Source: Escherichia coli
Lineage (GTDB): Bacteria > Pseudomonadota > Gammaproteobacteria > Enterobacterales > Enterobacteriaceae
Length of the DNA stretch: 64,000 bases
Direction: 5' to 3' (one strand)
NCBI RefSeq assembly: GCF_003334355.1
Contig: NZ_QOWP01000020.1
Under the pieces are notes generated by a model. That model did not search any database and had not been told where the DNA came from. It was given only the letters and a program-made list of their open reading frames with translations. The translations under genes were made by a program, and so were the position numbers. Position 1 is the first letter of the stretch; the number at the start of each line of letters is the position of its first letter. Shown piece after piece: positions 1 through 64,000 of the stretch.

Positions 1-1
1 G

Positions 2-619
2 GAAAAACGAGTATTTTTAGTCATCCTGTTTACCTCTTTCTCAGGGAGTTTAGTCTCCAGGATTTCCGGGGCGGTTCAGAAGGAGGGGTATCGCCTACGC
101 TTTCATACCGGCAATAAGCAACGTATTTATTCCCTTTTGCATGACGGGAGCGCCGATCTCGCTGTTACCGCATCTATGCCTGATGACCGTCTGTACGGCT
201 ATGCACATCTACTGACTGAACGCATGCTCCTTGTTCATGCTCCCGCCATGTCAGAGATCATCGGATCAGAACCTGGTGCTGAAACGCTTGCCTCATTACC
301 GCTGATTGCTTATGACGAAGAGTTGCCACTGATTAGAGCGCTCTGGGCCTCCATGTTTCAGAGAGCCCCTGAGATGCAGGCTACATTCACCATTCCGGAT
401 TTACGTATTATCCGCGACTTGGTCTGTGACGGCCACGGGTGGACAGTGCTGCCGGATTATCACTGTGACAATGACCTGAAAAGTGGTCGCCTGATTTCAG
501 TGACACCTGCAGACCTCGCTCCGACTAATCATCTTTATCTGGTCTGGAACAAAAGGACGGCTAATAACAGCCGAACCGCCTATGTTCGGGATTACATTCT
601 TAAAACGTTTCCGCGTTGA
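2..619 (+). CDS. LysR-type transcriptional regulator, C-terminal effector-binding portion; 5' end lies upstream of the window
   Basis: Frame is open from the window edge to the stop at 617-619; the track ORF starts at an internal TTG (137). Assignment to LysR family is from overall sequence pattern, not a search. Confidence 0.5.
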   Translation, partial: EKRVFLVILFTSFSGSLVSRISGAVQKEGYRLRFHTGNKQRIYSLLHDGSADLAVTASMPDDRLYGYAHLLTERMLLVHAPAMSEIIGSEPGAETLASLPLIAYDEELPLIRALWASMFQRAPEMQATFTIPDLRIIRDLVCDGHGWTVLPDYHCDNDLKSGRLISVTPADLAPTNHLYLVWNKRTANNSRTAYVRDYILKTFPR

Positions 620-663
620 TGTTTGAAACGGATGATTGGCGATGCGTATCATAAGTTACGTAT

Positions 664-700
664 GTCCGCTTCTGGCACAAAGCAGACGCCCACTCTCACG
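664..700. repeat. Imperfect ~37-bp hairpin-containing repeat, copy A (GTCCGCT-TCTGGCACAA-AGCAGAC)
   Basis: About 28/38 identity to copy B at 4337-4373; 7-bp arms with a conserved TGGCACAAAGC core. Read directly. Confidence 0.5.
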
Positions 701-749
701 CGAATGCTTTGCCCTTGACTTGCCAACAACCGTATCGCTTGCTCCGCAA

Positions 750-2027
750 CTATGGTTTTTTATTAGAATCTTCGCCACTAAATAAATTATAATAAATTGA
801 TTTTATTAGATATCTGTCAGAATCTATATGGTCAGCACGAGTAGCATGCTCTAATGTTTCAAATGCTAGGGTTTGTGCGGCTTCAGCAAAAATTCCAGGC
901 CAACCCTTACTCAGCATCGACAGTCCTTTAAGTACCCTTATCTGAATTTCCCTCATACTGGCACCATCGCGCGCAACAGGTGAGAAAAAGTCTTCAAGTA
1001 GATCGTTATTCTGAAGTGGTGCAACATGTACAGAAGGATATTTCACTTCTATTTCATCAGATTTATTCTGCGCGTAAGCGGAAAGTATACGTACACCTCT
1101 GCCAATGACATCAATGGCGGTTCCAGGATCGTTCACTGCGGGGGAAAGGGCTCGGCAGGCTATTTCGGCCATGACGCTAAGACAAAATCGGGGGTCCTGA
1201 GCAAATGAACGTACATCCGAGACAATAATCGTCTCAAGTAAATCGGTGCTGATTGATGACTCCTGGCCCTGACTCAGGTACAAAACTGGCGTGGACGGAT
1301 GTATGAAACTGCCCGGCTGCGCCACGAGGTATACATGACGGGGATCATTGGTCAGCAGCTTGCTGAGTTTCACCATATCAACATATTCAACATAGCCAAT
1401 CTTTTTCGGATAAACTGCAACCGTTCCTTTCGGCTGTTCATTGTTCTCAAGCCATGGATATCCGCCGAGACAGGGATTTCTTGCTCTCGCAATAAATGTT
1501 TCGATGGCCGCCTGTTCTACTTTTGCCGTTGTCTCACCAACCCTCCCCAGAGAGGTCAAATGCTGTATCCAGCGAAGCAATGTGATGAGGATTAAGGCAA
1601 TGACAACCAGTGTTACAATGAATAAAATGACTCTCCCCCTTTCTCCATAAGCTCCCATATTGAGGGCAATAATCCCTACCAGACTGAAGAGAAAAGAACC
1701 GATGAAGGTGGCCAGTACATTTTGTGTGGTGACGTCTTCAACAACTAAACGAGTAGCTCTGGGAGTCACATTAGTAGTGGCTGAACCGTAGGCTGTGACC
1801 ATGATGCTCAGCGAAAATGTGGTCACTGCCAGCATACTCGATGCCAGTATGTTCAGAATGTTATCGACTGCTTCCGCACCAACCTTCACGGAAACCGACT
1901 CAGGTATCATTGATTTAAAAAGAATTGATAAAAGGGCCGTTATTATTGCGACAATTGCGAATAACGTTGCCCTGAACCATAGTTTTTTAAATGTCTGCTT
2001 CAGCATCCATTTCCAGCGTGAAATCAT
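750..2027 (-). CDS. DUF2254-like integral membrane protein (four N-terminal TM helices plus soluble C-terminal domain)
   Basis: ORF 750..2042; start moved to the second ATG (MISRWKW) which has a GAGGG RBS about 8 nt upstream. Four hydrophobic segments in the first ~150 aa. Gene is AT-rich compared with neighbours. Confidence 0.55.
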   Translation of the reverse strand: MISRWKWMLKQTFKKLWFRATLFAIVAIITALLSILFKSMIPESVSVKVGAEAVDNILNILASSMLAVTTFSLSIMVTAYGSATTNVTPRATRLVVEDVTTQNVLATFIGSFLFSLVGIIALNMGAYGERGRVILFIVTLVVIALILITLLRWIQHLTSLGRVGETTAKVEQAAIETFIARARNPCLGGYPWLENNEQPKGTVAVYPKKIGYVEYVDMVKLSKLLTNDPRHVYLVAQPGSFIHPSTPVLYLSQGQESSISTDLLETIIVSDVRSFAQDPRFCLSVMAEIACRALSPAVNDPGTAIDVIGRGVRILSAYAQNKSDEIEVKYPSVHVAPLQNNDLLEDFFSPVARDGASMREIQIRVLKGLSMLSKGWPGIFAEAAQTLAFETLEHATRADHIDSDRYLIKSIYYNLFSGEDSNKKP

Positions 2028-2052
2028 TCTGCATTCCCTCATATTGCAGCCG

Positions 2053-2081
2053 GGATAAATAAATGCCGCCTCTGTGGCGGC
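2053..2081 (-). terminator. Candidate intrinsic terminator/attenuator between the BCCT gene and the DUF2254 gene
   Basis: GCCGCC-N5-GGCGGC hairpin (2065-2081) followed on the minus strand by AUUUAUUUAU, starting about 10 nt after the BCCT stop. Confidence 0.4.
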
Positions 2082-2090
2082 ATGTTGCTG

Positions 2091-4094
2091 TTAACGAACC
2101 AGATGCAGGAAGTGCAGGTGTTTTTCGTACTGGTCCAGTATGTCATTAATCAGCTGTTCCTGATTCCAGCCCATTACATCATAATTTTGGCCGCCCTCTT
2201 TGAGATAGACTTCAGCGCGATAATATCGATGTTGTTCACTCTGCTGCTCATCATTATCCAGCGCAGCGAGCGCGAAGGTCGGTGAGTTATACCCGCGAAG
2301 CCTCACTTCATATATATAATTCAGCTCGTTGCCCAAATCGACTTCAAGGCGAATACGATCCTCGGCGGCGTCACTGATGTGGCTTATCGTTCCCTGCTTG
2401 TTAAGTTCCTCCTGAACCAGCGTCATGGCGGGTTGGATAATGTCGTCCATAAAACGTTTCACAAGAGAGCGCTTCGGCAAATACGCGATATTGCGTAACC
2501 TTCTCTGCCAGGGAATTGGGTTACGTGCAGCCGTAGGAGCAATAGTCGCCATGCTAAGGCTTTCACGCTTGGTCAAATCCCGACGCAGGGCTTTTAACAG
2601 TCCGTATATGGATATTAATAAGATAACTGAGAAGGGCAATGCACTCGCTATCGTTACGGTTTGCAACGCACTCAGCCCCCCTGCGATCAGCAGGGCAATA
2701 GCAACAACGCCCATGAGCGATGCCCAGAAAATTCGCTGCCAGACGGGCGTGTTTGCCACCCCACCTGATGCCAGAGTATCCACAACCATTGCCCCCGAAT
2801 CAGCAGACGTTACAAAGAAGACGATGACCATCGCCATTGCAATGAATGACAGCACGGAAGAGAACGGGAAATGCTCCAGGAAATTAAACAGGGCAAGCGC
2901 AACATCCTGCTGAACGGTATTGGCGAGGTCAGTGGCGCCCTGGTTCATGATGAGATAGATGGCGCTGTTTCCAAACACCGTCATCCACATGAGCGTAAAG
3001 CCGGCGGGAACAAACAACACGCCAGTCACGAACTCACGAATTGTCCTGCCGCGGGAAACGCGTGCAATGAACATACCTACAAACGGCGACCATGAAAGCC
3101 ACCATCCCCAGTATAATAATGTCCAGCCCCCCAGCCAGTTGCTCGACTTGGGTTCATACGCGTAAAGGTTGAACGTTTTACTCACCAGTTCCGACAGATA
3201 ACCACCCGTATTTTCCACAAATGACTTCAGCAGAAGCACAGTGGGACCCAGGCACAAGACCAGCGCCAGGAGCAACACCGCCAGGCCCAGATTAAGCTCA
3301 GACAGGATGCGTATTCCCTTGTCCAGGCCGGACACCACCGAAATCGTCGCTAACCCCGTGATGACCACGATCAAAATGACCTGTACCGTTTCATTGATGG
3401 GCACGCCGAAAAGATGGTTCAAACCGGCATTCACCTGCAATACACCGTAACCCAGCGATGTTGCAACGCCAAAGACAGTGCCTATCACGGCGAAGATATC
3501 AACCGCGTGGCCTATAGGCCCGTAAATGCGATCGCCGATAATGGGATAGAGCGCAGAACGCAGCGTTAAAGGCAGACCGTGACGGTAACTGAAAAAGGCC
3601 AGAATCAGCGCCACGATGGCATAAATTGCCCATGCGTGCAGACCCCAGTGGAAGAACGTCAGGCGCATGGCTTCCTTCGCTGCCGCAACGGTCTCTGGAG
3701 TGCCGACAGGTGGCGAAAGATAATGCATCACAGGTTCGGCAACGCCAAAGAACATCAGGCCGATCCCCATCCCTGCCGAAAAAAGCATCGCGAACCAGGA
3801 GTGGTAGCTGAAATCAGGCTGCGCATGGTCTGGGCCCAGCTTTATATCACCGTAACGTGAGAGTCCAAGGAACGTGACGCTCAGTAAAATCAGGGCCACA
3901 GCAAGTATGTAGAACCAGCTGGCATTCGTGAAGATTTGTTGCTGAAGTAGTTTAAAATTTTTGTCGGCGACATCCGGGAATACGGCGGCAAAGGCGACAA
4001 GAAGGAAAATTAGCAAAGCAGATGTAAAGAATACCGCTTTGTTAATCTGGCTTGTAGACTTCTTTGGGGTTGTATCATTTTCACTCATAATCAT
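2091..4094 (-). CDS. BCCT-family transporter (betaine/carnitine/choline type), BetT-like with long C-terminal cytoplasmic extension
   Basis: 667-aa ORF. Conserved BCCT motifs (GWTLLYWGWWLSWSPFVGMFIARVSRGRTIREF) and overall similarity to E. coli BetT recalled from memory; clearly not identical to betT, caiT or yeaV. Confidence 0.8.
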   Translation of the reverse strand: MIMSENDTTPKKSTSQINKAVFFTSALLIFLLVAFAAVFPDVADKNFKLLQQQIFTNASWFYILAVALILLSVTFLGLSRYGDIKLGPDHAQPDFSYHSWFAMLFSAGMGIGLMFFGVAEPVMHYLSPPVGTPETVAAAKEAMRLTFFHWGLHAWAIYAIVALILAFFSYRHGLPLTLRSALYPIIGDRIYGPIGHAVDIFAVIGTVFGVATSLGYGVLQVNAGLNHLFGVPINETVQVILIVVITGLATISVVSGLDKGIRILSELNLGLAVLLLALVLCLGPTVLLLKSFVENTGGYLSELVSKTFNLYAYEPKSSNWLGGWTLLYWGWWLSWSPFVGMFIARVSRGRTIREFVTGVLFVPAGFTLMWMTVFGNSAIYLIMNQGATDLANTVQQDVALALFNFLEHFPFSSVLSFIAMAMVIVFFVTSADSGAMVVDTLASGGVANTPVWQRIFWASLMGVVAIALLIAGGLSALQTVTIASALPFSVILLISIYGLLKALRRDLTKRESLSMATIAPTAARNPIPWQRRLRNIAYLPKRSLVKRFMDDIIQPAMTLVQEELNKQGTISHISDAAEDRIRLEVDLGNELNYIYEVRLRGYNSPTFALAALDNDEQQSEQHRYYRAEVYLKEGGQNYDVMGWNQEQLINDILDQYEKHLHFLHLVR

Positions 4095-4336
4095 TTATTC
4101 CATTAATTAAATCCGCACTGGATAGAAGGTACTACCTCTCACAGAGTAGCAAAGTTCAACTGGCTATGCGGGGTTAATCGGAATGCATGGTGGAATGAGT
4201 GCCGATACAAATCATCCTATATTCTAAGGAGTTTTAAGTTACTCAGCCTGCCAATTACTGGGGCATTTAATTTGTATGATCTGTATCAAAGCTGGGATAT
4301 AAGTTAAGTGAAGTATATTAGGCACGAATTACCAGC

Positions 4337-4373
4337 GTCTGCTCTTGGCACAAAGCGGACAACCACGCTAGCT
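4337..4373. repeat. Imperfect ~37-bp hairpin-containing repeat, copy B (GTCTGCT-CTTGGCACAA-AGCGGAC)
   Basis: Pairs with copy A at 664-700; the two copies bracket the BCCT-DUF2254 gene pair. Confidence 0.5.
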
Positions 4374-4428
4374 CTACCCTGTGCCACAAAATGTCAATTT
4401 GCATCTGAACTAATGCACTTTAATCTCG

Positions 4429-4851
4429 TCACTTCAATAAATACCGAACATCCCCCTGATAAAACGACAATATGCGCTGCATAACTTCGCTCTTCCGGCA
4501 CTCGCGACAGATTATGTTTAGGCGACTGTCGTAGCGACGTATTTCTCCGTCAGGTAATGACCAGATAAGGTCCGGATCAACCACAACCGGTTTCTTCAGC
4601 TTTGCCCTCGATAATTTTTTGCGGGCATTTTGCCAGTCTTTACGAGCCTGTTCAGACGGGAATAACCCGTAGCCAGAATTGTATACATCGCCACTGGCAA
4701 CCAGCTCTCTGGCCAGAACGCTCATCAGATATCTTGTTGCCCCAGTTTTAGCTTCCAGTTGTCGTAACGTCTCGCGCCCACTCTGGCGTACGAGTTCAAG
4801 AACCTGCCCTTTAATTTTTTCCCGCTCTTCTTGTGTAAAAACTTTTGCCAC
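4429..4851 (-). CDS. Hypothetical prophage protein, 140 aa, basic, possible winged-helix segment
   Basis: ORF directly downstream of the ydaU-like gene; no Walker A motif, so not the DnaC-like ydaV expected at this position in K-12 Rac. No family recognised. Confidence 0.45.
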   Translation of the reverse strand: MAKVFTQEEREKIKGQVLELVRQSGRETLRQLEAKTGATRYLMSVLARELVASGDVYNSGYGLFPSEQARKDWQNARKKLSRAKLKKPVVVDPDLIWSLPDGEIRRYDSRLNIICRECRKSEVMQRILSFYQGDVRYLLK

Positions 4852-4891
4852 AAGCCCTCCTGAAAATTACCTCATGACCAGAAATTAACAC

Positions 4892-5968
4892 TTACCCCCT
4901 GAAGCCCGGCGGAATTTCGTTATCCGGTTCAGAAATATGATTCACACAACGCTGGTTGTTCGTGCCGCTTACCGGGAGCAACCAGGGGTTCTCAAAATTC
5001 CGGTCCGGTCCAAAAAACGTCGTCGCTCGCTGAACAAATTCCGTTCCCGTTTTCCCGGTAGCCGCCAAGTATCTTGCGTAACGCCTCACGCCATCCAGCA
5101 TGGCCTCTGGTGGCACCCCCTCGCGTAATCTGGCCTTCCAGGCACTGAAAGCGGATTTCTTCGGGTTTGCCCCAGCACGCAACGGGTACTCCCGCCAGAC
5201 CTGTTCGAACACATCCGGATAATCCACTCGTCCCACAGACTGCCCGGTGTTTTCCGGGACTACCCGATCGGCTTCCCGCTGAATGGCGGAATCGGCTTCA
5301 GGCTGCTGCAGTTGGTGTGATTGCTCCGCCCTTGCGGTCATCACCTGCTGCACAGCGCCCGAATCGGCTTTCAGCGCATACGCTGAATCGGCTTCCGGTG
5401 TCGTGCCTGCTGGCTGACCAAGATTGACGGTCTGAACATCCCCTGCCTGGTTCGTGGCGTTTTTTACGCCATGGACCATAGTGTTTTGATCTTCTTGATC
5501 TGTATCTTTATCTGTATCTTTATCTGTCGTGACTCGTCGTGACATGTGCGTGACATTTCGTGACGCGCCGTGACAATCGCCATTTTGTTCCCGCTTTCTT
5601 TCCCTCTCTCGCTGCGCCCTCTTGCGCTCTGCAGGAGATTTTGCGGTTTGCGAAATATTGCCGTTGTCCTCTTTAAGCACCTGGCGTTTTTCCCATCCAG
5701 TGATTAAATCACCATCAAGTACCCGCCCCTGCATCGTCTGCAAAATTGAATCAATTACCTCTTCTGTCACGTCGAGCGCACTTGCCAAATCTTCTGTCGT
5801 GACATCAATGTGACCTCGCGTGACATTTCGTGACGCGCTCACCAGGAGGTGGATATACACTGCCATCACTGTTGCAATTGGCTGTCCTGACACCCTGGCA
5901 ATTGTTCGCCACTTAGGGTCATTTGGCATGTCATGCCATAATCTGAGCCAGGCGTTAGCCATACTCAC
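4892..5968 (-). CDS. ydaU: YdaU-like prophage replication protein (DUF1376-like N-terminus, DnaT-like C-terminus, repeat-rich acidic linker)
   Basis: 358-aa ORF next to ydaT as in K-12 Rac; contains internal DNA direct repeats. Longer than the 285 aa I recall for K-12 YdaU, so treated as ydaU-like. Confidence 0.55.
   Translation of the reverse strand: MSMANAWLRLWHDMPNDPKWRTIARVSGQPIATVMAVYIHLLVSASRNVTRGHIDVTTEDLASALDVTEEVIDSILQTMQGRVLDGDLITGWEKRQVLKEDNGNISQTAKSPAERKRAQRERERKREQNGDCHGASRNVTHMSRRVTTDKDTDKDTDQEDQNTMVHGVKNATNQAGDVQTVNLGQPAGTTPEADSAYALKADSGAVQQVMTARAEQSHQLQQPEADSAIQREADRVVPENTGQSVGRVDYPDVFEQVWREYPLRAGANPKKSAFSAWKARLREGVPPEAMLDGVRRYARYLAATGKTGTEFVQRATTFFGPDRNFENPWLLPVSGTNNQRCVNHISEPDNEIPPGFRG
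5526..5576. repeat. Iteron-like cluster 1: five CGTGAC direct repeats at 10-11 bp spacing, preceded by an AT-rich TATCTT/TATCTG repeat tract (5489-5527)
   Basis: CGTGAC at 5528, 5538, 5549, 5559, 5569; read directly. Confidence 0.6.
5797..5836. repeat. Iteron-like cluster 2: four (C/T)GTGAC direct repeats at 10-11 bp spacing, plus an inverted GTCACG at 5767-5772
   Basis: Repeats at 5798, 5809, 5819, 5829; the 19-mer GCGTGACATTTCGTGACGCG is shared with cluster 1. Confidence 0.6.
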
Positions 5969-6033
5969 CTCTTTTGATACCGAATCTTTTTACTCACAAA
6001 TTGCCGGAAGTGATCCGGTATGAATATTGCGCG

Positions 6034-6459
6034 TCAATGCACAGCCACAATATTTCCTGCAGGGCCACCACGATTCATCTGGTTGAAACCAGCGATCGCC
6101 ACTGCGACAAAATCATCAGCGTCTCTCACCAGTCGTTCCCGCGTCTCCACTAGTTCCCGAAAATAGGCTGAGCTATGGCTGCGCATTCGGGCCACCAGCA
6201 GAGGTGGCATTGCTTTTTCGATAGCTGGTAACAACGCCTGAATTTTTTCAACTGCATCAGGGGTGTCTTTCTCTACCCAGCGGAAAATTTTCTGGGTATT
6301 GCGAGCCAGGGCTTCCGGATGGCTGTCGTCATACAGTTCTGGGAACGTCATACCCAGTTCAAAATAAGCCCTGGTTATTTCAGCTGCCGGAACTTTTTCA
6401 CCGTCCGGATGCGCCCAGGCATTCATCGCCATGCGGATGTGTTCATGCTTGATTTTCAT
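6034..6459 (-). CDS. ydaT: Rac prophage YdaT-like protein (toxic when derepressed)
   Basis: 141-aa ORF at the K-12 ydaT position, overlapping the upstream ydaS by 17 bp. Confidence 0.65.
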   Translation of the reverse strand: MKIKHEHIRMAMNAWAHPDGEKVPAAEITRAYFELGMTFPELYDDSHPEALARNTQKIFRWVEKDTPDAVEKIQALLPAIEKAMPPLLVARMRSHSSAYFRELVETRERLVRDADDFVAVAIAGFNQMNRGGPAGNIVAVH

Positions 6460-6724
6460 GAATCAAGCTCCTAGAAAGTGGTTGTGTTAACATTTTGGTA
6501 TCTTCCAGCTCGGGCCAAATATTCATCCAATCAAAAGGCCTTAGTTGCTGACGTGTAACTTCACCATTACTGGCTCGCTCAATAAGGACACATAACGATG
6601 CCCCTAACACTTGACCTTTACTCAATGCCTTTCTTAGATAACCGATGCTGGTACCACACTCGCATGCAAACATACGCTGTTCATCTGACGAAAGAGAATT
6701 GAGAAATATTCTTAATTCTTCCAT
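6443..6724 (-). CDS. ydaS: Rac prophage YdaS-like HTH protein
   Basis: 93-aa ORF divergent from racR, first gene of the ydaS-ydaT pair. Confidence 0.6.
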   Translation of the reverse strand: MEELRIFLNSLSSDEQRMFACECGTSIGYLRKALSKGQVLGASLCVLIERASNGEVTRQQLRPFDWMNIWPELEDTKMLTQPLSRSLIHENQA

Positions 6725-6752
6725 AGCTACTCCTTAGTAAACACAGCAAAGA

Positions 6753-6828
6753 ATACCCATAGGTAAACAAAAGTCAATACCCACAGGTTGTTTACCTTGC
6801 AGTAATCGCATCTATTATTTACCTATGG
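6753..6828. promoter_or_regulatory. Divergent racR / ydaS-ydaT control region with repeated ATACCCATAGGTA-type operator half-sites
   Basis: ATACCCATAGGTAAAC (6753-6768), TACCCACAGGTTGTTTACC (6778-6796) and its inverted copy TATTTACCTATGG (6816-6828, overlapping the racR start). Confidence 0.5.
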
Positions 6829-7244
6829 ACAAATATGAATTTAGACGACAGCAACTCATCAAAATTCGTGATGAGAAATGCGATGGTAAAGCGGTTAACG
6901 TGGCCAGAAAGATCGGGCGCGAGCCTTCTTATGTATCAAGAATGTTGTACCCAGAGGGGAAAAAGGGAAAAAAACGGATCGCTGATGATATGGTGGAGAT
7001 TATCGAAGAGTCCTTTGGGTTACCCCGGGGATGGATGGATGGTATCGTTTCATCATCAACGAACACAGCCTCCAGTTATGAAACAAGGGTTCTAACGCCA
7101 CGACAACGTATTTTTTTAGATCTCTTAGACGAACTGCCAGAAAGTGAAGCGGATAACTTATTAAAAACTCTTGAAGAGAAAAAACAGTATTACAATATGA
7201 TCTACGAAGAAATCCGTAAAAAGAAAGCACAAAACGCATCATAG
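6825..7244 (+). CDS. racR: RacR-like prophage repressor (XRE/HTH-like)
   Basis: 139-aa ORF divergent from ydaS-ydaT, at the K-12 racR position; no in-frame upstream start before the stop at 6738. Confidence 0.6.
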   Translation: MDKYEFRRQQLIKIRDEKCDGKAVNVARKIGREPSYVSRMLYPEGKKGKKRIADDMVEIIEESFGLPRGWMDGIVSSSTNTASSYETRVLTPRQRIFLDLLDELPESEADNLLKTLEEKKQYYNMIYEEIRKKKAQNAS

Positions 7245-7285
7245 CTCACCAAACAACTAGTCACCAGTTAAGACACCGTAAAAAG

Positions 7286-7324
7286 TTACCCATGGGTATT
7301 TACTTTTTAAATACCTATGGGTAT
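7286..7324. promoter_or_regulatory. Operator-like palindromes downstream of racR and upstream of ydaG-ydaF
   Basis: Perfect 12-bp palindrome TACCCATGGGTA (7287-7298) and 14-bp near-palindrome ATACCTATGGGTAT (7311-7324), same motif family as the racR upstream sites. Confidence 0.5.
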
Positions 7325-7498
7325 CCTTCTTTTCATACCAACCCACCCCGCCCCACAGAATGCAGGGCAATACTTCGAGTTACCAGGCAGTGGTCAGGGG
7401 TTAAGTAGCCAGCCCGAGGCGTAAGAACATGACGGCGGGATTCAAATTTTGCAGTGCAGCAGTTAGTTCCGCCACCCGGCGTTAAGGGGAGAGATAAG

Positions 7499-7633
7499 AT
7501 GGTGCATTACGAAGTAGTTCAGTATTTGATGGATTGTTGCGGTATCACTTACAACCAGGCTGTGCAGGCTTTACGCAGCAACGACTGGGATCTCTGGCAG
7601 GCAGAAGTCGCTATACGTAGCAACAAGATGTGA
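7499..7633 (+). CDS. ydaG: Rac prophage small protein YdaG (44 aa)
   Basis: ATG preceded by a GGGGAG RBS; below the track's 60-aa cutoff, translated by hand; position matches K-12 order racR-ydaG-ydaF-sieB. Confidence 0.55.
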   Translation: MVHYEVVQYLMDCCGITYNQAVQALRSNDWDLWQAEVAIRSNKM

Positions 7634-7643
7634 GATTCGCAAA

Positions 7644-7799
7644 ATGCAAAAAATCGACCTCGGCAACAACGAATCCCTGGTGTGCGGCGTGTTCCCCAAC
7701 CAGGATGGAACGTTCACTGCCATGACGTATACCAAAAGCAAAACATTTAAAACCGAAACTGGTGCGCGCCGATGGTTGGAGAAGCACACAGTAAGCTAA
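7644..7799 (+). CDS. ydaF: Rac prophage small protein YdaF (51 aa)
   Basis: Hand-translated (MQKIDLGNNESLVCGVFPNQDGTFTAMTYTKSKTFKTETGARRWLEKHTVS); below the track cutoff. Confidence 0.55.
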   Translation: MQKIDLGNNESLVCGVFPNQDGTFTAMTYTKSKTFKTETGARRWLEKHTVS

Positions 7800-8284
7800 C
7801 GATTAAAACGTCTACTCCTGCTGTTCCAGAATAACTTCATAAAATGGGAGTATTTTTCGGTGACGAGATAATAAGAACAGTTTGCGCTATCACTCTGATG
7901 TTGAATGATGCCCTTCCGTTCTAATTTTTTCATAACCGGGTTACGGCAAGGAGAAGTGATAATAAGATTTCCTGTTTTAAGGAAATCTTTAAATACAGCG
8001 ATTTCTTTCTCAGATAAACGAAGCAATACTCGTTGCTCTGGTAGTAATGAATAATGCTTTTGAATATGTGCTCGCAATCTTGAGAAGGAAATGGCGACCA
8101 CGAAAGAAAAGGCAAAAACGATAATCTGAAAGAGCCAAGGTATTTCAGTATAAGCATTGAATGCGACAGTAAACTCTTTCGGTATCAGCCAGAGAGTGAG
8201 ACCAAAAATGATAATCGTATACATAAGTCTTTCGAGTGGCTCGTTAGCAAAAAGTTTCAACAATGGAGTAAATACATCCAACAT
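7796..8284 (-). CDS. sieB: Superinfection exclusion protein SieB
   Basis: 162-aa product starting MLDVFTPLL at an internal ATG of the 203-aa track ORF; matches recalled SieB length and sequence. Confidence 0.8.
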   Translation of the reverse strand: MLDVFTPLLKLFANEPLERLMYTIIIFGLTLWLIPKEFTVAFNAYTEIPWLFQIIVFAFSFVVAISFSRLRAHIQKHYSLLPEQRVLLRLSEKEIAVFKDFLKTGNLIITSPCRNPVMKKLERKGIIQHQSDSANCSYYLVTEKYSHFMKLFWNSRSRRFNR

Positions 8285-8725
8285 ATCAATAACTCTCAAC
8301 TGTAAGGGTATTGAAATGTTAACACAAGCTCTCGCTGTAGGGGTATAGCCGAGACCACCGAAGCCCGGAGGTGGTGAAATAAAACCGGGCACAACACGAA
8401 GGCGCATTTCCGATATCCATAAAGAGTCGGTCTTGTCTGTTAAATTTAAATGGTGGGAGTGCGCCTCCGGTTGTAAATAACGACATTGCTGTGTGTAGTC
8501 CTGGCGGCATCAGTTTTTTTCTTGAAGTTCGGCTGATGTCCGCCCTTTTTAAAGTGAATTTTGTGATGCGGTGAATGCGGCTAAGCGCACGTGGCACAGT
8601 TAAAAGTCATGTTAGTCCTTATTGGTTTGGGTGGGAAAGCCGACTGTAATTGTTAACTGGTTGCAGTCACCTGGAGGCACCAGACACCGCATCAACAAAG
8701 TTCATTTGTAAAAATGGAGATAATT

Positions 8726-8947
8726 ATGATTGCACATCACTTCGGAACTGATGAAATACCACGTCAGTGTGTGACTCCTGGCGATTATGTTCTTCATGAA
8801 GGCCGGACATATATTGCCTCGGCAAACAATATTAAAAAGCGAAAACTATATATTCGTAACCTGACCACAAAAACATTCATTACTGACCGCATGATTAAAG
8901 TCTTCCTCGGTCGTGATGGTTTACCTGTAAAGGCGGAGTCATGGTGA
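8726..8947 (+). CDS. kilR: KilR, FtsZ-targeting cell division inhibitor of Rac
   Basis: 73-aa product [12 protein letters not shown]... from an internal ATG of the track ORF. Confidence 0.85.
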
Positions 8948-9117
8948 TGACTAAGAAAATAAAATGTGCTTACCACCTTTGCAAAAAAGACGTTGAAGAA
9001 AGCAAAGCTATTGAAAGAATGCTTCACTTCATGCACGGGATTTTATCAAAAGACGAACCGAGAAAATATTGCAGTGAAGCTTGTGCCGAAAAAGACCAGA
9101 TGGCACATGAACTTTAA
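8947..9117 (+). CDS. ydaE: Rac prophage small Cys-rich protein YdaE (56 aa)
   Basis: Hand-translated [14 protein letters not shown]...; start overlaps the kilR stop (TGATG); below the track cutoff. Confidence 0.7.
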   Translation: MTKKIKCAYHLCKKDVEESKAIERMLHFMHGILSKDEPRKYCSEACAEKDQMAHEL

Positions 9118-9191
9118 TTAATTGACTATTCGAAACTGAATTTATGCCAGAAATGGCAGGTATTCGCTCAACCTTAATTAAGGAGAAAAAC

Positions 9192-9467
9192 ATGATTACC
9201 AATTATGAAGCCACTGTTGTAACTACCGATGACATTGTTCACGAGGTGAATCTGGAAGGAAAGCGCATTGGCTACGTAATTAAAACAGAAAATAAAGAAA
9301 CCCCATTCACTGTGGTTGATATCGATGGTCCATCAGGCAACGTAAAAACACTTGATGAAGGTGTCAAAAAAATGTGCCTGGTGCATATCGGAAAGAATCT
9401 GCCCGCAGAAAAAAAAGCCGAATTTCTGGCAACTCTAATTGCAATGAAATTAAAAGGTGAAATCTGA
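9192..9467 (+). CDS. racC: RacC
   Basis: 91-aa product MITNYEATVV... with an AAGGAG RBS; internal start of the track ORF. Confidence 0.8.
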   Translation: MITNYEATVVTTDDIVHEVNLEGKRIGYVIKTENKETPFTVVDIDGPSGNVKTLDEGVKKMCLVHIGKNLPAEKKAEFLATLIAMKLKGEI

Positions 9468-9568
9468 AAGAAATAGCCTGCGTATGGCGCAGGCTATGAA
9501 CAGTGTGTATCCGGCAAGATCATTCACTGAACAAAACGAATTTTAATCTGAGTTGAGGTTAAAAAACA

Positions 9569-12169
9569 ATGAGCACAAAACCACTCTTCCTGTTACGGAA
9601 AGCGAAAAAATCATCCGGTGAACCTGACGTCGTCCTGTGGGCAAGCAACGATTTTGAATCGACCTGTGCCACTCTGGACTACCTGATCGTTAAGTCAGGT
9701 AAAAAACTGAGCAGCTATTTTAAAGCTGTTGCCACGAATTTTCCTGTCGTTAATGACCTGCCCGCTGAAGGTGAGATCGATTTTACCTGGAGTGAACGCT
9801 ATCAACTCAGCAAAGACTCCATGACATGGGAACTAAAACCGGGAGCAGCACCAGACAACGCTCACTATCAAGGCAATACCAACGTCAACGGCGAAGACAT
9901 GACTGAGATTGAGGAGAATATGCTACTCCCAATTTCTGGCCAGGAACTGCCCATTCGTTGGCTTGCTCAACACGGCAGCGAAAAACCGGTAACGCACGTT
10001 TCACGCGACGGACTCCAGGCATTACACATTGCTCTGGCTGAAGAACTACCGGCTGTTACTGCCCTGGCTGTTTCCCACAAAACCAGCCTGCTCGACCCGC
10101 TGGAAATTCGCGAACTCCACAAACTGGTTCGTGACACTGACAAAGTTTTCCCTAATCCTGGTAATTCAAACCTGGGACTGATAACTGCTTTTTTCGAAGC
10201 ATACCTGAACGCTGACTACACCGATCGAGGACTGCTGACAAAAGAGTGGATGAAGGGTAATCGTGTTTCACACATCACTCGCACGGCTTCCGGTGCTAAT
10301 GCTGGCGGCGGAAACCTCACCGATCGCGGCGAAGGTTTCGTACACGATCTGACGTCACTGGCGCGCGACGTAGCCACTGGCGTACTGGCCCGTTCAATGG
10401 ATCTGGACATCTATAACCTTCATCCGGCACACGCTAAACGCATTGAGGAAATTATCGCTGAAAATAAACCGCCCTTTTCTGTTTTCCGCGACAAATTCAT
10501 CACCATGCCTGGCGGGCTGGATTATTCCCGCGCCATCGTGGTTGCGTCCGTAAAAGAAGCACCAATTGGGATCGAGGTCATCCCCGCGCACGTCACTGAA
10601 TATCTGAACAAAGTACTGACTGAAACCGATCATGCCAACCCTGATCCGGAAATCGTGGATATTGCCTGCGGTCGCTCCTCTGCCCCGATGCCGCAGCGAG
10701 TAACAGAAGAAGGAAAACAGGATGATGAAGAAAAACCGCAACCATCTGGAACAACGGCAGTTGAACAGGGAGAGGCTGAAACAATGGAACCGGACGCAAC
10801 TGAACATCATCAGGACACGCAGCCGCTGGATGCTCAGTCACAGGTAAATTCTGTTGATGCGAAATATCAGGAACTGCGGGCAGAACTCCATGAAGCCCGG
10901 AAAAACATTCCATCAAAAAATCCTGTCGATGACGATAAATTGCTTGCTGCATCACGTGGTGAATTTGTTGACGGAATTAGCGACCCGAACGATCCGAAAT
11001 GGGTAAAGGGGATCCAGACTCGCGATTGTGTGTACCAGAACCAGCCAGAAACGGAAAAAACCAGCCCAGATATGAATCAACCTGAGCCAGTAGTGCAACA
11101 GGAACCGGAAATAGCCTGCAATGCCTGCGGCCAGACTGGCGGGGATAACTGCCCTGACTGTGGTGCGGTGATGGGCGACGCAACATACCAGGAAACATTC
11201 GATGAAGAGAGTCAGGTTGAAGCTAAGGAAAATGATCCGGAGGAAATGGAAGGCGCTGAACATCCGCACAATGAGAATGCTGGCAGCGATCCGCATCGCG
11301 ATTGCAGTGATGAAACTGGCGAAGTCGCAGATCCCGTAATCGTAGAAGACATAGAGCCAGGTATTTATTACGGAATTTCGAATGAGAATTACCACGCGGG
11401 TCCCGGTATCAGTAAGTCTCAGCTCGATGACATTGCTGATACTCCGGCACTATATTTGTGGCGTAAAAATGCCCCCGTGGACACCACAAAGACAAAAACG
11501 CTCGATTTAGGAACTGCTTTCCACTGCCGGGTACTTGAACCGGAAGAATTCAGTAACCGCTTTATCGTAGCACCTGAATTTAACCGCCGTACAAACGCCG
11601 GAAAAGAAGAAGAGAAAGCGTTTCTGATGGAATGCGCAAGCACAGGAAAAACGGTTATCACTGCGGAAGAAGGCCGGGAAATTGAACTCATGTATCAAAG
11701 CGTTATGGCTTTGCCGCTGGGGCAATGGCTTGTTGAAAGCGCCGGACACGCTGAATCATCAATTTACTGGGAAGATCCTGAAACAGGAATTTTGTGTCGG
11801 TGCCGTCCGGACAAAATTATCCCTGAATTTCACTGGATCATGGACGTGAAAACTACGGCGGATATTCAACGATTCAAAACCGCTTATTACGACTACCGCT
11901 ATCACGTTCAGGATGCATTCTACAGTGACGGTTATGAAGCACAGTTTGGAGTGCAGCCAACTTTCGTTTTTCTGGTTGCCAGCACAACTATTGAATGCGG
12001 ACGTTATCCGGTTGAAATTTTCATGATGGGCGAAGAAGCAAAACTGGCAGGTCAACAGGAATATCACCGCAATCTGCGAACCCTGTCTGACTGCCTGAAT
12101 ACCGATGAATGGCCAGCTATTAAGACATTATCACTGCCCCGCTGGGCTAAGGAATATGCAAATGACTAA
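9569..12169 (+). CDS. recE: Exodeoxyribonuclease VIII (RecE)
   Basis: 866-aa ORF, same length as K-12 RecE; C-terminal region overlaps the recT start by 8 bp. Confidence 0.9.
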
Positions 12170-12971
12170 GCAACCACCAATCGCAAAAGCCGATCTGCAA
12201 AAAACTCAGGGAAACCGTGCACCAGCAGCAGTTAAAAATAGCGACGTGATTAGTTTTATTAACCAGCCATCAATGAAAGAGCAACTGGCAGCAGCTCTTC
12301 CACGCCATATGACGGCTGAACGTATGATCCGTATCGCCACCACAGAAATTCGTAAAGTTCCGGCGTTAGGAAACTGTGACACTATGAGTTTTGTCAGTGC
12401 GATCGTACAGTGTTCACAGCTCGGACTTGAGCCAGGTAGCGCCCTCGGTCATGCATATTTACTGCCTTTTGGTAATAAAAACGAAAAGAGCGGTAAAAAG
12501 AACGTTCAGCTAATCATTGGCTATCGCGGCATGATTGATCTGGCTCGCCGTTCTGGTCAAATCGCCAGCCTGTCAGCCCGTGTTGTCCGTGAAGGTGACG
12601 AGTTTAGCTTCGAATTTGGCCTTGATGAAAAGTTAATACACCGCCCGGGAGAAAACGAAGATGCCCCGGTTACCCACGTCTATGCTGTCGCAAGACTGAA
12701 AGACGGAGGTACTCAGTTTGAAGTTATGACGCGCAAACAGATTGAGCTGGTGCGCAGCCTGAGTAAAGCTGGTAATAACGGGCCGTGGGTAACTCACTGG
12801 GAAGAAATGGCAAAGAAAACGGCTATTCGTCGCCTGTTCAAATATCTGCCCGTATCAATTGAGATCCAGCGTGCAGTATCAATGGATGAAAAGGAACCAC
12901 TGACAATCGATCCTGCAGATTCCTCTGTATTAACCGGGGAATACAGTGTAATCGATAATTCAGAGGAATAA
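12162..12971 (+). CDS. recT: RecT single-strand annealing protein
   Basis: 269-aa product from [13 protein letters not shown]; start overlaps the recE stop. Confidence 0.9.
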
Positions 12972-13027
12972 TTCAGCCTGGCGGTGTAATGCACCGCCAA
13001 CTTGAAATATTTTTTATGAGAAAAATT

Positions 13028-13222
13028 ATGAGATATGACAATGTTAAACCATGTCCATTTTGTGGTTGTCCATCAGTAACGGTGAAAGCCATTTCAGGAT
13101 ATTACCGAGCGAAGTGTAACGGATGCGAATCCCGAACCGGTTATGGTGGAAGTGAAAAAGAAGCACTCGAAAGATGGAATAAACGAACCACTGGAAATAA
13201 TAATGGAGGTGTTCATGTATAA
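13028..13222 (+). CDS. ralR: RalR (Lar), restriction alleviation protein and type I TA toxin
   Basis: 64-aa product MRYDNVKPCPFCGC... from an internal ATG of the track ORF. Confidence 0.8.
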   Translation: MRYDNVKPCPFCGCPSVTVKAISGYYRAKCNGCESRTGYGGSEKEALERWNKRTTGNNNGGVHV

Positions 13223-13424
13223 AATTACCGCCACTATTGAAAAGGAAGGTGGCACTCCTACTAACTGGACAAGATATTCAAAATCTAAACTAACGAAATC
13301 AGAATGCGAAAAAATGCTCTCAGGTAAAAAAGAAGCAGGCGTTTCCAGAGAGCAGAAAGTAAAACTGATAAATTTTAATTGCGAGAAACTTCAGTCCTCG
13401 AGAATTGCATTGTATTCAAATTAA
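13215..13424 (+). CDS. ydaC: YdaC
   Basis: 69-aa product MYKITATIEKEGG... with a GGAGG RBS; overlaps the ralR stop. Confidence 0.75.
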   Translation: MYKITATIEKEGGTPTNWTRYSKSKLTKSECEKMLSGKKEAGVSREQKVKLINFNCEKLQSSRIALYSN

Positions 13425-13502
13425 AACTTCATAGCTGATTATTAATAATCAACATCGGGCGTCAATTTCAGTCTAACATTGGCGCCTGCCAGAGGTGATG
13501 CG

Positions 13503-13718
13503 ATGGCACAAGTAATCTTTAATGAAGAGTGGATGGTTGAATACGGCCTGATGCTTCGCACTGGTCTGGGGGCCAGACAAATTGAAGCATACCGCCAGAA
13601 CTGTTGGGTGGAGGGCTTCCACTTCAAACGAGTATCTCCTTTAGGTAAGCCAGACAGCAAACGAGGGATTATCTGGTACAACTATCCAAAGATAAATCAG
13701 TTTATCAAAGACTCATGA
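13503..13718 (+). CDS. xisR: Rac excisionase XisR (YdaQ)
   Basis: 71-aa product [10 protein letters not shown]... immediately upstream of intR. Confidence 0.7.
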
Positions 13719-13719
13719 T

Positions 13720-14955
13720 ATGTCTAAATTACCAACAGGTGTCGAGATTAGAGGTAGATACATTCGCATCTGGTTCATGTTTCGAGGAAAACGATGTCGG
13801 GAAACATTAAAAGGCTGGGAGATTACAAACAGTAATATTAAAAAGGCCGGAAATTTAAGAGCGCTGATAGTTCATGAAATAAACTCCGGTGAATTTGAGT
13901 ATTTAAGACGTTTTCCCCAGTCCAGCACTGGGGCAAAAATGGTGACAACGAGAGTCATAAAAACGTTCGGAGAGCTTTGTGATATCTGGACAAAAATTAA
14001 AGAGACAGAGTTAACAACAAACACAATGAAGAAAACGAAATCACAATTAAAAACACTCAGAATAATAATTTGTGAAAGTACCCCGATATCACATATTCGT
14101 TATAGCGATATCTTAAACTACCGGAATGAACTGCTGCATGGAGAAACGCTTTACCTGGATAATCCAAGATCCAACAAAAAAGGAAGAACCGTGCGCACAG
14201 TTGATAACTATATCGCCCTGCTCTGTTCGCTGTTGCGTTTTGCGTATCAGTCGGGATTTATATCAACCAAACCATTTGAAGGAGTAAAAAAATTACAGCG
14301 AAACAGAATAAAGCCTGATCCGTTATCTAAAACAGAATTCAATGCATTAATGGAAAGTGAAAAAGGACAGAGCCAGAACTTGTGGAAATTTGCCGTTTAC
14401 TCAGGACTTCGTCACGGGGAACTGGCAGCTCTGGCGTGGGAGGATGTGGATCTCGAAAAGGGAATAGTGAATGTCAGAAGAAACCTGACGATACTTGATA
14501 TGTTCGGTCCCCCAAAAACAAATGCCGGGATCCGAACAGTAACACTACTGCAGCCTGCTCTTGAAGCACTGAAGGAGCAATACAAACTGACCGGGCATCA
14601 TCGCAAAAGCGAAATCACCTTTTATCATCGGGAGTACGGCAGAACCGAAAAGCAAAAACTGCATTTTGTTTTCATGCCCAGGGTGTGTAACGGAAAACAA
14701 AAACCTTATTACTCGGTAAGCAGTTTGGGGGCAAGGTGGAATGCAGCAGTAAAACGTGCTGGTATTCGCCGCCGTAATCCGTACCATACGCGGCATACTT
14801 TTGCCTGCTGGCTGTTGACGGCAGGAGCGAACCCGGCATTTATAGCCAGCCAAATGGGGCATGAAACTGCGCAGATGGTGTATGAAATTTACGGTATGTG
14901 GATTGATGACATGAACGACGAACAGATAGCCATGTTGAATGCGCGGTTATCGTAG
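13720..14955 (+). CDS. intR: Rac prophage tyrosine integrase IntR
   Basis: 411-aa ORF with the tyrosine recombinase C-terminal region (RHTFA...); adjacent to ttcA as in K-12. Ends with TAG. Confidence 0.9.
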   Translation: MSKLPTGVEIRGRYIRIWFMFRGKRCRETLKGWEITNSNIKKAGNLRALIVHEINSGEFEYLRRFPQSSTGAKMVTTRVIKTFGELCDIWTKIKETELTTNTMKKTKSQLKTLRIIICESTPISHIRYSDILNYRNELLHGETLYLDNPRSNKKGRTVRTVDNYIALLCSLLRFAYQSGFISTKPFEGVKKLQRNRIKPDPLSKTEFNALMESEKGQSQNLWKFAVYSGLRHGELAALAWEDVDLEKGIVNVRRNLTILDMFGPPKTNAGIRTVTLLQPALEALKEQYKLTGHHRKSEITFYHREYGRTEKQKLHFVFMPRVCNGKQKPYYSVSSLGARWNAAVKRAGIRRRNPYHTRHTFACWLLTAGANPAFIASQMGHETAQMVYEIYGMWIDDMNDEQIAMLNARLS

Positions 14956-15006
14956 TTGCAAAGTTTGCCCCCAATTTGCCCCATTTAGTACCAGAGAACT
15001 GAAATA

Positions 15007-15942
15007 ATGCAAGAAAATCAACAAATTACAAAGAAAGAACAATACAACCTGAACAAATTACAAAAACGTCTGCGTCGTAACGTGGGCGAAGCCATTGCTG
15101 ACTTCAATATGATTGAAGAAGGCGATCGCATCATGGTTTGCCTCTCCGGGGGTAAAGACAGCTATACCATGCTGGAGATTCTGCGCAATTTGCAGCAAAG
15201 CGCGCCAATCAATTTTTCGCTGGTGGCTGTTAACCTCGATCAAAAGCAACCGGGCTTCCCGGAACACGTTCTGCCCGAGTATCTTGAAAAGCTGGGCGTT
15301 GAGTACAAGATTGTTGAAGAGAATACTTACGGTATCGTGAAAGAGAAGATTCCAGAGGGCAAAACCACTTGCTCACTGTGTTCTCGCCTTCGTCGCGGTA
15401 TCCTTTATCGTACCGCAACGGAACTGGGGGCGACGAAGATCGCGTTGGGTCACCATCGTGACGATATCCTGCAAACGTTGTTCTTAAATATGTTCTACGG
15501 CGGTAAGATGAAAGGTATGCCTCCGAAACTGATGAGCGATGATGGCAAACATATCGTTATTCGTCCGCTGGCCTACTGCCGCGAGAAAGATATTCAGCGA
15601 TTTGCCGATGCAAAAGCGTTCCCGATTATTCCGTGCAACCTGTGCGGTTCACAGCCTAACCTGCAACGTCAGGTGATTGCTGACATGTTGCGTGACTGGG
15701 ATAAACGTTATCCAGGGCGTATCGAGACGATGTTCAGCGCGATGCAGAATGTGGTGCCGTCGCATCTGTGCGATACCAACCTGTTCGATTTCAAAGGCAT
15801 CACCCACGGTTCTGAAGTGGTTAACGGGGGTGATCTGGCGTTTGATCGCGAAGAGATCCCACTACAACCGGCGGGCTGGCAGCCAGAAGAAGATGAAAAT
15901 CAGTTGGATGAGTTACGGCTGAATGTGGTTGAAGTGAAATAA
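15007..15942 (+). CDS. ttcA: tRNA 2-thiocytidine(32) synthetase TtcA
   Basis: 311 aa; SGGKDS PP-loop motif and paired CxxC motifs. Confidence 0.9.
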
Positions 15943-15950
15943 CCAGGATA

Positions 15951-16024
15951 GCGCCCGATGCGCAAGCGTATCGGGCTACTCTTATGGAGGCCGGATAAGA
16001 CGCGGCCAGCGTCGCATCCGGCAA
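15951..16024. repeat. REP (repetitive extragenic palindrome) elements between ttcA and dbpA
   Basis: GCGCCCGATGCGCAAGCGTATCGGGC and GGCCGGATAAGACGCGGCCAGCGTCGCATCCGGC palindromic units. Confidence 0.6.
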
Positions 16025-16070
16025 TCCCGAATAAGATGTTTACTCTTGCACCCGGCAATTCAACATTTCA

Positions 16071-17444
16071 TTATTTTAATAACCGCACCCGGCACGTTTT
16101 TCCTTTAATCTTCCCGCCCTGTAACTGTTTCCATGCTTTATGAGCAACAGCCTGACGGACCGCGACATAGACATGCGCCGGATGCACGGCGATTTTGCCA
16201 ATATCTGCGCCATCAAGCCCGATATCTCCTGTCAGTGCACCTAATACATCACCCGGGCGCATTTTGGCTTTTTTCCCGCCATCGATACACAACGTTGCCA
16301 TTTCTGCTTCCAGCGTCGCAATGGAACTATTAGCTGGCGGCGTTTGCCAGTTAAGTTTTATCTGCAACATGTCAGAAATGATATTGGCCCGCTGTGCTTC
16401 TTCCGGAGCACAGAAACTGATCGCCAGACCGCTATTTCCTGCACGAGCTGTACGACCGATGCGATGTACATGAACTTCAGGGTCCCACGCCAGCTCAAAG
16501 TTCACCACCAGCTCAAGCGATTTAATATCCAGACCACGCGCAGCAACATCAGTCGCGACCAGTACACGGGCGCTACCGTTAGCAAAACGTACCAGGGTCT
16601 GATCGCGATCGCGTTGCTCCAAATCGCCGTGTAATGACAATGCACTTTGCCCTACTTCATTCAGCGCGTCGCAGACAGCCTGGCAATCTTTTTTGGTATT
16701 GCAAAACACCACGCAAGAGGATGGCTGATGCAAGCTTAATAACCGTTGCAACAGAGGAATTTTGCCTTTGCTGGATGTCTCATAAAATTGTTGTTCAATG
16801 GGTGGCAAAGCATCTGTTGAGTCAATTTCAATCGCCAAAGGATCGCGTTGCACTCGTCCGCTGATTGCAGCGATGGCTTCCGGCCAGGTTGCCGAAAACA
16901 GAAGCGTCTGTCGAGATGCAGGCGCAAAACGGATGACATCATCAATGGCATCGCTAAATCCCATATCCAGCATGCGGTCGGCCTCATCCATCACCAGCGT
17001 ATTCAACGCATCCAGTGATACCGTGCCTTTTTGCAGGTGATCCAGCAAACGCCCCGGCGTTGCCACGATAATATGCGGCGCATGTTGCAACGAATCACGC
17101 TGCATACCGAACGGTTGACCACCGCACAACGTCAAAATTTTGGTATTTGGCAGAAAACGCGCCAGCCGACGCAATTCACCTGCCACCTGATCCGCCAGTT
17201 CACGCGTAGGACACAGCACTAAAGCCTGGGTTTGAAATAGCGACGCATCAATTTGCTGTAACAAGCCGAGGCCAAAAGCCGCCGTTTTGCCGCTGCCGGT
17301 TTTCGCCTGCACGCGAACATCTTTTCCGGCAAGGATCGCCGGAAGCGCGGCGGCCTGCACCGGCGTCATGGTTAAATAACCCAACTCATTAAGGTTCGTG
17401 AGTTGGGCGGGAGGCAAAACATTCAGGGTAGAAAAAGCGGTCAC
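16071..17444 (-). CDS. dbpA: ATP-dependent RNA helicase DbpA
   Basis: 457 aa; DEAD-box motifs (GSGKT, DEAD). Confidence 0.95.
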   Translation of the reverse strand: MTAFSTLNVLPPAQLTNLNELGYLTMTPVQAAALPAILAGKDVRVQAKTGSGKTAAFGLGLLQQIDASLFQTQALVLCPTRELADQVAGELRRLARFLPNTKILTLCGGQPFGMQRDSLQHAPHIIVATPGRLLDHLQKGTVSLDALNTLVMDEADRMLDMGFSDAIDDVIRFAPASRQTLLFSATWPEAIAAISGRVQRDPLAIEIDSTDALPPIEQQFYETSSKGKIPLLQRLLSLHQPSSCVVFCNTKKDCQAVCDALNEVGQSALSLHGDLEQRDRDQTLVRFANGSARVLVATDVAARGLDIKSLELVVNFELAWDPEVHVHRIGRTARAGNSGLAISFCAPEEAQRANIISDMLQIKLNWQTPPANSSIATLEAEMATLCIDGGKKAKMRPGDVLGALTGDIGLDGADIGKIAVHPAHVYVAVRQAVAHKAWKQLQGGKIKGKTCRVRLLK

Positions 17445-17473
17445 AATCTATTCTCGTGGTCATCGACGCAAAG

Positions 17474-17647
17474 TTAGCAGGCGCGTATCCTCGCAGATCT
17501 ACGCTCACGATGCGACAATTTAATCGGTTCTTCATCGGGTGGTGGGTCAGGCATGGGTTGCGGGCGAGGGATCGGATCGGGCACTGGAACAGGATCGCCA
17601 GGAATCGGTTCAGGGACAGGAATTTGCAAATAAATAAGTGTCGTCAT
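17474..17647 (-). CDS. Small proline-rich ORF (57 aa) between dbpA and fnrS
   Basis: Hand-translated MTTLIYLQIPVPEPIPGDPVPVPDPIPRPQPMPDPPPDEEPIK...; below the track cutoff; expression not established. Confidence 0.3.
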   Translation of the reverse strand: MTTLIYLQIPVPEPIPGDPVPVPDPIPRPQPMPDPPPDEEPIKLSHRERRSARIRAC

Positions 17648-17704
17648 ATTTCCCTCTGGTCATTGGGTGGACTCTTAAAGGGTAGACGCTGATAAATAAC
17701 AGGC

Positions 17705-17826
17705 AAAAAAAAGCCGACTCATCAAAGTCGGCGTCGTACGAATCAATTGTGCTATGCAGTAATTCAAAAAAGGAAGTAAGACAATATGGAGCGCAACGCC
17801 CATCGCTTGACGTTGCATTCACCTGC
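17705..17826 (-). ncRNA. fnrS: FnrS small RNA (FNR-activated)
   Basis: Reverse complement reads GCAGGTGAATGCAACGTCAAGCGATGGGCG...GCCGACTTTGATGAGTCGGCTTTTTTTT, matching recalled FnrS including its terminator. Confidence 0.85.
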
Positions 17827-17861
17827 AAGAGAGATATTGCCCTGAATGGGTAGAGAGTTTA

Positions 17862-17875
17862 TTGACTTCGCTCAA
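17862..17875 (-). promoter_or_regulatory. FNR binding site of the fnrS promoter (TTGAG-N4-GTCAA)
   Basis: Centred about 42 bp upstream of the fnrS 5' end; matches TTGAT-N4-ATCAA consensus at 8 of 10 positions. Confidence 0.6.
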
Positions 17876-17921
17876 ACTTTGCGGCGTTTTTGTATACAGA
17901 CAGCCGGAAAAATTGCTTTTG

Positions 17922-18926
<1,005 letters not shown>

Positions 18927-19159
18927 TTATTTTGTAGTCTAGCCTTCTGGCCCTGTTACGCAACATCTCATCACCCCATTACCCTGAAATGATTAATAAA
19001 ATTCTGTCTAAATTGAATACAAAAAGCAAAATGCTTTTCCGTATACAAACCGTGTGAAGTGTTAAATAGCGTCTATCATTATCAGAATTATCTGATCATA
19101 TGACGTGGCTTTTTTGCGATCGGATAGCAACAAAAATTGATAAAAATAACGGGATCTCA

Positions 19160-20392
19160 ATGATTACGCACAACTTCAATACCCTGGACTTACTCACCAG
19201 TCCTGTCTGGATCGTTTCGCCCTTTGAGGAACAGTTAATTTATGCCAATAGCGCGGCGAAACTGTTGATGCAAGACCTCACGTTTAGTCAGCTACGAACC
19301 GGACCCTATTCCGTCTCCTCACAAAAAGAACTGCCGAAATACCTCTCCGATCTGCAAAACCAACACGATATTATCGAAATCCTCACTGTTCAGCGTAAAG
19401 AAGAGGAAACAGCATTGAGCTGTCGGCTTGTTTTGCGAAAGCTGACAGAAACAGAACCGGTGATTATTTTCGAAGGTATCGAAGCGCCGGCAACGCTGGG
19501 TTTAAAAGCCAGTCGCTCGGCAAATTATCAGCGCAAAAAACAAGGTTTTTATGCGCGCTTTTTTCTGACTAACTCTGCACCAATGTTGTTGATTGACCCG
19601 TCACGAGATGGACAAATCGTCGATGCTAACCTCGCCGCGCTCAATTTCTATGGTTATAACCATGAAACGATGTGCCAGAAACATACCTGGGAAATAAATA
19701 TGCTCGGGCGTCGCGTCATGCCTATCATGCATGAAATCTCGCATTTACCCGGTGGTCATAAACCTTTGAATTTTGTTCATAAACTGGCGGATGGTTCGAC
19801 TGGTCATGTGCAGACCTATGCCGGACCGATTGAAATTTATGGCGACAAGCTCATGTTATGTATTGTGCATGATATTACTGAGCAAAAACGGCTGGAGGAG
19901 CAGCTGGAACATGCTGCTCACCATGACGCGATGACCGGATTACTGAATCGGCGACAGTTTTATCACATTACGGAACCAGGCCAAATGCAGCATCTCGCCA
20001 TCGCTCAGGATTACAGCTTGTTGCTCATCGACACCGATCGTTTTAAACACATTAACGATCTCTATGGGCATTCTAAAGGTGATGAGGTGTTATGCGCCCT
20101 CGCCCGCACCCTCGAAAGTTGCGCTCGCAAAGGCGATTTGGTGTTTCGTTGGGGAGGCGAAGAGTTTGTCTTATTGCTACCAAGAACCCCACTGGATACC
20201 GCGCTTTCGCTGGCTGAAACTATCCGCGTAAGCGTGGCAAAAGTGAGTATTTCGGGCTTACCACGCTTTACCGTCAGCATTGGTGTGGCGCATCACGAAG
20301 GAAATGAAAGCATCGATGAACTGTTTAAACGCGTTGATGATGCTTTGTATCGGGCGAAAAATGATGGACGCAACCGCGTGCTGGCGGCATAA
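19160..20392 (+). CDS. dgcM: Diguanylate cyclase DgcM (YdaM), PAS-GGDEF
   Basis: 410-aa product from MITHNFNTLD; GGEEF motif present. Confidence 0.9.
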   Translation: MITHNFNTLDLLTSPVWIVSPFEEQLIYANSAAKLLMQDLTFSQLRTGPYSVSSQKELPKYLSDLQNQHDIIEILTVQRKEEETALSCRLVLRKLTETEPVIIFEGIEAPATLGLKASRSANYQRKKQGFYARFFLTNSAPMLLIDPSRDGQIVDANLAALNFYGYNHETMCQKHTWEINMLGRRVMPIMHEISHLPGGHKPLNFVHKLADGSTGHVQTYAGPIEIYGDKLMLCIVHDITEQKRLEEQLEHAAHHDAMTGLLNRRQFYHITEPGQMQHLAIAQDYSLLLIDTDRFKHINDLYGHSKGDEVLCALARTLESCARKGDLVFRWGGEEFVLLLPRTPLDTALSLAETIRVSVAKVSISGLPRFTVSIGVAHHEGNESIDELFKRVDDALYRAKNDGRNRVLAA

Positions 20393-20412
20393 GCCGCGGA
20401 TGCGTCTCGAGA

Positions 20413-20976
20413 TCAACGACTGCGCTTAGCGTGGCGCTCCCAGTTTTCTTGCTTCGCCTGCGCCGTTTTACGTAGTGCGACGTAACACGCCCCGCTGCCG
20501 CCATGATGCGGTAGCGCGGTGCAATATGCCTGAACATCATCAAATTCGGTCAGCCAGCGCGCCACATAGCTGCGGACAATATTGGCATGCGATTTATCAT
20601 CCCGCCCTTTACCATGAATAATCAGCACGTTACGCAAACCATCCGCCAGGGCTTGTTGAATAAAACTGAACACCATTTTGCGGCACTCTTCCACCGGCTG
20701 GCGCAAAAGATTCAGGCTCGCCTGTTGCGGATATTTACCACTGCGCAGCTTATCCAGCACCCCATGTTGCAACCCTTCCCGCCGAAACTCCAGCGGCTGA
20801 CTTAGTGGGATGATGTCGAGAAATCCGGTGGTGAGGAAATTATCAAGCTGCAGCGTGTCGATACGCTGCGGCGCACGTTGGTTACGCGTTGGATGCCAGT
20901 GGACATCGGTAGCACGTTTCAGCGGCTGGACATCTTCCATGGCGTCAAGAAACAGCGATTTGTCGTCAAGGTTCAT
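20413..20976 (-). CDS. smrA: Smr-domain DNA endonuclease SmrA (YdaL)
   Basis: 187-aa ORF at the conserved position between abgR and dgcM. Confidence 0.85.
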   Translation of the reverse strand: MNLDDKSLFLDAMEDVQPLKRATDVHWHPTRNQRAPQRIDTLQLDNFLTTGFLDIIPLSQPLEFRREGLQHGVLDKLRSGKYPQQASLNLLRQPVEECRKMVFSFIQQALADGLRNVLIIHGKGRDDKSHANIVRSYVARWLTEFDDVQAYCTALPHHGGSGACYVALRKTAQAKQENWERHAKRSR

Positions 20977-21203
20977 GTTACATCCTCCCGCAATTAAGAG
21001 CGCGATATGATAACCAGACCGGGTCGGTCCAACAACGTATTACCCAAATTTCCAGTAATAAGTTCCAAATATTGCCGATATTTTAAGCAAAATACTTATG
21101 CATGATTATTCATTCACGATATTAATAATGTAACTTATATTTTCGTGAAATCTGTCACTGAAGAAAATTGGCAACTAAAGGTTAAAACCGTTATAACACA
21201 GTC

Positions 21204-21298
21204 ACCGGCGCAGAGGAGACAATGCCGGATTTAAGACGCGGATGCACTGCTGTGTGTACTGTAGAGTCTGGCGGATGTCGACAGACTCTATTTTTTTA
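21204..21298 (+). ncRNA. mcaS: McaS (IsrA) small RNA
   Basis: ACCGGCGCAGAGGAGACAATGCCGGATTTAAGACGCGGATGCACTGCTGTGTGTACTGTAGAGTCTGGCGGATGTCGACAGACTCTATTTTTTT, matching recalled McaS with its terminator; lies in the abgR-smrA intergenic region. Confidence 0.8.
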
Positions 21299-21305
21299 TG
21301 CAGTT

Positions 21306-22214
21306 TTAACTTTGCAGATAGCCGCATTCTCGCCGGAATTGCGTGATTAATGACGCGGTCAGTGGTGTCTGGCGACTATCACGCCGCTGAATCAAATAAT
21401 AGGCCGCTTTCGGTAAAATTTCGCTAACCGGCAACATCACCAGCCCCTGTCCGTGCAAGGGATCGCAGCCCATTTCTTCAGGCAGTATGCTGAGAAAATC
21501 GCTTTTTGCCACCAGACTGATACAGGCTGAGAACGTCTCGCAGACTACACCGACCTGTGGCGTTTGCGCCTGATCGTCAAGCAATTCACTCAACTGTTTG
21601 TAGTAACTGCCGTGTGGCGTCGGCATTGTCCAGCTGTAATCCAGTAACTGTTTGATCGAACGGGCACCAATGGCGGGGTGTCCCGGGCGGCAAAAGATCG
21701 CGAATTGCTTTTCCAGTAATTTCTCAAAAGTAAATTCGTGGTCGTACGGTCCCTGATAATAGGTATTGATGGTGAAATCCAATTCTCCCTGACGCAATTC
21801 ATTAATCATCGACACCAGTTGCCCTTCCATAATGCGTACTTTTACCTGCGGATGCTGCTGATGAAAACGAGATATGACAGCTGGCATCAGACTGCGGGAA
21901 ATACTGGCCCCCATGCCGATATTAATCTGCCCTGCCAGTTGCCCTTGTCGTTGGCGAATATCCTCTTGGGCTGCGCGCAGCTCTTCAAGAATAAGACTGG
22001 CGTGCTGATAAAAACTTTCACCGGCATCAGTTAACGTCACGCCTTTACTACGGCGAAAAAAGAGTTGCGCCGCTAACCCTTCTTCCAGCTCCTGAATAGA
22101 TTTACTCAGTGCCGGTTGCGACATATTCAACATTCGGCTCGCTCCGCGAATGCTGCCCTGACGAGCCACTTCAACAAAAGCCCGAATTTGATGAATTTTT
22201 ACCTGAAAAGCCAT
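21306..22214 (-). CDS. abgR: LysR-type regulator AbgR
   Basis: 302 aa, divergent from abgABT. Confidence 0.9.
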   Translation of the reverse strand: MAFQVKIHQIRAFVEVARQGSIRGASRMLNMSQPALSKSIQELEEGLAAQLFFRRSKGVTLTDAGESFYQHASLILEELRAAQEDIRQRQGQLAGQINIGMGASISRSLMPAVISRFHQQHPQVKVRIMEGQLVSMINELRQGELDFTINTYYQGPYDHEFTFEKLLEKQFAIFCRPGHPAIGARSIKQLLDYSWTMPTPHGSYYKQLSELLDDQAQTPQVGVVCETFSACISLVAKSDFLSILPEEMGCDPLHGQGLVMLPVSEILPKAAYYLIQRRDSRQTPLTASLITQFRRECGYLQS

Positions 22215-22389
22215 GACGCCACCGATAACCGTTATTTATCAGACCAAAGAAACTGGCATCTACTTTAATGCAGATGATTGTGTCAGGGTAATTTATGAAC
22301 GGTTAAAACTGTGAAAAATCAGTTAGTGATAAGTAAAAACTATCGCTACGTGAACCGGGTCACACTTTTTACTGATGACGGGAAAGGTT

Positions 22390-23700
22390 ATGGAGTCTTT
22401 GAATCAATTTGTTAATTCGCTTGCCCCAAAATTATCGCACTGGCGACGTGATTTTCATCACTATGCAGAGTCTGGCTGGGTGGAATTCCGCACTGCCACC
22501 CTTGTTGCGGAAGAATTGCAGCAGCTCGGCTATTCACTGGCGCTGGGCCGCGAAGTAGTTAATGAAAGTAGCCGGATGGGACTACCTGATGAACTCACTC
22601 TACAACGCGAATTCGAGCGCGCTCGTCAACAGGGTGCGCTAGCACAATGGATTGCGGTTTTTGAAGGTGGTTTCACGGGTATCGTCGCCACCCTGGATAC
22701 CGGTCGCCCCGGTCCGGTGATGGCTTTCCGTGTCGATATGGACGCGCTGGATCTCAGTGAAGAGCAGGATGTCAGCCATCGCCCCTACCGCGACGGTTTT
22801 GCGTCATGTAACGCCGGAATGATGCATGCCTGTGGTCATGATGGACATACCGCCATTGGGCTTGGGCTGGCGCATACCCTTAAACAATTCGAGTCCGGAC
22901 TACATGGCGTCATCAAACTGATTTTTCAGCCTGCAGAGGAAGGTACGCGTGGCGCGCGGGCGATGGTCGATGCAGGTGTCGTAGATGATGTTGATTATTT
23001 TACTGCCGTGCACATTGGCACTGGCGTACCTGCGGGCACCGTGGTGTGCGGCAGTGATAATTTTATGGCAACCACCAAATTTGACGCGCACTTCACCGGT
23101 ACCGCCGCTCACGCAGGCGCAAAACCAGAAGACGGTCACAATGCCTTGTTGGCGGCAGCACAAGCCACTCTTGCACTGCATGCAATCGCCCCGCACAGCG
23201 AAGGAGCTTCCAGAGTAAACGTGGGCGTTATGCAGGCAGGAAGCGGTCGTAACGTTGTTCCTGCCTCGGCGTTGCTGAAAGTGGAAACACGCGGGGCCAG
23301 CGACGTCATTAATCAATATGTTTTTGACCGTGCACAACAAGCGATTCAGGGCGCAGCAACCATGTATGGTGTCGGCGTTGAAACTCGTCTGATGGGTGCA
23401 GCTACCGCCAGTTCTCCTTCGCCGCAATGGGTCGCATGGTTGCAAAGTCAGGCGGCTCAGGTCGCGGGGGTCAATCAGGCCATTGAACGTGTTGAAGCGC
23501 CTGCGGGTTCCGAAGATGCCACATTAATGATGGCCCGCGTGCAGCAACATCAAGGGCAAGCCTCCTACGTGGTGTTTGGCACACAGCTGGCGGCAGGTCA
23601 TCACAACGAAAAATTCGATTTTGACGAGCAGGTTCTCGCTATTGCCGTCGAAACGCTGGCGCGCACCGCGCTCAATTTTCCCTGGACGCGAGGTATCTGA
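22390..23700 (+). CDS. abgA: p-Aminobenzoyl-glutamate hydrolase subunit A (M20 peptidase)
   Basis: 436-aa product from MESLNQF. Confidence 0.9.
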   Translation: MESLNQFVNSLAPKLSHWRRDFHHYAESGWVEFRTATLVAEELQQLGYSLALGREVVNESSRMGLPDELTLQREFERARQQGALAQWIAVFEGGFTGIVATLDTGRPGPVMAFRVDMDALDLSEEQDVSHRPYRDGFASCNAGMMHACGHDGHTAIGLGLAHTLKQFESGLHGVIKLIFQPAEEGTRGARAMVDAGVVDDVDYFTAVHIGTGVPAGTVVCGSDNFMATTKFDAHFTGTAAHAGAKPEDGHNALLAAAQATLALHAIAPHSEGASRVNVGVMQAGSGRNVVPASALLKVETRGASDVINQYVFDRAQQAIQGAATMYGVGVETRLMGAATASSPSPQWVAWLQSQAAQVAGVNQAIERVEAPAGSEDATLMMARVQQHQGQASYVVFGTQLAAGHHNEKFDFDEQVLAIAVETLARTALNFPWTRGI

Positions 23701-25145
23701 TGCAGGAAATCTATCGTTTTATCGACGATGCGATTGAAGCCGATCGCCAACGTTATACCGATATTGCCGATCAAATCTGGGATCATCCAGAAACACGTTT
23801 TGAAGAGTTCTGGTCAGCGGAGCATCTGGCTTCGGCGCTGGAATCTGCAGGCTTCACCGTTACCCGCAACGTAGGCAATATCCCAAATGCCTTTATTGCT
23901 TCGTTTGGTCAAGGCAAACCGGTTATCGCCCTGCTGGGAGAATATGACGCCCTGGCAGGTTTAAGTCAGCAAGCTGGTTGCGCGCAACCTATATCCGCGA
24001 CGCCCGGTGAAAATGGTCACGGTTGCGGACACAATTTGCTGGGAACCGCCGCCTTTGCCGCTGCAATAGCCGTCAAGAAATGGCTGGAACAATATGGGCA
24101 AGGCGGCACAGTGCGCTTTTATGGTTGTCCTGGCGAAGAAGGCGGCTCGGGTAAAACGTTCATGGTCCGCGAGGGGGTATTTGATGATGTGGATGCGGCA
24201 CTCACCTGGCACCCGGAAGCCTTTGCCGGCATGTTCAATACCCGCACGCTGGCAAACATTCAGGCATCATGGCGCTTTAAAGGGATCGCAGCACATGCCG
24301 CGAATTCCCCTCATTTGGGACGCAGCGCCCTTGATGCCGTAACGTTGATGACCACTGGCACCAACTTCCTCAACGAACATATTATTGAAAAAGCGCGCGT
24401 ACACTATGCCATCACAAATAGCGGCGGGATCTCACCCAACGTGGTCCAGGCGCAGGCAGAAGTGCTTTATCTTATCCGCGCCCCCGAAATGACCGACGTG
24501 CAGCATATTTATGATCGGGTCGCCAAAATCGCCGAAGGTGCGGCATTGATGACCGAAACCACGGTTGAATGCCGCTTCGACAAAGCCTGTTCCAGTTATC
24601 TCCCGAATCGCACCTTAGAAAATGCCATGTACCGAGCCCTATCCCATTTTGGTACCCCGGAATGGAACTCCGAAGAACTGGCTTTTGCGAAACAAATTCA
24701 GGCTACGCTCACCTCCAACGATCGGCAAAACAGTCTGAATAATATCGCCGCAACCGGTGGCGAAAACGGCAAGGTTTTTGCACTACGTCATCGTGAAACG
24801 GTACTGGCGAATGAAGTCGCTCCATATGCCGCCACCGATAACGTGCTTGCAGCATCGACAGATGTCGGCGACGTCAGTTGGAAACTGCCTGTTGCCCAGT
24901 GTTTCAGCCCCTGTTTTGCCGTCGGTACACCGCTACATACGTGGCAACTGGTTAGCCAGGGGCGAACATCTATTGCTCATAAAGGAATGCTGCTCGCGGC
25001 GAAAACTATGGCTGCAACCACAGTCAATCTCTTCATTGATTCAGGGCTATTGCAAGAATGCCAACAAGAGCATCAGCAAGTTACGGACACGCAACCGTAT
25101 CACTGCCCTATCCCGAAAAACGTGACACCGTCACCTTTAAAATAA
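23700..25145 (+). CDS. abgB: p-Aminobenzoyl-glutamate hydrolase subunit B
   Basis: 481 aa; start overlaps the abgA stop by 1 bp. Confidence 0.9.
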   Translation: MQEIYRFIDDAIEADRQRYTDIADQIWDHPETRFEEFWSAEHLASALESAGFTVTRNVGNIPNAFIASFGQGKPVIALLGEYDALAGLSQQAGCAQPISATPGENGHGCGHNLLGTAAFAAAIAVKKWLEQYGQGGTVRFYGCPGEEGGSGKTFMVREGVFDDVDAALTWHPEAFAGMFNTRTLANIQASWRFKGIAAHAANSPHLGRSALDAVTLMTTGTNFLNEHIIEKARVHYAITNSGGISPNVVQAQAEVLYLIRAPEMTDVQHIYDRVAKIAEGAALMTETTVECRFDKACSSYLPNRTLENAMYRALSHFGTPEWNSEELAFAKQIQATLTSNDRQNSLNNIAATGGENGKVFALRHRETVLANEVAPYAATDNVLAASTDVGDVSWKLPVAQCFSPCFAVGTPLHTWQLVSQGRTSIAHKGMLLAAKTMAATTVNLFIDSGLLQECQQEHQQVTDTQPYHCPIPKNVTPSPLK

Positions 25146-25178
25146 CAACAACGCAAACACAACAACCGAGGAATGTCC

Positions 25179-26705
25179 ATGAGTATGTCATCCATACCGT
25201 CATCCTCCCAATCCGGGAAGCTCTATGGCTGGGTCGAAAGAATTGGTAACAAGGTTCCCCATCCTTTTTTGCTCTTTATCTATTTGATTATCGTACTCAT
25301 GGTGACGACGGCAATTTTGTCGGCCTTTGGCGTCAGTGCGAAAAACCCGACCGATGGTACGCCGGTCGTGGTGAAAAACCTGCTCAGTGTGGAAGGATTA
25401 CACTGGTTTTTACCCAATGTTATTAAAAACTTTAGCGGTTTTGCCCCACTTGGCGCGATCCTGGCGCTGGTTTTAGGTGCCGGTCTGGCGGAGCGCGTCG
25501 GCTTACTGCCAGCGCTAATGGTTAAAATGGCATCGCATGTTAATGCCCGCTACGCCAGTTATATGGTGCTGTTTATTGCTTTTTTCAGCCACATTTCTTC
25601 CGATGCGGCGTTAGTGATCATGCCACCGATGGGTGCGCTGATTTTTCTGGCGGTGGGCAGACATCCAGTTGCAGGTTTACTGGCCGCCATTGCAGGCGTA
25701 GGTTGCGGCTTTACGGCTAATTTACTGATTGTCACAACCGACGTGTTGCTGTCGGGGATCAGCACGGAAGCGGCGGCTGCGTTCAATCCGCAAATGCACG
25801 TCAGTGTAATTGATAACTGGTATTTTATGGCCAGCTCCGTAGTCGTACTGACGATTGTTGGCGGCCTGATAACCGACAAAATCATCGAACCACGGTTAGG
25901 TCAATGGCAGGGAAACAGCGATGAGAAACTGCAGACATTGACCGAAAGTCAGCGTTTTGGTTTACGCATAGCAGGTGTCGTATCGCTACTTTTTATTGCT
26001 GCGATTGCGCTGATGGTGATCCCGGAAAACGGGATATTGCGCGATCCGATTAATCACACCGTGATGCCATCACCCTTTATTAAAGGTATCGTGCCACTGA
26101 TCATTCTTTTTTTCTTTGTGGTCTCGCTGGCTTATGGCATCGCTACTCGCACAATTCGACGTCAGGCGGATTTACCGCATTTAATGATTGAACCGATGAA
26201 AGAGATGGCGGGATTTATCGTGATGGTTTTTCCCCTCGCCCAGTTTGTCGCCATGTTTAACTGGAGCAACATGGGGAAATTCATCGCCGTGGGGCTGACC
26301 GATATACTGGAAAGTTCAGGGCTTAGCGGCATCCCGGCGTTTGTCGGTCTGGCGTTGCTTTCCTCTTTCTTATGCATGTTTATCGCCAGCGGTTCCGCAA
26401 TCTGGTCGATTCTGGCCCCCATTTTCGTACCAATGTTTATGCTACTTGGCTTTCACCCGGCATTTGCGCAAATCCTCTTTCGTATTGCCGACTCATCCGT
26501 ATTGCCTTTAGCGCCAGTATCTCCTTTTGTTCCACTGTTTCTTGGATTCCTGCAACGCTACAAACCAGACGCGAAACTGGGTACTTACTATTCGTTAGTC
26601 TTGCCCTATCCACTTATCTTTTTGGTGGTATGGCTGCTGATGTTGCTGGCGTGGTATCTTGTCGGTCTGCCGATAGGTCCGGGTATTTACCCACGTTTGT
26701 CTTAA
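25179..26705 (+). CDS. abgT: p-Aminobenzoyl-glutamate transporter AbgT
   Basis: 508-aa product; start chosen by spacing from the GAGGAA RBS (alternative ATG at 25173). Confidence 0.9.
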
Positions 26706-26715
26706 GAGAGAACGG

Positions 26716-27231
26716 ATGCTGAGATTACTTGAAGAAAAAATTGCCACGCCACTGGGTCCACTGTGGGTGATTTGCGATGAGCAATTTCGCCTGCGGGCGG
26801 TTGAATGGGAAGAGTACAGCGAACGCATGGTGCAGCTGCTGGACATCCATTATCGCAAAGAAGGCTATGAGCGCATTTCTGCCACCAATCCAGGCGGTTT
26901 AAGCGACAAGCTTCGTGAATATTTTGCCGGTAATCTTAGCATTATTGATACGCTTCCCACTGCTACGGGGGGGACGCCATTTCAGCGCGAAGTCTGGAAA
27001 ACACTACGCACTATCCCCTGCGGGCAGGTAATGCATTACGGCCAACTGGCTGAGCAATTGGGCCGTCCTGGCGCGGCGCGTGCCGTTGGTGCGGCAAACG
27101 GATCGAATCCCATCAGCATCGTCGTACCTTGCCATCGGGTTATTGGCCGAAACGGCACCATGACCGGATATGCAGGCGGAGTTCAGCGAAAAGAGTGGTT
27201 ATTGCGCCATGAAGGTTATCTTTTGCTGTAA
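26716..27231 (+). CDS. ogt: O6-alkylguanine-DNA methyltransferase Ogt
   Basis: 171 aa; PCHRV active-site motif. Confidence 0.9.
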
Positions 27232-27425
27232 ACATTAAACAATTTGTGCCAGCTTGTTCACACTTTTATGTAAAGTTACCCTTAGCAACTTAAGGGTTTT
27301 CAAATAGATAGACATATATTTACATCTAATATCGGAATTCTCTGCTGTTAAGGTTTGCTTAGGCTTACTTGCTCCCTAAAAAGATGTTAAAATTGACAAA
27401 TATCAATTACGGCTTGAGCAGACCT

Positions 27426-28178
27426 ATGATCCCGGAAAAGCGAATTATACGGCGCATTCAGTCTGGCGGTTGTGCTATCCATTGCCAGGATTGCAGCATC
27501 AGCCAGCTTTGCATCCCGTTCACACTCAACGAACATGAGCTTGATCAGCTTGATAATATCATTGAGCGGAAGAAGCCTATTCAGAAAGGCCAGACGCTGT
27601 TTAAGGCTGGTGATGAACTTAAATCGCTTTATGCCATCCGCTCCGGTACGATTAAAAGTTATACCATCACTGAGCAAGGCGACGAGCAAATCACTGGTTT
27701 CCATTTAGCAGGCGACCTGGTGGGATTTGACGCCATCGGCAGCGGCCATCACCCGAGCTTCGCGCAGGCGCTGGAAACCTCGATGGTATGTGAAATCCCG
27801 TTCGAAACGCTGGACGATTTGTCCGGTAAAATGCCGAATCTGCGTCAGCAGATGATGCGTCTGATGAGCGGTGAAATCAAAGGCGATCAGGACATGATCC
27901 TGCTGTTGTCGAAGAAAAATGCCGAGGAACGTCTGGCTGCATTCATCTACAACCTGTCCCGTCGTTTTGCCCAACGCGGCTTCTCCCCTCGTGAATTCCG
28001 CCTGACGATGACTCGTGGCGATATCGGTAACTATCTGGGCCTGACGGTAGAAACCATCAGCCGTCTGCTGGGTCGCTTCCAGAAAAGCGGCATGCTGGCA
28101 GTCAAAGGTAAATACATCACCATCGAAAATAACGATGCGCTGGCCCAGCTTGCTGGTCATACGCGTAACGTTGCCTGA
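27426..28178 (+). CDS. fnr: Fumarate/nitrate reduction regulator FNR
   Basis: 250-aa product from [29 protein letters not shown] with the N-terminal Cys cluster. Confidence 0.95.
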
Positions 28179-28329
28179 TTTTTCCGCATAACTCACTATC
28201 CTTCTGTCATATCATTAAATTTTTCTGATTTATTGATCTGGCAGAAGGTTCATCACTGTTTCATTCACCAGATATGGGTTAATCTTTTAATTACAAACTG
28301 CGTTGACAGTTGTTGTAAGGAGACCCTGT

Positions 28330-29280
28330 ATGGCTATGTATCAGAACATGCTCGTTGTTATCGATCCTAACCAGGACGACCAACCAGCATTGCGGCGAGC
28401 TGTTTATTTACATCAACGGATTGGTGGCAAAATTAAAGCCTTTTTGCCGATCTATGACTTCTCATACGAAATGACCACCCTGCTCTCCCCGGACGAACGT
28501 ACCGCTATGCGTCAGGGCGTCATCAGCCAGCGTACAGCCTGGATCCACGAGCAGGCAAAATATTATCTCAATGCTGGCGTTCCCATTGAAATTAAAGTGG
28601 TCTGGCATAACCGTCCTTTCGAAGCCATCATTCAGGAAGTGATCAGCGGCGGGCACGATTTGGTGCTAAAAATGGCGCACCAACATGACCGTCTGGAAGC
28701 GGTGATTTTTACGCCAACGGACTGGCATCTGTTACGCAAATGCCCAAGCCCGGTGTGGATGGTGAAAGACCAGCCGTGGCCGGAAGGAGGTAAGGCGCTG
28801 GTGGCGGTGAATCTCGCCAGTGAAGAGCCGTATCATAATGCGCTCAATGAAAAACTGGTCAAAGAGACGATCGAACTGGCAGAACAAGTCAACCATACCG
28901 AAGTTCATCTGGTTGGCGCTTACCCAGTAACGCCAATTAATATCGCGATTGAACTGCCGGAATTTGATCCGAGCGTTTATAACGATGCCATTCGTGGGCA
29001 ACATTTGCTGGCAATGAAAGCCCTGCGGCAGAAATTCGGCATTAATGAAAACATGACGCACGTAGAAAAAGGTCTGCCAGAAGAGGTGATTCCTGATTTG
29101 GCGGAGCACTTACAGGCGGGGATTGTGGTTCTGGGCACGGTAGGACGCACCGGTATTTCAGCAGCATTCCTCGGCAACACGGCGGAACAGGTGATTGATC
29201 ATCTTCGCTGCGACCTGCTGGTCATTAAACCTGACCAGTATCAGACACCCGTTGAACTGGATGACGAAGAAGACGATTAA
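28330..29280 (+). CDS. uspE: Universal stress protein E
   Basis: 316-aa product from [15 protein letters not shown]. Confidence 0.9.
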
Positions 29281-29300
29281 CGACTCTTCAATAACTGACA

Positions 29301-29327
29301 AGGCCCGAGTTATCGGGCCTATTTTTT
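29301..29327 (+). terminator. Rho-independent terminator downstream of uspE
   Basis: AGGCCCGA-GTTA-TCGGGCCT hairpin followed by TTTTTT. Confidence 0.6.
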
Positions 29328-29329
29328 AC

Positions 29330-29587
29330 TTACTGCTCTTCGCCGCCAAGGAAATAAATTCCCAACGGGATTGCCAGCAACACAGTAAAGACCAGGCTAT
29401 AAACAAAAATCATCGATGACTGAATCACATACATTGATGTCGTCCACTCAGACAGCGGAATATTGTACTGTTCTATAACGCCGCCGATGGTCGCGCGAGT
29501 CACAACCGACGCCGCAATAATGAAAACCGCCAACAAACCAAAGAGAAATTTCTTCCCTTTCGCTGACTTCAGTTTCGCCATAATCAT
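29330..29587 (-). CDS. ynaJ: Small membrane protein YnaJ
   Basis: 85-aa ORF with two hydrophobic segments at the conserved position. Confidence 0.8.
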   Translation of the reverse strand: MIMAKLKSAKGKKFLFGLLAVFIIAASVVTRATIGGVIEQYNIPLSEWTTSMYVIQSSMIFVYSLVFTVLLAIPLGIYFLGGEEQ

Positions 29588-29830
29588 GATGTAATCCTTG
29601 TGCAGACAAATTTCTTGTTACCTAAACGTAACAATACCATGACATTTCACCGTTGTCTGCTCTGAAAACCTCACCTCTTAGCTGGATTTACAATCAACGC
29701 ATTGATTAGTTAGCTAATGTTGCTACTTCCTTCCCTGACTATTGATGATCTGAATGAATTGTCGCGGTAAAATAGCCCCGCCAGGGGTTTCCGGCATGAC
29801 GACAATTATCTGGAGGAGCCTGATAAAACA

Positions 29831-30862
29831 ATGATCGCTGAACTGTTTACAAATAATGCGCTTAATCTGGTCATTATTTTCGGTAGCTGCGCAGCATTGA
29901 TTCTGATGAGCTTTTGGTTTCGCCGTGGAAATCGTAAAAGAAAAGGATTTTTATTCCATGCGGTGCAATTTTTAATCTACACCATAATTATCAGTGCTGT
30001 TGGTAGCATTATTAATTATGTTATAGAAAACTATAAACTCAAATTTATCACTCCAGGCGTTATCGATTTTATCTGTACGTCCCTGATTGCGGTTATTCTG
30101 ACGATTAAGCTATTTCTGCTGATTAATCAGTTTGAAAAACAGCAGATTAAAAAAGGTCGCGATATCACCAGTGCGCGGATTATGTCGCGTATCATCAAAA
30201 TCACCATTATTGTGGTGCTTGTTCTGCTTTATGGCGAACATTTCGGCATGAGCCTTTCTGGCTTGCTGACCTTTGGTGGTATTGGTGGTCTGGCTGTCGG
30301 TATGGCCGGTAAAGATATTCTGAGTAACTTCTTTTCCGGGATTATGCTCTATTTCGACCGTCCTTTCAGTATTGGCGACTGGATCCGTTCACCGGACAGA
30401 AATATCGAAGGTACAGTAGCGGAAATTGGCTGGCGAATTACCAAAATTACGACCTTTGATAATCGTCCATTGTACGTACCGAACTCGCTGTTTTCGTCGA
30501 TCAGCGTAGAAAACCCAGGACGAATGACCAACCGCCGCATTACCACGACCATTGGTTTACGTTATGAGGATGCGGCAAAAGTGGGCGTTATTGTCGAAGC
30601 TGTACGTGAGATGCTGAAAAATCACCCGGCCATCGACCAGCGACAAACCTTACTGGTTTATTTCAACCAGTTTGCTGACTCTTCATTGAATATTATGGTT
30701 TATTGCTTTACCAAAACCACGGTATGGGCTGAATGGCTTGCTGCACAGCAAGACGTTTATTTGAAGATTATCGATATTGTACAGTCACACGGCGCGGACT
30801 TTGCCTTCCCCAGCCAGACGCTGTATATGGATAACATTACACCGCCGGAACAGGGTCGCTAA
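29831..30862 (+). CDS. ynaI: MscS-family mechanosensitive channel YnaI
   Basis: 343 aa. Confidence 0.9.
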
Positions 30863-30871
30863 ATCAGACAT

Positions 30872-30902
30872 CACTGGCGTTATGCACAAGGGTAACGCCA
30901 GT
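30872..30902. terminator. Hairpin between convergent ynaI and mppA, possible bidirectional terminator
   Basis: 10-bp perfect stem ACTGGCGTTA / TAACGCCAGT with an 11-nt loop; weak U-tracts. Confidence 0.4.
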
Positions 30903-30912
30903 TCCCATCACA

Positions 30913-32526
30913 TCAATGCTTCACAATATACATAGTCCGACTGTACGCCACATCTTCAGGATTATTAATGGGATAACCTTTCAGCCACGGCTTGATTAAT
31001 CGTCCATTGGTATATTGATAAATTGGTGCAATCGGTGCTTGCTCCATGAGGATTTTTTCTGCCGCGTTGTAATCGGCATTACGCGCTTTAACGGTATTTT
31101 CCGTCGATGCCTGGGCCAGAACTTTGTCATATGCCGGATTGTTAAAGCGTGAAATATTTCCTGAATGCGTTGACGTTAATAATGTCAGGAAAGTGGAGGG
31201 TTCATTATAATCCCCCACCCACGAGGCGCGGATAACATCAAAATTGCCGGTGTTACGGCTATCGATATAGGTTTTCCATTCCTGATTTTGCAATTTAACA
31301 TCTACGCCAAGGTTCTTTTTCCACATCGATGCTACAGCAATCGCAATTTTTTGATGGTTTTCTGAAGTGTTATACAAAAGCGTCAGCTTCAGCGGTTTTT
31401 GCGGACCATAACCAGCTGCGCTCAACAAAGTTTTTGCCTGCGCATTCAGTTCTTCCTGACTCATTTGTTCAAACGGCGAAGGTTCCGGCGTAAATCCCGC
31501 GGTAACATCTGGTGTAAAATGCCACGCTGGCTTTTCGCCCGTCCCTAATACTTTTTCGGTCATCAGGCGGCGATCTATCGTCATACTTAATGCCAGACGA
31601 ACGCGCTGATCTGCCGTCGGCCCTTTTTGCGTGTTAAACGCATAATAATAGGTCCCGAGCTGCGGCGGCGTATAAACCTGCCCCGGAATATCCTTCAACA
31701 GCTTCTGATACATATTTTTCGGGAAGGATTCGGTGATATCAATATCCCCCGCGAGGTAACGCTTAGTGGCTGCGGATTCCTGATTAATTGGCAGGAAGGT
31801 CACTTTTTGCAGTACCGTTTTGGCGTTATCCCAATAATGGGTATTCGGTACCACGACCAGTTTTTCATTGACTACGCGCTCTTTAAGAACATAAGCGCCA
31901 TTGCCGATCAGATTTCCGGGTTTCGTCCACTCTTTACCGCTTTCTACGTTGGCTTTTTGCACCGGGAAGAAGGCAAAGTTAGCGGTTAAATTCACAAACC
32001 ACGGCAACGGTTTATCAAGCTGAATTTTCAAAGTATGGGCATCAACTGCGGTGACGCCAAGCTGGTCAGGCGTAGCTTTACCATCAATAATCGCCTGTGC
32101 GTTGTTGATTCCCGCCAGCGCGGCAAACCATGCAAATGGCGACAATGTTTTTGGGTCCACCAGACGTTGCCAGCTGTAGACAAAATCTTGCGCCGTTACC
32201 GGTGTGCCATCCGCCCATTTTGCGTTATCGCGCAGGGTAAAAGTCCAGATACGGTTGTCATTACTTTTCCACTGAGTCGCAACGCCGGGGACAATCTCCC
32301 CTTTTTCGTTCTGATTCACCAGACCTTCAAACAGATCGCGAATGACCTGAATCTCTGGCAGGCCCACGGCTTTAGCGGGATCCAGCGACGCAGGCTCATC
32401 TTTAATGTGGCGCACCAGCTCCTGCTTCTCTGCCAGTACTGTGCCGCTCGGAACTTCTGCAGCATACGAAAGAGAAATGCTGCTGACCAACAGCGCACAA
32501 CACGTGACTGAAACAGAGTGCTTCAT
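30913..32526 (-). CDS. mppA: Periplasmic murein tripeptide-binding protein MppA
   Basis: 537-aa product from MKHSVSV. Confidence 0.9.
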   Translation of the reverse strand: MKHSVSVTCCALLVSSISLSYAAEVPSGTVLAEKQELVRHIKDEPASLDPAKAVGLPEIQVIRDLFEGLVNQNEKGEIVPGVATQWKSNDNRIWTFTLRDNAKWADGTPVTAQDFVYSWQRLVDPKTLSPFAWFAALAGINNAQAIIDGKATPDQLGVTAVDAHTLKIQLDKPLPWFVNLTANFAFFPVQKANVESGKEWTKPGNLIGNGAYVLKERVVNEKLVVVPNTHYWDNAKTVLQKVTFLPINQESAATKRYLAGDIDITESFPKNMYQKLLKDIPGQVYTPPQLGTYYYAFNTQKGPTADQRVRLALSMTIDRRLMTEKVLGTGEKPAWHFTPDVTAGFTPEPSPFEQMSQEELNAQAKTLLSAAGYGPQKPLKLTLLYNTSENHQKIAIAVASMWKKNLGVDVKLQNQEWKTYIDSRNTGNFDVIRASWVGDYNEPSTFLTLLTSTHSGNISRFNNPAYDKVLAQASTENTVKARNADYNAAEKILMEQAPIAPIYQYTNGRLIKPWLKGYPINNPEDVAYSRTMYIVKH

Positions 32527-32862
32527 AAGTTTCCCTCTAACCGACATTAAAATTGATGCGTAATTATTTGTTTCGCCTTAAAGAAATGCAAACAACTTCC
32601 ATCAAAAAAGTGACAAAGGAAGCATCAAATGTTTTAAGTATCAATATATCAAATCAGATTTAGTGTAAATAATAGTCTCCAAAATGCGGTAAAGCACATA
32701 GAACTCCGAACACTACGTTCGGGCTTCGCACGTTCAAACCCGTTTTCGGTATCATAATCAGCATCTGTCGCCATTGTACGAAGAATAAAAAATGACCAAA
32801 ACGTTGAAAGGAACTGAGAATACGTTAAGAGAAGAATTAAATTAATGTATCAGCAAGTAGTG

Positions 32863-33762
32863 CTAAACAGCACCTTTATACTTCAGCCTATCTATAAATA
32901 ATGAGAATGCCGAGCCAGCATGTCGACGGTGTGGATAGTACAGGTGATAACCGGGTAAATCTGGTGTGAATTTATCCAAAACACGTATCAGTTTTTTTTC
33001 TTTAATAGCCCGCTCAACCTGATCATAAGGTAGATACGCCAATCCATGCCCATCAATTGCAGCATCAATGATCAGGTCTATCGTATTCAGTAAAAGCTGA
33101 CCTTCCATGCGAACACGAACTTCACGTCCACCGCGTATTAATCTCCAGCGATTTGCTGTACCCGATGTGGGAAGATACAAATTAATTGCCTGATGATCTA
33201 TTAATTGTGACACTGACGTTGGAACACTTCGGCGAGAAAAATAATCCGGTGAGCCAACAATAGCCATTGGTATATCTGGCCCGATTCGAATGGCGATCAT
33301 ATCTTTATCCATCTCCCCACCCAGACGGACGCCTGCATCAAAACGTTCAGAAACGACATCGGTCAAACCATAATCAATGGTGAGCTGAATATCAATTTCA
33401 GGATGCGATTTCAGGAATGTGCGCATTGCTGGTAACAATATCGTTTTTGCTGCATGTTCTACAGTAGTAATACGTATTGTCCCGGATGGGCGGTTCTGCA
33501 GATCGCTCAGGGATGCCATGGCTGAATCTATGTCATGCAACATAGGGCCAAGAACAGACAAAAGATGCTCGCCCGCTTCAGTTGGAACAACGCTGCGCGT
33601 GGTTCGCGTCAGAAGCCGCAATCCCAATCGTTCTTCTATACGACGCACTATCTGGCTTAAAGCTGACTGCGCCATGCTCAGGCGGGCTGCTGCACGAGTG
33701 AAGCTACGCTCCTCTGCAACGACGACAAACGCCATCAGATCAGCGATTTCTTCACGCTTCAT
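32863..33762 (-). CDS. pgrR: LysR-type regulator PgrR (YcjZ)
   Basis: 299 aa. Confidence 0.85.
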   Translation of the reverse strand: MKREEIADLMAFVVVAEERSFTRAAARLSMAQSALSQIVRRIEERLGLRLLTRTTRSVVPTEAGEHLLSVLGPMLHDIDSAMASLSDLQNRPSGTIRITTVEHAAKTILLPAMRTFLKSHPEIDIQLTIDYGLTDVVSERFDAGVRLGGEMDKDMIAIRIGPDIPMAIVGSPDYFSRRSVPTSVSQLIDHQAINLYLPTSGTANRWRLIRGGREVRVRMEGQLLLNTIDLIIDAAIDGHGLAYLPYDQVERAIKEKKLIRVLDKFTPDLPGYHLYYPHRRHAGSAFSLFIDRLKYKGAV

Positions 33763-33899
33763 TCAGTATCTCCATGCAATCTATTAATCATTTAAATGAT
33801 AGGTCTAATCATGATTTTGGGTCTAATCAACTTAATGATCAATATCTATAGTGATATCACCAACCGTTAAAACGAACCGACAACTCCATGAGGAACGGA

Positions 33900-34820
33900 A
33901 TGATGAATAATAAAGTCAGCTTCACTAACAGCAATAATCCAACCATCTCTTTGTCTGCAGTGATCTATTTCCCTCCAAAATTTGATGAAACCCGTCAGTA
34001 TCAGGCAATTGTGTTATCTCACCCAGGTGGGGGCGTTAAAGAACAAACGGCCGGAACCTATGCCAAAAAACTGGCGGAAAAGGGATTTGTCACTATTGCT
34101 TATGACGCATCTTATCAAGGTGAAAGTGGCGGCGAGCCGCGTCAGTTAGAAAACCCATACATTCGTACTGAAGACATCAGTGCCGTGATTGATTACCTGA
34201 CAACGCTTTCTTATGTCGACAATACCCGAATTGGTGCGATGGGAATTTGTGCCGGTGCAGGATATACAGCCAATGCTGCAATTCAGGATCGCCGCATCAA
34301 GGCCATCGGTACCGTTAGTGCGGTCAATATTGGTTCGATATTCCGTAATGGTTGGGAAAACAATGTGAAATCTATTGATGCCCTGCCATACGTTGAAGCG
34401 GGTTCAAACGCCAGAACCAGCGATATTAGCAGCGGAGAATACGCCATTATGCCACTGGCACCAATGAAGGAGTCCGATGCGCCGAACGAAGAACTGCGTC
34501 AGGCCTGGGAGTATTACCACACCCCTCGCGCGCAGTATCCAACAGCACCGGGTTACGCTACTTTGCGCAGCCTTAACCAGATTATTACCTATGATGCTTA
34601 CCATATGGCGGAAGTGTACCTGACTCAGCCGACGCAGATTGTGGCGGGCAGCCAGGCAGGGAGCAAATGGATGAGTGACGACCTGTACGATCGAGCATCA
34701 AGCCAGGATAAACGCTATCACATTGTTGAAGGCGCAAACCATATGGATCTTTATGACGGCAAAGCCTATGTGGCTGAAGCAATTTCAGTATTAGCTCCGT
34801 TCTTTGAGGAAACTCTGTAA
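33900..34820 (+). CDS. ycjY: Alpha/beta-hydrolase YcjY
   Basis: 306-aa product; start inferred by length match. Confidence 0.8.
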   Translation: MMNNKVSFTNSNNPTISLSAVIYFPPKFDETRQYQAIVLSHPGGGVKEQTAGTYAKKLAEKGFVTIAYDASYQGESGGEPRQLENPYIRTEDISAVIDYLTTLSYVDNTRIGAMGICAGAGYTANAAIQDRRIKAIGTVSAVNIGSIFRNGWENNVKSIDALPYVEAGSNARTSDISSGEYAIMPLAPMKESDAPNEELRQAWEYYHTPRAQYPTAPGYATLRSLNQIITYDAYHMAEVYLTQPTQIVAGSQAGSKWMSDDLYDRASSQDKRYHIVEGANHMDLYDGKAYVAEAISVLAPFFEETL

Positions 34821-34890
34821 TGAAACATATTCAAATCCGCAATAGTGATATGGCCTGGCATATTGCTGCCAATAATCTGGGATAATTTTC

Positions 34891-35073
34891 ATGAAAAATG
34901 TACTGATTCTTGGTGCTGGCGGTCAGATAGCCCGCCATGTGATTAATCAACTGGCAGATAAGCAAACCATTAAACAAACTTTATTTGCCCGTCAGCCAGC
35001 AAAAATCCACAAACCCTATCCAACTAATAAAATGCAAACAACTTCCGGCAAAAAAGTGATACAAGATCGATGA
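34891..35073 (+). pseudogene. Short ORF resembling the N-terminal Rossmann (GAGGQIA) fragment of an NAD(P)-binding protein; likely gene remnant (ymjC-like)
   Basis: 60 aa, MKNVLILGAGGQIARHVINQLADKQ..., terminates after about 60 codons. Confidence 0.4.
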
Positions 35074-35154
35074 CATAGCGTTGAAGAAAAGGATTTGATA
35101 ATCCGCAAAATTTGCACAACACTGCCTGTAATACTTCCTGAACCAGAGACGATC

Positions 35155-35857
35155 ATGACCGTAACCCGCCCACGCGCCGAACGCGGCGCATTTCCGCCCG
35201 GAACAGAACATTACGGACGTTCATTATTGGGCGCGCCGTTAATCTGGTTTCCTGCCCCTGCAGCCAGCCGCGAAAGTGGTTTGATTCTGGCTGGCACTCA
35301 CGGTGATGAAAACTCTTCGGTCGTCACGCTCTCCTGTGCTCTGCGGACGTTGACACCTTCTTTGCGCCGTCATCATGTGGTGCTGTGTGTGAATCCTGAC
35401 GGCTGCCAGTTGGGGTTACGGGCCAATGCTAATGGTGTGGATTTAAACAGAAACTTTCCGGCGGCGAACTGGAAGGAAGGTGAAACCGTTTATCGCTGGA
35501 ACAGCGCCGCTGAAGAACGCGATGTCGTATTACTGACAGGTGACAAACCTGGCTCCGAACCTGAAACCCAGGCGCTGTGCCAGCTTATACACCGCATTCA
35601 ACCTGCCTGGGTGGTCTCATTCCACGATCCACTGGCCTGTATTGAAGATCCCAGACACAGCGAATTAGGCGAATGGCTGGCTCAGGCGTTTGAATTGCCT
35701 CTGGTAACCAGCGTCGGTTATGAAACGCCTGGCTCTTTCGGCAGTTGGTGTGCAGATCTGAACTTGCATTGCATCACCGCAGAGTTTCCGCCCATCTCCT
35801 CCGACGAAGCCAGCGAAAAATATCTCTTTGCGATGGCAAACTTGCTGCGCTGGCATC

Positions 35858-35883
<26 letters not shown>
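35155..35883 (+). CDS. mpaA: Murein peptide amidase A (gamma-D-Glu-Dap amidase)
   Basis: 242-aa product from MTVTRPRAERGAFPPG. Confidence 0.9.
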
Positions 35884-36833
<950 letters not shown>

Positions 36834-36941
36834 TGTTGTCGCGGTGGTCTGCGGATTAAGCGCAAATAGCGTTTGCTGTGTTATTGACAGTTAGCATAAA
36901 CTAGGTGTGACGTTAACTATATGTAAACAGGAAAGATAATC

Positions 36942-37448
36942 ATGTCACAAACCGTTCATTTCCAGGGCAACCCGGTTACAGTCGCCAATTCCATCCCGCA
37001 GGCGGGTAGCAAAGCGCAGACTTTTACTCTCGTGGCAAAAGATCTGTCTGACGTCACCCTCGGTCAGTTTGCGGGTAAACGCAAAGTGCTGAACATTTTC
37101 CCGAGTATTGATACCGGTGTTTGCGCCGCATCAGTACGTAAGTTTAACCAACTGGCAACCGAGATCGACAACACCGTTGTGCTGTGTATCTCTGCCGATC
37201 TGCCGTTCGCCCAGTCTCGTTTCTGCGGCGCAGAAGGTCTGAACAACGTTATCACCCTCTCCACTTTCCGTAACGCTGAATTTCTGCAAGCCTACGGTGT
37301 GGCAATTGCTGATGGCCCACTGAAAGGTCTGGCAGCGCGTGCCGTTGTGGTTATTGACGAAAATGACAATGTGATTTTCAGCCAGCTGGTGGATGAAATC
37401 ACCACCGAGCCGGATTACGAAGCAGCTCTGGCTGTACTGAAAGCATAA
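36942..37448 (+). CDS. tpx: Thiol peroxidase Tpx
   Basis: 168 aa. Confidence 0.95.
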
Positions 37449-37452
37449 TTTA

Positions 37453-37487
37453 ATATGCCTGATGGTGTTGCACCATCAGGCATATTC
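37453..37487. terminator. Bidirectional terminator hairpin between convergent tpx and tyrR
   Basis: 16-bp perfect inverted repeat AATATGCCTGATGGTG / CACCATCAGGCATATT. Confidence 0.5.
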
Positions 37488-37491
37488 GCGC

Positions 37492-39033
37492 TTACTCTTC
37501 GTTCTTCTTCTGACTCAGACCATATTCCCGCAACTTATTGGCAATCGCGGTATGTGAAACGCCGAGACGTTTTGCCAGTTTGCGCGTGCTGGGATAATTG
37601 CGATAAAGCTGGGTTAATACCGAGCGTTCAAAACGGCTGGTGATTTCGTCCAGCGAACCTTCCATCGCATCTTCGCCCACGGCTACCGTTGCGGCGTCAT
37701 AATCCGGCAACAAAATATCCTGTGGACGCAGCTCATAACCGTCCAGTTGTGTCAGTGCGCGATAGATAGCGTTCTTTAACTGCCGCACATTTCCCGGCCA
37801 CGCATAACGCGTAAGTACAGTATTCAGGTCAGCGGCCAGTTTCGGACGCGGCACGCCCTGCTCGTCGGCAAAGCGGGCGACGAACAGCTCAGTTAACGGC
37901 ATGATGTCCTGCGGACAGTCACGTAGCGGTGGCAGATTGAGCGTCAACACGTTCAGACGATAATAGAGATCTTCACGGAACATGCCTTTTTGCACCAGTT
38001 CGACCAGATTCTTCTGCGTAGCGCAAATCACCCGCACATCGACATGCACCTCATGGTCTTCGCCAACCCGACGGAAAGTGCCATCATTAAGGAAACGCAG
38101 TAATTTCGCCTGCATCCGTGGTGACATTTCCCCTATTTCATCCAACAGCACCGAACCACCGTTCGCCTGCTCAAAGAATCCTTTCTTCCCTTCCGGAGCA
38201 TGACCAAACAGTTCACTCTCGACCGCATCTTCCGGTATAGACGCACAGTTCAGCGCCAGGTAAGGTTTGCCCGCTCTGGGGCTTGCCTGATGGCAGGCGT
38301 AGGCAAAGAGATCTTTACCTGTACCTGTGTCACCCGTAATCAGCAGCGGCGCGCTTAGCATCGCCAGTTTCTGCGCCTGTTCGACAACATGCTTCATTTT
38401 CGGGCTGACGGCGACAATTTGACTGAAGGCGCTGACGTCCTGGGCGGCGACATTTTGCAACTGGCGGCCCATACGAATCGTTGATCGCAACATCACCACC
38501 GCACCGGTCAGGACGTGTTGATCATTTTCATCCTGAAGATAAACAGGCGTAATCTCCATCAGGAAATTCTGCCCATTAATAACGACATGCTCGTTATGCG
38601 AATCTTGCGGTTCGCTTTCCAGCCAACGTAAAAAATTAAAGCCGTTAATCAATTGTGCGGCGGTATGGTTGCGCAGGCGATCCAATTTTTGCCCAAAAAG
38701 CTGACAGCTCGCCGGGTTCGCCATATCCACTTTGCTTTTCATATCGACAGAGAGCACAGGTTCAGGCAACGCCTCCAGTAACGCGCTCAACGCCAGATGC
38801 TCACGTTCGGAAGGCATCCACGGGACAGTACGCACATCGGTAACACCCGCAATACGGCGTATTTCGGCCATCAGACTGCTGAAACTCTCAAACTCCAGTT
38901 CAGCAAAATTGAGGTAGATTCGCCCAATGGGATCAATCTCAATACCGCGTAAATCAATGCCTCTTAGCACGAGTAGATCGAGTAATTCGCGGGTCAGACC
39001 GAGTCGGTCTTCACAAAAGACTTCCAGACGCAT
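37492..39033 (-). CDS. tyrR: Transcriptional regulator TyrR
   Basis: 513-aa product from MRLEVFCEDRLG; sigma-54-type AAA+ central domain and C-terminal HTH. Confidence 0.95.
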   Translation of the reverse strand: MRLEVFCEDRLGLTRELLDLLVLRGIDLRGIEIDPIGRIYLNFAELEFESFSSLMAEIRRIAGVTDVRTVPWMPSEREHLALSALLEALPEPVLSVDMKSKVDMANPASCQLFGQKLDRLRNHTAAQLINGFNFLRWLESEPQDSHNEHVVINGQNFLMEITPVYLQDENDQHVLTGAVVMLRSTIRMGRQLQNVAAQDVSAFSQIVAVSPKMKHVVEQAQKLAMLSAPLLITGDTGTGKDLFAYACHQASPRAGKPYLALNCASIPEDAVESELFGHAPEGKKGFFEQANGGSVLLDEIGEMSPRMQAKLLRFLNDGTFRRVGEDHEVHVDVRVICATQKNLVELVQKGMFREDLYYRLNVLTLNLPPLRDCPQDIMPLTELFVARFADEQGVPRPKLAADLNTVLTRYAWPGNVRQLKNAIYRALTQLDGYELRPQDILLPDYDAATVAVGEDAMEGSLDEITSRFERSVLTQLYRNYPSTRKLAKRLGVSHTAIANKLREYGLSQKKNEE

Positions 39034-39180
39034 GGGAACCTTCACCTGAAAAAAGAACAATTAATATGATGATATGACACTATTTGGATAGCAGGAAGGT
39101 TTCTGTCAACAATCATTGACACAAAGACGGAAAAACGGGCACTTCGGCGTAAAGATATCCGGTCAGCACCCGATATTGCA

Positions 39181-40242
39181 TTATTTTTCGCTGGGCGTTT
39201 TGCCTTTTTGCAGCGTTTCTTTCACCTGACCGATAAGCTGACGACGGAAATCCCCGAGGCGAGGTTTGTCATCGTCAATCCACGGCAGCGGGCGGCAAAG
39301 CTCCATAGCTTTAATCCCGAGTCGTGCCGTCAGAAGTCCTGCACCAATCCCCTGAGCTGCGCGGGTAGACAAACGAGCAGCGAGATCTTGCGACATCCAG
39401 TCCATCCCCACTTCGCGCACCAGTTCGCTGGCTCCGGCAAAAGCGATATTCAGCAATACCAGCTTAAACAGACGCAAACGGCTGTAATACCCCAGTTCAA
39501 TGCCATACAGCGTGGCGATGCGATTAATTAAACGCAGATTGCGCCAGGCGATAAACGCCATATCGACCAACGCCAGCGGGCTGACCGCAATCATCAACGT
39601 TGATTCCGCCGCCGAACGGCTGATTTCGCGCCGCGCCTGGGCATCTAAAACTGGCTGGACCAAATGCGCATACAGGCTGACCACTTCACGGTCGTTTTGC
39701 GTTTCATGGATTGAGGCATACCAGCGTTGCAGCGCCGGATGCGACTGATCAATACCCGCCTGCTGCGCCAGTTTTTCGCAAAATGCGCGGCCTTTGCCCG
39801 TGCCGTGGCTATGCAATAAATCACGCGCTTCGTCGCGTTCATGGGCGCGCTGTCGCAAGCGCCATAAGCGCCGCCACTCTGTTACCACAGAACCTACGCC
39901 AGCGCCGATAATCAATGCCCCAGCGGCACATCCACCCAGCGCCACCCAGTCCTGGGTTTGCCAGGCATTCATTGTCCACTGTACACCCTGCCCGACAACG
40001 CTTGCGCCAAACAGAGCCAGCCCGCCCATCACCATTTTGCGCCACAGGCTGCGTTTCGGACGTAACGCTGCGTCCATTACCGCTTCGACTTGCCCCTCTT
40101 CTTCCTGCGCTTCGTCGAGCGTGGCCGGGGCAAAATTTTGCGCCTGATTTTCGTCAAAGGTCTGCTGCGCCCTGAATTTAGGATTCTGATCGACCTCCAG
40201 AGGACCGTCGAAATCAATACGTGGTTTTAACGGTTCGGTCAT
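39181..40242 (-). CDS. ycjF: UPF0283 membrane protein YcjF
   Basis: 353 aa; overlaps ycjX by 4 bp. Confidence 0.9.
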
Positions 40243-41636
40243 CGCAATTTATCTCCTATTAAAAATTCCAGCGCAGCATCAAGACGAATATGCGGTAGTG
40301 GTTTGTCGACATCCATCACCTGCGGACGAAATGCCTCAAACTGGAAGCCTTGCTTATCCCAGAACGCCTGACCAGGCAAACGTGCGGGAACTTCGCCAGG
40401 ATAAACAGTGAGCGGTGCGCCATCGCTAAGTCGATTACCACGCAGCGCCGGGATTTTCTCACCGTTAACATCAATAATGCCGCTGGTGGTCGCCTGAACT
40501 GACGCCAGCCCCAGGCAGTCCATGCTGATCCCTTCGAACGCCGCATTTTGCCAGGCATCCTGAATCAGTTGTTGCAGTAATGAAACCATATTAGCGTGCT
40601 GATCGATGGTCACATGGTCCGCTTTAGTGGCAGCAAACAATAGCTTATCGATAACCGGCGAAAACAAACGCCGGAACAGGGTACGCTGCCCGTAGTGAAA
40701 ACTTTGCATCAGCTGCGTCAGTGCCAGACGCATATCATTAAATGCCTGTGGCCCACTGTTGAGAGGTTGCAGGCAATCCACCAGCACAATCTGGCGGTCA
40801 AAGCGCAGAAAATGATTCTTATAGAACCCCTTCACCACCTTCTCGCAGTAATAATTAAAGCGCTCGCGCAGCATTCCGGCATTGGTATGCTTATCGGCCT
40901 GCGCCAGTTTGGACTCGCCCCAGGTATCGACATCCGGCCACGGGAAGAATTGCAGCGCGGGCGCACCTGCCATATCTCCCGGCAAGACAAAGCGCCCAGG
41001 CTGAATAAAGTGCAGCCCCTGCTGTTTACAGTGGTGGAGATAATCGGTCCACGCGGCGGCAATGTCCGCCAGCCGGTTTTCGTCGGCAGGCGCTAGCGGG
41101 TCCAGCCCTTCGCTCATCATTCGCCATTTCGCCGACCATTCTCCGCGCTGACCATTGAGTAAGCCCGTCATCTGGCGCGACCAGCTTAAATAGTCCTGCG
41201 CCAGCATCGGCAGGTCGAGCAACCATTCGCCGGGATAATCCACAATTTCCAGATACAGCGTGGAGGTATCCTTAAAGTGGCGTAGCAGCGAATCATTCGA
41301 TTTAAAACGTAGCGCCAGGCGGATTTCACTGACGCCGCGCGTTGGCGTTGGCCAGGCGGGTGGATCGCCATATAACTGCGCCAGCCCTTCGTCATAGGTG
41401 AAGCGCGGAATGCCAAAGTCACGCTGGGGAATGCGTTTCACGCCCAGCAGGCGCTCTTCACGCACCGCACTTAACAGCGGCAAACGTGCTCCGGCGTGAA
41501 TATTAAGCAATTGATTAACCATCGCGGTGATAAACGCTGTTTTGCCGCTGCGGCTAAGTCCGGTTACAGCGAGGCGCAGATGTCTGTCGACACCCCGATT
41601 CACCAGCGCATTGAGTTCATTTTTAAGTCGCTTCAT
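40239..41636 (-). CDS. ycjX: P-loop NTPase YcjX
   Basis: 465 aa; Walker A motif GLSRSGKT. Confidence 0.9.
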
Positions 41637-41791
41637 TGCTGTCCTGTGCTGCTCTGAAGACCAGAAAAAAAATCATTCGTAAGGATATGAATGTGGGGGC
41701 CAGGCCATTGATTATCAACTGCCCGTGTTGTCATCGACCGGCGAACTCCATAAGATGTGCAGCATTCACGTTCGGACGGAGTTCCTGACCT

Positions 41792-42790
41792 ATGTCCCCT
41801 ACTATTTATGATATTGCCAGGGTTGCAGGCGTATCAAAATCCACCGTATCACGCGTGCTGAATAAGCAAACTAATATCTCCCCGGAAGCGCGCGAAAAAG
41901 TGTTACGGGCCATTGAAGAATTACAGTATCAGCCAAACAAGCTGGCCCGCGCACTGACCTCTTCGGGTTTTGATGCCATTATGGTGATTTCTACCCGTTC
42001 GACCAAAACTACGGCGGGTAATCCGTTTTTCTCTGAAGTTTTGCATGCCATCACCGCCAAAGCTGAAGAAGAAGGTTTCGACGTGATATTACAAACGTCG
42101 CACAATCCGGCAGAAGATCTGCAAAAATGCGAAAGCAAAATTAAGCAGAAAATGATTAAAGGCATTATTATGCTCAGTTCGCCAGCGGATGAGTCATTTT
42201 TTGCCCAACTCGATAAATATGATATTCCGGTGGTGGTGATTGGCAAAGTTGAAGGTCAATATGCCCATGTTTATTCTGTCGATACCGATAATTTTGGCGA
42301 CAGCATTGCGTTGACCGATGCATTAATTGAAAGTGGGCATCAAAATATTGCCTGCCTGCATGCTCCGCTTGATGTCCATGTTTCGGTTGATCGCGTTAAT
42401 GGTTATAAGCAGAGCCTGGCTGCGCATAATATTGCAGTGCGTGATGAATGGATTGTTGATGGCGGTTATACCCATGAAATTGCATTAAAAGCAGCACGGC
42501 AATTATTAAGCCAGTCACCGTTGCCTGAGGCGGTGTTTGCCACTGACAGCCTGAAATTAATGAGCATTTATCGTGCGGCAGCAGAGAAAAATATTGCTAT
42601 TCCGCAGCAGTTAGCGGTGGTGGGTTATAGCAATGAAACGCTGTCATTTATTTTAACGCCTGCACCGGGCGGCATCGATGTTCCGACGCAGGAGTTAGGT
42701 CAACAAAGCTGCGAGTTATTATTCAGCTTAATTTCTGGAAAACCGTCACCACAGAATATTACCGTTGCCACGCATATGACGCTGAAATAA
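41792..42790 (+). CDS. ycjW: LacI-family repressor YcjW
   Basis: 332 aa. Confidence 0.9.
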
Positions 42791-42804
42791 ATACCAGCTA
42801 CCTT

Positions 42805-42888
42805 GCCTGAATGCCAGATGCGATGCTAGCGCATCTTATCCGGCCTACATTTATAGATCGGATAAAGTACTCGCGCCGCATCCGGCAA
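42805..42888. repeat. REP elements between ycjW and ompG
   Basis: GCCTGAATGCCAGATGCGATGCTAGCGCATCTTATCCGGCCTACA and CGGATAAAGTACTCGCGCCGCATCCGGCAA. Confidence 0.6.
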
Positions 42889-42900
42889 TTTAGCCCATTA

Positions 42901-43806
42901 TCAGAACGAGTAATTTACGCCGACACCTGCATAATGGAATTTATCACTGTCGCCTTCGTCGTGATCCTGCCACTCAAACGCGTATTCCAGCGAAACGGAA
43001 AGTCCGTTCTGGAAATCATAACCGTAAAATAAACCTACACGGTTAAAATCATGGCCTTCACGTTCAATATCATCCTGCCAGTCCCAGTTACTCCAGCGAT
43101 CCAGCCCAATGCGCGTATACGGCGTCACCGAGTGGTTGCCGAGCGTCAGCGGCAAATAGGCGCGAATTTCTTGCGTGGAAAACTCACCGTTATTGCGGCT
43201 GTCGTCCATATTGAAGCCGCGCTCGAGATAATAGTTCACTCGCAAGGCAACCGTTTCGTTGAAGGTATATTGCAGACCTGTTTCCGTTTCGACACGGGTA
43301 TCAGCGTAACCGGTAGTGTTCAGATCGTTGGCAAATTTATACATCGACAACCAACCGTTGAAACGTAAATCGTCAGTCAGTTTCACATCCCAGTCTGGCG
43401 CGATTTTCCAGCGCTGCATATTCGCCGTGTCTTTACCCGGTTCATCAACGTAGTGATAACCATAATTACGGAAACCGCCGGTCAGGCCGAAACTGAAATC
43501 ATCGTTTTCGAGGAACTGATAATGCACCTCCAGCTCCGGGCGATCAAACCACGTTCCACGTTTACCCGCGCTATAATCTACCGGCCCTTCCTGATAATAG
43601 GCCAGAGCAATTCTCCACGGCCCGTTGGCGGCATTAAAATAGACTGAAGGCTCCGCCAGCCCATCCATATCTTCGCCATAACCCTCGACGTTTTCTATTT
43701 CGTACATCGCGCCGATATTAAAGTGCCAGTCGTTCCTTTCCTCGGCCTGTGCGCAGGCCATTCCCGCACACATCACCAGTGCGGTACAGGGTAATAACTT
43801 TTTCAT
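42901..43806 (-). CDS. ompG: Outer membrane porin OmpG
   Basis: 301 aa; signal peptide and C-terminal ...NYSF. Confidence 0.9.
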   Translation of the reverse strand: MKKLLPCTALVMCAGMACAQAEERNDWHFNIGAMYEIENVEGYGEDMDGLAEPSVYFNAANGPWRIALAYYQEGPVDYSAGKRGTWFDRPELEVHYQFLENDDFSFGLTGGFRNYGYHYVDEPGKDTANMQRWKIAPDWDVKLTDDLRFNGWLSMYKFANDLNTTGYADTRVETETGLQYTFNETVALRVNYYLERGFNMDDSRNNGEFSTQEIRAYLPLTLGNHSVTPYTRIGLDRWSNWDWQDDIEREGHDFNRVGLFYGYDFQNGLSVSLEYAFEWQDHDEGDSDKFHYAGVGVNYSF

Positions 43807-43850
43807 TATTGTTCCTTGTATTATCCTGGGGGAATGTCTTCCCCCTGTAT

Positions 43851-44933
43851 TTAGCGAATTGCTATTTCCGTTTCTGCATCAAAGAAATGACATTTCGTCA
43901 TATCAAAATGAATAGTGATATTTTCTCCTGCATGATAATCATTTAACGCACCAGCACGGACCACTAACTCGTGCCCCCCAACCGTGGTGTAGAGCATAAA
44001 TTCCGCACCGGTTAATTCTGCCACGCTAATTTTGGCGGAAATGTTATTTTCCTCTTGCGCGTCCGGATGAATATCTTCCGGTCGTATTCCCATCACGATG
44101 GGCTTATGCAAACTTTCCTGTGTTTTCAGAACCGCTAATTTCTCTTCGGGAATGGTTAATTTAAGCGTTTCCGTAACGAATTTATCGCCATCGATCGTGC
44201 CGCGAATAAAATTCATCGCTGGTGATCCAATAAATCCGGAAACAAACATATTCGCGGGTTGGTTATAAACGGTTTTCGGCGCACCTACTTGCTGAACAAT
44301 CCCGTCTTTCATAATCACAATCCGCGTCGCCATGGTCATCGCTTCGGTCTGATCGTGGGTCACGTAGATCATGGTGGTGTTCAGTTTCTGATGCAGCTTG
44401 CTGATCTCTGCGCGCATTTGCACGCGCAGCTTGGCATCAAGGTTAGAGAGCGGTTCATCCATTAAAAACACGCCCGCTTCGCGTACAATCGCCCGCCCAA
44501 GCGCCACTCGCTGACGTTGCCCGCCGGAAAGCGCCCCCGGCTTACGTTTCAGGTACTCACGCAGGCCGAGAATTTGCGCCGCCCAGTTCACCCGCTCATC
44601 AATCACCTCTTTGGCGATTTTTTGCATCTTCAGACCAAACGCCATGTTGTCGTAAACCGTCATATGCGGATACAACGCGTAGTTCTGGAACACCATCGCT
44701 ATATTGCGTGCTTTGGCTGGAACGTCATTCATTCGTTTGCCGTCGATCAACAGATCGCCGCCGCTGATCTCCTCAAGCCCGGCAATCATGCGCAGGGTGG
44801 TCGACTTACCGCAGCCCGACGGGCCGACAAACACGATGAACTCTTTATCGGCAATTTCCAGGTTGAAGTCCTTCACCACATGCACCTGGTTATCGTAGAT
44901 TTTTTGAATATGTTGTAACGAAAGCTGAGCCAT
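43851..44933 (-). CDS. ycjV: ABC transporter ATP-binding protein YcjV (intact)
   Basis: 360-aa uninterrupted ORF with Walker A (GPSGCGKST), signature (LSGGQRQR) and Walker B motifs. Confidence 0.9.
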   Translation of the reverse strand: MAQLSLQHIQKIYDNQVHVVKDFNLEIADKEFIVFVGPSGCGKSTTLRMIAGLEEISGGDLLIDGKRMNDVPAKARNIAMVFQNYALYPHMTVYDNMAFGLKMQKIAKEVIDERVNWAAQILGLREYLKRKPGALSGGQRQRVALGRAIVREAGVFLMDEPLSNLDAKLRVQMRAEISKLHQKLNTTMIYVTHDQTEAMTMATRIVIMKDGIVQQVGAPKTVYNQPANMFVSGFIGSPAMNFIRGTIDGDKFVTETLKLTIPEEKLAVLKTQESLHKPIVMGIRPEDIHPDAQEENNISAKISVAELTGAEFMLYTTVGGHELVVRAGALNDYHAGENITIHFDMTKCHFFDAETEIAIR

Positions 44934-44946
44934 GTTGATTCCTTTG

Positions 44947-45606
44947 CTATACGTTTTGCCAGAAGGCCGATAACCGCGGCCAGGTGAGTGATTCCGTTGA
45001 AGGCAACAGTAATTGCGCCCCGGTTAAGCCCGCGCCGATCCCCACCGAGCGCATACCGCTGGCGTTAATGGCGTCAATGCCCGCCTGCGCATCTTCAATG
45101 CCGATACATGCCTGCGGCGGCACGCCCAGCCCTGCACAGGCGGCGAGAAAGATTTCCGGGTCCGGTTTCGAGTTTTTAAGTTGGGAAGCATCCGCGCAGA
45201 AGGTGAAAAACTCGCGCAGCTCCAGCGCCGCTAAAATCGTCGGCGCATTCAGGGAGACAGAAGCCAGCCCAACCGAGATCTGCTGTGCACGGAGATCTGC
45301 CAGCAAAGAGCGAATGCCGGGTAGAACAGCGTTGACCGTCAACTCGCGTAGTGAGTGGACATAGAGCAGATTTTTGCGATACGCCAGTTGCGCCCTCTCC
45401 TGCGAGTTAAAGTCGCCCTCTTTGCCCCCGTGTTGCAGAATGCGCCGCAGAGACTCATCGCGGCTGATCCCTTTTAGGGATTCGTTAAACTGCGCATCAA
45501 TGCTGATGCCAATTTCAGCGGCAATCTGCTGCCACGCCTGGAAATGCAGATGCGCGGTATCGGTGATTACACCATCCAGATCGAAAATTACCCCTTGCAG
45601 TTTCAT
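44947..45606 (-). CDS. ycjU: Beta-phosphoglucomutase YcjU
   Basis: 219 aa; HAD DxDG motif. Confidence 0.9.
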
Positions 45607-47870
45607 TCATCCTCCTGATGTTTGGTAGCGGTCCCATTGAAGGGCAAAATAAAATCACCCAAACAGAAAACAGATTCTTCAGCCACGGTTATAAGCTGAC
45701 CGTTCAAACGCAGTGAAACGGGCGCAGAAGTTCGAATCGCAATACGCTGCGCGTCAAGAGTGACCTGTAATTCGCAGCCCTGCCAGAACAGAGGGAAAGA
45801 CAACTGTTGCCACTGCTCAGGTAACGCCGGATTGAGATGCAATTCACCGTCACGCACGCTCACCCCGGCAAAACCCTGAATCGCCCCCAGCCAGATAGCG
45901 CCAGTTGCGGCAGCATGGATACCATCATCACAACTATGCGGATCAGCACCAAGATCGATTTCAGTCCCCTCGCGCCAGAACTGATAACTTTGGGTCAGCA
46001 GGCCACAGCGTGCGGCAACAATGCCGTGGATTGCTTTACTTAATGACGAGTCGTGAATAGTGCGCGGTTCATAAAATTGCAGATTGGCAAGACACGATGC
46101 CGCTGAGAACTGCTCCGGCAGCATGTAATTGAGCATCACCACATCAGCTTGTTTGAGGATCTGCATCTCGTTCACTTCTGCGCGTGAATAATCCAGCAGT
46201 ATGGTTTGCTTCCCCGCCGCCGCTTTGTATTTCGCCAGATTAATCGCCGGCTTAGCCATAAACGAATCATCCTGCGGCAAAACGCCGTCGGGCTGAATTT
46301 CTGGCATCCATAGCTCTTTGAGGAACATTTCGGCGCGATGGATAAACGCATCGTCGCTACAGCCGAACTGGCGGGCAATATTCAGCGCCTGTTGAACGTT
46401 GTAGCGGGCCATATAGCTGGTGTATGCATTATTATTGACATGTTCGGTATATTCGTCTGGCCCAATAACATCATGAATTTCCAGACGATCGTTAACTCTT
46501 ACCGCGCGGCTAATCCAGAACTTTGCCGTCTCCAGAAGTAGCGCCATGCCTTCATGCGCAATGAAACTTTCATCCCCCGTGGTCTGCCAGTATTGAATAA
46601 CCGCCCAGGCGATATCGGCCACCAGATGATGTTCCGCCTGCGCCGAGGCCACTTTTTGCCGCAGCCCGGTGCGAATGTTAATGGCGGCAAATTCCGGCGT
46701 CTCTTCTTCGCCGCTGCGCGCGCTTTCCCACGGAAATAGCGCGCCCTGCCAGCCGTTGCGTCGCGCTTTCTCCTGCGCGCCTGGCAAGTTGTGCCAGCGA
46801 TAACGCAGTAAACTTCGGGCAACCGTCGGATCGCTAAACAGATGAAACGGTAACAAAAATACTTCTGTATCCCAGAAAACGTGGCCTTTGTAGCCTTCGC
46901 CGGTTAAGCCTTTTGCCGCAATGCTGCTGCGCTCGTCGTGGGCAGGCGTCATGATGCGCAGATGATAAAGCGCATAATCTAACGCTTGCTGATCGTGCGC
47001 TTCGCCGCCATTTACCGTGATACGACGTTTCTGCCACCATTGACGCCAGTTTTCTGTTGATGCTGCAAGAAGTTGGTCGTAACTCTGCTGCGCGCACATT
47101 TCAAGCTGGCGAAGCGACGCGCTGCCCCACTCGTCTAAAGCAGCTTGCCTGTCATCCCGCCAGTCGATCCACACCAGTTTTTGCAACGTCATTGTCTCGC
47201 CTGCATGAAGCTGCGCACTGGTATGTTGCAGTAAACGGCGCTCTTTGGCGGTATAGCATTGCTGCACATCACCGCTCACCTTACAGCAACAGCTGATGGC
47301 CACATCACTGCGTCCATCCTGGGTGGTGTAGCTCCCCTGCATCAGATGCTGACCAAACACCCGCACCTGGGTTTCGTCGAGATGTTGGCGACCGTGATTG
47401 GTTTGCGTGGCGTCAATGCCTGTTGAAATCAGCACTGACGCGTCGGCGTCCAGTGGCGTAATAGTGATTTCCAGCGCAATGAGCGGCAGTTGGTCTGCCG
47501 AAACAAAGCGACGGCTGGCGATGGTGTAACCTGAGCCGTTGCTGGTACGCCAGACAACATTGCGGCGTAATTCGCCACTGGCAAAGTCAAGCTCACGCTG
47601 CCAGGCTTCGTGGGATAACGAGAAAACCTCACCATTTATGGCAATCTCCATCCCCACGACATCAGGCAGGTTCACCAGTTCGTTGATTTCACCTTTTCCC
47701 GCCCGATGATACAGCCCCGCCAGATACATCCCTCGCGTCTGGCGCGTGTAATCTTCTTCATGGCTGGCGCGAAGCCCAAGATAGCCGTTCCCCTGCGCCA
47801 TCAGCGATGCATACTTGTTCAGGGTATGCTGGCTGAAATGGGGTTCTGATAACGTTACTGGCCTGGTCAT
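45603..47870 (-). CDS. ycjT: Kojibiose phosphorylase YcjT (GH65)
   Basis: 755 aa. Confidence 0.9.
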
Positions 47871-48922
47871 AATTCCACACGCGTCCCTGTTTCTGCGGAT
47901 TGATACAACGCCGCCACCAGTTGCTGGATGATGTACCCCTGCTCGGCGTCGGCTATCATCACGGGCTTGCCCTGTACGTGATTGATAAAGGCTTCCATGC
48001 TGCGCAAATGGCGGTTGTCGTCTGCCATTTCCCGTTGCATCAGCGTCATTAATTCACCGTTGTTATCGGTGTAGATATGTGCTGGAAACAGCGTCGCACC
48101 AGCTTTATCACCACAAAAGCTGACGTTCATAATCGACTGTTCGCGGATGTTGAGTGCAAATGACGTTTCCAGCCACAGAATGCCGCCGTTATGAAATTCA
48201 ATGGTGCCAAACAGCGAATCTTCGACGCTGTAAGTTGCCGGATCCCACTCACCAAATTGACCACAGCTCTTTTGCGTGCCGATCTTTTGAAAGCTATGCG
48301 CATTCACGCTTTTCACCGCCGGAAAGCCCAGCACATACATCGCAGCATCCAGCATATGAATGCCGATGTCGATCAGCGGGCCACCACCCTGCAGTTCTTT
48401 ATTGGTAAAGACACCCCAGCCGGGAACGCCGCAGCGACGCAGGGCGCGGGCGGTGGTAACGTAAATCTCTCCCAAAACGCCGTTGGTCACCTGTTCACGC
48501 AGCTGTTGCGTATCGAGCGCAAAACGATGGTGAAAGTCGTAGGCCAGCACCTTGCCCAGTTTGCGCGCGGTATCGCACATTTCCCGCGCCTGTTCTGGCG
48601 TCATGGCGGGCGGTTTTTCGCACATCACATGGCAGCCCGCTTCCAGTGCCATCAGGGTATGTTCGTAATGAAAACGGTTAGGTGAGCAGACGCTAACCAC
48701 ATCAGGTTTCACCGCCAGCAGCATGGCCTGCGGATCGTCCCACACGGATGCATTCCCGTATTTTTCTGCCAGCGCCTGCGCCTGGGAAAGGCGGCTGTCA
48801 CAGACAGCCACCAGTTCCAGATCGTTGCGGGTGCAGTAGTACGAAGCATGAACCTTATCCGCCACCTGGCCTGCGCCTATTATCGCGACCCGCAGCGGAG
48901 AGCTTGTCATTGCACTTTTCAC
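47867..48922 (-). CDS. ycjS: Gfo/Idh/MocA-family sugar 3-dehydrogenase YcjS
   Basis: 351 aa. Confidence 0.9.
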   Translation of the reverse strand: MKSAMTSSPLRVAIIGAGQVADKVHASYYCTRNDLELVAVCDSRLSQAQALAEKYGNASVWDDPQAMLLAVKPDVVSVCSPNRFHYEHTLMALEAGCHVMCEKPPAMTPEQAREMCDTARKLGKVLAYDFHHRFALDTQQLREQVTNGVLGEIYVTTARALRRCGVPGWGVFTNKELQGGGPLIDIGIHMLDAAMYVLGFPAVKSVNAHSFQKIGTQKSCGQFGEWDPATYSVEDSLFGTIEFHNGGILWLETSFALNIREQSIMNVSFCGDKAGATLFPAHIYTDNNGELMTLMQREMADDNRHLRSMEAFINHVQGKPVMIADAEQGYIIQQLVAALYQSAETGTRVEL

Positions 48923-48931
48923 AAAGACCTC

Positions 48932-49720
48932 TTAGCAGGTACGCAACCAGGCCAACGAATCACGGTACGCCTGGGCAGGATCTTCCGCCCGGATACGCCC
49001 TTCGTACACTACATAGCCCTGATAGTTATCCGCGCGCAGCTGTTCAAACAGCGCGTGGAAATCCAGGGTGCCGCTGCCCGGCTGGTAGCGATGGTTATCC
49101 GCAATATGCACATGACCGAGCAGGTCGCGGTTGTCATGCAGCGCCTGCGCCAGGTTATCTTCTTCGATATTCATGTGATAGAAATCGCCGATAATCTGTA
49201 CATGTTTAAGATCGTTTTCGACGATGTAACGGCGGGCATCGGCGAGGGTGTTGATCATATGATCCTGATAGCGGTTTAACGGTTCGAGATACACCACGGT
49301 TCCGGTACGCGCGGCGACCTGTTCCAGTACGCGCAGGGAATCACTCACCATTTTGCGGTCGCCGTCCAGGCTACGCGGCGAGGTCATCGGCGGTAAGCGG
49401 AAGGTAAACATGCCCCACGCAGCCGGAACGACGATGCCTTTACCGCCCACTTCTGCCAGCGCTTCGAGAATGCGCTCGATCTGCTTTAAGCCATTAAGAC
49501 GACGCTCTTCGATAAAGTCGCCAATCCATCCGTCATAGCCACCGCAGGCGGTGGTCACCGGTAAACCGGTTTCTTTGATCGCCGCTTTGACTTCTTCGAT
49601 GTTGTTAACCAGCAGTTTGCCGTCAATCTCAAAACCATCGAAGTCCATCTCTTTGATATAACGAAATTTCTCCAGAATGTTTTCCGGAAAGAACGCCTGA
49701 TTCTGTGTGCCGATTTTCAT
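48932..49720 (-). CDS. ycjR: Sugar-phosphate isomerase/epimerase (TIM-barrel) YcjR
   Basis: 262-aa product; start chosen by RBS spacing. Confidence 0.85.
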   Translation of the reverse strand: MKIGTQNQAFFPENILEKFRYIKEMDFDGFEIDGKLLVNNIEEVKAAIKETGLPVTTACGGYDGWIGDFIEERRLNGLKQIERILEALAEVGGKGIVVPAAWGMFTFRLPPMTSPRSLDGDRKMVSDSLRVLEQVAARTGTVVYLEPLNRYQDHMINTLADARRYIVENDLKHVQIIGDFYHMNIEEDNLAQALHDNRDLLGHVHIADNHRYQPGSGTLDFHALFEQLRADNYQGYVVYEGRIRAEDPAQAYRDSLAWLRTC

Positions 49721-49738
49721 TTTTTTCATTCCTTTGAA

Positions 49739-50791
49739 TTAAAACGTAACGCCCATTTTGATGCTCTGTTCCGGATGCTGGTCGACATACTGCATATAGC
49801 TTTCCGGGCTATTGGCAAAGGTCACCACCGGGTCGATTAAATCTTCGCAATTGAGATAACCGTTCATCAGCAGTTCCCAACAGGTTTCTTCAATACGCTT
49901 GCGGCTCCAGCGCGGATAATCCGGGTTCGGTTCGCTGCACGCGCGAGAGAAGACAATTTTGGCGTTATTGAAATGCGCTTCGCGTCCGAGGTTAAAACCT
50001 TCGGCAAACGGCTTGGCAAACGCGACATAGGAGATGGTGCCGCCATAAGCCAGACCGCGGAGCGCCGATTGCAGCGCGTCGGCGTAGCCGCTGGTTTCGA
50101 TAATCACATCGGCACCCTGCTTGCCGGTCAGCGTTTTGATCTCTTTACCTACATCAGTGCCGATGGGGTTAAGGCAGAAATCCGCGCCGTGGCGACGGGC
50201 AATATCACAGCGATGGGCGATAGGATCGACGCCAATCACCACAGAAGCGCCAGCGCGTTTAGCCAGTTGGATGGCAATTTGACCGATTGCGCCAAGCCCT
50301 ACCACCACCACAAAATCCCCTACGCGCACGTTGGCATCGCGCACGCCGCTCATGGCAAACTGCGCCGGGTCGTAGCAGACGGCGTTTTTCCAGGAGCTGC
50401 CTTGCGGCATTTTGCGCAGCTTGTAGTTATTCACTGCGTTAATGATGACCGTCTCGGAGAGCGGGCCGTAGCCGCATACGCTGTCGCCCACCGCGTAGTC
50501 GGTAACGTCGCTGCCGCACTCGATAATGTCGCCAACCACCATGTTGCCAAGCTGGAATTTGCCAAACTCAATGCCGCGCGGCGCATCTGCCGGACGCGGA
50601 GTGAACATCTGCCATTCGCCGTTAAAGTCTTCATCAATAAACGGGCTGGCGGCGCGGAAGTCGACCACTTCCGTTCCGTGTTTCGGTGCGCCGAAACGCA
50701 CGCGGATCTTCACTTCATTAGCTAAAATCGCCCGATCTTCATACTCAACCAGCGCAGCAACACGCGGTGCTGTGGCTACTAACTTTTTCAT
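49739..50791 (-). CDS. ycjQ: Zn-dependent alcohol/sugar dehydrogenase YcjQ
   Basis: 350 aa. Confidence 0.9.
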   Translation of the reverse strand: MKKLVATAPRVAALVEYEDRAILANEVKIRVRFGAPKHGTEVVDFRAASPFIDEDFNGEWQMFTPRPADAPRGIEFGKFQLGNMVVGDIIECGSDVTDYAVGDSVCGYGPLSETVIINAVNNYKLRKMPQGSSWKNAVCYDPAQFAMSGVRDANVRVGDFVVVVGLGAIGQIAIQLAKRAGASVVIGVDPIAHRCDIARRHGADFCLNPIGTDVGKEIKTLTGKQGADVIIETSGYADALQSALRGLAYGGTISYVAFAKPFAEGFNLGREAHFNNAKIVFSRACSEPNPDYPRWSRKRIEETCWELLMNGYLNCEDLIDPVVTFANSPESYMQYVDQHPEQSIKMGVTF

Positions 50792-50821
50792 TTAAAACTC
50801 CTTGTAAAGAAACTGGCCGCT

Positions 50822-51664
50822 TTAGCCCTTCACGCCACCGGCGGTCAAACCACTCTTAATAAAACGTTCCGAAAGCGCATACATAATCACCACCGGCAAT
50901 GCGGTCACCAGTGAGGCCGCCATCATCCGTCCCCAGATGTAATCTGGCGTACTGAACAGCGCGTTCAGGCCCACCGGTAAGGTGAAATTGCTGGCGCTGG
51001 AGAGGAAAATCGACGCAAACAGATAGTCGTTCCACGCCACCATAAAGCAGTAGACGAACACGGATATCAGCCCGGACATCGCCAACGGCACGGTGATGCG
51101 GAAGATAATTTGCAGACGGTTGAGGCCATCCATCATCGCCGCTTCTTCGATCTCATCGGGGATGGTGTCGAAGTAGCTTTTCAGCATAAACACGGCGGTG
51201 GGCAGAGTTTGCGTCACCATGGTGATGATCAGCGCCATCTCAGTGTCGTAAATGCCAAGCGCGGTGATGATTTTGAAAAGCGGCACCACCAGCAAAATGC
51301 CAGAGAACATATACACCGTGTAAAAGCTGGCGTTGATGGTCATCCGACCTTTAAAGCGCAGGCGGGAAAGCGCGTAAGCCCCAAGAATGCCGAGGAATAC
51401 CGCCACCACGGATGAAACCACAGACACCACCAGACTGTTACGGAAGTAGTCGACAAACGGGAAAATCATCGGGTTAAAAATGTCGACGTAATGCTCCAGC
51501 GTCCACTGCTGCGGCAGCAGCGTAGGATGCAGTGAGATCGCCTCTTTCGCGCCCTTGAACGAGGTCATCAGCATCACAAAAAATGGAAACAGCGTGATGA
51601 TGAGAAACAGCGCCAGCCCGCAGTAAAAACCGATGCGACTGAGTGTGCGTTTATTTGTTGCCAT
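50822..51664 (-). CDS. ycjP: ABC sugar transporter permease YcjP
   Basis: 280 aa. Confidence 0.9.
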   Translation of the reverse strand: MATNKRTLSRIGFYCGLALFLIITLFPFFVMLMTSFKGAKEAISLHPTLLPQQWTLEHYVDIFNPMIFPFVDYFRNSLVVSVVSSVVAVFLGILGAYALSRLRFKGRMTINASFYTVYMFSGILLVVPLFKIITALGIYDTEMALIITMVTQTLPTAVFMLKSYFDTIPDEIEEAAMMDGLNRLQIIFRITVPLAMSGLISVFVYCFMVAWNDYLFASIFLSSASNFTLPVGLNALFSTPDYIWGRMMAASLVTALPVVIMYALSERFIKSGLTAGGVKG

Positions 51665-52532
51665 TGAGGTTCACCCGTTTCCTGGTCAGCAGAATGACAG
51701 CGAAAATAATGATGAAGAGCACCACCGAGATCGCCGCCGCTTTTCCTAAATCATTAAAGGCAAAGGCGGTTTTGTAGAGATATACACCGAGAATATCGAC
51801 CTTGGTCGTCAGCAAATAAACATCCGCGAACATGTAGAACATCCAGATGGTGCGCAGTGTCACCACCGTCGCCAGGACCGGCATAATTGCGGGCAGCGTG
51901 ACGATACGAAACCGTTGCCAGGCATTAGCGCCATCCATCTCTGCCGCTTCGTACAGCGATTTGTCGATGGTCTGCAAAATCGCCAGAAACGAGATAAAGG
52001 CATACGGGAAGTAGCGCCAGATGGCGAACAGCACCACCAGCACAAAGCTACTGCCCGGATTATCGAACCACAGCGGTGCCTGCTCATAGAGATGCAGAAG
52101 ATCGACGCCGAGGTAGTTAACAATGCCGTAGCCGTTGTTGAACATGTATTTCCAGGCGAACACCAGCGAAATGGACGGCGTTACGTAGGAGAGGATCACC
52201 AGCGAACGCGCGGTTTTGCGCAGGCGGAACTCGCGGTTGAAAAACATCGCCACCGCCAGCCCGAGCACGGTGCTGCCCGCCACCACCAGCGCGGTATACC
52301 AGACCGTCATCCACAGCGAATGCCAGAAGCCGGGATCGGAGAGGATACGCACATAGTTGCTCACCCCAACAAACGTTGACTCGATGTTGGGATTGAGCGG
52401 CAGACGTAAAAAACTGATTTCGATATTCGACACCATCGGCCACGCCACCAGACCGCCCAGCAGTAATAAGCTGGGCGCGAGAAGCAGCAGCGCAAAGGGC
52501 ATATCGGAACGACCTGAAAAAAGTCTGTTCAT
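51651..52532 (-). CDS. ycjO: ABC sugar transporter permease YcjO
   Basis: 293 aa. Confidence 0.9.
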   Translation of the reverse strand: MNRLFSGRSDMPFALLLLAPSLLLLGGLVAWPMVSNIEISFLRLPLNPNIESTFVGVSNYVRILSDPGFWHSLWMTVWYTALVVAGSTVLGLAVAMFFNREFRLRKTARSLVILSYVTPSISLVFAWKYMFNNGYGIVNYLGVDLLHLYEQAPLWFDNPGSSFVLVVLFAIWRYFPYAFISFLAILQTIDKSLYEAAEMDGANAWQRFRIVTLPAIMPVLATVVTLRTIWMFYMFADVYLLTTKVDILGVYLYKTAFAFNDLGKAAAISVVLFIIIFAVILLTRKRVNLNGNK

Positions 52533-52552
52533 TGCGGATTCCTGTCCTGGGT

Positions 52553-53845
52553 TTAGTGCTGTTCGATCAGTTCATCCAGTTTTTTCTGGCTCGCTTGCAG
52601 CGTAGTAGAGAGATCGGCTTTACCCACGGTGACGTTATGCACCATTGAACTCACCACGCCAGAACCCGTCACATCACCCATGCGGGTAAAGTTTTTATCC
52701 CCTACTGCGCCAAAAACCTGAATATTTGGCAGTTCACCGATTAGCTGATTCGGTAGTTCACCCAGCGCCTTAATAACGTCGTTGTCTTTCCAGGTGGCGG
52801 TAGTCACCACCGCTTTATTCACCGGCAGCGCAGCACCTGGCGACATCATCACCCAGTCGGCAATGTTGTCTGCCTGCTCCATAAAGGTGACAAATTTTTC
52901 TGCTGCTTCCGTCTCTTCGGTCTTTTGCCCGGCGGTAATGGTCAGCGAGGTCAACATGCCGTAGACCGCAGAGTTTTTCTCGGTTGGCACCACGAAACCG
53001 ACGTTTTTCGGGTCGCCTTCTTTAATCACAGCCGGAAGGATATAGGTGGAGTAAATCGCCATCGGCGCGGTGCCGTTCATAAAGGCGTCTTTCACTTCCA
53101 TGATGTCGTTAGAACCCGGCATAGTGTTGGCAGCAAGGTCGCGGTAATAGGTCAGTGCCTGCATCATCTCTGGTGTATCAAGGGTGATTTTGCCTTCGGC
53201 GTTAAAGACGTTAGCCTGGTTGGATAACGCAAACTGGGAGAAGGATTGTTCCGTCAACACGCTTTCTGCTGTAGGCAGCGCAATGCCGTATTTTTTATTC
53301 GCCGGGTCATTCAGTTTCTGTGCAACGTCCAGCAGCTGTTGCCAGTTTTTCGGCTCCTCAAGCCCCGCTTTTGCCAGCACATCTTTGCGATACCAGATAC
53401 CGCCAATCCAGGCGCTGACAGGAACACCGGTCCATGCGCTACCATCTTCGGTACGCACAATACGCAGTACGCCATCGTAAAACGCGCCTTCACCAACGTT
53501 GCTGATGACTGTGGCAACCGCTTTGCGATCGATAAGCTGCTCTTTGTCCATCACTTTGGCGTAGTCATGGCTGGTTTCGATCACTTCCGGCAGCGAACCG
53601 CTACGTGAAAGAGTAATGACTTTAGTGTTATAGGCATCTTCTTCCACGGGCACTTGCTTAACGGTGATGCCAGGGTTTTCTTTTTCAAAACGGGCAATCA
53701 ATTTACTGATAACGGCCTGGCGCTCCTGCTCCACCGAAGAATGCATAAATTCGATGGATACATTCGTTTTATTTTCTTCTTTACAGCCTGAAATCAGGGC
53801 GCATGAAACCAGTGCTGATAACAGCACGATTTTTGATTTAATCAT
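52553..53845 (-). CDS. ycjN: ABC sugar transporter periplasmic binding protein YcjN
   Basis: 430 aa with lipoprotein-like signal (LISGC). Confidence 0.9.
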   Translation of the reverse strand: MIKSKIVLLSALVSCALISGCKEENKTNVSIEFMHSSVEQERQAVISKLIARFEKENPGITVKQVPVEEDAYNTKVITLSRSGSLPEVIETSHDYAKVMDKEQLIDRKAVATVISNVGEGAFYDGVLRIVRTEDGSAWTGVPVSAWIGGIWYRKDVLAKAGLEEPKNWQQLLDVAQKLNDPANKKYGIALPTAESVLTEQSFSQFALSNQANVFNAEGKITLDTPEMMQALTYYRDLAANTMPGSNDIMEVKDAFMNGTAPMAIYSTYILPAVIKEGDPKNVGFVVPTEKNSAVYGMLTSLTITAGQKTEETEAAEKFVTFMEQADNIADWVMMSPGAALPVNKAVVTTATWKDNDVIKALGELPNQLIGELPNIQVFGAVGDKNFTRMGDVTGSGVVSSMVHNVTVGKADLSTTLQASQKKLDELIEQH

Positions 53846-53858
53846 GAGATGTTCCTTT

Positions 53859-55538
53859 TTATTTAATCCACATAACCTGCCAGGGGCGCAGCGTTATTTC
53901 ATTACCCAATATATCAACTTCACTAATCAGATCCCGACCATGCAGATTAGTAATATTTACATGCTGAATATTTTTACTGACATTAAACAATCCAGTCAGA
54001 CAATTACCATCAGCGTTACTTCTTTGAATACGCATTACGGATGAATTAATCGTATCAATGGTAAAATTATTATCCGGATGAAACTCGTTATGGCTGCGAC
54101 GAAGTGTAATTAAACGCGACAACTCATGATATACCGCATGCCTTAATGTAGCTTCATCGTTCAGTTCTCGGGTTATCTCTTTACTGTGATATTTTTTACG
54201 GTTAATCGCACGGTTATATCCGAGTTTTTCGACACCTGCGTAATCATTACGCGAGCCAAGAATACTTTGAATATATATCGCTGGCACACCGGGGAAACTT
54301 AACAAAATCGCATGGGCAAGGATAAACCTGGCGCAACGTTCTTCATCGCTACTCTCACGGCGGCTTAACGCATCCATATAGGTCACATTTATTTCATACG
54401 GACTGCGTGTACCGTCGGGATTATTTTTCCAGTTTACTAATGCACCTTCCTGCTGTAACGCCTCGACCAGCTCTAATATTTCGCTTTCAGGCAACAAGCC
54501 CCGTAGCGGGTTTAGCCCGATGCCATCGTGAGAGGCGAGGAAGTTAAACCAGGTGGTGTTGCTGGAAGGTAGTGTCAGGTTTTGCGCCCACGCACAAAGC
54601 GCCTCAACGTTCTGTTTTTGCACCGCATGCAGCACCAGTGGCGGCAGCGAGAACTGGTACACCATATGTGCTTCGTCATCGCCTGCGCCAAAGTAAGCAA
54701 TGTTGTCTTTATGCGGAACATTGGTCTCGGTAATGATCACTGTACCTGGCGCAACGTTATCAATAATCGACCGTAACAGTTTGATAATCAGATGTGTTTT
54801 TTCCAGATGGATGCAGCTTGTTCCCGGCTCTTTCCACATAAAGCCAACGGCATCCAGGCGGACATACTCAGCACCTTTCGCAAAGTAACAGAGTAAAACA
54901 TCCACCATCGCCAGCAACACTTCAGGGCTACGGTAATTCAGGTCAATTTGATCGTCACTAAAGGTGGTCCATAAATGGCGCGTTGAATGATCGCGCATCT
55001 GGAATGGCGTTAATAACGGTAACGCACGCGGGCGAGTGACGGCGCTGAGATCGGTTTGCGGGTCAACGGCAATAAAAAAATCTTCAAAACCTGGATGCTG
55101 TTGTAAATAGTTTTTAAACCATTCACTTTTTGCCGACATATGGTTGCAGACAAAATCAAACATTAAATGACTGCATTCACCGAGTTGCTGAATATCCTGC
55201 CACTCCCCCGCTTCACTGGCGACCTGATGATAATCAATTACCGAAAAGCCATCATCAGATGACCATGGATAAAACGGCAACAAATGAACATGTGAAAAAA
55301 TGCTTTGCAGCCATTGATGGTAAAACTGATTAAATGTGGGTAATGGTTTTAAATCATTGCTGTGAAATTGATCGGCATAGGTAATTAACACGACATCACT
55401 TTCATCCCAGTGTTTTTTACGTCGCTGTGTAATTAATCGTTTCGCACTCTCAAGACGCGTTACAAGTTTCTGTAAATGAGTTGCGGTAAATGTTCCACCG
55501 TAGATTTCGTCCAGGTAATCCGTAATTTTCTGTTTCAT
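53859..55538 (-). CDS. ycjM: GH13 sucrose-phosphorylase-like enzyme YcjM (glucosylglycerate phosphorylase)
   Basis: 559-aa product from MKQKITDYLDE. Confidence 0.9.
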   Translation of the reverse strand: MKQKITDYLDEIYGGTFTATHLQKLVTRLESAKRLITQRRKKHWDESDVVLITYADQFHSNDLKPLPTFNQFYHQWLQSIFSHVHLLPFYPWSSDDGFSVIDYHQVASEAGEWQDIQQLGECSHLMFDFVCNHMSAKSEWFKNYLQQHPGFEDFFIAVDPQTDLSAVTRPRALPLLTPFQMRDHSTRHLWTTFSDDQIDLNYRSPEVLLAMVDVLLCYFAKGAEYVRLDAVGFMWKEPGTSCIHLEKTHLIIKLLRSIIDNVAPGTVIITETNVPHKDNIAYFGAGDDEAHMVYQFSLPPLVLHAVQKQNVEALCAWAQNLTLPSSNTTWFNFLASHDGIGLNPLRGLLPESEILELVEALQQEGALVNWKNNPDGTRSPYEINVTYMDALSRRESSDEERCARFILAHAILLSFPGVPAIYIQSILGSRNDYAGVEKLGYNRAINRKKYHSKEITRELNDEATLRHAVYHELSRLITLRRSHNEFHPDNNFTIDTINSSVMRIQRSNADGNCLTGLFNVSKNIQHVNITNLHGRDLISEVDILGNEITLRPWQVMWIK

Positions 55539-55709
55539 GTTGCCTTTCCGTGGTAGCGGTCCCATGAAACGAGAGACTACTCCGCAGAAAATAAACTGTC
55601 AATTGAGCACAAGGGTTTTAGTCACGCAGGAAATCATTTTTTACCAGGGAAAAAGCGTATTTGTGAGCTGACGCAAATAATCTATGGGGATGTAAATAAG
55701 GTGTGACAG

Positions 55710-64000: not shown

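Follow-up and report, generated by a model that had tools for sequence, protein, structure and literature searches.

The ralR/ralA locus of the Rac prophage in an Escherichia coli contig, with the antisense RNA RalA placed inside rcbA

The stretch of Escherichia coli DNA analysed here (64,000 nucleotides of contig NZ_QOWP01000020.1, hereafter the window) very probably carries the known ralR/ralA locus of the Rac prophage, in which RalA is a 179-nt minus-strand RNA that runs from 13399 to about 13221, antisense inside rcbA (ydaC). An Rfam scan of positions 11000-16000 returned a single strong match, to RF02694 (RalA), at 13221-13399 on the minus strand, with its 5' end at 13399 and its 3' end at 13221. 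This match covers positions 1-179 of the 179 in the model and scores 225.1 bits against a gathering threshold of 170 (E 8.5e-55). The K-12 RefSeq ncRNA ralA (b4714) is annotated at the equivalent place, inside rcbA and on the opposite strand; the genomic position in the window is likewise that of the family, antisense within rcbA/ydaC and directly downstream of ralR in Rac. A SAM_alpha match at 12505-12578, inside recT, was dismissed as chance (16.8 bits against 36, E 2.5). The original prediction, made from the letters of the sequence, held that a RalA gene should lie near ralR and must overlap coding sequence. Both statements were borne out: the alignment with RalA that it proposed as a check found a homologue beside ralR rather than none, and the RNA lies within rcbA/ydaC and two nucleotides of the ralR stop codon. 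The same prediction spoke of an antisense RalA RNA at the ralR locus and flagged the interval 12972-13230. An antisense RNA does exist, but as annotated it is antisense to rcbA and not to ralR, with which it shares only those 2 nt in the stop codon. Furthermore, the interval 12972-13230 comprises ralR, the recT-ralR spacer and only the last 10 nt of RalA, whereas the RNA gene falls almost wholly outside it.

The surrounding segment has the gene order recE-recT-ralR-rcbA(ydaC)-xisR-intR and represents the end of the cryptic lambdoid prophage Rac that lies nearest the integrase gene. According to the list of open reading frames, all on the plus strand, recE occupies 9569-12169, recT ends at 12971, xisR occupies 13503-13718 and intR 13720-14955. 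Between them lie ralR (lar), at 13028-13222, and rcbA (ydaC), at 13215-13424, a gene for a 69-aa DUF1187 protein whose antisense strand encodes RalA. The earlier coordinates of ralR and its 8-bp overlap with ydaC agree with the reading frames and the sequence, the overlap being ATGTATAA at 13215-13222. In an alignment, positions 12900-13500 agreed with E. coli K-12 MG1655 at all bases (100% identity); the MG1655 record runs in the reverse orientation to the window strand. The mutant numbering of Guo et al. (PMC4041452) also fits the window exactly: RalA T63/G64 correspond to 13337/13336; G81 and G83 to 13319 and 13317; C161, which is ralR-frame position 212, to 13239, the first base of ydaC codon 9; and T189 to 13216, the T of the ydaC start codon. 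In sequence, gene order and gene overlap, this is the same element as RalR/RalA of the K-12 Rac prophage (b4714, RF02694, PMC4041452), and the RalA of the window is an already annotated, ordinary Rac feature identical to the K-12 copy. Many complete E. coli genomes contain this 1 kb at 100% identity, and it is found in some form in 1934 of 5426. Counted separately, ralR is present in 1905/5426 and the RalA region in 1920/5426 of these genomes, so the two co-occur nearly always. RefSeq records other than that of MG1655 list only rcbA or a 'DUF1187 family protein' here and hold no ncRNA feature; RalA is therefore unannotated in almost all carrier genomes.

The 64-aa product of ralR, which begins MRYDNVKPCPFCG, is a zinc-ribbon protein of the Lar type. 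It scored 166 bits against NCBIfam NF007260, the RalR equivalog (cutoff 113), 55.3 bits against TIGR03655 (cutoff 39.6) and E 3.3e-14 against Pfam PF14354 (Lar_restr_allev), and it was also assigned to phrog_599. These profile matches, above the curated cutoff, place RalR in the Lar family (PF14354/TIGR03655). Thus, by sequence it is a member of the Lar restriction-alleviation proteins (PF14354, TIGR03655, phrog_599). However, the family takes its name from the relief of type I restriction, whereas RalR, the proposed toxin of the pair, has been reported instead as a non-specific DNase (Guo et al. 2014, PMC4041452). Two in-frame ATGs upstream, at 12989 and 13016, were rejected as start codons in favor of 13028, because all homologues start with MRY at that position, a beginning conserved among them.

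The spacer between recT and ralR contains a hairpin (12972-13006, plus strand) followed by AUAUUUUUU, the whole extending over 12972-13015 and ending 13 nt before the ralR start codon. On folding, this hairpin reached -18.8 kcal/mol (z -5.6), and 0 of 200 shuffled sequences were as stable; a simple terminator scan missed it at 12972-13006. The GGCGGTG/CACCGCC stem is shared by loci with a different type of recT, where the loop differs and the tail is U-rich. This element probably either ends the recET transcript or forms a folded 5' region in the ralR mRNA.

The ends of RalA deserve separate discussion, and the earlier caution that they cannot be placed from sequence was justified: the 3' end is predicted only, and the 5' end has been mapped only on a plasmid construct. 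The 5' end, GAGGACUGAAGU, comes from primer extension (Guo et al. 2014, PMC4041452). For that experiment, RNA was taken only from a rac-deleted strain carrying pCA24N-ralR-ralA (PMC4041452), because native expression was too low. The insert of this plasmid ends at the ydaC stop codon, so that only 25 nt of native upstream sequence was present in the primer extension. Small RNA (exRNA) reads starting GAGGACTGAAGT provide independent support for the 5' end (PMC7967276), and the accumulation of RalA was reported to be very low (PMC7967276). Upstream of the mapped 5' end, a candidate -10 box, TACAAT (13409-13414, minus strand), proposed from sequence, stands 9 nt away and reads TATAAT in some alleles. 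No recognisable -35 element accompanies it, and a consensus scan called no promoter at 13399. The best sigma-70-like site of the region in the consensus scan is the predicted TTGACG-16-AATAAT (13438-13465, minus strand; 10/12 matches), which points into rcbA antisense; transcripts from it would begin near 13431, some 30 nt before the annotated 5' end of RalA. This site is outside the plasmid insert used for primer extension, and one set of alleles that are otherwise close has unrelated sequence in its place. Consensus scans of the diverged loci L004, L009 and L249 gave no antisense promoter, which constitutes weak negative evidence only.

At the other end, the 3' terminus was predicted from a hairpin (5-bp stem, 14-nt loop, four U) and was never mapped (PMC4041452). 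A contemporary review stated that end mapping was not reported and raised interaction via overlapping 3' ends as possible (PMC4147584). The predicted terminator hairpin corresponds to RalA nt 146-171 (13229-13254, minus strand), followed by GGUAAUUUU up to 13221. Its folding energy was -7.4 kcal/mol (z -1.5) with the 14-nt loop, 13 of 200 shuffles being as stable; in the L071 type, a common natural allele, only -1.4 kcal/mol is left and the hairpin is lost. At 13229-13254 the terminator scan made no call. The predicted terminator of RalA is weak and not conserved. Additionally, those Term-seq supplements of Adams et al. 2021 that were examined have no entry for ralA, rcbA, ralR or ydaC, and a literature search for RalA together with RIL-seq found nothing.

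Given these positions, the published mechanism can be laid on the window. RalA would pair in trans with the ralR mRNA, its nt 63-78 (UGCUUCUUUUUUACCU, 13322-13337, minus strand) meeting codons 41-46 of ralR (GSEKEA; AAGUGAAAAAGAAGCA, 13150-13165, plus strand) (PMC4041452). Acting with Hfq, it would lower the RalR protein with little change in mRNA, which would make the two genes a type I toxin-antitoxin pair (PMC4041452). The pairing derives from the 16-nt repeat described by Guo et al., which reads AAGTGAAAAAGAAGCA in ralR (13150-13165) and AGGTAAAAAAGAAGCA in the sense strand of rcbA (13322-13337). Read along the duplex, it consists of one Watson-Crick pair, one mismatch, two further Watson-Crick pairs, one G-U pair and a run of 11 contiguous Watson-Crick pairs, which gives 14 Watson-Crick pairs in total and 15/16 when the G-U pair is included. 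Several published experiments bear on this site. Point mutations in this part of RalA reduce its antitoxin activity, and altering four bases removes that activity altogether (Guo et al. 2014, PMC4041452); compensatory changes in ralR (M1/M1) bring it back (PMC4041452). When supplied by itself from pBAD, RalA neutralises in trans a clone that carries ralR only (PMC4041452), and ydaC start-codon and early-stop mutants still neutralise RalR (PMC4041452). The function of RalA is reported to require Hfq (PMC4041452), and on its induction RalR protein is lower and ralR mRNA little changed (PMC4041452).

The native locus may also have a cis-antisense component. The scan detected no terminator-like site between ralR and rcbA or just after them; together with the 8-bp overlap, this suggests that the two genes are probably co-transcribed, and in that case all 179 nt of RalA would match the rcbA portion of the shared transcript as a perfect complement. 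In its full form, this reading treats RalA as a cis-antisense RNA in effect. Either the ralR mRNA would continue through rcbA and form the 179-nt duplex, or RalA would read through its weak terminator into ralR; control would lie with a long overlapping duplex, as in type I systems with 3' overlap, and the 16-nt trans site would be secondary. The overlap of the ralR stop with the rcbA start and the lack of a terminator-like site agree with it, as does the weak and unconserved terminator of RalA; moreover, most published mutant tests used a construct with ralR and ydaC on one transcript (PMC4041452). Nevertheless, we regard this reading as unlikely. In the two-plasmid test, neutralisation still occurred although the ralR-only clone and RalA have nothing in common beyond the 16-nt site and 2 nt; the little-changed ralR mRNA on RalA induction speaks against it as well; and the fragments obtained by strand-specific qRT-PCR were reported to be consistent with 179 nt (PMC4041452).

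The complementarity of the antitoxin RNA to the toxin mRNA that characterises type I systems is thus present in the window, although its statistics are only marginal. When the codons of both genes were shuffled, the 11-nt match had a P of 0.02-0.03, and under the codon-shuffled null the 15-of-16 measure had a P of 0.31; overall, the 16-nt pairing is only marginally beyond chance (P about 0.02). These values come from exact-repeat and window counts against codon-shuffled nulls, which replaced whole-length RNAduplex runs of RalA-like RNAs against lar mRNAs that had produced meaningless end-to-end duplexes. Across natural variants, the 16-nt match is kept in the K-12-like clade. In the homologous register of more diverged loci, the contiguous Watson-Crick run shrinks to 8 nt in L099 and L010, 6 nt in L104 and 3 nt in the L009 type, and is essentially absent in the L004/L005 types. 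RalR is 80% identical in the L009 type and 74% in the L004 type. In these same diverged modules (L009, L004/L005, L104, L099 and L010), the best complementarity between lar and ydaC anywhere was at chance level, with the reading frames intact. Maintenance of pairing in homologous loci, which is not a formal requirement for a type I system, was therefore not seen outside the K-12-like clade, and the trans pairing seems to be of recent evolutionary origin and restricted to that clade.

Such a distribution bears on a second reading, which we hold to be less likely than not. Here the conserved, selected product of 13215-13424 would be the RcbA/YdaC protein, and RalA a low-level, evolutionarily young by-product that is relevant mainly under over-expression; the locus would then be a two-gene phage module of Lar plus DUF1187 and not an ancient type I pair. 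The 16-nt match would have arisen by chance in the K-12-like clade, because the RalA and ralR sites both encode Lys-Glu-Ala with the same common codons. The chance-level pairing in the L009, L004, L104, L099 and L010 types and the very low reported level of RalA fit this account. However, in allele L105 an identical A-to-T substitution at the two sites leaves the 11 contiguous pairs in place, which is a point against it.

RcbA/YdaC matches Pfam PF06688 (DUF1187) with E 1.3e-38, as well as NF007283 and phrog_5753, and the profile match combined with protein-coding evolution identifies it as a DUF1187 protein. YdaC homologues at 59-67% identity keep an open reading frame of 59-64 codons. Over the first 53 codons, comparison of the window with distant homologues gave a pS of 0.69-0.84, which is saturated, a pN of 0.21-0.24 and a pN/pS of 0.27-0.35; this ratio was lowest in the ydaC frame, and only that frame and its antisense shadow frame were free of stops. 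Among close relatives, the pN/pS of ydaC was 0.06. At 21 of 110 distinct loci, no Lar homologue was present within 330 nt upstream of the DUF1187 gene; these loci include a whole 59-aa clade, and others are preceded by a Dam-type methylase or an unrelated reading frame. A scan of viral contigs that began with the K-12-type protein retrieved near-identical loci only, and diverged queries were needed to recover the others. The intact frames, the low pN/pS and the Lar-less loci all favor the by-product account and indicate, from comparative data, that purifying selection acts on rcbA as a conserved protein gene, which often occurs without a ralR/Lar gene. Since rcbA is a genuine coding gene, the RalA gene is embedded antisense within it and does not replace it. 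The AlphaFold model of YdaC, built from 17 sequences, predicts a beta-beta-alpha-beta fold with a mean pLDDT of 76, and this folded product likewise counts in favor of the by-product account. A fold search of this model against the PDB gave no significant match, the best being the phage p56 Ung inhibitor at E 0.74, and thus no function was inferred for YdaC from its fold.

Several further observations concern the DUF1187 genes. In the window and in K-12, rcbA codon 63 (13401-13403) is AGA, giving a protein of 69 aa; in most other loci it is TGA, so that the protein has 62 aa, the length class to which distant homologues belong. Counted from the mapped RalA start, the base that varies (13401) is at -2, and the candidate -10 box at 13409-13414 falls past the stop codon of the common 62-aa allele. 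Frameshifted or prematurely stopped copies of ydaC occur in several E. coli and prophage contigs (L281-L286, P0072, P0075, P0077 and P0081), so the gene also decays in some lineages; some fusion reading frames join the C-terminus of RalR to YdaC. DUF1187 genes without an upstream Lar gene were found at loci L006/L007, L002 and L248-L265. At L006, the end of a Dam-type (MethyltransfD12) methylase gene and the DUF1187 start codon share bases, and downstream comes a conserved 138-aa reading frame. This pattern suggests that DUF1187 genes form part of a variable anti-restriction or DNA-modification region close to the integrase end of lambdoid prophages.

At the RNA level, the predicted fold of RalA was no more stable than that of shuffled sequences (z -0.26), and the consensus structure of Rfam RF02694 is the minimum free energy fold of the K-12 sequence. 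Among 59 distinct sequences, we counted 10 compensatory pairs, compared with 10.2 in shuffles and 7-14 in slid controls, and the structure is therefore not one supported by covariation. In this alignment 80% of cells pair, mainly because most rows are close to K-12. Distant homologues scored 24-38 bits on the RalA model against its gathering threshold of 170, with many broken pairs. Additionally, pS among close relatives was 0.168 in the RalA region, 0.201 in ralR, 0.114 in intR and 0.080 in xisR; synonymous divergence is thus not lowered in the RalA region, and no additional constraint at the RNA level is seen. The low scores of distant homologues and the missing covariation are again in keeping with RalA as a by-product. 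Nonetheless, the genetic data from K-12 weigh on the other side, since neutralisation persists when the ydaC start codon is mutated or an early stop is introduced, pBAD-expressed RalA neutralises in trans, and mutations in the 16-nt segment abolish an effect that matching ralR changes restore (PMC4041452). Moreover, a protein role and an RNA role for the same DNA are not mutually exclusive.

A combined reading joins elements of these accounts, and we put it forward only as a possibility that is rather less favored than not. According to it, rcbA would be selected with or without Lar, RalA would be a young antisense RNA of the K-12-like clade, and its main native duplex partner would be the ralR-rcbA co-transcript. 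The 16-nt trans interaction of type I would then be a recent or over-expression-dependent overlay and not the cause of the conservation of the locus. Set beside this, our principal conclusion remains the identification of the known ralR/ralA locus with RalA antisense inside rcbA.

Comparison with other type I systems shows how RalA resembles and departs from them. As with TisB/IstR-1, ShoB/OhsC and ZorO/OrzO, the antitoxin RNA gene adjoins the toxin gene and the pairing is short, the complementarity being 18-21 nt in those systems versus 16 nt in RalA (PMC4041452). However, their antitoxins are divergent intergenic genes, whereas RalA is antisense inside another protein gene; they target the 5' UTR, whereas RalA targets the middle of the coding region; and they are Hfq-independent, whereas RalA is reported to be Hfq-dependent. 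Their toxins are small membrane proteins, in contrast to the soluble zinc-ribbon protein RalR. A different likeness is seen with yonT/SR6, BsrG/SR4 and TxpA/RatA of Bacillus prophages, in which the antitoxin RNA also converges from downstream of the toxin gene. SR6 is described as overlapping a second downstream gene too, as RalA does (PMC5848175). Nevertheless, these Bacillus antitoxins overlap the toxin mRNA extensively and act via the duplex, while the annotated overlap of RalA with ralR is 2 nt.

Because the element is the textbook K-12 copy, the finding has little wider significance, although it settles a small annotation gap: RalA can be placed to the base (13221-13399, minus strand) and its pairing sites can be marked. 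The comparative results call for caution when type I systems are modelled on RalR/RalA or when RF02694 is treated as a structural family. The RNA lies over a protein gene under purifying selection, its fold and terminator are without evolutionary support, its 3' end is predicted only, and its pairing is not conserved outside the K-12-like clade. These caveats, of modest interest to those who study type I systems, restrict generalisation of the model and leave the K-12 genetics standing.

Follow-up and report, generated by a model that had tools for sequence, protein, structure and literature searches.

The two copies of TTTGCCCC located between intR and ttcA in Escherichia coli are predicted with good confidence to be the arm-type sites P'1 and P'2 of IntR, the integrase of the cryptic prophage Rac. 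The pair lies in phage DNA outside of the crossover core, copies of the motif are present in both attachment-site arms, IntR contains an arm-binding domain, an IHF site accompanies the pair, and the arrangement is conserved in the integrase family.

The analysed DNA, referred to as the window, is a 64-kb stretch which is 100% identical to E. coli K-12 strain ER1709 and spans the int end of Rac. The following features are relevant.

13503..13718, plus strand: xisR (ydaQ), the Rac excisionase (annotation; Liu 2015, PMC4632033)
13720..14955, plus strand: intR, tyrosine integrase, annotated as intR in K-12
14956-15006: the 51-bp intR-ttcA gap, between the intR stop codon TAG (14953-14955) and the ttcA ATG at 15007
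14964..14972, plus strand: the TTTGCCCC(C) copy farther from the core, a predicted IntR arm-type site (P'2) located 11 bp before P'1
14975..14982, plus strand: core-proximal TTTGCCCC copy, predicted IntR arm-type site P'1 (named by the lambda convention)
15007..15942, plus strand: ttcA, the host gene with the Rac insertion
15007..15030, plus strand: start codon of ttcA with codons 2-8, supplied by the phage and copying the native 5' end imperfectly
15016..15028, plus strand: match to the IHF consensus AATCAACAAATTA (WATCAANNNNTTR), located by pattern search in the stretch that separates the arm pair from the core, and corresponding to lambda H'
15031..15056, plus strand: 26-bp block AAGAAAGAACAATACAACCTGAACAA, identical in attL, attR and attB, covering ttcA codons 9-17; the core

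Sequence and frequency of the repeats

The gap reads ttgcaaag-TTTGCCCCC-aa-TTTGCCCC-atttagtaccagagaactgaaata. The initial annotation had described TTTGCCCC as occurring twice, 11 bp apart, in this 51-bp gap, and the description was accurate: the copies occupy 14964-14971 and 14975-14982. The distance of 11 bp is measured from start to start, leaving 3 bp between the copies, or 2 bp past the fifth C.

The number of exact 8-mer pairs at offsets of 8-15 bp was 20 in the window, compared with a mean of 5.8 in shuffled sequences, and TTTGCCCC was counted 8 times over both strands of the 64 kb. Taken alone, the TTTGCCCC pair is within chance; it is its context that makes the pair highly non-random. 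TG[CT]CCC pairs with a spacing of 11-12 bp occurred once in the window (0.02 expected), at the gap, and twice in the 29-kb K-12 Rac region, one in each arm (about 0.02 expected). No further pairs of this kind were detected away from the arms in the window, the 29-kb K-12 Rac region, Gifsy-2 or BPP-1 (0.02-0.03 expected).

The possibility that the repeats belong to an RNA element was rejected on the absence of an Rfam match and of a stable fold: no Rfam family overlapped the repeat site, and the predicted RNA fold of 14940-15060 was no better than those of shuffled sequences (z +0.89). The Rfam sRNA matches in the window, RalA (13221-13399, minus strand), FnrS (17709-17826, minus strand) and McaS (21204-21299, plus strand), are ordinary for this region of K-12.

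Other repeats were observed in the window as well. The minus-strand ydaU, a replication-initiator-like gene, holds two clusters of short iterons at 5497-5575 and 5795-5838. In the first cluster, ATCTGTATCTTT repeats are followed by 5 copies of CGTGAC at a spacing of about 10 bp. The second cluster comprises 4 copies; among them is an exact 21-bp repeat, GCGTGACATTTCGTGACGCGC, that the first cluster contains as well. By analogy with the lambda ori inside gene O, this layout looks like the Rac replication origin (oriJ). Far outside the prophage, a 42-nt direct repeat of 83% identity was found at 32579-32620 and 35025-35066, 2.4 kb apart.

Location of the crossover core

The attL of the window, the attR of K-12 (L004, with the sequence taken from ER1709) and the attB of a Rac-free strain (L001) were aligned. 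The block at 15031-15056 was the only one identical across all three sites and, judged by this alignment, strand exchange must fall in this core region. The preceding positions 15014-15030 matched the host sequence at 14 of 17 positions. The phage-supplied 5' end of ttcA results in four amino-acid differences (Q2S, E3Q, Q6E, T8S), and the same four were reported by Liu et al. 2015 (PMC4632033). Rac attL has been placed within the ttcA coding region in that study and also in PMC8407004 and PMC11014345. Upon excision, 4 amino-acid changes were described in PMC4632033, and 2 changes with 3 base changes in PMC11014345; we read these reports as the same crossover with the deletion aligned differently. 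The 43-bp att of Prophage Tracer would correspond to 15014-15056.

The intR-ttcA junction was present in 2,908 of 5,426 complete E. coli genomes. In Rac-free genomes, the match with the window starts at about 15014 and continues only rightward. The sequence upstream of ttcA in the Rac-free attB is unrelated to the gap and contains no TTTGCCCC, and therefore the gap is prophage DNA; TTTGCCCC was missing from the host side of attR, too. The pair is situated 49-67 bp to the left of the 26-bp identity block; the junction lies 49-75 bp further right. No second att copy was found inside the window, and the attR of Rac lies about 9 kb beyond the window start.

The initial annotation had regarded the repeats as a candidate attL core and had named an alignment with Rac-free ttcA loci and with K-12 attL and attR as the way to check it. 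That alignment did not bear the proposal out: the gap repeats are absent from Rac-free loci, and the shared core is 15031-15056 inside ttcA. That the repeats lie near both the integrase gene and the end of the prophage is in accordance with their being, or including, the site where prophage and chromosome exchange strands. However, the only sequence common to attL, attR and attB is 15031-15056, with imperfect homology from 15014, TTTGCCCC is absent from both attB and the host side of attR, and the published attL is inside the ttcA coding region (PMC4632033, PMC11014345). Since TTTGCCCC does not occur in attB or on the host side of attR and the identity block is located elsewhere, TTTGCCCC is not the core, and the proposal that it is can be regarded as almost certainly wrong.

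Several strains deviated from the standard arrangement at this locus. In E. coli ATCC 25922 (L095) and similar matches (H15-H21), the integrase gene is reduced to its final 231 bp, kept along with the arm pair and attL, which means that a decayed Rac remnant is fixed at ttcA in many strains. In strain SL112 (L002), intR is joined directly to zntB and the match with the window stops at 15046, inside the core; ttcA-dbpA appears to be deleted. The assembly of isolate 103 (L003) shows the attB region twice, with runs of N; probably this is an artefact, and the strain has lost Rac.

Motif copies in the reconstructed attP

The attP of Rac was reconstructed from the int-proximal arm in the window and the phage side of the K-12 attR. 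Counted from the start of the core, TTTGCCCC was found at -67, -56, +131, +142 and +161, and TTTGCCAC at +172. These 5 exact copies and 1 degenerate copy fall within about 250 bp, are all on one strand and form pairs with a period of 11 bp. The P' arm holds 2 copies, the P arm 3 exact copies and the degenerate TTTGCCAC, and the core is devoid of the motif.

The block of four P-arm sites was almost invariant in an E. coli attR variant with an identity of only 84%, in which the flanks of the block diverge. In several strains, the homology of the P arm ends directly after the fourth site. One strain carries an exact 11-bp insertion in the P arm which adds another TTTTTTGCCCC unit.

Two additional candidates for motif copies were rejected. 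In the P arm, an inverted near-copy, GGGCAAA, situated 5 bp beyond the core is probably due to chance, and it is not kept in the divergent E. coli variant. A minus-strand ATGCCCC in intR, about 97 bp before the stop codon, is explained by protein constraint, as it encodes the conserved QMGH motif.

The Pfam matches of IntR were Arm-DNA-bind_2 (PF12167) at residues 5-69 (E 4e-26) and Phage_integrase at residues 205-391. Arm sites are expected for IntR because of the N-terminal arm-binding domain PF12167. The IHF consensus at 15016-15028 coincides with a published GeF-seq peak of IHF, which was reported at Rac attL together with a consensus close to the start codon of ttcA (PMC8407004). In the P arm of K-12 attR (L004), a conserved sequence at about +71 to +87, counted from the start of the core, TTTTTCAATGTGTTA, differs from the IHF consensus by 1 mismatch. 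The P arm of 933W (L010 reverse complement, 57-71) has a conserved TTTTTCAATCTGTTA, also with 1 mismatch. TTTTTCAATGTGTTA and TTTTTCAATCTGTTA may represent a second IHF site in the far arm, as suggested by their similarity to the consensus.

Conservation of the motif pairs

In enterobacterial relatives which insert into ttcA and whose integrases are 65-71% identical to IntR, the intergenic DNA has diverged, and both sites keep their position and spacing. The P'1 position in these relatives reads TATGCCCC or CATGCCCC. The site pairs of four ttcA-inserting relatives are given below.

ttcA-inserting relative, site pair: TTTGCCCCttatATGCCCC
ttcA-inserting relative, site pair: TTTGCCCCtattATGCCCC
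ttcA-inserting relative, site pair: CTTGCCCActgcATGCCCC
ttcA-inserting relative, site pair: TTTGTCCCgtctATGCCCC

The TG(C/T)CCC pair is kept at the 3' end of int also in the case of integrases which are 26-44% identical to IntR and use different cores; every relative examined has it.

933W: P' pair GTGCCCCagacGTGCCCC; far arm, three pairs
Stx1_EH1995: P' pair GTGTCCCatacATGCCCC; far arm GTGTCCCattgATGCCCC
Stx2a_1447: P' pair GTGTCCCatgtATGCCCC; far arm ATGTCCCgtacATGCCCC
Klebsiella phage 2 LV-2017: P' pair TTTGCCCCacccATGCCCC; far arm, none found at the record start
Gifsy-2: P' pair TATGCCCCatcaCTGCCCC; far arm TTTGCCCCatccATGCCCC
Bordetella BPP-1: P' pair ATTTGCCCCaaATTCGTCCC; far arm ATTTGTCCCaagATTTGTCCC

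The far arms of 933W, Stx1_EH1995, Stx2a_1447, Gifsy-2 and BPP-1 contain 1-3 pairs about 117-135 bp beyond the core. The site variants agree between the two arms of one phage, as with the GTGTCCC...ATGCCCC that Stx1_EH1995 has in each of its arms. In the five reconstructed attPs, TGyCCC was the sole multi-copy motif common to both arms. A scan of 80 IMG/VR loci, most of which ended at the int stop codon, gave downstream sequence for five.

In the distant relatives, the P' pair is situated inside the C-terminal coding tail of int, with its two copies in different reading frames, indicating that the constraint is on DNA and not on protein. The position of the pair in the relatives bears on the idea that it is a functionless relic of a coding tail (..[AV]P.[MV]P[QH]..), left behind when Rac gained an earlier stop codon. 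IntR does end with ..ARLS exactly where its relatives run 13-21 residues further across the motif pair. Such an origin without function is nevertheless highly improbable, considering that the two copies occupy different frames in the relatives, that non-coding copies of the motif are present in every readable far arm, and that the pair is kept in the non-coding DNA of Rac-type relatives at 65-100% identity, where the neighbouring bases diverge.

Excisionase binding

Conservation alone does not identify the protein which reads the motif, because the excisionases of these phages are also homologous. The main competing reading is that the repeats are binding sites of XisR, the recombination directionality factor, instead of those of the integrase: Rac, 933W, Gifsy-2 and BPP-1 have homologous Xis proteins that are inherited together with the integrase, tandem direct repeats are common among excisionase sites, and an attR fragment was shifted by XisR (PMC4632033). 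The primers of the published EMSA (PMC4632033) were mapped here, resulting in +26 to +316 for the AttM fragment and -98 to +195 for AttR. AttM was not shifted by XisR (PMC4632033) although it holds all four P-arm TTTGCCCC/TTTGCCAC sites; therefore, XisR does not recognise the motif on its own, and the published gel shift of AttM, which has only the far-arm sites, argues against excisionase binding. Moreover, the motif is present in both arms, as required of the sites of an arm-binding integrase, and it is the only repeat that they share. Binding of XisR to the repeats is for these reasons considered very unlikely.

As XisR shifts the fragment -98 to +195 and not +26 to +316, its own determinant must sit within -98 to +47 of the core start (K-12 attR, L004 minus strand), within or adjacent to the core or the remaining host part of ttcA. 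The Xis of lambda binds deep in the P arm, and the determinant of XisR is not there.

Transcription of ttcA

Besides an attachment site, the initial annotation had considered the ttcA promoter. The former holds in a broad sense, the pair being in the predicted P' arm of attL; the latter was not supported, as a scan of 14500-15200 revealed no sigma-70 consensus promoter (-35/-10 hexamers at 16-18 bp). The same scan found no intrinsic terminator between intR and ttcA.

A role of the repeats in a phage-supplied promoter or operator of ttcA, with the native promoter displaced to attR by Rac, would be compatible with their position 25-43 bp upstream of the ttcA ATG, with Rac having substituted its own DNA for the 5' end of native ttcA and the region before it, and with the preservation of the pair in all the ttcA-inserting relatives examined. 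In addition to the lack of a sigma-70-like hexamer pair, this is opposed by the motif pairs in the far arm, which does not point towards the start of any gene, and by those within the int coding sequence of phages integrated at wrbA, tRNA-His and other loci. Read-through from intR, with no terminator on the way, would be a simpler source of ttcA transcripts. The promoter or operator function is judged very unlikely. In Rac lysogens, ttcA is probably transcribed by read-through from intR, the native promoter having been left at attR. A secondary effect of bound IntR on the expression of ttcA is possible.

Discussion

We infer the actual binding of IntR and the bridging geometry as follows. The N-terminal arm-binding domain of IntR would occupy the two P' copies of TTTGCCCC, and the core-binding and catalytic domains would be placed on the 26-bp core, which lies in ttcA at a distance of about 60 bp. 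A bend introduced by IHF at the intervening consensus would allow a single integrase molecule to bridge the arm and the core. In the prophage, the complex on the P' pair would be the attL complex needed for excision, and in the circular phage the P' pair and the four P-arm copies would together give rise to the integrative complex. In K-12, the pair may have a second, regulatory role just upstream of ttcA.

In the Landy model of lambda, the Int arm-type sites P'1-P'3 and the H' IHF site are arranged in attL in the order P'3-P'1, H', core. Rac is similar to lambda in that the int-adjacent arm has direct repeats in tandem with a period of about one helical turn, an IHF site precedes the core, the other arm carries the motif again at a distance of 100-150 bp, and the integrase has a separate N-terminal arm-binding domain. 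The systems differ in the motif, which is TTTG(C/T)CCC in Rac and C/AAGTCACTAT in lambda, and in the number of P' sites, two in Rac and three in lambda; the P arm of Rac consists of two pairs. The arm-binding domain of IntR is PF12167 whereas that of the lambda type is PF09003. Unlike in lambda, the core of Rac lies in a protein-coding gene for which the phage supplies a replacement 5' end, and the arm sites of Rac are predicted ones.

The IntBPP-1 subgroup of tyrosine recombinases has been defined by the DUF3596/PF12167 arm-binding domain (Smyshlyaev et al. 2021, PMC8138268). IntR belongs to this subgroup because it carries PF12167, the defining domain, and it is 26-44% identical to the named examples from BPP-1, an Stx2a phage and Gifsy-2. 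PMC8138268 classifies proteins, terms its examples 'putative integrases' and defines no arm sites; the shared layout of TG(C/T)CCC pairs in the subgroup originates from the present comparisons and not from that work. The nearest solved structures for the catalytic and core-binding domains of IntR, as judged by sequence (E about 1e-7), were those of the Tn916/Tn1549 integrases (6emy/6emz). These enzymes are heterobivalent and use arm sites, as does IntR in the proposed model, but the solved chains are without an arm-binding domain matching that of IntR and their arm-site sequences are unrelated.

In the searchable literature, with older subscription papers outside its reach, no binding, footprinting or mutational data were found for IntR or its integrase subgroup, and no description of the arm-type sites of Rac, IntR, 933W or the DUF3596 integrases was found there. 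Arm-type sites as such are a textbook element; what is apparently new is the sequence of the Rac sites and the TG(C/T)CCC-pair layout across the PF12167 subgroup. A more general proposal, that TTTG(C/T)CCC pairs 11 bp apart form an arm-site code shared by the whole DUF3596/IntBPP-1 subgroup, from BPP-1 to Rac, Gifsy-2 and the Stx phages, and combined with varying cores, is tentative and at present doubtful.

The results correct the position of the Rac attL core and provide a testable map of the Rac attachment site with P'2, P'1, the IHF site, the core and four far-arm sites. They also offer the first proposed arm-site consensus for a subgroup which includes the integrases of Shiga-toxin phages and Salmonella Gifsy-2, none having been defined in the searchable literature. 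The advance is in detail and not in concept. The map can be used for the exact delimitation of prophages, for the design of minimal attP substrates and for asking about excision interference between related prophages.

If the shared code is true, the integrases of co-resident prophages could occupy one another's arm sites, for instance in O157:H7, which has Rac-like and several 933W-like elements. Such occupancy would allow cross-talk, helping or disturbing Shiga-toxin phages in their excision and integration. The expression of ttcA might also be modulated in Rac lysogens, by IntR occupying the DNA directly ahead of the gene.

Follow-up and report, generated by a model that had tools for sequence, protein, structure and literature searches.

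The proline-rich open reading frame between fnrS and dbpA in Escherichia coli: ynaL, a small-protein gene with a peptide-level core and a nucleotide-invariant tail

In Escherichia coli, the sRNA gene fnrS and the protein-coding gene dbpA are separated by a gap of 264 nt, which holds a short, proline-rich open reading frame (ORF) on the minus strand. The window analysed here, i.e. the whole stretch of 64,000 nucleotides from contig NZ_QOWP01000020.1, shows the following arrangement around this ORF:

16071..17444, minus strand: dbpA, as given in the ORF list.
17442..17455, minus strand: start of dbpA, with a GTG codon (17442-17444) and a weak ribosome-binding site GAGAA (17451-17455), 29 nt 3′ of the ynaL stop codon.
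17474..17647, minus strand: ynaL coding sequence, with an ATG start and 57 codons plus TAA, encoding MTTLIYLQIPVPEPIPGDPVPVPDPIPRPQPMPDPPPDEEPIKLSHRERRSARIRAC.
17652..17656, minus strand: ribosome-binding site GAGGG of ynaL, 4 nt 5′ of the ATG, as read from the sequence.
17709..17826, minus strand: fnrS sRNA gene (Rfam RF01796, 134.8 bits), the constant upstream neighbour of ynaL.

The original prediction had pointed to a 57-codon minus-strand ORF at this position, had called it unlisted and had weighed a real small protein against a chance ORF in GC-rich intergenic DNA. The ORF is there as described, beginning with ATG, running for 57 aa and including the peptide quoted at the time. It is indeed too short for the ORF track, but it is not unlisted in general, being annotated as ynaL in RefSeq. 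The DNA, for its part, is not especially GC-rich, as its G+C content amounts to 53%, and the bias towards C is a consequence of the proline codons. By itself, the length of the ORF does not exceed chance expectation because other frames of the same 264 nt harbour further mechanical ORFs, with lengths of 78, 48, 41 and 32 aa; what sets ynaL apart from a chance ORF is the combination of conservation, annotation and published detection.

The product of the ORF is identical to RefSeq WP_001296046.1, the ‘proline-rich small protein YnaL’, and matches the Pfam-A family PF23677 (‘Protein YnaL-like’) from end to end (residues 1-57 on model positions 1-57 of 57, E 2.2e-40, 136.8 bits). A search of NCBIfam, which has no YnaL-specific model, returned only compositional matches to TonB, internalin and similar proteins, all of them far under the cut-offs. 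Among complete E. coli genomes, megablast recovered ynaL in 5393 of 5426 at 95% identity or more, and the feature beneath the matches is annotated as ‘ynaL: proline-rich small protein YnaL’ or ‘protein YnaL’.

Experimental support is already in print: the exact 57-aa sequence, together with its K-12 coordinates between fnrS and dbpA, was given by VanOrsdel et al. (2018, PMC6001520). In that study, chromosomally epitope-tagged YnaL, with the tag fused to the minus-strand frame, gave an immunoblot band in E. coli K-12, and the same sequence scored positive in a tetracycline ribosome-profiling (TetRP) screen, in which most positive proteins were present at high levels (PMC6001520). Ribosome-profiling or small-proteome data had been named as a check on the prediction, and these published results favour a real small protein. 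The band obtained with a tagged fusion does not prove, however, that the native YnaL peptide is stable. The published record assigns no function to ynaL, which it characterises solely by its adjacency to dbpA; a literature search found no paper other than PMC6001520 that discusses it, and the locus goes unmentioned in the main texts of the papers on tetracycline ribosome profiling and on EfpL. On this basis, we are confident that the ORF represents ynaL, an already annotated and free-standing gene that is genuine and is translated into a small protein. With its annotation, its Pfam family and its detected product, ynaL is a known gene, and it can serve as a positive control in which a genuine small gene was spotted from raw sequence.

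Comparative data bear on the same question. Conservation of the reading frame had been the second check put forward, and it likewise favours a real protein: Escherichia species, E. albertii among them, retain the frame together with its ATG and ribosome-binding site, as do 70 of 80 species genomes from the Enterobacteriaceae and, beyond this family, Erwiniaceae. A protein search yielded 162 YnaL homologues, all of them with PF23677, from genera including Escherichia, Citrobacter, Salmonella, Enterobacter, Klebsiella, Raoultella, Kosakonia, Leclercia and others. At the nucleotide level, 80 species-level loci of the Enterobacteriaceae were fetched using DbpA as an anchor, and 70 of these carry a YnaL-like ORF immediately 5′ of dbpA in the same orientation, in almost every case with ribosome-binding site and ATG; the site is of the GGAGG type and sits at the equivalent position 5′ of the ATG in nearly all species loci. 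In the alignment of the encoded proteins, the N-terminal ~15 residues vary and are followed by a near-invariant DPVPxPDPIPRPQPMPDPPPDEEPIK(L/M)S. Two features of the window fall within this part:

17513..17593, minus strand: core under selection as a peptide, residues 19-45, PVPVPDPIPRPQPMPDPPPDEEPIKLS, delimited by pN/pS and entropy.
17534..17548, minus strand: DPPPD motif, codons 34-38, with PDPPPD invariant or nearly so in the alignment (A1).

Over residues 19-45 in 65 species, pN/pS is 0.14 in the ynaL frame, whereas the remaining two sense frames give 2.6 and 7.0, and the entropy at codon positions 1, 2 and 3 is 0.21, 0.11 and 1.13 bits, respectively. None of the 65 sequences contains an in-frame stop, and length changes keep the frame; apart from synonymous changes, for instance, the core of E. 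coli E69 departs from that of the window by nothing but an in-frame deletion of 33 nt. Since the variation falls mostly on third codon positions and pN/pS is low, the core is selected as a protein, with the acidic X-Pro repeat (~residues 16-41) under purifying selection on its amino acids. Towards the Erwinia-type (L083) and Mixta (L086) loci, the core is at least as conserved as ZntB, with identities of 84% and 76% as compared to 69% and 68% for ZntB, and YnaL ranks among the more strongly conserved E. coli small proteins that have no assigned role.

These patterns also allow two other readings of the locus to be judged. One holds that the frame is open by chance and that only a DNA or RNA element is conserved, be it the dbpA promoter, its 5′ UTR or the flank of fnrS. 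Such a reading would account for the nucleotide-level conservation of the last third of ynaL, which persists without the ORF in Kluyvera, and several other mechanical ORFs do overlap the region. Yet it is at odds with a core that varies almost wholly at third positions (1.13 vs 0.1-0.2 bits elsewhere in the codon), with the low pN/pS, with the lack of in-frame stops, with in-frame length changes next to a conserved ribosome-binding site and ATG, and with experimentally reported translation (PMC6001520); moreover, folding of the 3′ tail together with the leader of dbpA yielded no RNA structure. We consider a chance frame next to impossible. The other reading places the real gene on the plus strand, either as the 78-aa ORF at 17456..17692 or as a Gly-rich frame that shares its wobble positions with ynaL. 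The latter, wobble-aligned antisense frame reaches a pN/pS of 0.17, which is the expected mirror effect of selection on ynaL, but is interrupted by stop codons in 7 of 65 species, and the frame of the 78-aa ORF has a pN/pS of 1.49 and stops in 8 of 65. Informal inspection saw no conserved start signal on the plus strand, and it was the minus-strand frame that carried the published tag. The stop codons rule out antisense coding at ynaL, leaving a plus-strand gene with a negligible probability.

The length of the ORF varies as well. The X-Pro repeat region (17585-17617) grows and shrinks in frame, as seen in E. coli E69 (L004) and in the proteins P0131, P0151 and P0053; some E. coli ynaL genes carry deletions of 11, 21 or 27 codons, and one Salmonella YnaL has a 10-residue duplication that brings it to 70 aa. 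Short direct repeats within the ORF, e.g. CCTGTnCC and AATCGGTTC, make slippage plausible. A few frameshifted variants occur as well (P0137, P0133, P0132 and P0123).

The last third of the gene follows a different pattern of conservation, which centres on two blocks:

17510..17527, minus strand: invariant block 1, CCGATTAAATTGTCGCAT (codons 41-46, PIKLSH), with a third-position entropy of ~0.
17480..17500, minus strand: invariant block 2, AGATCTGCGAGGATACGCGCC (codons 50-56, RSARIRA), with zero entropy at all three codon positions.
17487-17495, minus strand: extended -10-like sequence TGCGAGGAT within block 2, recognised by its sequence.

The four codons between the blocks vary at all positions. 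In a dozen lineages, a stop codon follows right after PIK(L/M)S(H)R, and block 2 continues unchanged downstream of it. Kluyvera has lost the ynaL promoter region and the Pro-rich core altogether and still keeps both blocks before dbpA, with most of block 1 preserved and block 2 unchanged. In Cedecea and Dryocola, the aligned sequence at block 2 reads TGCTAGAAT or TGCTAGACT, again an extended -10 motif. Folding of the 3′ tail together with the dbpA leader by RNAalifold revealed neither structure nor covariation (consensus fold of -4.3 kcal/mol, 0 compensatory pairs). Judging from sequence, we infer that E. coli-type ynaL reads its last third from DNA whose primary role is that of a promoter-like element upstream of dbpA, with TGCGAGGAT as its putative extended -10; the tail blocks look like a dbpA promoter or a regulator-binding site. 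Such a predicted dbpA element would account for the nucleotide-level invariance of the tail and for the fact that, in several genera, an earlier stop can cut it off from the ORF.

Two further observations concern this part of the gene. The deletion just mentioned is seen in five loci from Kluyvera and a related isolate (L071, L072, L076, L077 and L080, at ~2380-2500), in which fnrS is present, the promoter region and core of ynaL are missing and the tail blocks remain. It indicates a lineage-specific loss of ynaL, which is dispensable in at least Kluyvera. A SecM-like arrest sequence, considered on account of the ‘IRA’ in the tail (cf. GIRAGP), was rejected as these codons belong to the nucleotide-level element that exists without the ORF.

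Upstream of ynaL, comparison across species brings out a candidate promoter:

17679..17706, minus strand: putative ynaL promoter, with a -35-like TTGCCT (17701-17706), a 16-nt spacer and a -10-like TACCCT (17679-17684), recognised by cross-species conservation.

The -35-like hexamer overlaps the T-tract of the fnrS terminator. The hexamers TTGCCT and TACCCT/TACGCT are conserved, and 66 of 68 loci separate them by exactly 16 nt of variable sequence; the Erwinia-type equivalent TTGCCA-17-TATGCT passes a promoter scan (L083). A default scan of the fnrS-ynaL interval in the window returned nothing, the E. coli hexamers (7 of 12 consensus positions) being under its threshold; the assignment is therefore owed to conservation of the hexamers across species and not to the scan of the window. 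We infer that ynaL is transcribed from its own σ70-type promoter, whose -35 would overlap the fnrS terminator. In two Citrobacter loci (L022 and L032, sp. R56 and NCU1), the spacer is 9 nt shorter (7 vs 16 nt) and the ynaL ORF is intact; a 7-nt spacer would break this promoter geometry. Downstream, no terminator-like hairpin was found on the minus strand of the ynaL-dbpA interval in the window, and because nothing of this kind separates the two genes, transcription in E. coli-type genomes likely runs from ynaL on into dbpA. Dryocola, on the other hand, has a terminator-like hairpin directly after the ynaL stop codon.

The interval is also crossed by a 47-aa mechanical ORF (MQRQAMGVALHIV..., 17675-17818, minus strand) that runs through fnrS. 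Gene callers elsewhere fuse this ORF to ynaL (P0147, 106 aa), and choosing the first ATG has the same effect in L021 (107 aa). The fnrS-spanning ORF is an annotation artefact rather than a gene.

The original prediction had placed the ORF between dbpA and fnrS. The position is right, but of the two neighbours it is fnrS, and not dbpA, that is stable. In the E. coli-type arrangement, the order is zntB-fnrS-ynaL-dbpA, converging on ttcA. A profile search covering 1.84 billion representative proteins extended the family to divergent members, by name from Phytobacter, Scandinavium, Erwinia and Mixta, whose sequences end in ...DPPPH(R/M) and not in ...PIKLSHRERRSARIRAC. In the loci from Phytobacter, Mixta and Scandinavium (L082, L086 and L087), zntB-fnrS-ynaL converges on ttcA, and there is neither a same-strand gene downstream of ynaL nor dbpA. 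The Erwinia-type locus L083 reads zntB-fnrS-ynaL-ttcA-dbpA; Dryocola (L073) has ynaL directly after fnrS and ~1.85 kb upstream of dbpA, probably in the order ynaL-ttcA-dbpA as well, and Atlantibacter (L075) carries ynaL at a distance of ~2.4 kb from dbpA, again upstream and in the same orientation. By contrast to this variable position of dbpA, each of the 29 ynaL-bearing loci scanned with Rfam has fnrS as the immediate upstream neighbour of ynaL. Thus, ynaL travels with fnrS rather than with dbpA. The ttcA-dbpA segment is rearranged among Enterobacterales, and the C-terminus of E. coli-type YnaL appears to have arisen from this rearrangement.

Another short ORF is found further upstream, at 18919-18966 on the minus strand. 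It comprises 15 codons just upstream of zntB, is listed in RefSeq as ‘protein YnaN’ (gene label ydaN) and may encode a leader peptide of zntB.

What does YnaL do? Proline makes up 28% of its residues, and an acidic core (pI ~4.05) is joined to a basic tail (pI ~11.8). AlphaFold predicts an extended chain with neither helix nor strand, with a pLDDT of ~90 over residues 21-40 and a pTM of 0.22, and a profile search of the PDB with YnaL gave no match at E values up to 1. The reading that we prefer, to which we would give slightly better than an even chance, is that YnaL works in trans as a free protein, with an acidic core that is rigid, extended and polyproline-II-like and serves as a docking peptide for a partner. 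DPP, PPP and PPD are strong EF-P-dependent stall motifs, a finding that reportedly goes back to Peil in 2013 and Starosta in 2014. Given DPPPD and the run of X-Pro bonds, synthesis of YnaL would be expected to be slow and EF-P-dependent, and the conservation pattern, with a variable N-terminus and ~26 conserved residues that end at the polyproline motif, would also fit a function of the nascent chain or of stalling.

The latter point leads to the main alternative, namely that ynaL is mainly a cis-acting, hard-to-translate sensor ORF that controls dbpA. Ribosomes would slow down, stall or drop off at the X-Pro run and DPPPD whenever EF-P, Pro-tRNA or Mg2+ is limiting, and the uncoupled, C-rich mRNA would let Rho terminate, so that less transcription would reach dbpA or, in Erwinia-type genomes, ttcA-dbpA. 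This would resemble mgtL and mgtP, leader ORFs that depend on Pro codons. The arrangement of the genes is in keeping with this proposal: in 70 species, ynaL precedes dbpA in the same orientation at a distance of 27-63 nt and no terminator intervenes, it also precedes dbpA in L083, L073 and L075, and the products of both ttcA and dbpA act on the translation machinery. The conserved residues end at the polyproline motif, as a stalling function would have it, and the mRNA of the core is rich in C and poor in G (42 C vs 19 G in 99 nt). There is also precedent, as loss of EF-P causes Rho-dependent termination on polyproline mRNAs with rut sites (PMC5021804) and proline together with acidic residues pauses or destabilises ribosomes in MgtL (PMC12856214).

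However, Phytobacter, Mixta and Scandinavium keep ynaL with nothing downstream on the same strand, Dryocola places its hairpin right behind the ORF, and the conserved block upstream of dbpA survives in Kluyvera after ynaL has been lost. The folding analysis described earlier, with its weak consensus and lack of compensatory changes, offers no conserved alternative RNA structure that would connect ynaL with the start of dbpA; a high C content is simply what Pro codons entail, and the likeness to MgtL is compositional only (E 0.085). Finally, the published band represents the tagged full-length product, and most profiling-positive proteins are abundant (PMC6001520). On balance, a mainly cis-acting role is unlikely.

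A more specific version of the same idea would make YnaL a gauge of translation difficulty, in which the invariant acidic X-Pro core with its terminal DPPPD would be under selection for a nascent chain that slows or destabilises ribosomes at limiting EF-P, Pro-tRNA or Mg2+. In E. coli-type genomes, Rho-dependent polarity would then set the share of transcription from the ynaL promoter that arrives at dbpA. We regard this version as distinctly unlikely. The DbpA helicase acts on the peptidyl-transferase region of 23S rRNA during 50S assembly. If the gauge were real, it would amount to a feedback loop in which performance in peptide-bond formation feeds back on a ribosome-assembly factor.

Whether YnaL acts in trans, as we favour, or in cis, the present findings refine the design of ynaL mutants in three respects: the linkage of the gene to fnrS, the two layers of conservation within it, with selection as a protein confined to residues ~16-41, and the overlap with a probable dbpA promoter. 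Importantly, deletion or 3′ tagging of ynaL may disturb the expression of dbpA, with the tail overlapping the probable dbpA promoter element.

Compared to known systems, the ORF is the same gene as the published ynaL (PF23677, WP_001296046.1, PMC6001520), with an identical 57-aa product and the same position between fnrS and dbpA, and no difference sets the two apart. As for ribosome arrest peptides of the SecM/TnaC type, which are defined by an arrest of elongation or termination at a given codon, only DPPPD and the conservation pattern of YnaL are suggestive of such behaviour. Proline-rich antimicrobial peptides such as apidaecin, oncocin and Bac7 bind the ribosome tunnel and are short, strongly cationic peptides of animal origin with PRP/PxP motifs. 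YnaL contains PIPRPQP, but its core is acidic; the comparison provides a lead only.

The leader ORFs mgtL and mgtP of Salmonella mgtA and mgtCBR (PMC3641672, PMC5299641, PMC6460261; reviewed in PMC12856214) are, like ynaL, short ORFs rich in Pro and acidic residues upstream of a gene on the same strand, and both would be expected to be sensitive to EF-P, Pro-tRNA or Mg2+. Yet YnaL is three to four times longer and conserved over ~26 residues, and ynaL has a promoter-like element of its own, lacks a conserved attenuator structure and persists without the downstream gene; the similarity to MgtL is not significant. A leader sORF would always accompany the gene it regulates, which does not hold for L082, L086, L087 and Kluyvera, and would be joined to it by alternative RNA structures or a terminator, neither of which was found between ynaL and dbpA.

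The polyproline spacer of TonB (PF16031; NF008084) differs from YnaL as well, since YnaL has neither a membrane anchor nor a C-terminal domain and matches TonB by composition only (Pfam E 0.75; NCBIfam 20.8 bits against a cut-off of 315). Both do contain charged residues within an alternating X-Pro run, for which the shape of a rigid and extended rod would be expected.

Follow-up and report, generated by a model that had tools for sequence, protein, structure and literature searches.

The ynaJ-ynaI spacer of a K-12-related Escherichia coli is uninterrupted at the site that IS5F occupies in K-12

The 243 bp between ynaJ and ynaI in the 64-kb stretch of E. coli DNA analysed here (the window) almost certainly represent the ancestral, never-interrupted divergent promoter/5'-leader region of a wild K-12-related strain, with IS5F having been gained in the K-12 lineage. 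The first-pass annotation had described 29588-29830 as 243 bp of ordinary sequence without IS5, and this is borne out by the ORF coordinates together with blastn. The locus is arranged as follows; PSS-12 is a human faecal isolate with identical gene coordinates at the ynaJ-ynaI locus.

27369 to 28178, plus strand: ORF of fnr; the PSS-12 CDS, in the same coordinates, is 27426..28178
28303 to 29280, plus strand: ORF of uspE, annotated in PSS-12 as 28330..29280
29330..29587, minus strand: ynaJ, ORF of 85 aa, DUF2534 small membrane protein; RefSeq names the identical locus ynaJ
29588..29830, no strand: ynaJ-ynaI divergent intergenic region, exactly 243 bp from start codon to start codon, uninterrupted
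29831..30862, plus strand: ynaI, ORF of 343 aa, low-conductance MscS-family mechanosensitive channel by RefSeq annotation
next after the fnr-uspE-ynaJ-ynaI set, minus strand: mppA

The YnaJ and YnaI translations are identical to MG1655 b1332 and b1330, respectively.

IS5F in MG1655 and its absence from the window

The first-pass annotation had placed an IS5 copy between these two genes in K-12, and its reading depended on MG1655 having one. The MG1655 record, NC_000913.3, shows IS5F at exactly this place:

1394891..1395922, minus strand: ynaI (b1330)
1396044..1397238: 'insertion sequence:IS5F', with insH4 (b1331), between ynaI and ynaJ
1397365..1397622, plus strand: ynaJ (b1332)

The same ynaI-IS5-ynaJ order is found in the K-12 record BZKR3G40. 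In MG1655, IS5F is 1195 bp long and its ends read GGAAGGTGCGAACAAG and, as the reverse complement of the other end, GGAAGGTGCGAATAAG; the terminal inverted repeats are 16 bp and imperfect (15/16 matching). TTAG stands on both sides of the element, a 4-bp target-site duplication that fits YTAR, and CTAA/CTAG have been described as targets of K-12 IS5 copies (PMC11677980). The insH gene of IS5F is co-directional with ynaJ; in the orientation of the window it reads toward ynaJ and has its 3' end on the ynaJ side. When MG1655 IS5F was compared with the whole 64-kb window by blastn at E<=1e-3, zero matches were returned, so the gap and the rest of the 64 kb are free of IS5, complete or fragmentary.

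The pairwise alignment with MG1655 that the first-pass annotation had proposed as a check locates the difference to the base. In BLAST the window aligns in reverse complement with MG1655 1419620..1361754, as two collinear blocks: window 7334..29713 corresponds to MG1655 1419620..1397239 (99.71%, 61 mismatches), and window 29710..64000 to MG1655 1396043..1361754 (99.75%, 85 mismatches). The blocks share four window bases and lie 1195 bp apart in MG1655. The shared bases are the following feature.

29710..29713, no strand: TTAG, the IS5 target tetranucleotide, present in one copy in the window and doubled around IS5F in K-12

Across the collinear stretch, IS5F and its TTAG duplication are the only structural difference between the window and MG1655. 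Once IS5F and one TTAG are taken out, the MG1655 sequence equals window 29588-29830 at 243/243 positions (0 mismatches). With a slash marking each junction at the TTAG, MG1655 reads ...GATTAGTTAG/GGAAGGTGCG... and ...GCACCTTCC/TTAGCTAATG...; in the orientation of the window, as printed by BLAST, the junctions are ...GATTAGTTAG/GGAAGGTGCGAATAAG... and a CAAGTTCGCACCTTCC-type end/TTAGCTAATG.... The window thus has the properties of an empty allele, namely flanks that match the occupied allele exactly, a single target copy and zero extra bases; a second TTAG copy or IS5-derived bases arising from an insertion are absent at 29710-29717.

K-12 is left with 126 bp between IS5F and ynaJ and 121 bp between IS5F and ynaI, with one TTAG copy counted in each. 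On the preferred explanation, one IS5 copy (IS5F, insH4, b1331) transposed, in the K-12 lineage, into the TTAG equal to 29710-29713. This duplicated the 4 bp and cut the 243-bp gap into the 126-bp (ynaJ) and 121-bp (ynaI) parts.

Distribution among complete E. coli genomes

Of 5426 complete E. coli genomes, 5423 gave a match to a spacer query of 771 bp across the ynaJ-ynaI gap. The locus is uninterrupted in 5056 of the 5423 (~93%), in that a single place accounts for 80% or more of the query; this count is a maximum for uninterrupted copies, since the search merges pieces separated by as much as 885 bp and insertions shorter than 885 bp could count as uninterrupted. The 37 full-length rows sampled from along the ranking each consisted of a single piece, at 98.8-100% identity. 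The locus is split at the site in the remaining 367 genomes.

A junction query, made of 120 bp of the ynaI-side flank and 120 bp of IS5 and counted at coverage of at least 80%, detected the K-12 junction in 353 genomes. The four junction-positive genomes that were sampled (ER1709, NEB10-beta, HB101 and THB42-F5) are all laboratory strains; for THB42-F5, the record says 'transconjugant', i.e. a laboratory recipient, and the locus annotation is K-12-like. The K-12 junction is lacking in 14 of the 367 interrupted genomes, and the one of these examined is FDAARGOS_943. By genome counts rather than by a tree, the empty state is the majority state and phylogenetically broad (5056/5423 uninterrupted vs 353 with the K-12 junction). 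Given these counts and the sampled strains, the occupied allele essentially marks the K-12 lineage, and the empty one is the norm for the species.

Sequence features of the spacer

No ORF of at least 40 aa lies inside the gap in the ORF list of the window, an Rfam scan of window 27000-33000 gave no match at E<=1, and a strict sigma-70 consensus scan of 29200-30000 gave no promoter, the gap included. Over the same interval, the strict sigma-70/terminator scan returned two terminator-like hairpins, the second of which was taken as a chance occurrence.

29301-29320: terminator-like hairpin between the uspE and ynaJ 3' ends
29796..29779, minus strand: terminator-like hairpin inside the gap

In a looser home-made promoter scan the best matches reached only 8/12 to consensus and are a weak hint. 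For ynaI, the best promoter-like match has a -10 of TAAAAT at 29768-29773; for ynaJ, it has a -10 of TATTGT with an upstream TG at 29636-29631. On both strands, these matches are gene-proximal to the IS5 site. The predicted core promoters of ynaI and ynaJ are probably located between the IS5 point and each start codon. Because the best promoter-like matches are gene-proximal, insertion of IS5F would spare the core promoters, a weak indication that both genes stay expressed in K-12. This agrees, weakly, with the ready detection of ynaI mRNA in the K-12 strain Frag1 (PMC3508906).

Two symmetric sequences are also found in the gap. A perfect 7-bp inverted repeat, TTGTTAC-N6-GTAACAA, occupies 29615..29634, 28-47 nt upstream of the ynaJ start codon, and could be a putative operator or 5'-leader hairpin. 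The palindrome AATCAA-cgca-TTGATT (AATCAAcgcaTTGATT) at 29692..29707 directly adjoins the IS5 target. Its half-sites look like those of the FNR/CRP family in inverted order, and because of this order the palindrome is probably not an FNR site. More generally, an FNR site near 29692-29715 was rejected, as judged by reading of the sequence alone, the half-sites being either misarranged (ATCAA-N4-TTGAT) or a poor match.

Relation of the source strain to K-12

The window differs from MG1655 by 146 substitutions over about 56.7 kb, or about 0.26%. The substitutions are patchy, amounting to about 0.09% over 29710-60000 and being dense at 22000-27000 and 60000-64000. These patches hold 42 mismatches (22000-27000, abg genes) and 59 mismatches (60000-64000, puu genes), which suggests recombination tracts. 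A 3-bp deletion is present at window 25153 relative to MG1655 1401800-1401802, between abgT and abgB. A further difference from MG1655 concerns ycjV.

43851..44933, minus strand: ycjV, intact 360-aa ORF

At 43979 the window carries an additional base compared with MG1655 1381774, and MG1655 annotates ycjV/ymjB as a frameshifted pseudogene. The ycjV frameshift is a second K-12-specific lesion absent from the window strain, so that both marks of the K-12 lineage in this region, IS5F at ynaI/ynaJ and the ycjV frameshift, are missing.

From window 7334 onwards the sequence is collinear with the MG1655 Rac prophage (intR to sieB region). Window 1..7333 has no match to MG1655 1355000-1445000, a range that holds the whole of Rac. 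This part of the window contains several small phage-like ORFs, one with a weak DicA-like match, and two larger ones:

750..2042, minus strand: 430-aa protein with no NCBIfam match
2091..4094, minus strand: BetT-like BCCT transporter, 752 bits to NF007399

Among matches to a 25-kb piece of the window (17000-41999), PSS-12 ranks first, with a listed identity of 100.0%; many wild isolates come next, at 99.9%. The Rac-like prophage of PSS-12, with an annotated DUF2254 protein and BCCT transporter, carries IS5, IS1, IS1203 and IS421 and differs from the window upstream of ~15000. The IS5 lies inside the Rac integrase gene (13200..14180 of the PSS-12 locus L007), and IS1, IS1203 and IS421 are close by; the window has none of the four. 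Since the IS copies of PSS-12 are absent from the window, the source is a different strain from PSS-12.

The first-pass annotation had proposed a non-K-12 or a pre-insertion lineage. The former is upheld by the 146 mismatches over about 56.7 kb, the intact ycjV, the best match to PSS-12 and the absence of any IS5. The latter holds in part: the ancestral empty state has been kept, as in 5056 of 5423 genomes, but the strain is not a direct ancestor of K-12. Because of the divergence of about 0.26% and the intact ycjV, the source is a wild, phylogroup-A-like close relative of K-12 in which the ancestral empty site has been retained, rather than a K-12 ancestor.

Origin of the empty site

An empty site could also arise by loss. 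If the strain descended from an IS5F-bearing K-12-like ancestor and lost IS5F by precise excision with restoration of a single TTAG, exactly the observed gap sequence would be left, and the window is indeed near K-12, from which it departs by only about 0.09% over 29710-60000. From the sequence alone nothing speaks against excision, since precise excision restores the exact sequence; it is the distribution alone that argues against it. The empty site is common to ~93% of genomes, spanning 98.8-100% identity, and the sampled junction-positive genomes are laboratory strains in 4/4 cases. Also weighing against such descent, the window is without the K-12 ycjV frameshift, has zero IS5 copies anywhere and differs from MG1655 at 146 positions. 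We infer that the empty state is ancestral, and loss by excision is regarded as highly improbable. The least probable of the explanations, scarcely to be credited, is that IS5 is truly in the organism and is missing from the assembly through collapse of the repeat, a repeat-resolution artefact. Short-read assemblies often lose or misplace IS elements; however, a collapsed IS normally breaks the contig and does not yield an exact pre-insertion sequence, and the junction here consists of one clean TTAG, free of gaps and Ns and identical to that of thousands of complete, closed genomes.

The remaining alternative concerns the gap itself, where some other unrecognised element (a small RNA, a small ORF or a mobile-element remnant) would make the description as ordinary sequence wrong. 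The perfect 7-bp inverted repeat at 29615-29634, the minus-strand hairpin at 29796..29779 and the palindrome at 29692-29707 can be cited in its favour, but short palindromes are usual in AT-rich promoter regions. With no Rfam match at E<=1, no ORF of at least 40 aa within the gap, and a sequence that is identical to both K-12 flanks and conserved species-wide as the ynaJ-ynaI spacer, an unrecognised element is improbable. The ancestral, never-interrupted spacer is accordingly the preferred explanation.

A cluster of YTAR targets and a second insertion

The TTAG target of IS5F belongs to a run of three YTAR tetranucleotides near the midpoint of the 243-bp gap, of which 29710-29717, TTAGCTAA, is a palindrome.

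29706..29717, no strand: three adjacent YTAR tetranucleotides, TTAG TTAG CTAA, from a YTAR scan

In FDAARGOS_943, a 915-bp ISSfl7-like (IS5-family) element (2086..3000 of locus L002) interrupts the ynaJ-ynaI spacer, with a junction overlap that equals window 29707-29709, 1-3 bp from the IS5F site. The element is unlike IS5F in its length of 915 bp, its frameshifted transposase and its 3-bp overlap, and its insertion is an event independent of that of IS5F, in the same TTAG-TTAG-CTAA cluster. The ISSfl7-like spacer insertion was found in this one genome only, which is IS-rich and has 32 copies. The window has neither insertion.

The two independent IS insertions within 3 bp at 29706-29717 are the basis for a tentative suggestion, itself doubtful, that the cluster is a putative recurrent landing pad of IS5-family elements. 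Equally doubtful is that IS5F, with the insH 3' end facing ynaJ at 126 bp from its start codon, may alter expression of ynaJ and/or ynaI in K-12. If true, findings made in K-12 on the YnaI channel and YnaJ would be unrepresentative of wild E. coli, in which the spacer is intact as in the window.

Comparison with known insertions at the locus

The empty ynaJ-ynaI site is a correct, routine and already known strain polymorphism, and the K-12 copy is documented. It is IS5 copy 4 of BW25113, at ynaI/ynaJ, which is 100% identical to wild-type IS5 and whose deletion has been described (PMC11677980), and it has been named as 'the known IS5 element b1331 to the right of ynaI' (PMC2072959). In a W3110 stock, recombination between the b1331 IS5 and a second IS5 next to ogt deleted ynaJ, uspE and fnr; fnr deletions occur in MG1655 stocks as well (PMC2072959), and the fnr-267 lesion of CGSC6300 is named in PMC3045373. 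Without IS5F, the window strain misses one of the two IS5 copies that recombine to the ynaJ-uspE-fnr deletion in some K-12 stocks. The empty site marks the source as non-K-12 E. coli and has little import beyond strain typing. For K-12 itself, it means that the control region shared by ynaI and ynaJ holds, in the reference, an insertion absent from ~93% of complete E. coli genomes.

Compared with the IS5F/insH4 insertion of K-12 (MG1655, W3110 and BW25113), the window has the same locus, the same flanking genes and identical flanks, and differs by the absence of the 1195-bp IS5 and of the second TTAG. Its uninterrupted spacer is that of wild E. coli, with no material difference at the locus from PSS-12, MLI023K1 (100% match to the spacer query), Nissle 1917 and NCTC86.

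Follow-up and report, generated by a model that had tools for sequence, protein, structure and literature searches.

Among the described ATP-binding subunits of sugar ABC importers, those closest to YcjV of Escherichia coli are MsmX of Bacillus subtilis and the MalK and UgpC proteins. MsmX (6yir) has the same architecture as YcjV, a nucleotide-binding domain (NBD) followed by an OB/TOBE domain, and aligns with it end to end (residues 1-360 of YcjV to 1-365 of MsmX) at 64% identity (PMC7658222). MalK (1q12, 2r6g) and UgpC likewise combine a CUT1-type NBD with a C-terminal regulatory domain. The genetic setting of MsmX is different, in that it is an orphan-gene product and a multitask ATPase of several sugar importers, whereas YcjV is encoded together with its own membrane and binding subunits. 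YcjV cannot stand in for MsmX in B. subtilis, where it is no substitute with the partners AraNPQ and GanSPQ; the YcjV protein expressed in that work, WP_000057985.1, accumulates in the host, has been purified and is reported to be ATPase-active (PMC7658222). The failed replacement shows that YcjV has partner specificity and says nothing about its function with YcjO and YcjP (YcjOP).

The operon to which the gene belongs, ycjMNOPQRSTUV-ompG, is repressed by YcjW, and kojibiose frees YcjW from DNA in vitro (PMC6599011). ChIP-seq maps one YcjW peak upstream of ycjM and a second between ycjT and ycjU (PMC6599011). YcjN, the binding protein of the system, is a lipoprotein that is diacylated and falls in the structural class of maltose-binding protein; kojibiose gives no thermal shift with it (PMC11543891). 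According to PMC6599011, strain MG1655 does not grow on minimal medium with kojibiose, and deletion of ycjW does not change this. In metabolic engineering, the K-12 ycjV pseudogene is routinely chosen as a neutral site for integration (PMC10380740). A comparative study found a ycjV-type ABC transporter gene in K-12-like isolates, scored as absent from MG1655 in its virulence-factor screen, and linked that gene to screens for colonisation of the bovine gut in EHEC (PMC8009128).

In the window, the whole 64,000-nucleotide stretch of E. coli DNA that was analysed, the ycjV coding sequence lies on the minus strand at 43851..44933; it starts with ATG and has 360 codons and a stop that the open reading frame list places inside the end coordinate. 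An AAGGA Shine-Dalgarno sequence lies 7 nt 5' of the ATG, and the gap between the ycjU stop and the ycjV start is 13 nt. The product is the predicted ATP-binding subunit of a type I ABC sugar importer, YcjNOP-V. A motif search recovers the ABC motifs in canonical order: Walker A GPSGCGKS (residues 37-44, 44802-44825), the Q-loop VFQ (81-83, with the glutamine at 44685-44687), the signature LSGGQ (135-139, 44517-44531), Walker B VFLMDEP (155-161, 44451-44471), the D-loop SNLD (163-166) and the H-switch VTHD (191-194, 44352-44363), the last just downstream of the ATPase core, and all are on the minus strand. That core is matched by Pfam ABC_tran (PF00005) over residues 21-162 (44448..44873, minus; E 2.6e-31), which together with the six ordered motifs places YcjV among the PF00005 nucleotide-binding subunits. 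It is followed by a MalK-type C-terminal regulatory domain (43881..44228, minus), composed of OB_MalK (236-288, E 6.5e-14) and TOBE_2 (282-351, E 9.8e-10), and this arrangement is that of the MalK/UgpC/MsmX-type (CUT1) proteins. The frame and its motifs are far beyond what a chance ORF would provide, and the earlier note's description of an uninterrupted 360-codon ycjV with all ABC motifs is borne out by the ORF list, the motif search and Pfam. Antisense ORFs within the gene (e.g. 44517-44918 on the plus strand, 133 aa) are supported by nothing and were discarded as shadow ORFs of a conserved gene, and a single-sequence AlphaFold2 model of YcjV was dropped (mean pLDDT 33.5, pTM 0.22).

Within the CUT1 group, YcjV passes the NCBIfam UgpC-subfamily model NF008653 (482.9 bits, cut-off 432), a subfamily model that assigns no substrate, and falls below the MalK equivalog NF008233 (429.1 bits, cut-off 568). 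Of the solved structures, MsmX 6yir matches YcjV best, over residues 1-360 (E 1e-148), and a structure database search aligns E. coli MalK (1q12) to residues 1-353. A pairwise BLASTP comparison with MalK agrees with this match, although its MalK query was an approximate sequence and it carries no weight. On the model scores YcjV is a paralogue of MalK and not MalK proper, and it differs from MalK also in serving another operon. The window protein is RefSeq WP_000057985.1, the YcjV of non-K-12 E. coli, with no difference detected between the two; at the DNA level, the window is identical to the coding sequence so annotated in strain PD007.

The same locus in MG1655 has the same synteny (ycjU - ycjV - ompG - ycjW) and a different coding state. 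In NC_000913.3 it is annotated as two pseudogenes, ycjV (b1318, 1380821-1381789) and ymjB (b4524, 1381789-1381902), and in a second MG1655 record the ycjV CDS is flagged as 'frameshifted', so that the earlier note was right to describe ycjV as a disrupted pseudogene in MG1655. Together ycjV and ymjB span 1082 nt in MG1655 against 1083 nt in the window. A global alignment, which the earlier note had proposed as the check, contains a single indel and no substitutions (1082 of 1083 positions identical); the MG1655 gene is thus not full length and identical but one G short. With this match and its place between ycjU and ompG, the window gene is the orthologue of MG1655 ycjV. From the alignment and the codon context, the indel falls in a six-G run, GGGGGG (CCCCCC on the plus strand), at codons 319-320 (coding positions 955-960; 43974..43979, minus). 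Where the window has six, MG1655 reads GGGGG, and its frame runs into ...TTVGG-TS*, a shortened frame of 322 codons with an out-of-frame tail. Frame analysis shows that codons 321-360 (43854..43973, minus), encoding the 40 C-terminal residues, are out of frame in K-12 and correspond to ymjB. The window gene is free of this K-12 defect, as its frame is open over 360 codons without a frameshift and encodes a single protein of 360 aa.

The 40 residues lost in K-12 make up the second half of TOBE_2 and align with the conserved C-terminus of MsmX (6yir) and of MalK. The C-terminal domain of MalK (1q12) reportedly keeps the dimer together, and by analogy the truncation of YcjV in K-12 is likely to be damaging.

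The remainder of the locus agrees closely with MG1655. From pspE to ycjW (14.1 kb) there are 11 SNPs and the one indel in ycjV, and ycjM, N, O, P, Q, R, S, T and U, ompG and ycjW all have their MG1655 lengths and no internal stops. Gene names and the enzyme roles of YcjT, YcjM, YcjU, YcjQ, YcjR and YcjS follow the MG1655 annotation. The first operon gene is ycjM (53859..55538, minus), an intact glucosylglycerate phosphorylase gene with L219F and P505Q relative to MG1655. The transporter partners of YcjV come next, all intact: the lipoprotein binding protein gene ycjN (52553-53845, minus; T238A) and the membrane subunit genes ycjO (51651-52532) and ycjP (50822-51664), both on the minus strand. 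Together with ycjV, these full-length genes of one operon, which contain no stops, form the gene set of a type I ABC importer. The glucoside/guloside 3-dehydrogenase and epimerase genes ycjQ (49739-50791), ycjR (48932-49720; G26D) and ycjS (47867-48922; I299M) are intact on the minus strand, and are followed by ycjT (45603..47870, minus), encoding kojibiose phosphorylase and differing by one synonymous SNP, and by ycjU (pgmB, 44947..45606, minus), encoding beta-phosphoglucomutase and identical to MG1655. The operon ends in ompG (42901..43806, minus), which encodes a monomeric outer-membrane porin and is also identical. The LacI-type repressor gene of the operon, ycjW (41792..42790, plus), is intact with T230I and R312S. 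The ycjM-V / ompG / ycjW locus is therefore complete, as had been claimed, with MG1655 lengths, no internal stops and an intact ycjV.

A 15-nt sequence, ATGGGACCGCTACCA, is present twice, letter for letter, in the 64 kb of the window, where chance predicts 0.07 occurrences. The copy at 55551..55565 (minus) stands just 5' of the ycjM start codon; the other (45623..45637, minus) is in the 3' end of ycjT, immediately before ycjU, where it would be an internal operator. Both are read as candidate YcjW operators because they stand where ChIP-seq mapped YcjW, a match made by position and not by motif letters. The longest ycjM ORF has 568 aa where the annotation has 559 aa, and its 5' extension overlaps the upstream copy; this overlap favours the annotated, shorter start. 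In the 44-nt spacer between ycjV and ompG, a terminator-like scan finds a GC-rich hairpin, GGGGGAA-nnnn-TTCCCCC (43828..43845), that is not followed by a T-run on the transcribed (minus) strand and that may have a part in the processing or stability of the mRNA; a SNP in its loop (43837) is the sole intergenic SNP of the locus relative to MG1655. Between 42600 and 45700, promoter consensus matches (3 sites, 3.4 expected) are no more frequent than chance predicts, and terminator consensus matches (6 sites, 3.1 expected) are not enriched over shuffled sequences and likewise show nothing beyond chance. An Rfam scan of the whole window gives no RNA family match in the ycj locus.

These components suggest a route for the substrate. 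A sugar, probably an alpha-glucoside, would enter through OmpG and be bound by YcjN, which would deliver it to YcjO/YcjP. A YcjV dimer docked on YcjO/YcjP would hydrolyse ATP and drive import, after which YcjT/YcjU, YcjM and YcjQRS would catabolise the substrate by phosphorolysis or oxidation. The window ycjV is very probably the wild-type, ancestral allele, encoding the NBD of the YcjNOP importer in a YcjW-repressed operon, and the K-12 lineage carries a 1-bp deletion of it. Against this explanation weigh the lack of a thermal shift of YcjN with kojibiose, the failure of YcjV to replace MsmX and, should they affect function, the substitutions relative to K-12 in YcjM, YcjN, YcjR, YcjS and YcjW. 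Judged from the gene sequences, a strain with the intact allele should have a working importer and K-12 may not, and we infer that the window strain may possess a functional kojibiose/glucosylglycerate transporter.

The distribution of the two alleles across the species bears directly on this reading. Among 5426 complete E. coli genomes ycjV is present in 5002, and about 424 give no megablast match to the gene. The alleles were distinguished with probes of 50 nt (six G, G6) and 49 nt (five G, G5), each with 22-nt flanks, such that a run one G short leaves no 28-nt exact seed for megablast. The G6 probe matches 4621 of the 5426 genomes (4429 of them at 99% identity or more), including O157:H7 EDL933, O104:H4, a strain derived from BL21 and isolates taken from many different hosts. 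The G5 probe matches 371, which an even sample down the list of matches indicates to be almost all K-12 laboratory derivatives (MG1655, W3110, C600, MC4100, BW2952, NCM3722, XL1-Blue, J53, RV308 and WG1, which we take to be an early K-12 stock). The exact 360-aa protein is found on at least 1000 contigs in a public collection. Because of the G6 count, the dominance of K-12 among G5 carriers and these contigs, intact ycjV is the ordinary wild-type state, found in about 92% of the complete genomes that carry the gene. K-12 is the exception, and the frameshift is essentially a trait of its lineage.

A few genomes depart from this pattern. The G5 frameshift occurs outside K-12 in strain 95-3192 (NZ_CP027362.1, 5.39 Mb), 15 SNPs from the window allele, and in OkiPb01703 (NZ_AP042616.1, 5.30 Mb), 5 SNPs from it, and both genes are annotated as 'frameshifted'; the G5 probe also matches OkiPb01710 (5.30 Mb) and PJ-T13 (4.94 Mb). 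Either the six-G run has slipped repeatedly or the homopolymer was wrongly assembled in these cases. Conversely, PD007 (NZ_CP120910.1, 569-1651), an MG1655-like strain of 4,641,666 bp from a milk sample, carries G6 and an intact ycjV (WP_000057985.1), and may have reverted, may be a relative of K-12 in which the G was never lost, or may owe its G6 to a polishing artefact. Other forms of disruption are an IS1 inserted within ycjV in CFIAFB20180511 (NZ_CM143727.1) and the retention of only the last 22% of the gene, annotated as 'TOBE domain-containing protein', in DXMF6-3R (NZ_CM139232.1).

The window strain itself is not K-12. Over the 57 kb that they share, its identity to MG1655 is 99.7%, with 85 mismatches over 34 kb, and it is matched best by isolates from poultry, pigs and humans, such as NCTC9080. 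Positions 1-7333 have no counterpart in MG1655 1350000-1437000. Here, and likewise in NCTC9080, what remains of a shortened Rac-like prophage (intR to ydaT-like and DUF977 genes) adjoins genes for a BCCT-family transporter, a DUF2254 protein and a LysR regulator, in place of the right half of the 23-kb Rac of K-12. The IS5F element (insH4) found between ynaI and ynaJ in MG1655 is absent at about 29710-29713, where the two flanks meet and share 4 bp in the BLAST alignment, as they would at a target site that is unoccupied. The Rfam small RNAs RalA (in the Rac remnant), FnrS and McaS are at the positions expected from MG1655 (ranges 13221-13399, 17709-17826 and 21204-21299). That the window is K-12 DNA with a sequencing error is ruled out by the 85 mismatches, the absence of IS5F and the different left end of Rac.

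The alternative that survives best, unlikely as we consider it, is that the intact frame has no bearing on phenotype, since the truncated YcjV would still work, MalK or UgpC would energise YcjOP, or the operon would be silent or its substrate rare. Such neutrality would explain why the frameshift persists in K-12, in which the ATPase core (residues 1-235) is untouched. The score of YcjV above the UgpC-subfamily cut-off and its closeness to MalK also fit, and MalK and UgpC are said to be exchangeable in E. coli. Sharing and exchange of NBDs among sugar importers are documented for MsmX-type ATPases (PMC7658222), and the repression of the operon by YcjW is strong (PMC6599011). Against this, the frameshift removes half of TOBE_2, and the 40 lost residues match conserved strands at the C-terminus of MsmX and MalK. 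More than 4400 genomes, from all major lineages, have kept the frame intact, which speaks for purifying selection on ycjV and against neutrality. The failure of MG1655 to grow on kojibiose even without ycjW, as reported in PMC6599011, also speaks against neutrality and is compatible with a transport defect.

A more far-reaching version of the wild-type reading seems to us quite doubtful. It holds that the loss of the G in K-12 is the real cause of the lack of growth on kojibiose and of the elusive substrate, that wild-type strains such as that of the window would import the native glucoside and grow on it, and that the six-G run is a weak point at which the importer has been inactivated repeatedly and independently in a few other lineages.

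The run could also be a phase-variable contingency tract, at which slipped-strand mispairing toggles the ATPase and K-12 is caught in the off phase, though we regard this as very improbable. G5 does occur on at least three ycjV backgrounds, namely K-12, 95-3192 and OkiPb01703/OkiPb01710 (of which OkiPb01703 is the one compared), and the G6 of the MG1655-like PD007 points the same way. Yet a run of six bases is short for efficient slippage, G5 is found in only about 7% of genomes and nearly all of these have one clonal origin, K-12. Every K-12 subline sampled, including WG1, has G5, PD007 being the sole MG1655-sized genome found with G6, and the rare G5 cases outside K-12 may be assembly errors.

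Finally, an artefact of sequencing or assembly at the homopolymer, whether on the side of the window or of the K-12 reference, can be dismissed almost entirely: such runs are classic error sites, and the G6 of PD007 or the G5 of the few non-K-12 assemblies could each be a polishing error, but G5 recurs in 371 independently sequenced genomes that include the curated NC_000913.3, G6 recurs in 4621, and the window, with its mismatches, missing IS5F and different Rac remnant, is not a mis-sequenced K-12.

The finding of an intact ycjV is correct, and it is also already known and ordinary, in that the K-12 pseudogene stands in the reference annotation and the intact protein has a RefSeq accession and has been purified. 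As a discovery, an intact ycjV matters little, and its practical worth is as a caution. Studies of the ycj genes in K-12, including growth on kojibiose and the phenotypes of YcjN deletion, use a strain whose transporter ATPase is truncated, and the frameshift is not mentioned where K-12 results are interpreted in PMC6599011, PMC11543891 and PMC13053599. It may confound the published negative growth results on kojibiose, and a strain with the intact allele, such as that of the window, or a repaired K-12 would be the better host in which to discover the substrate.
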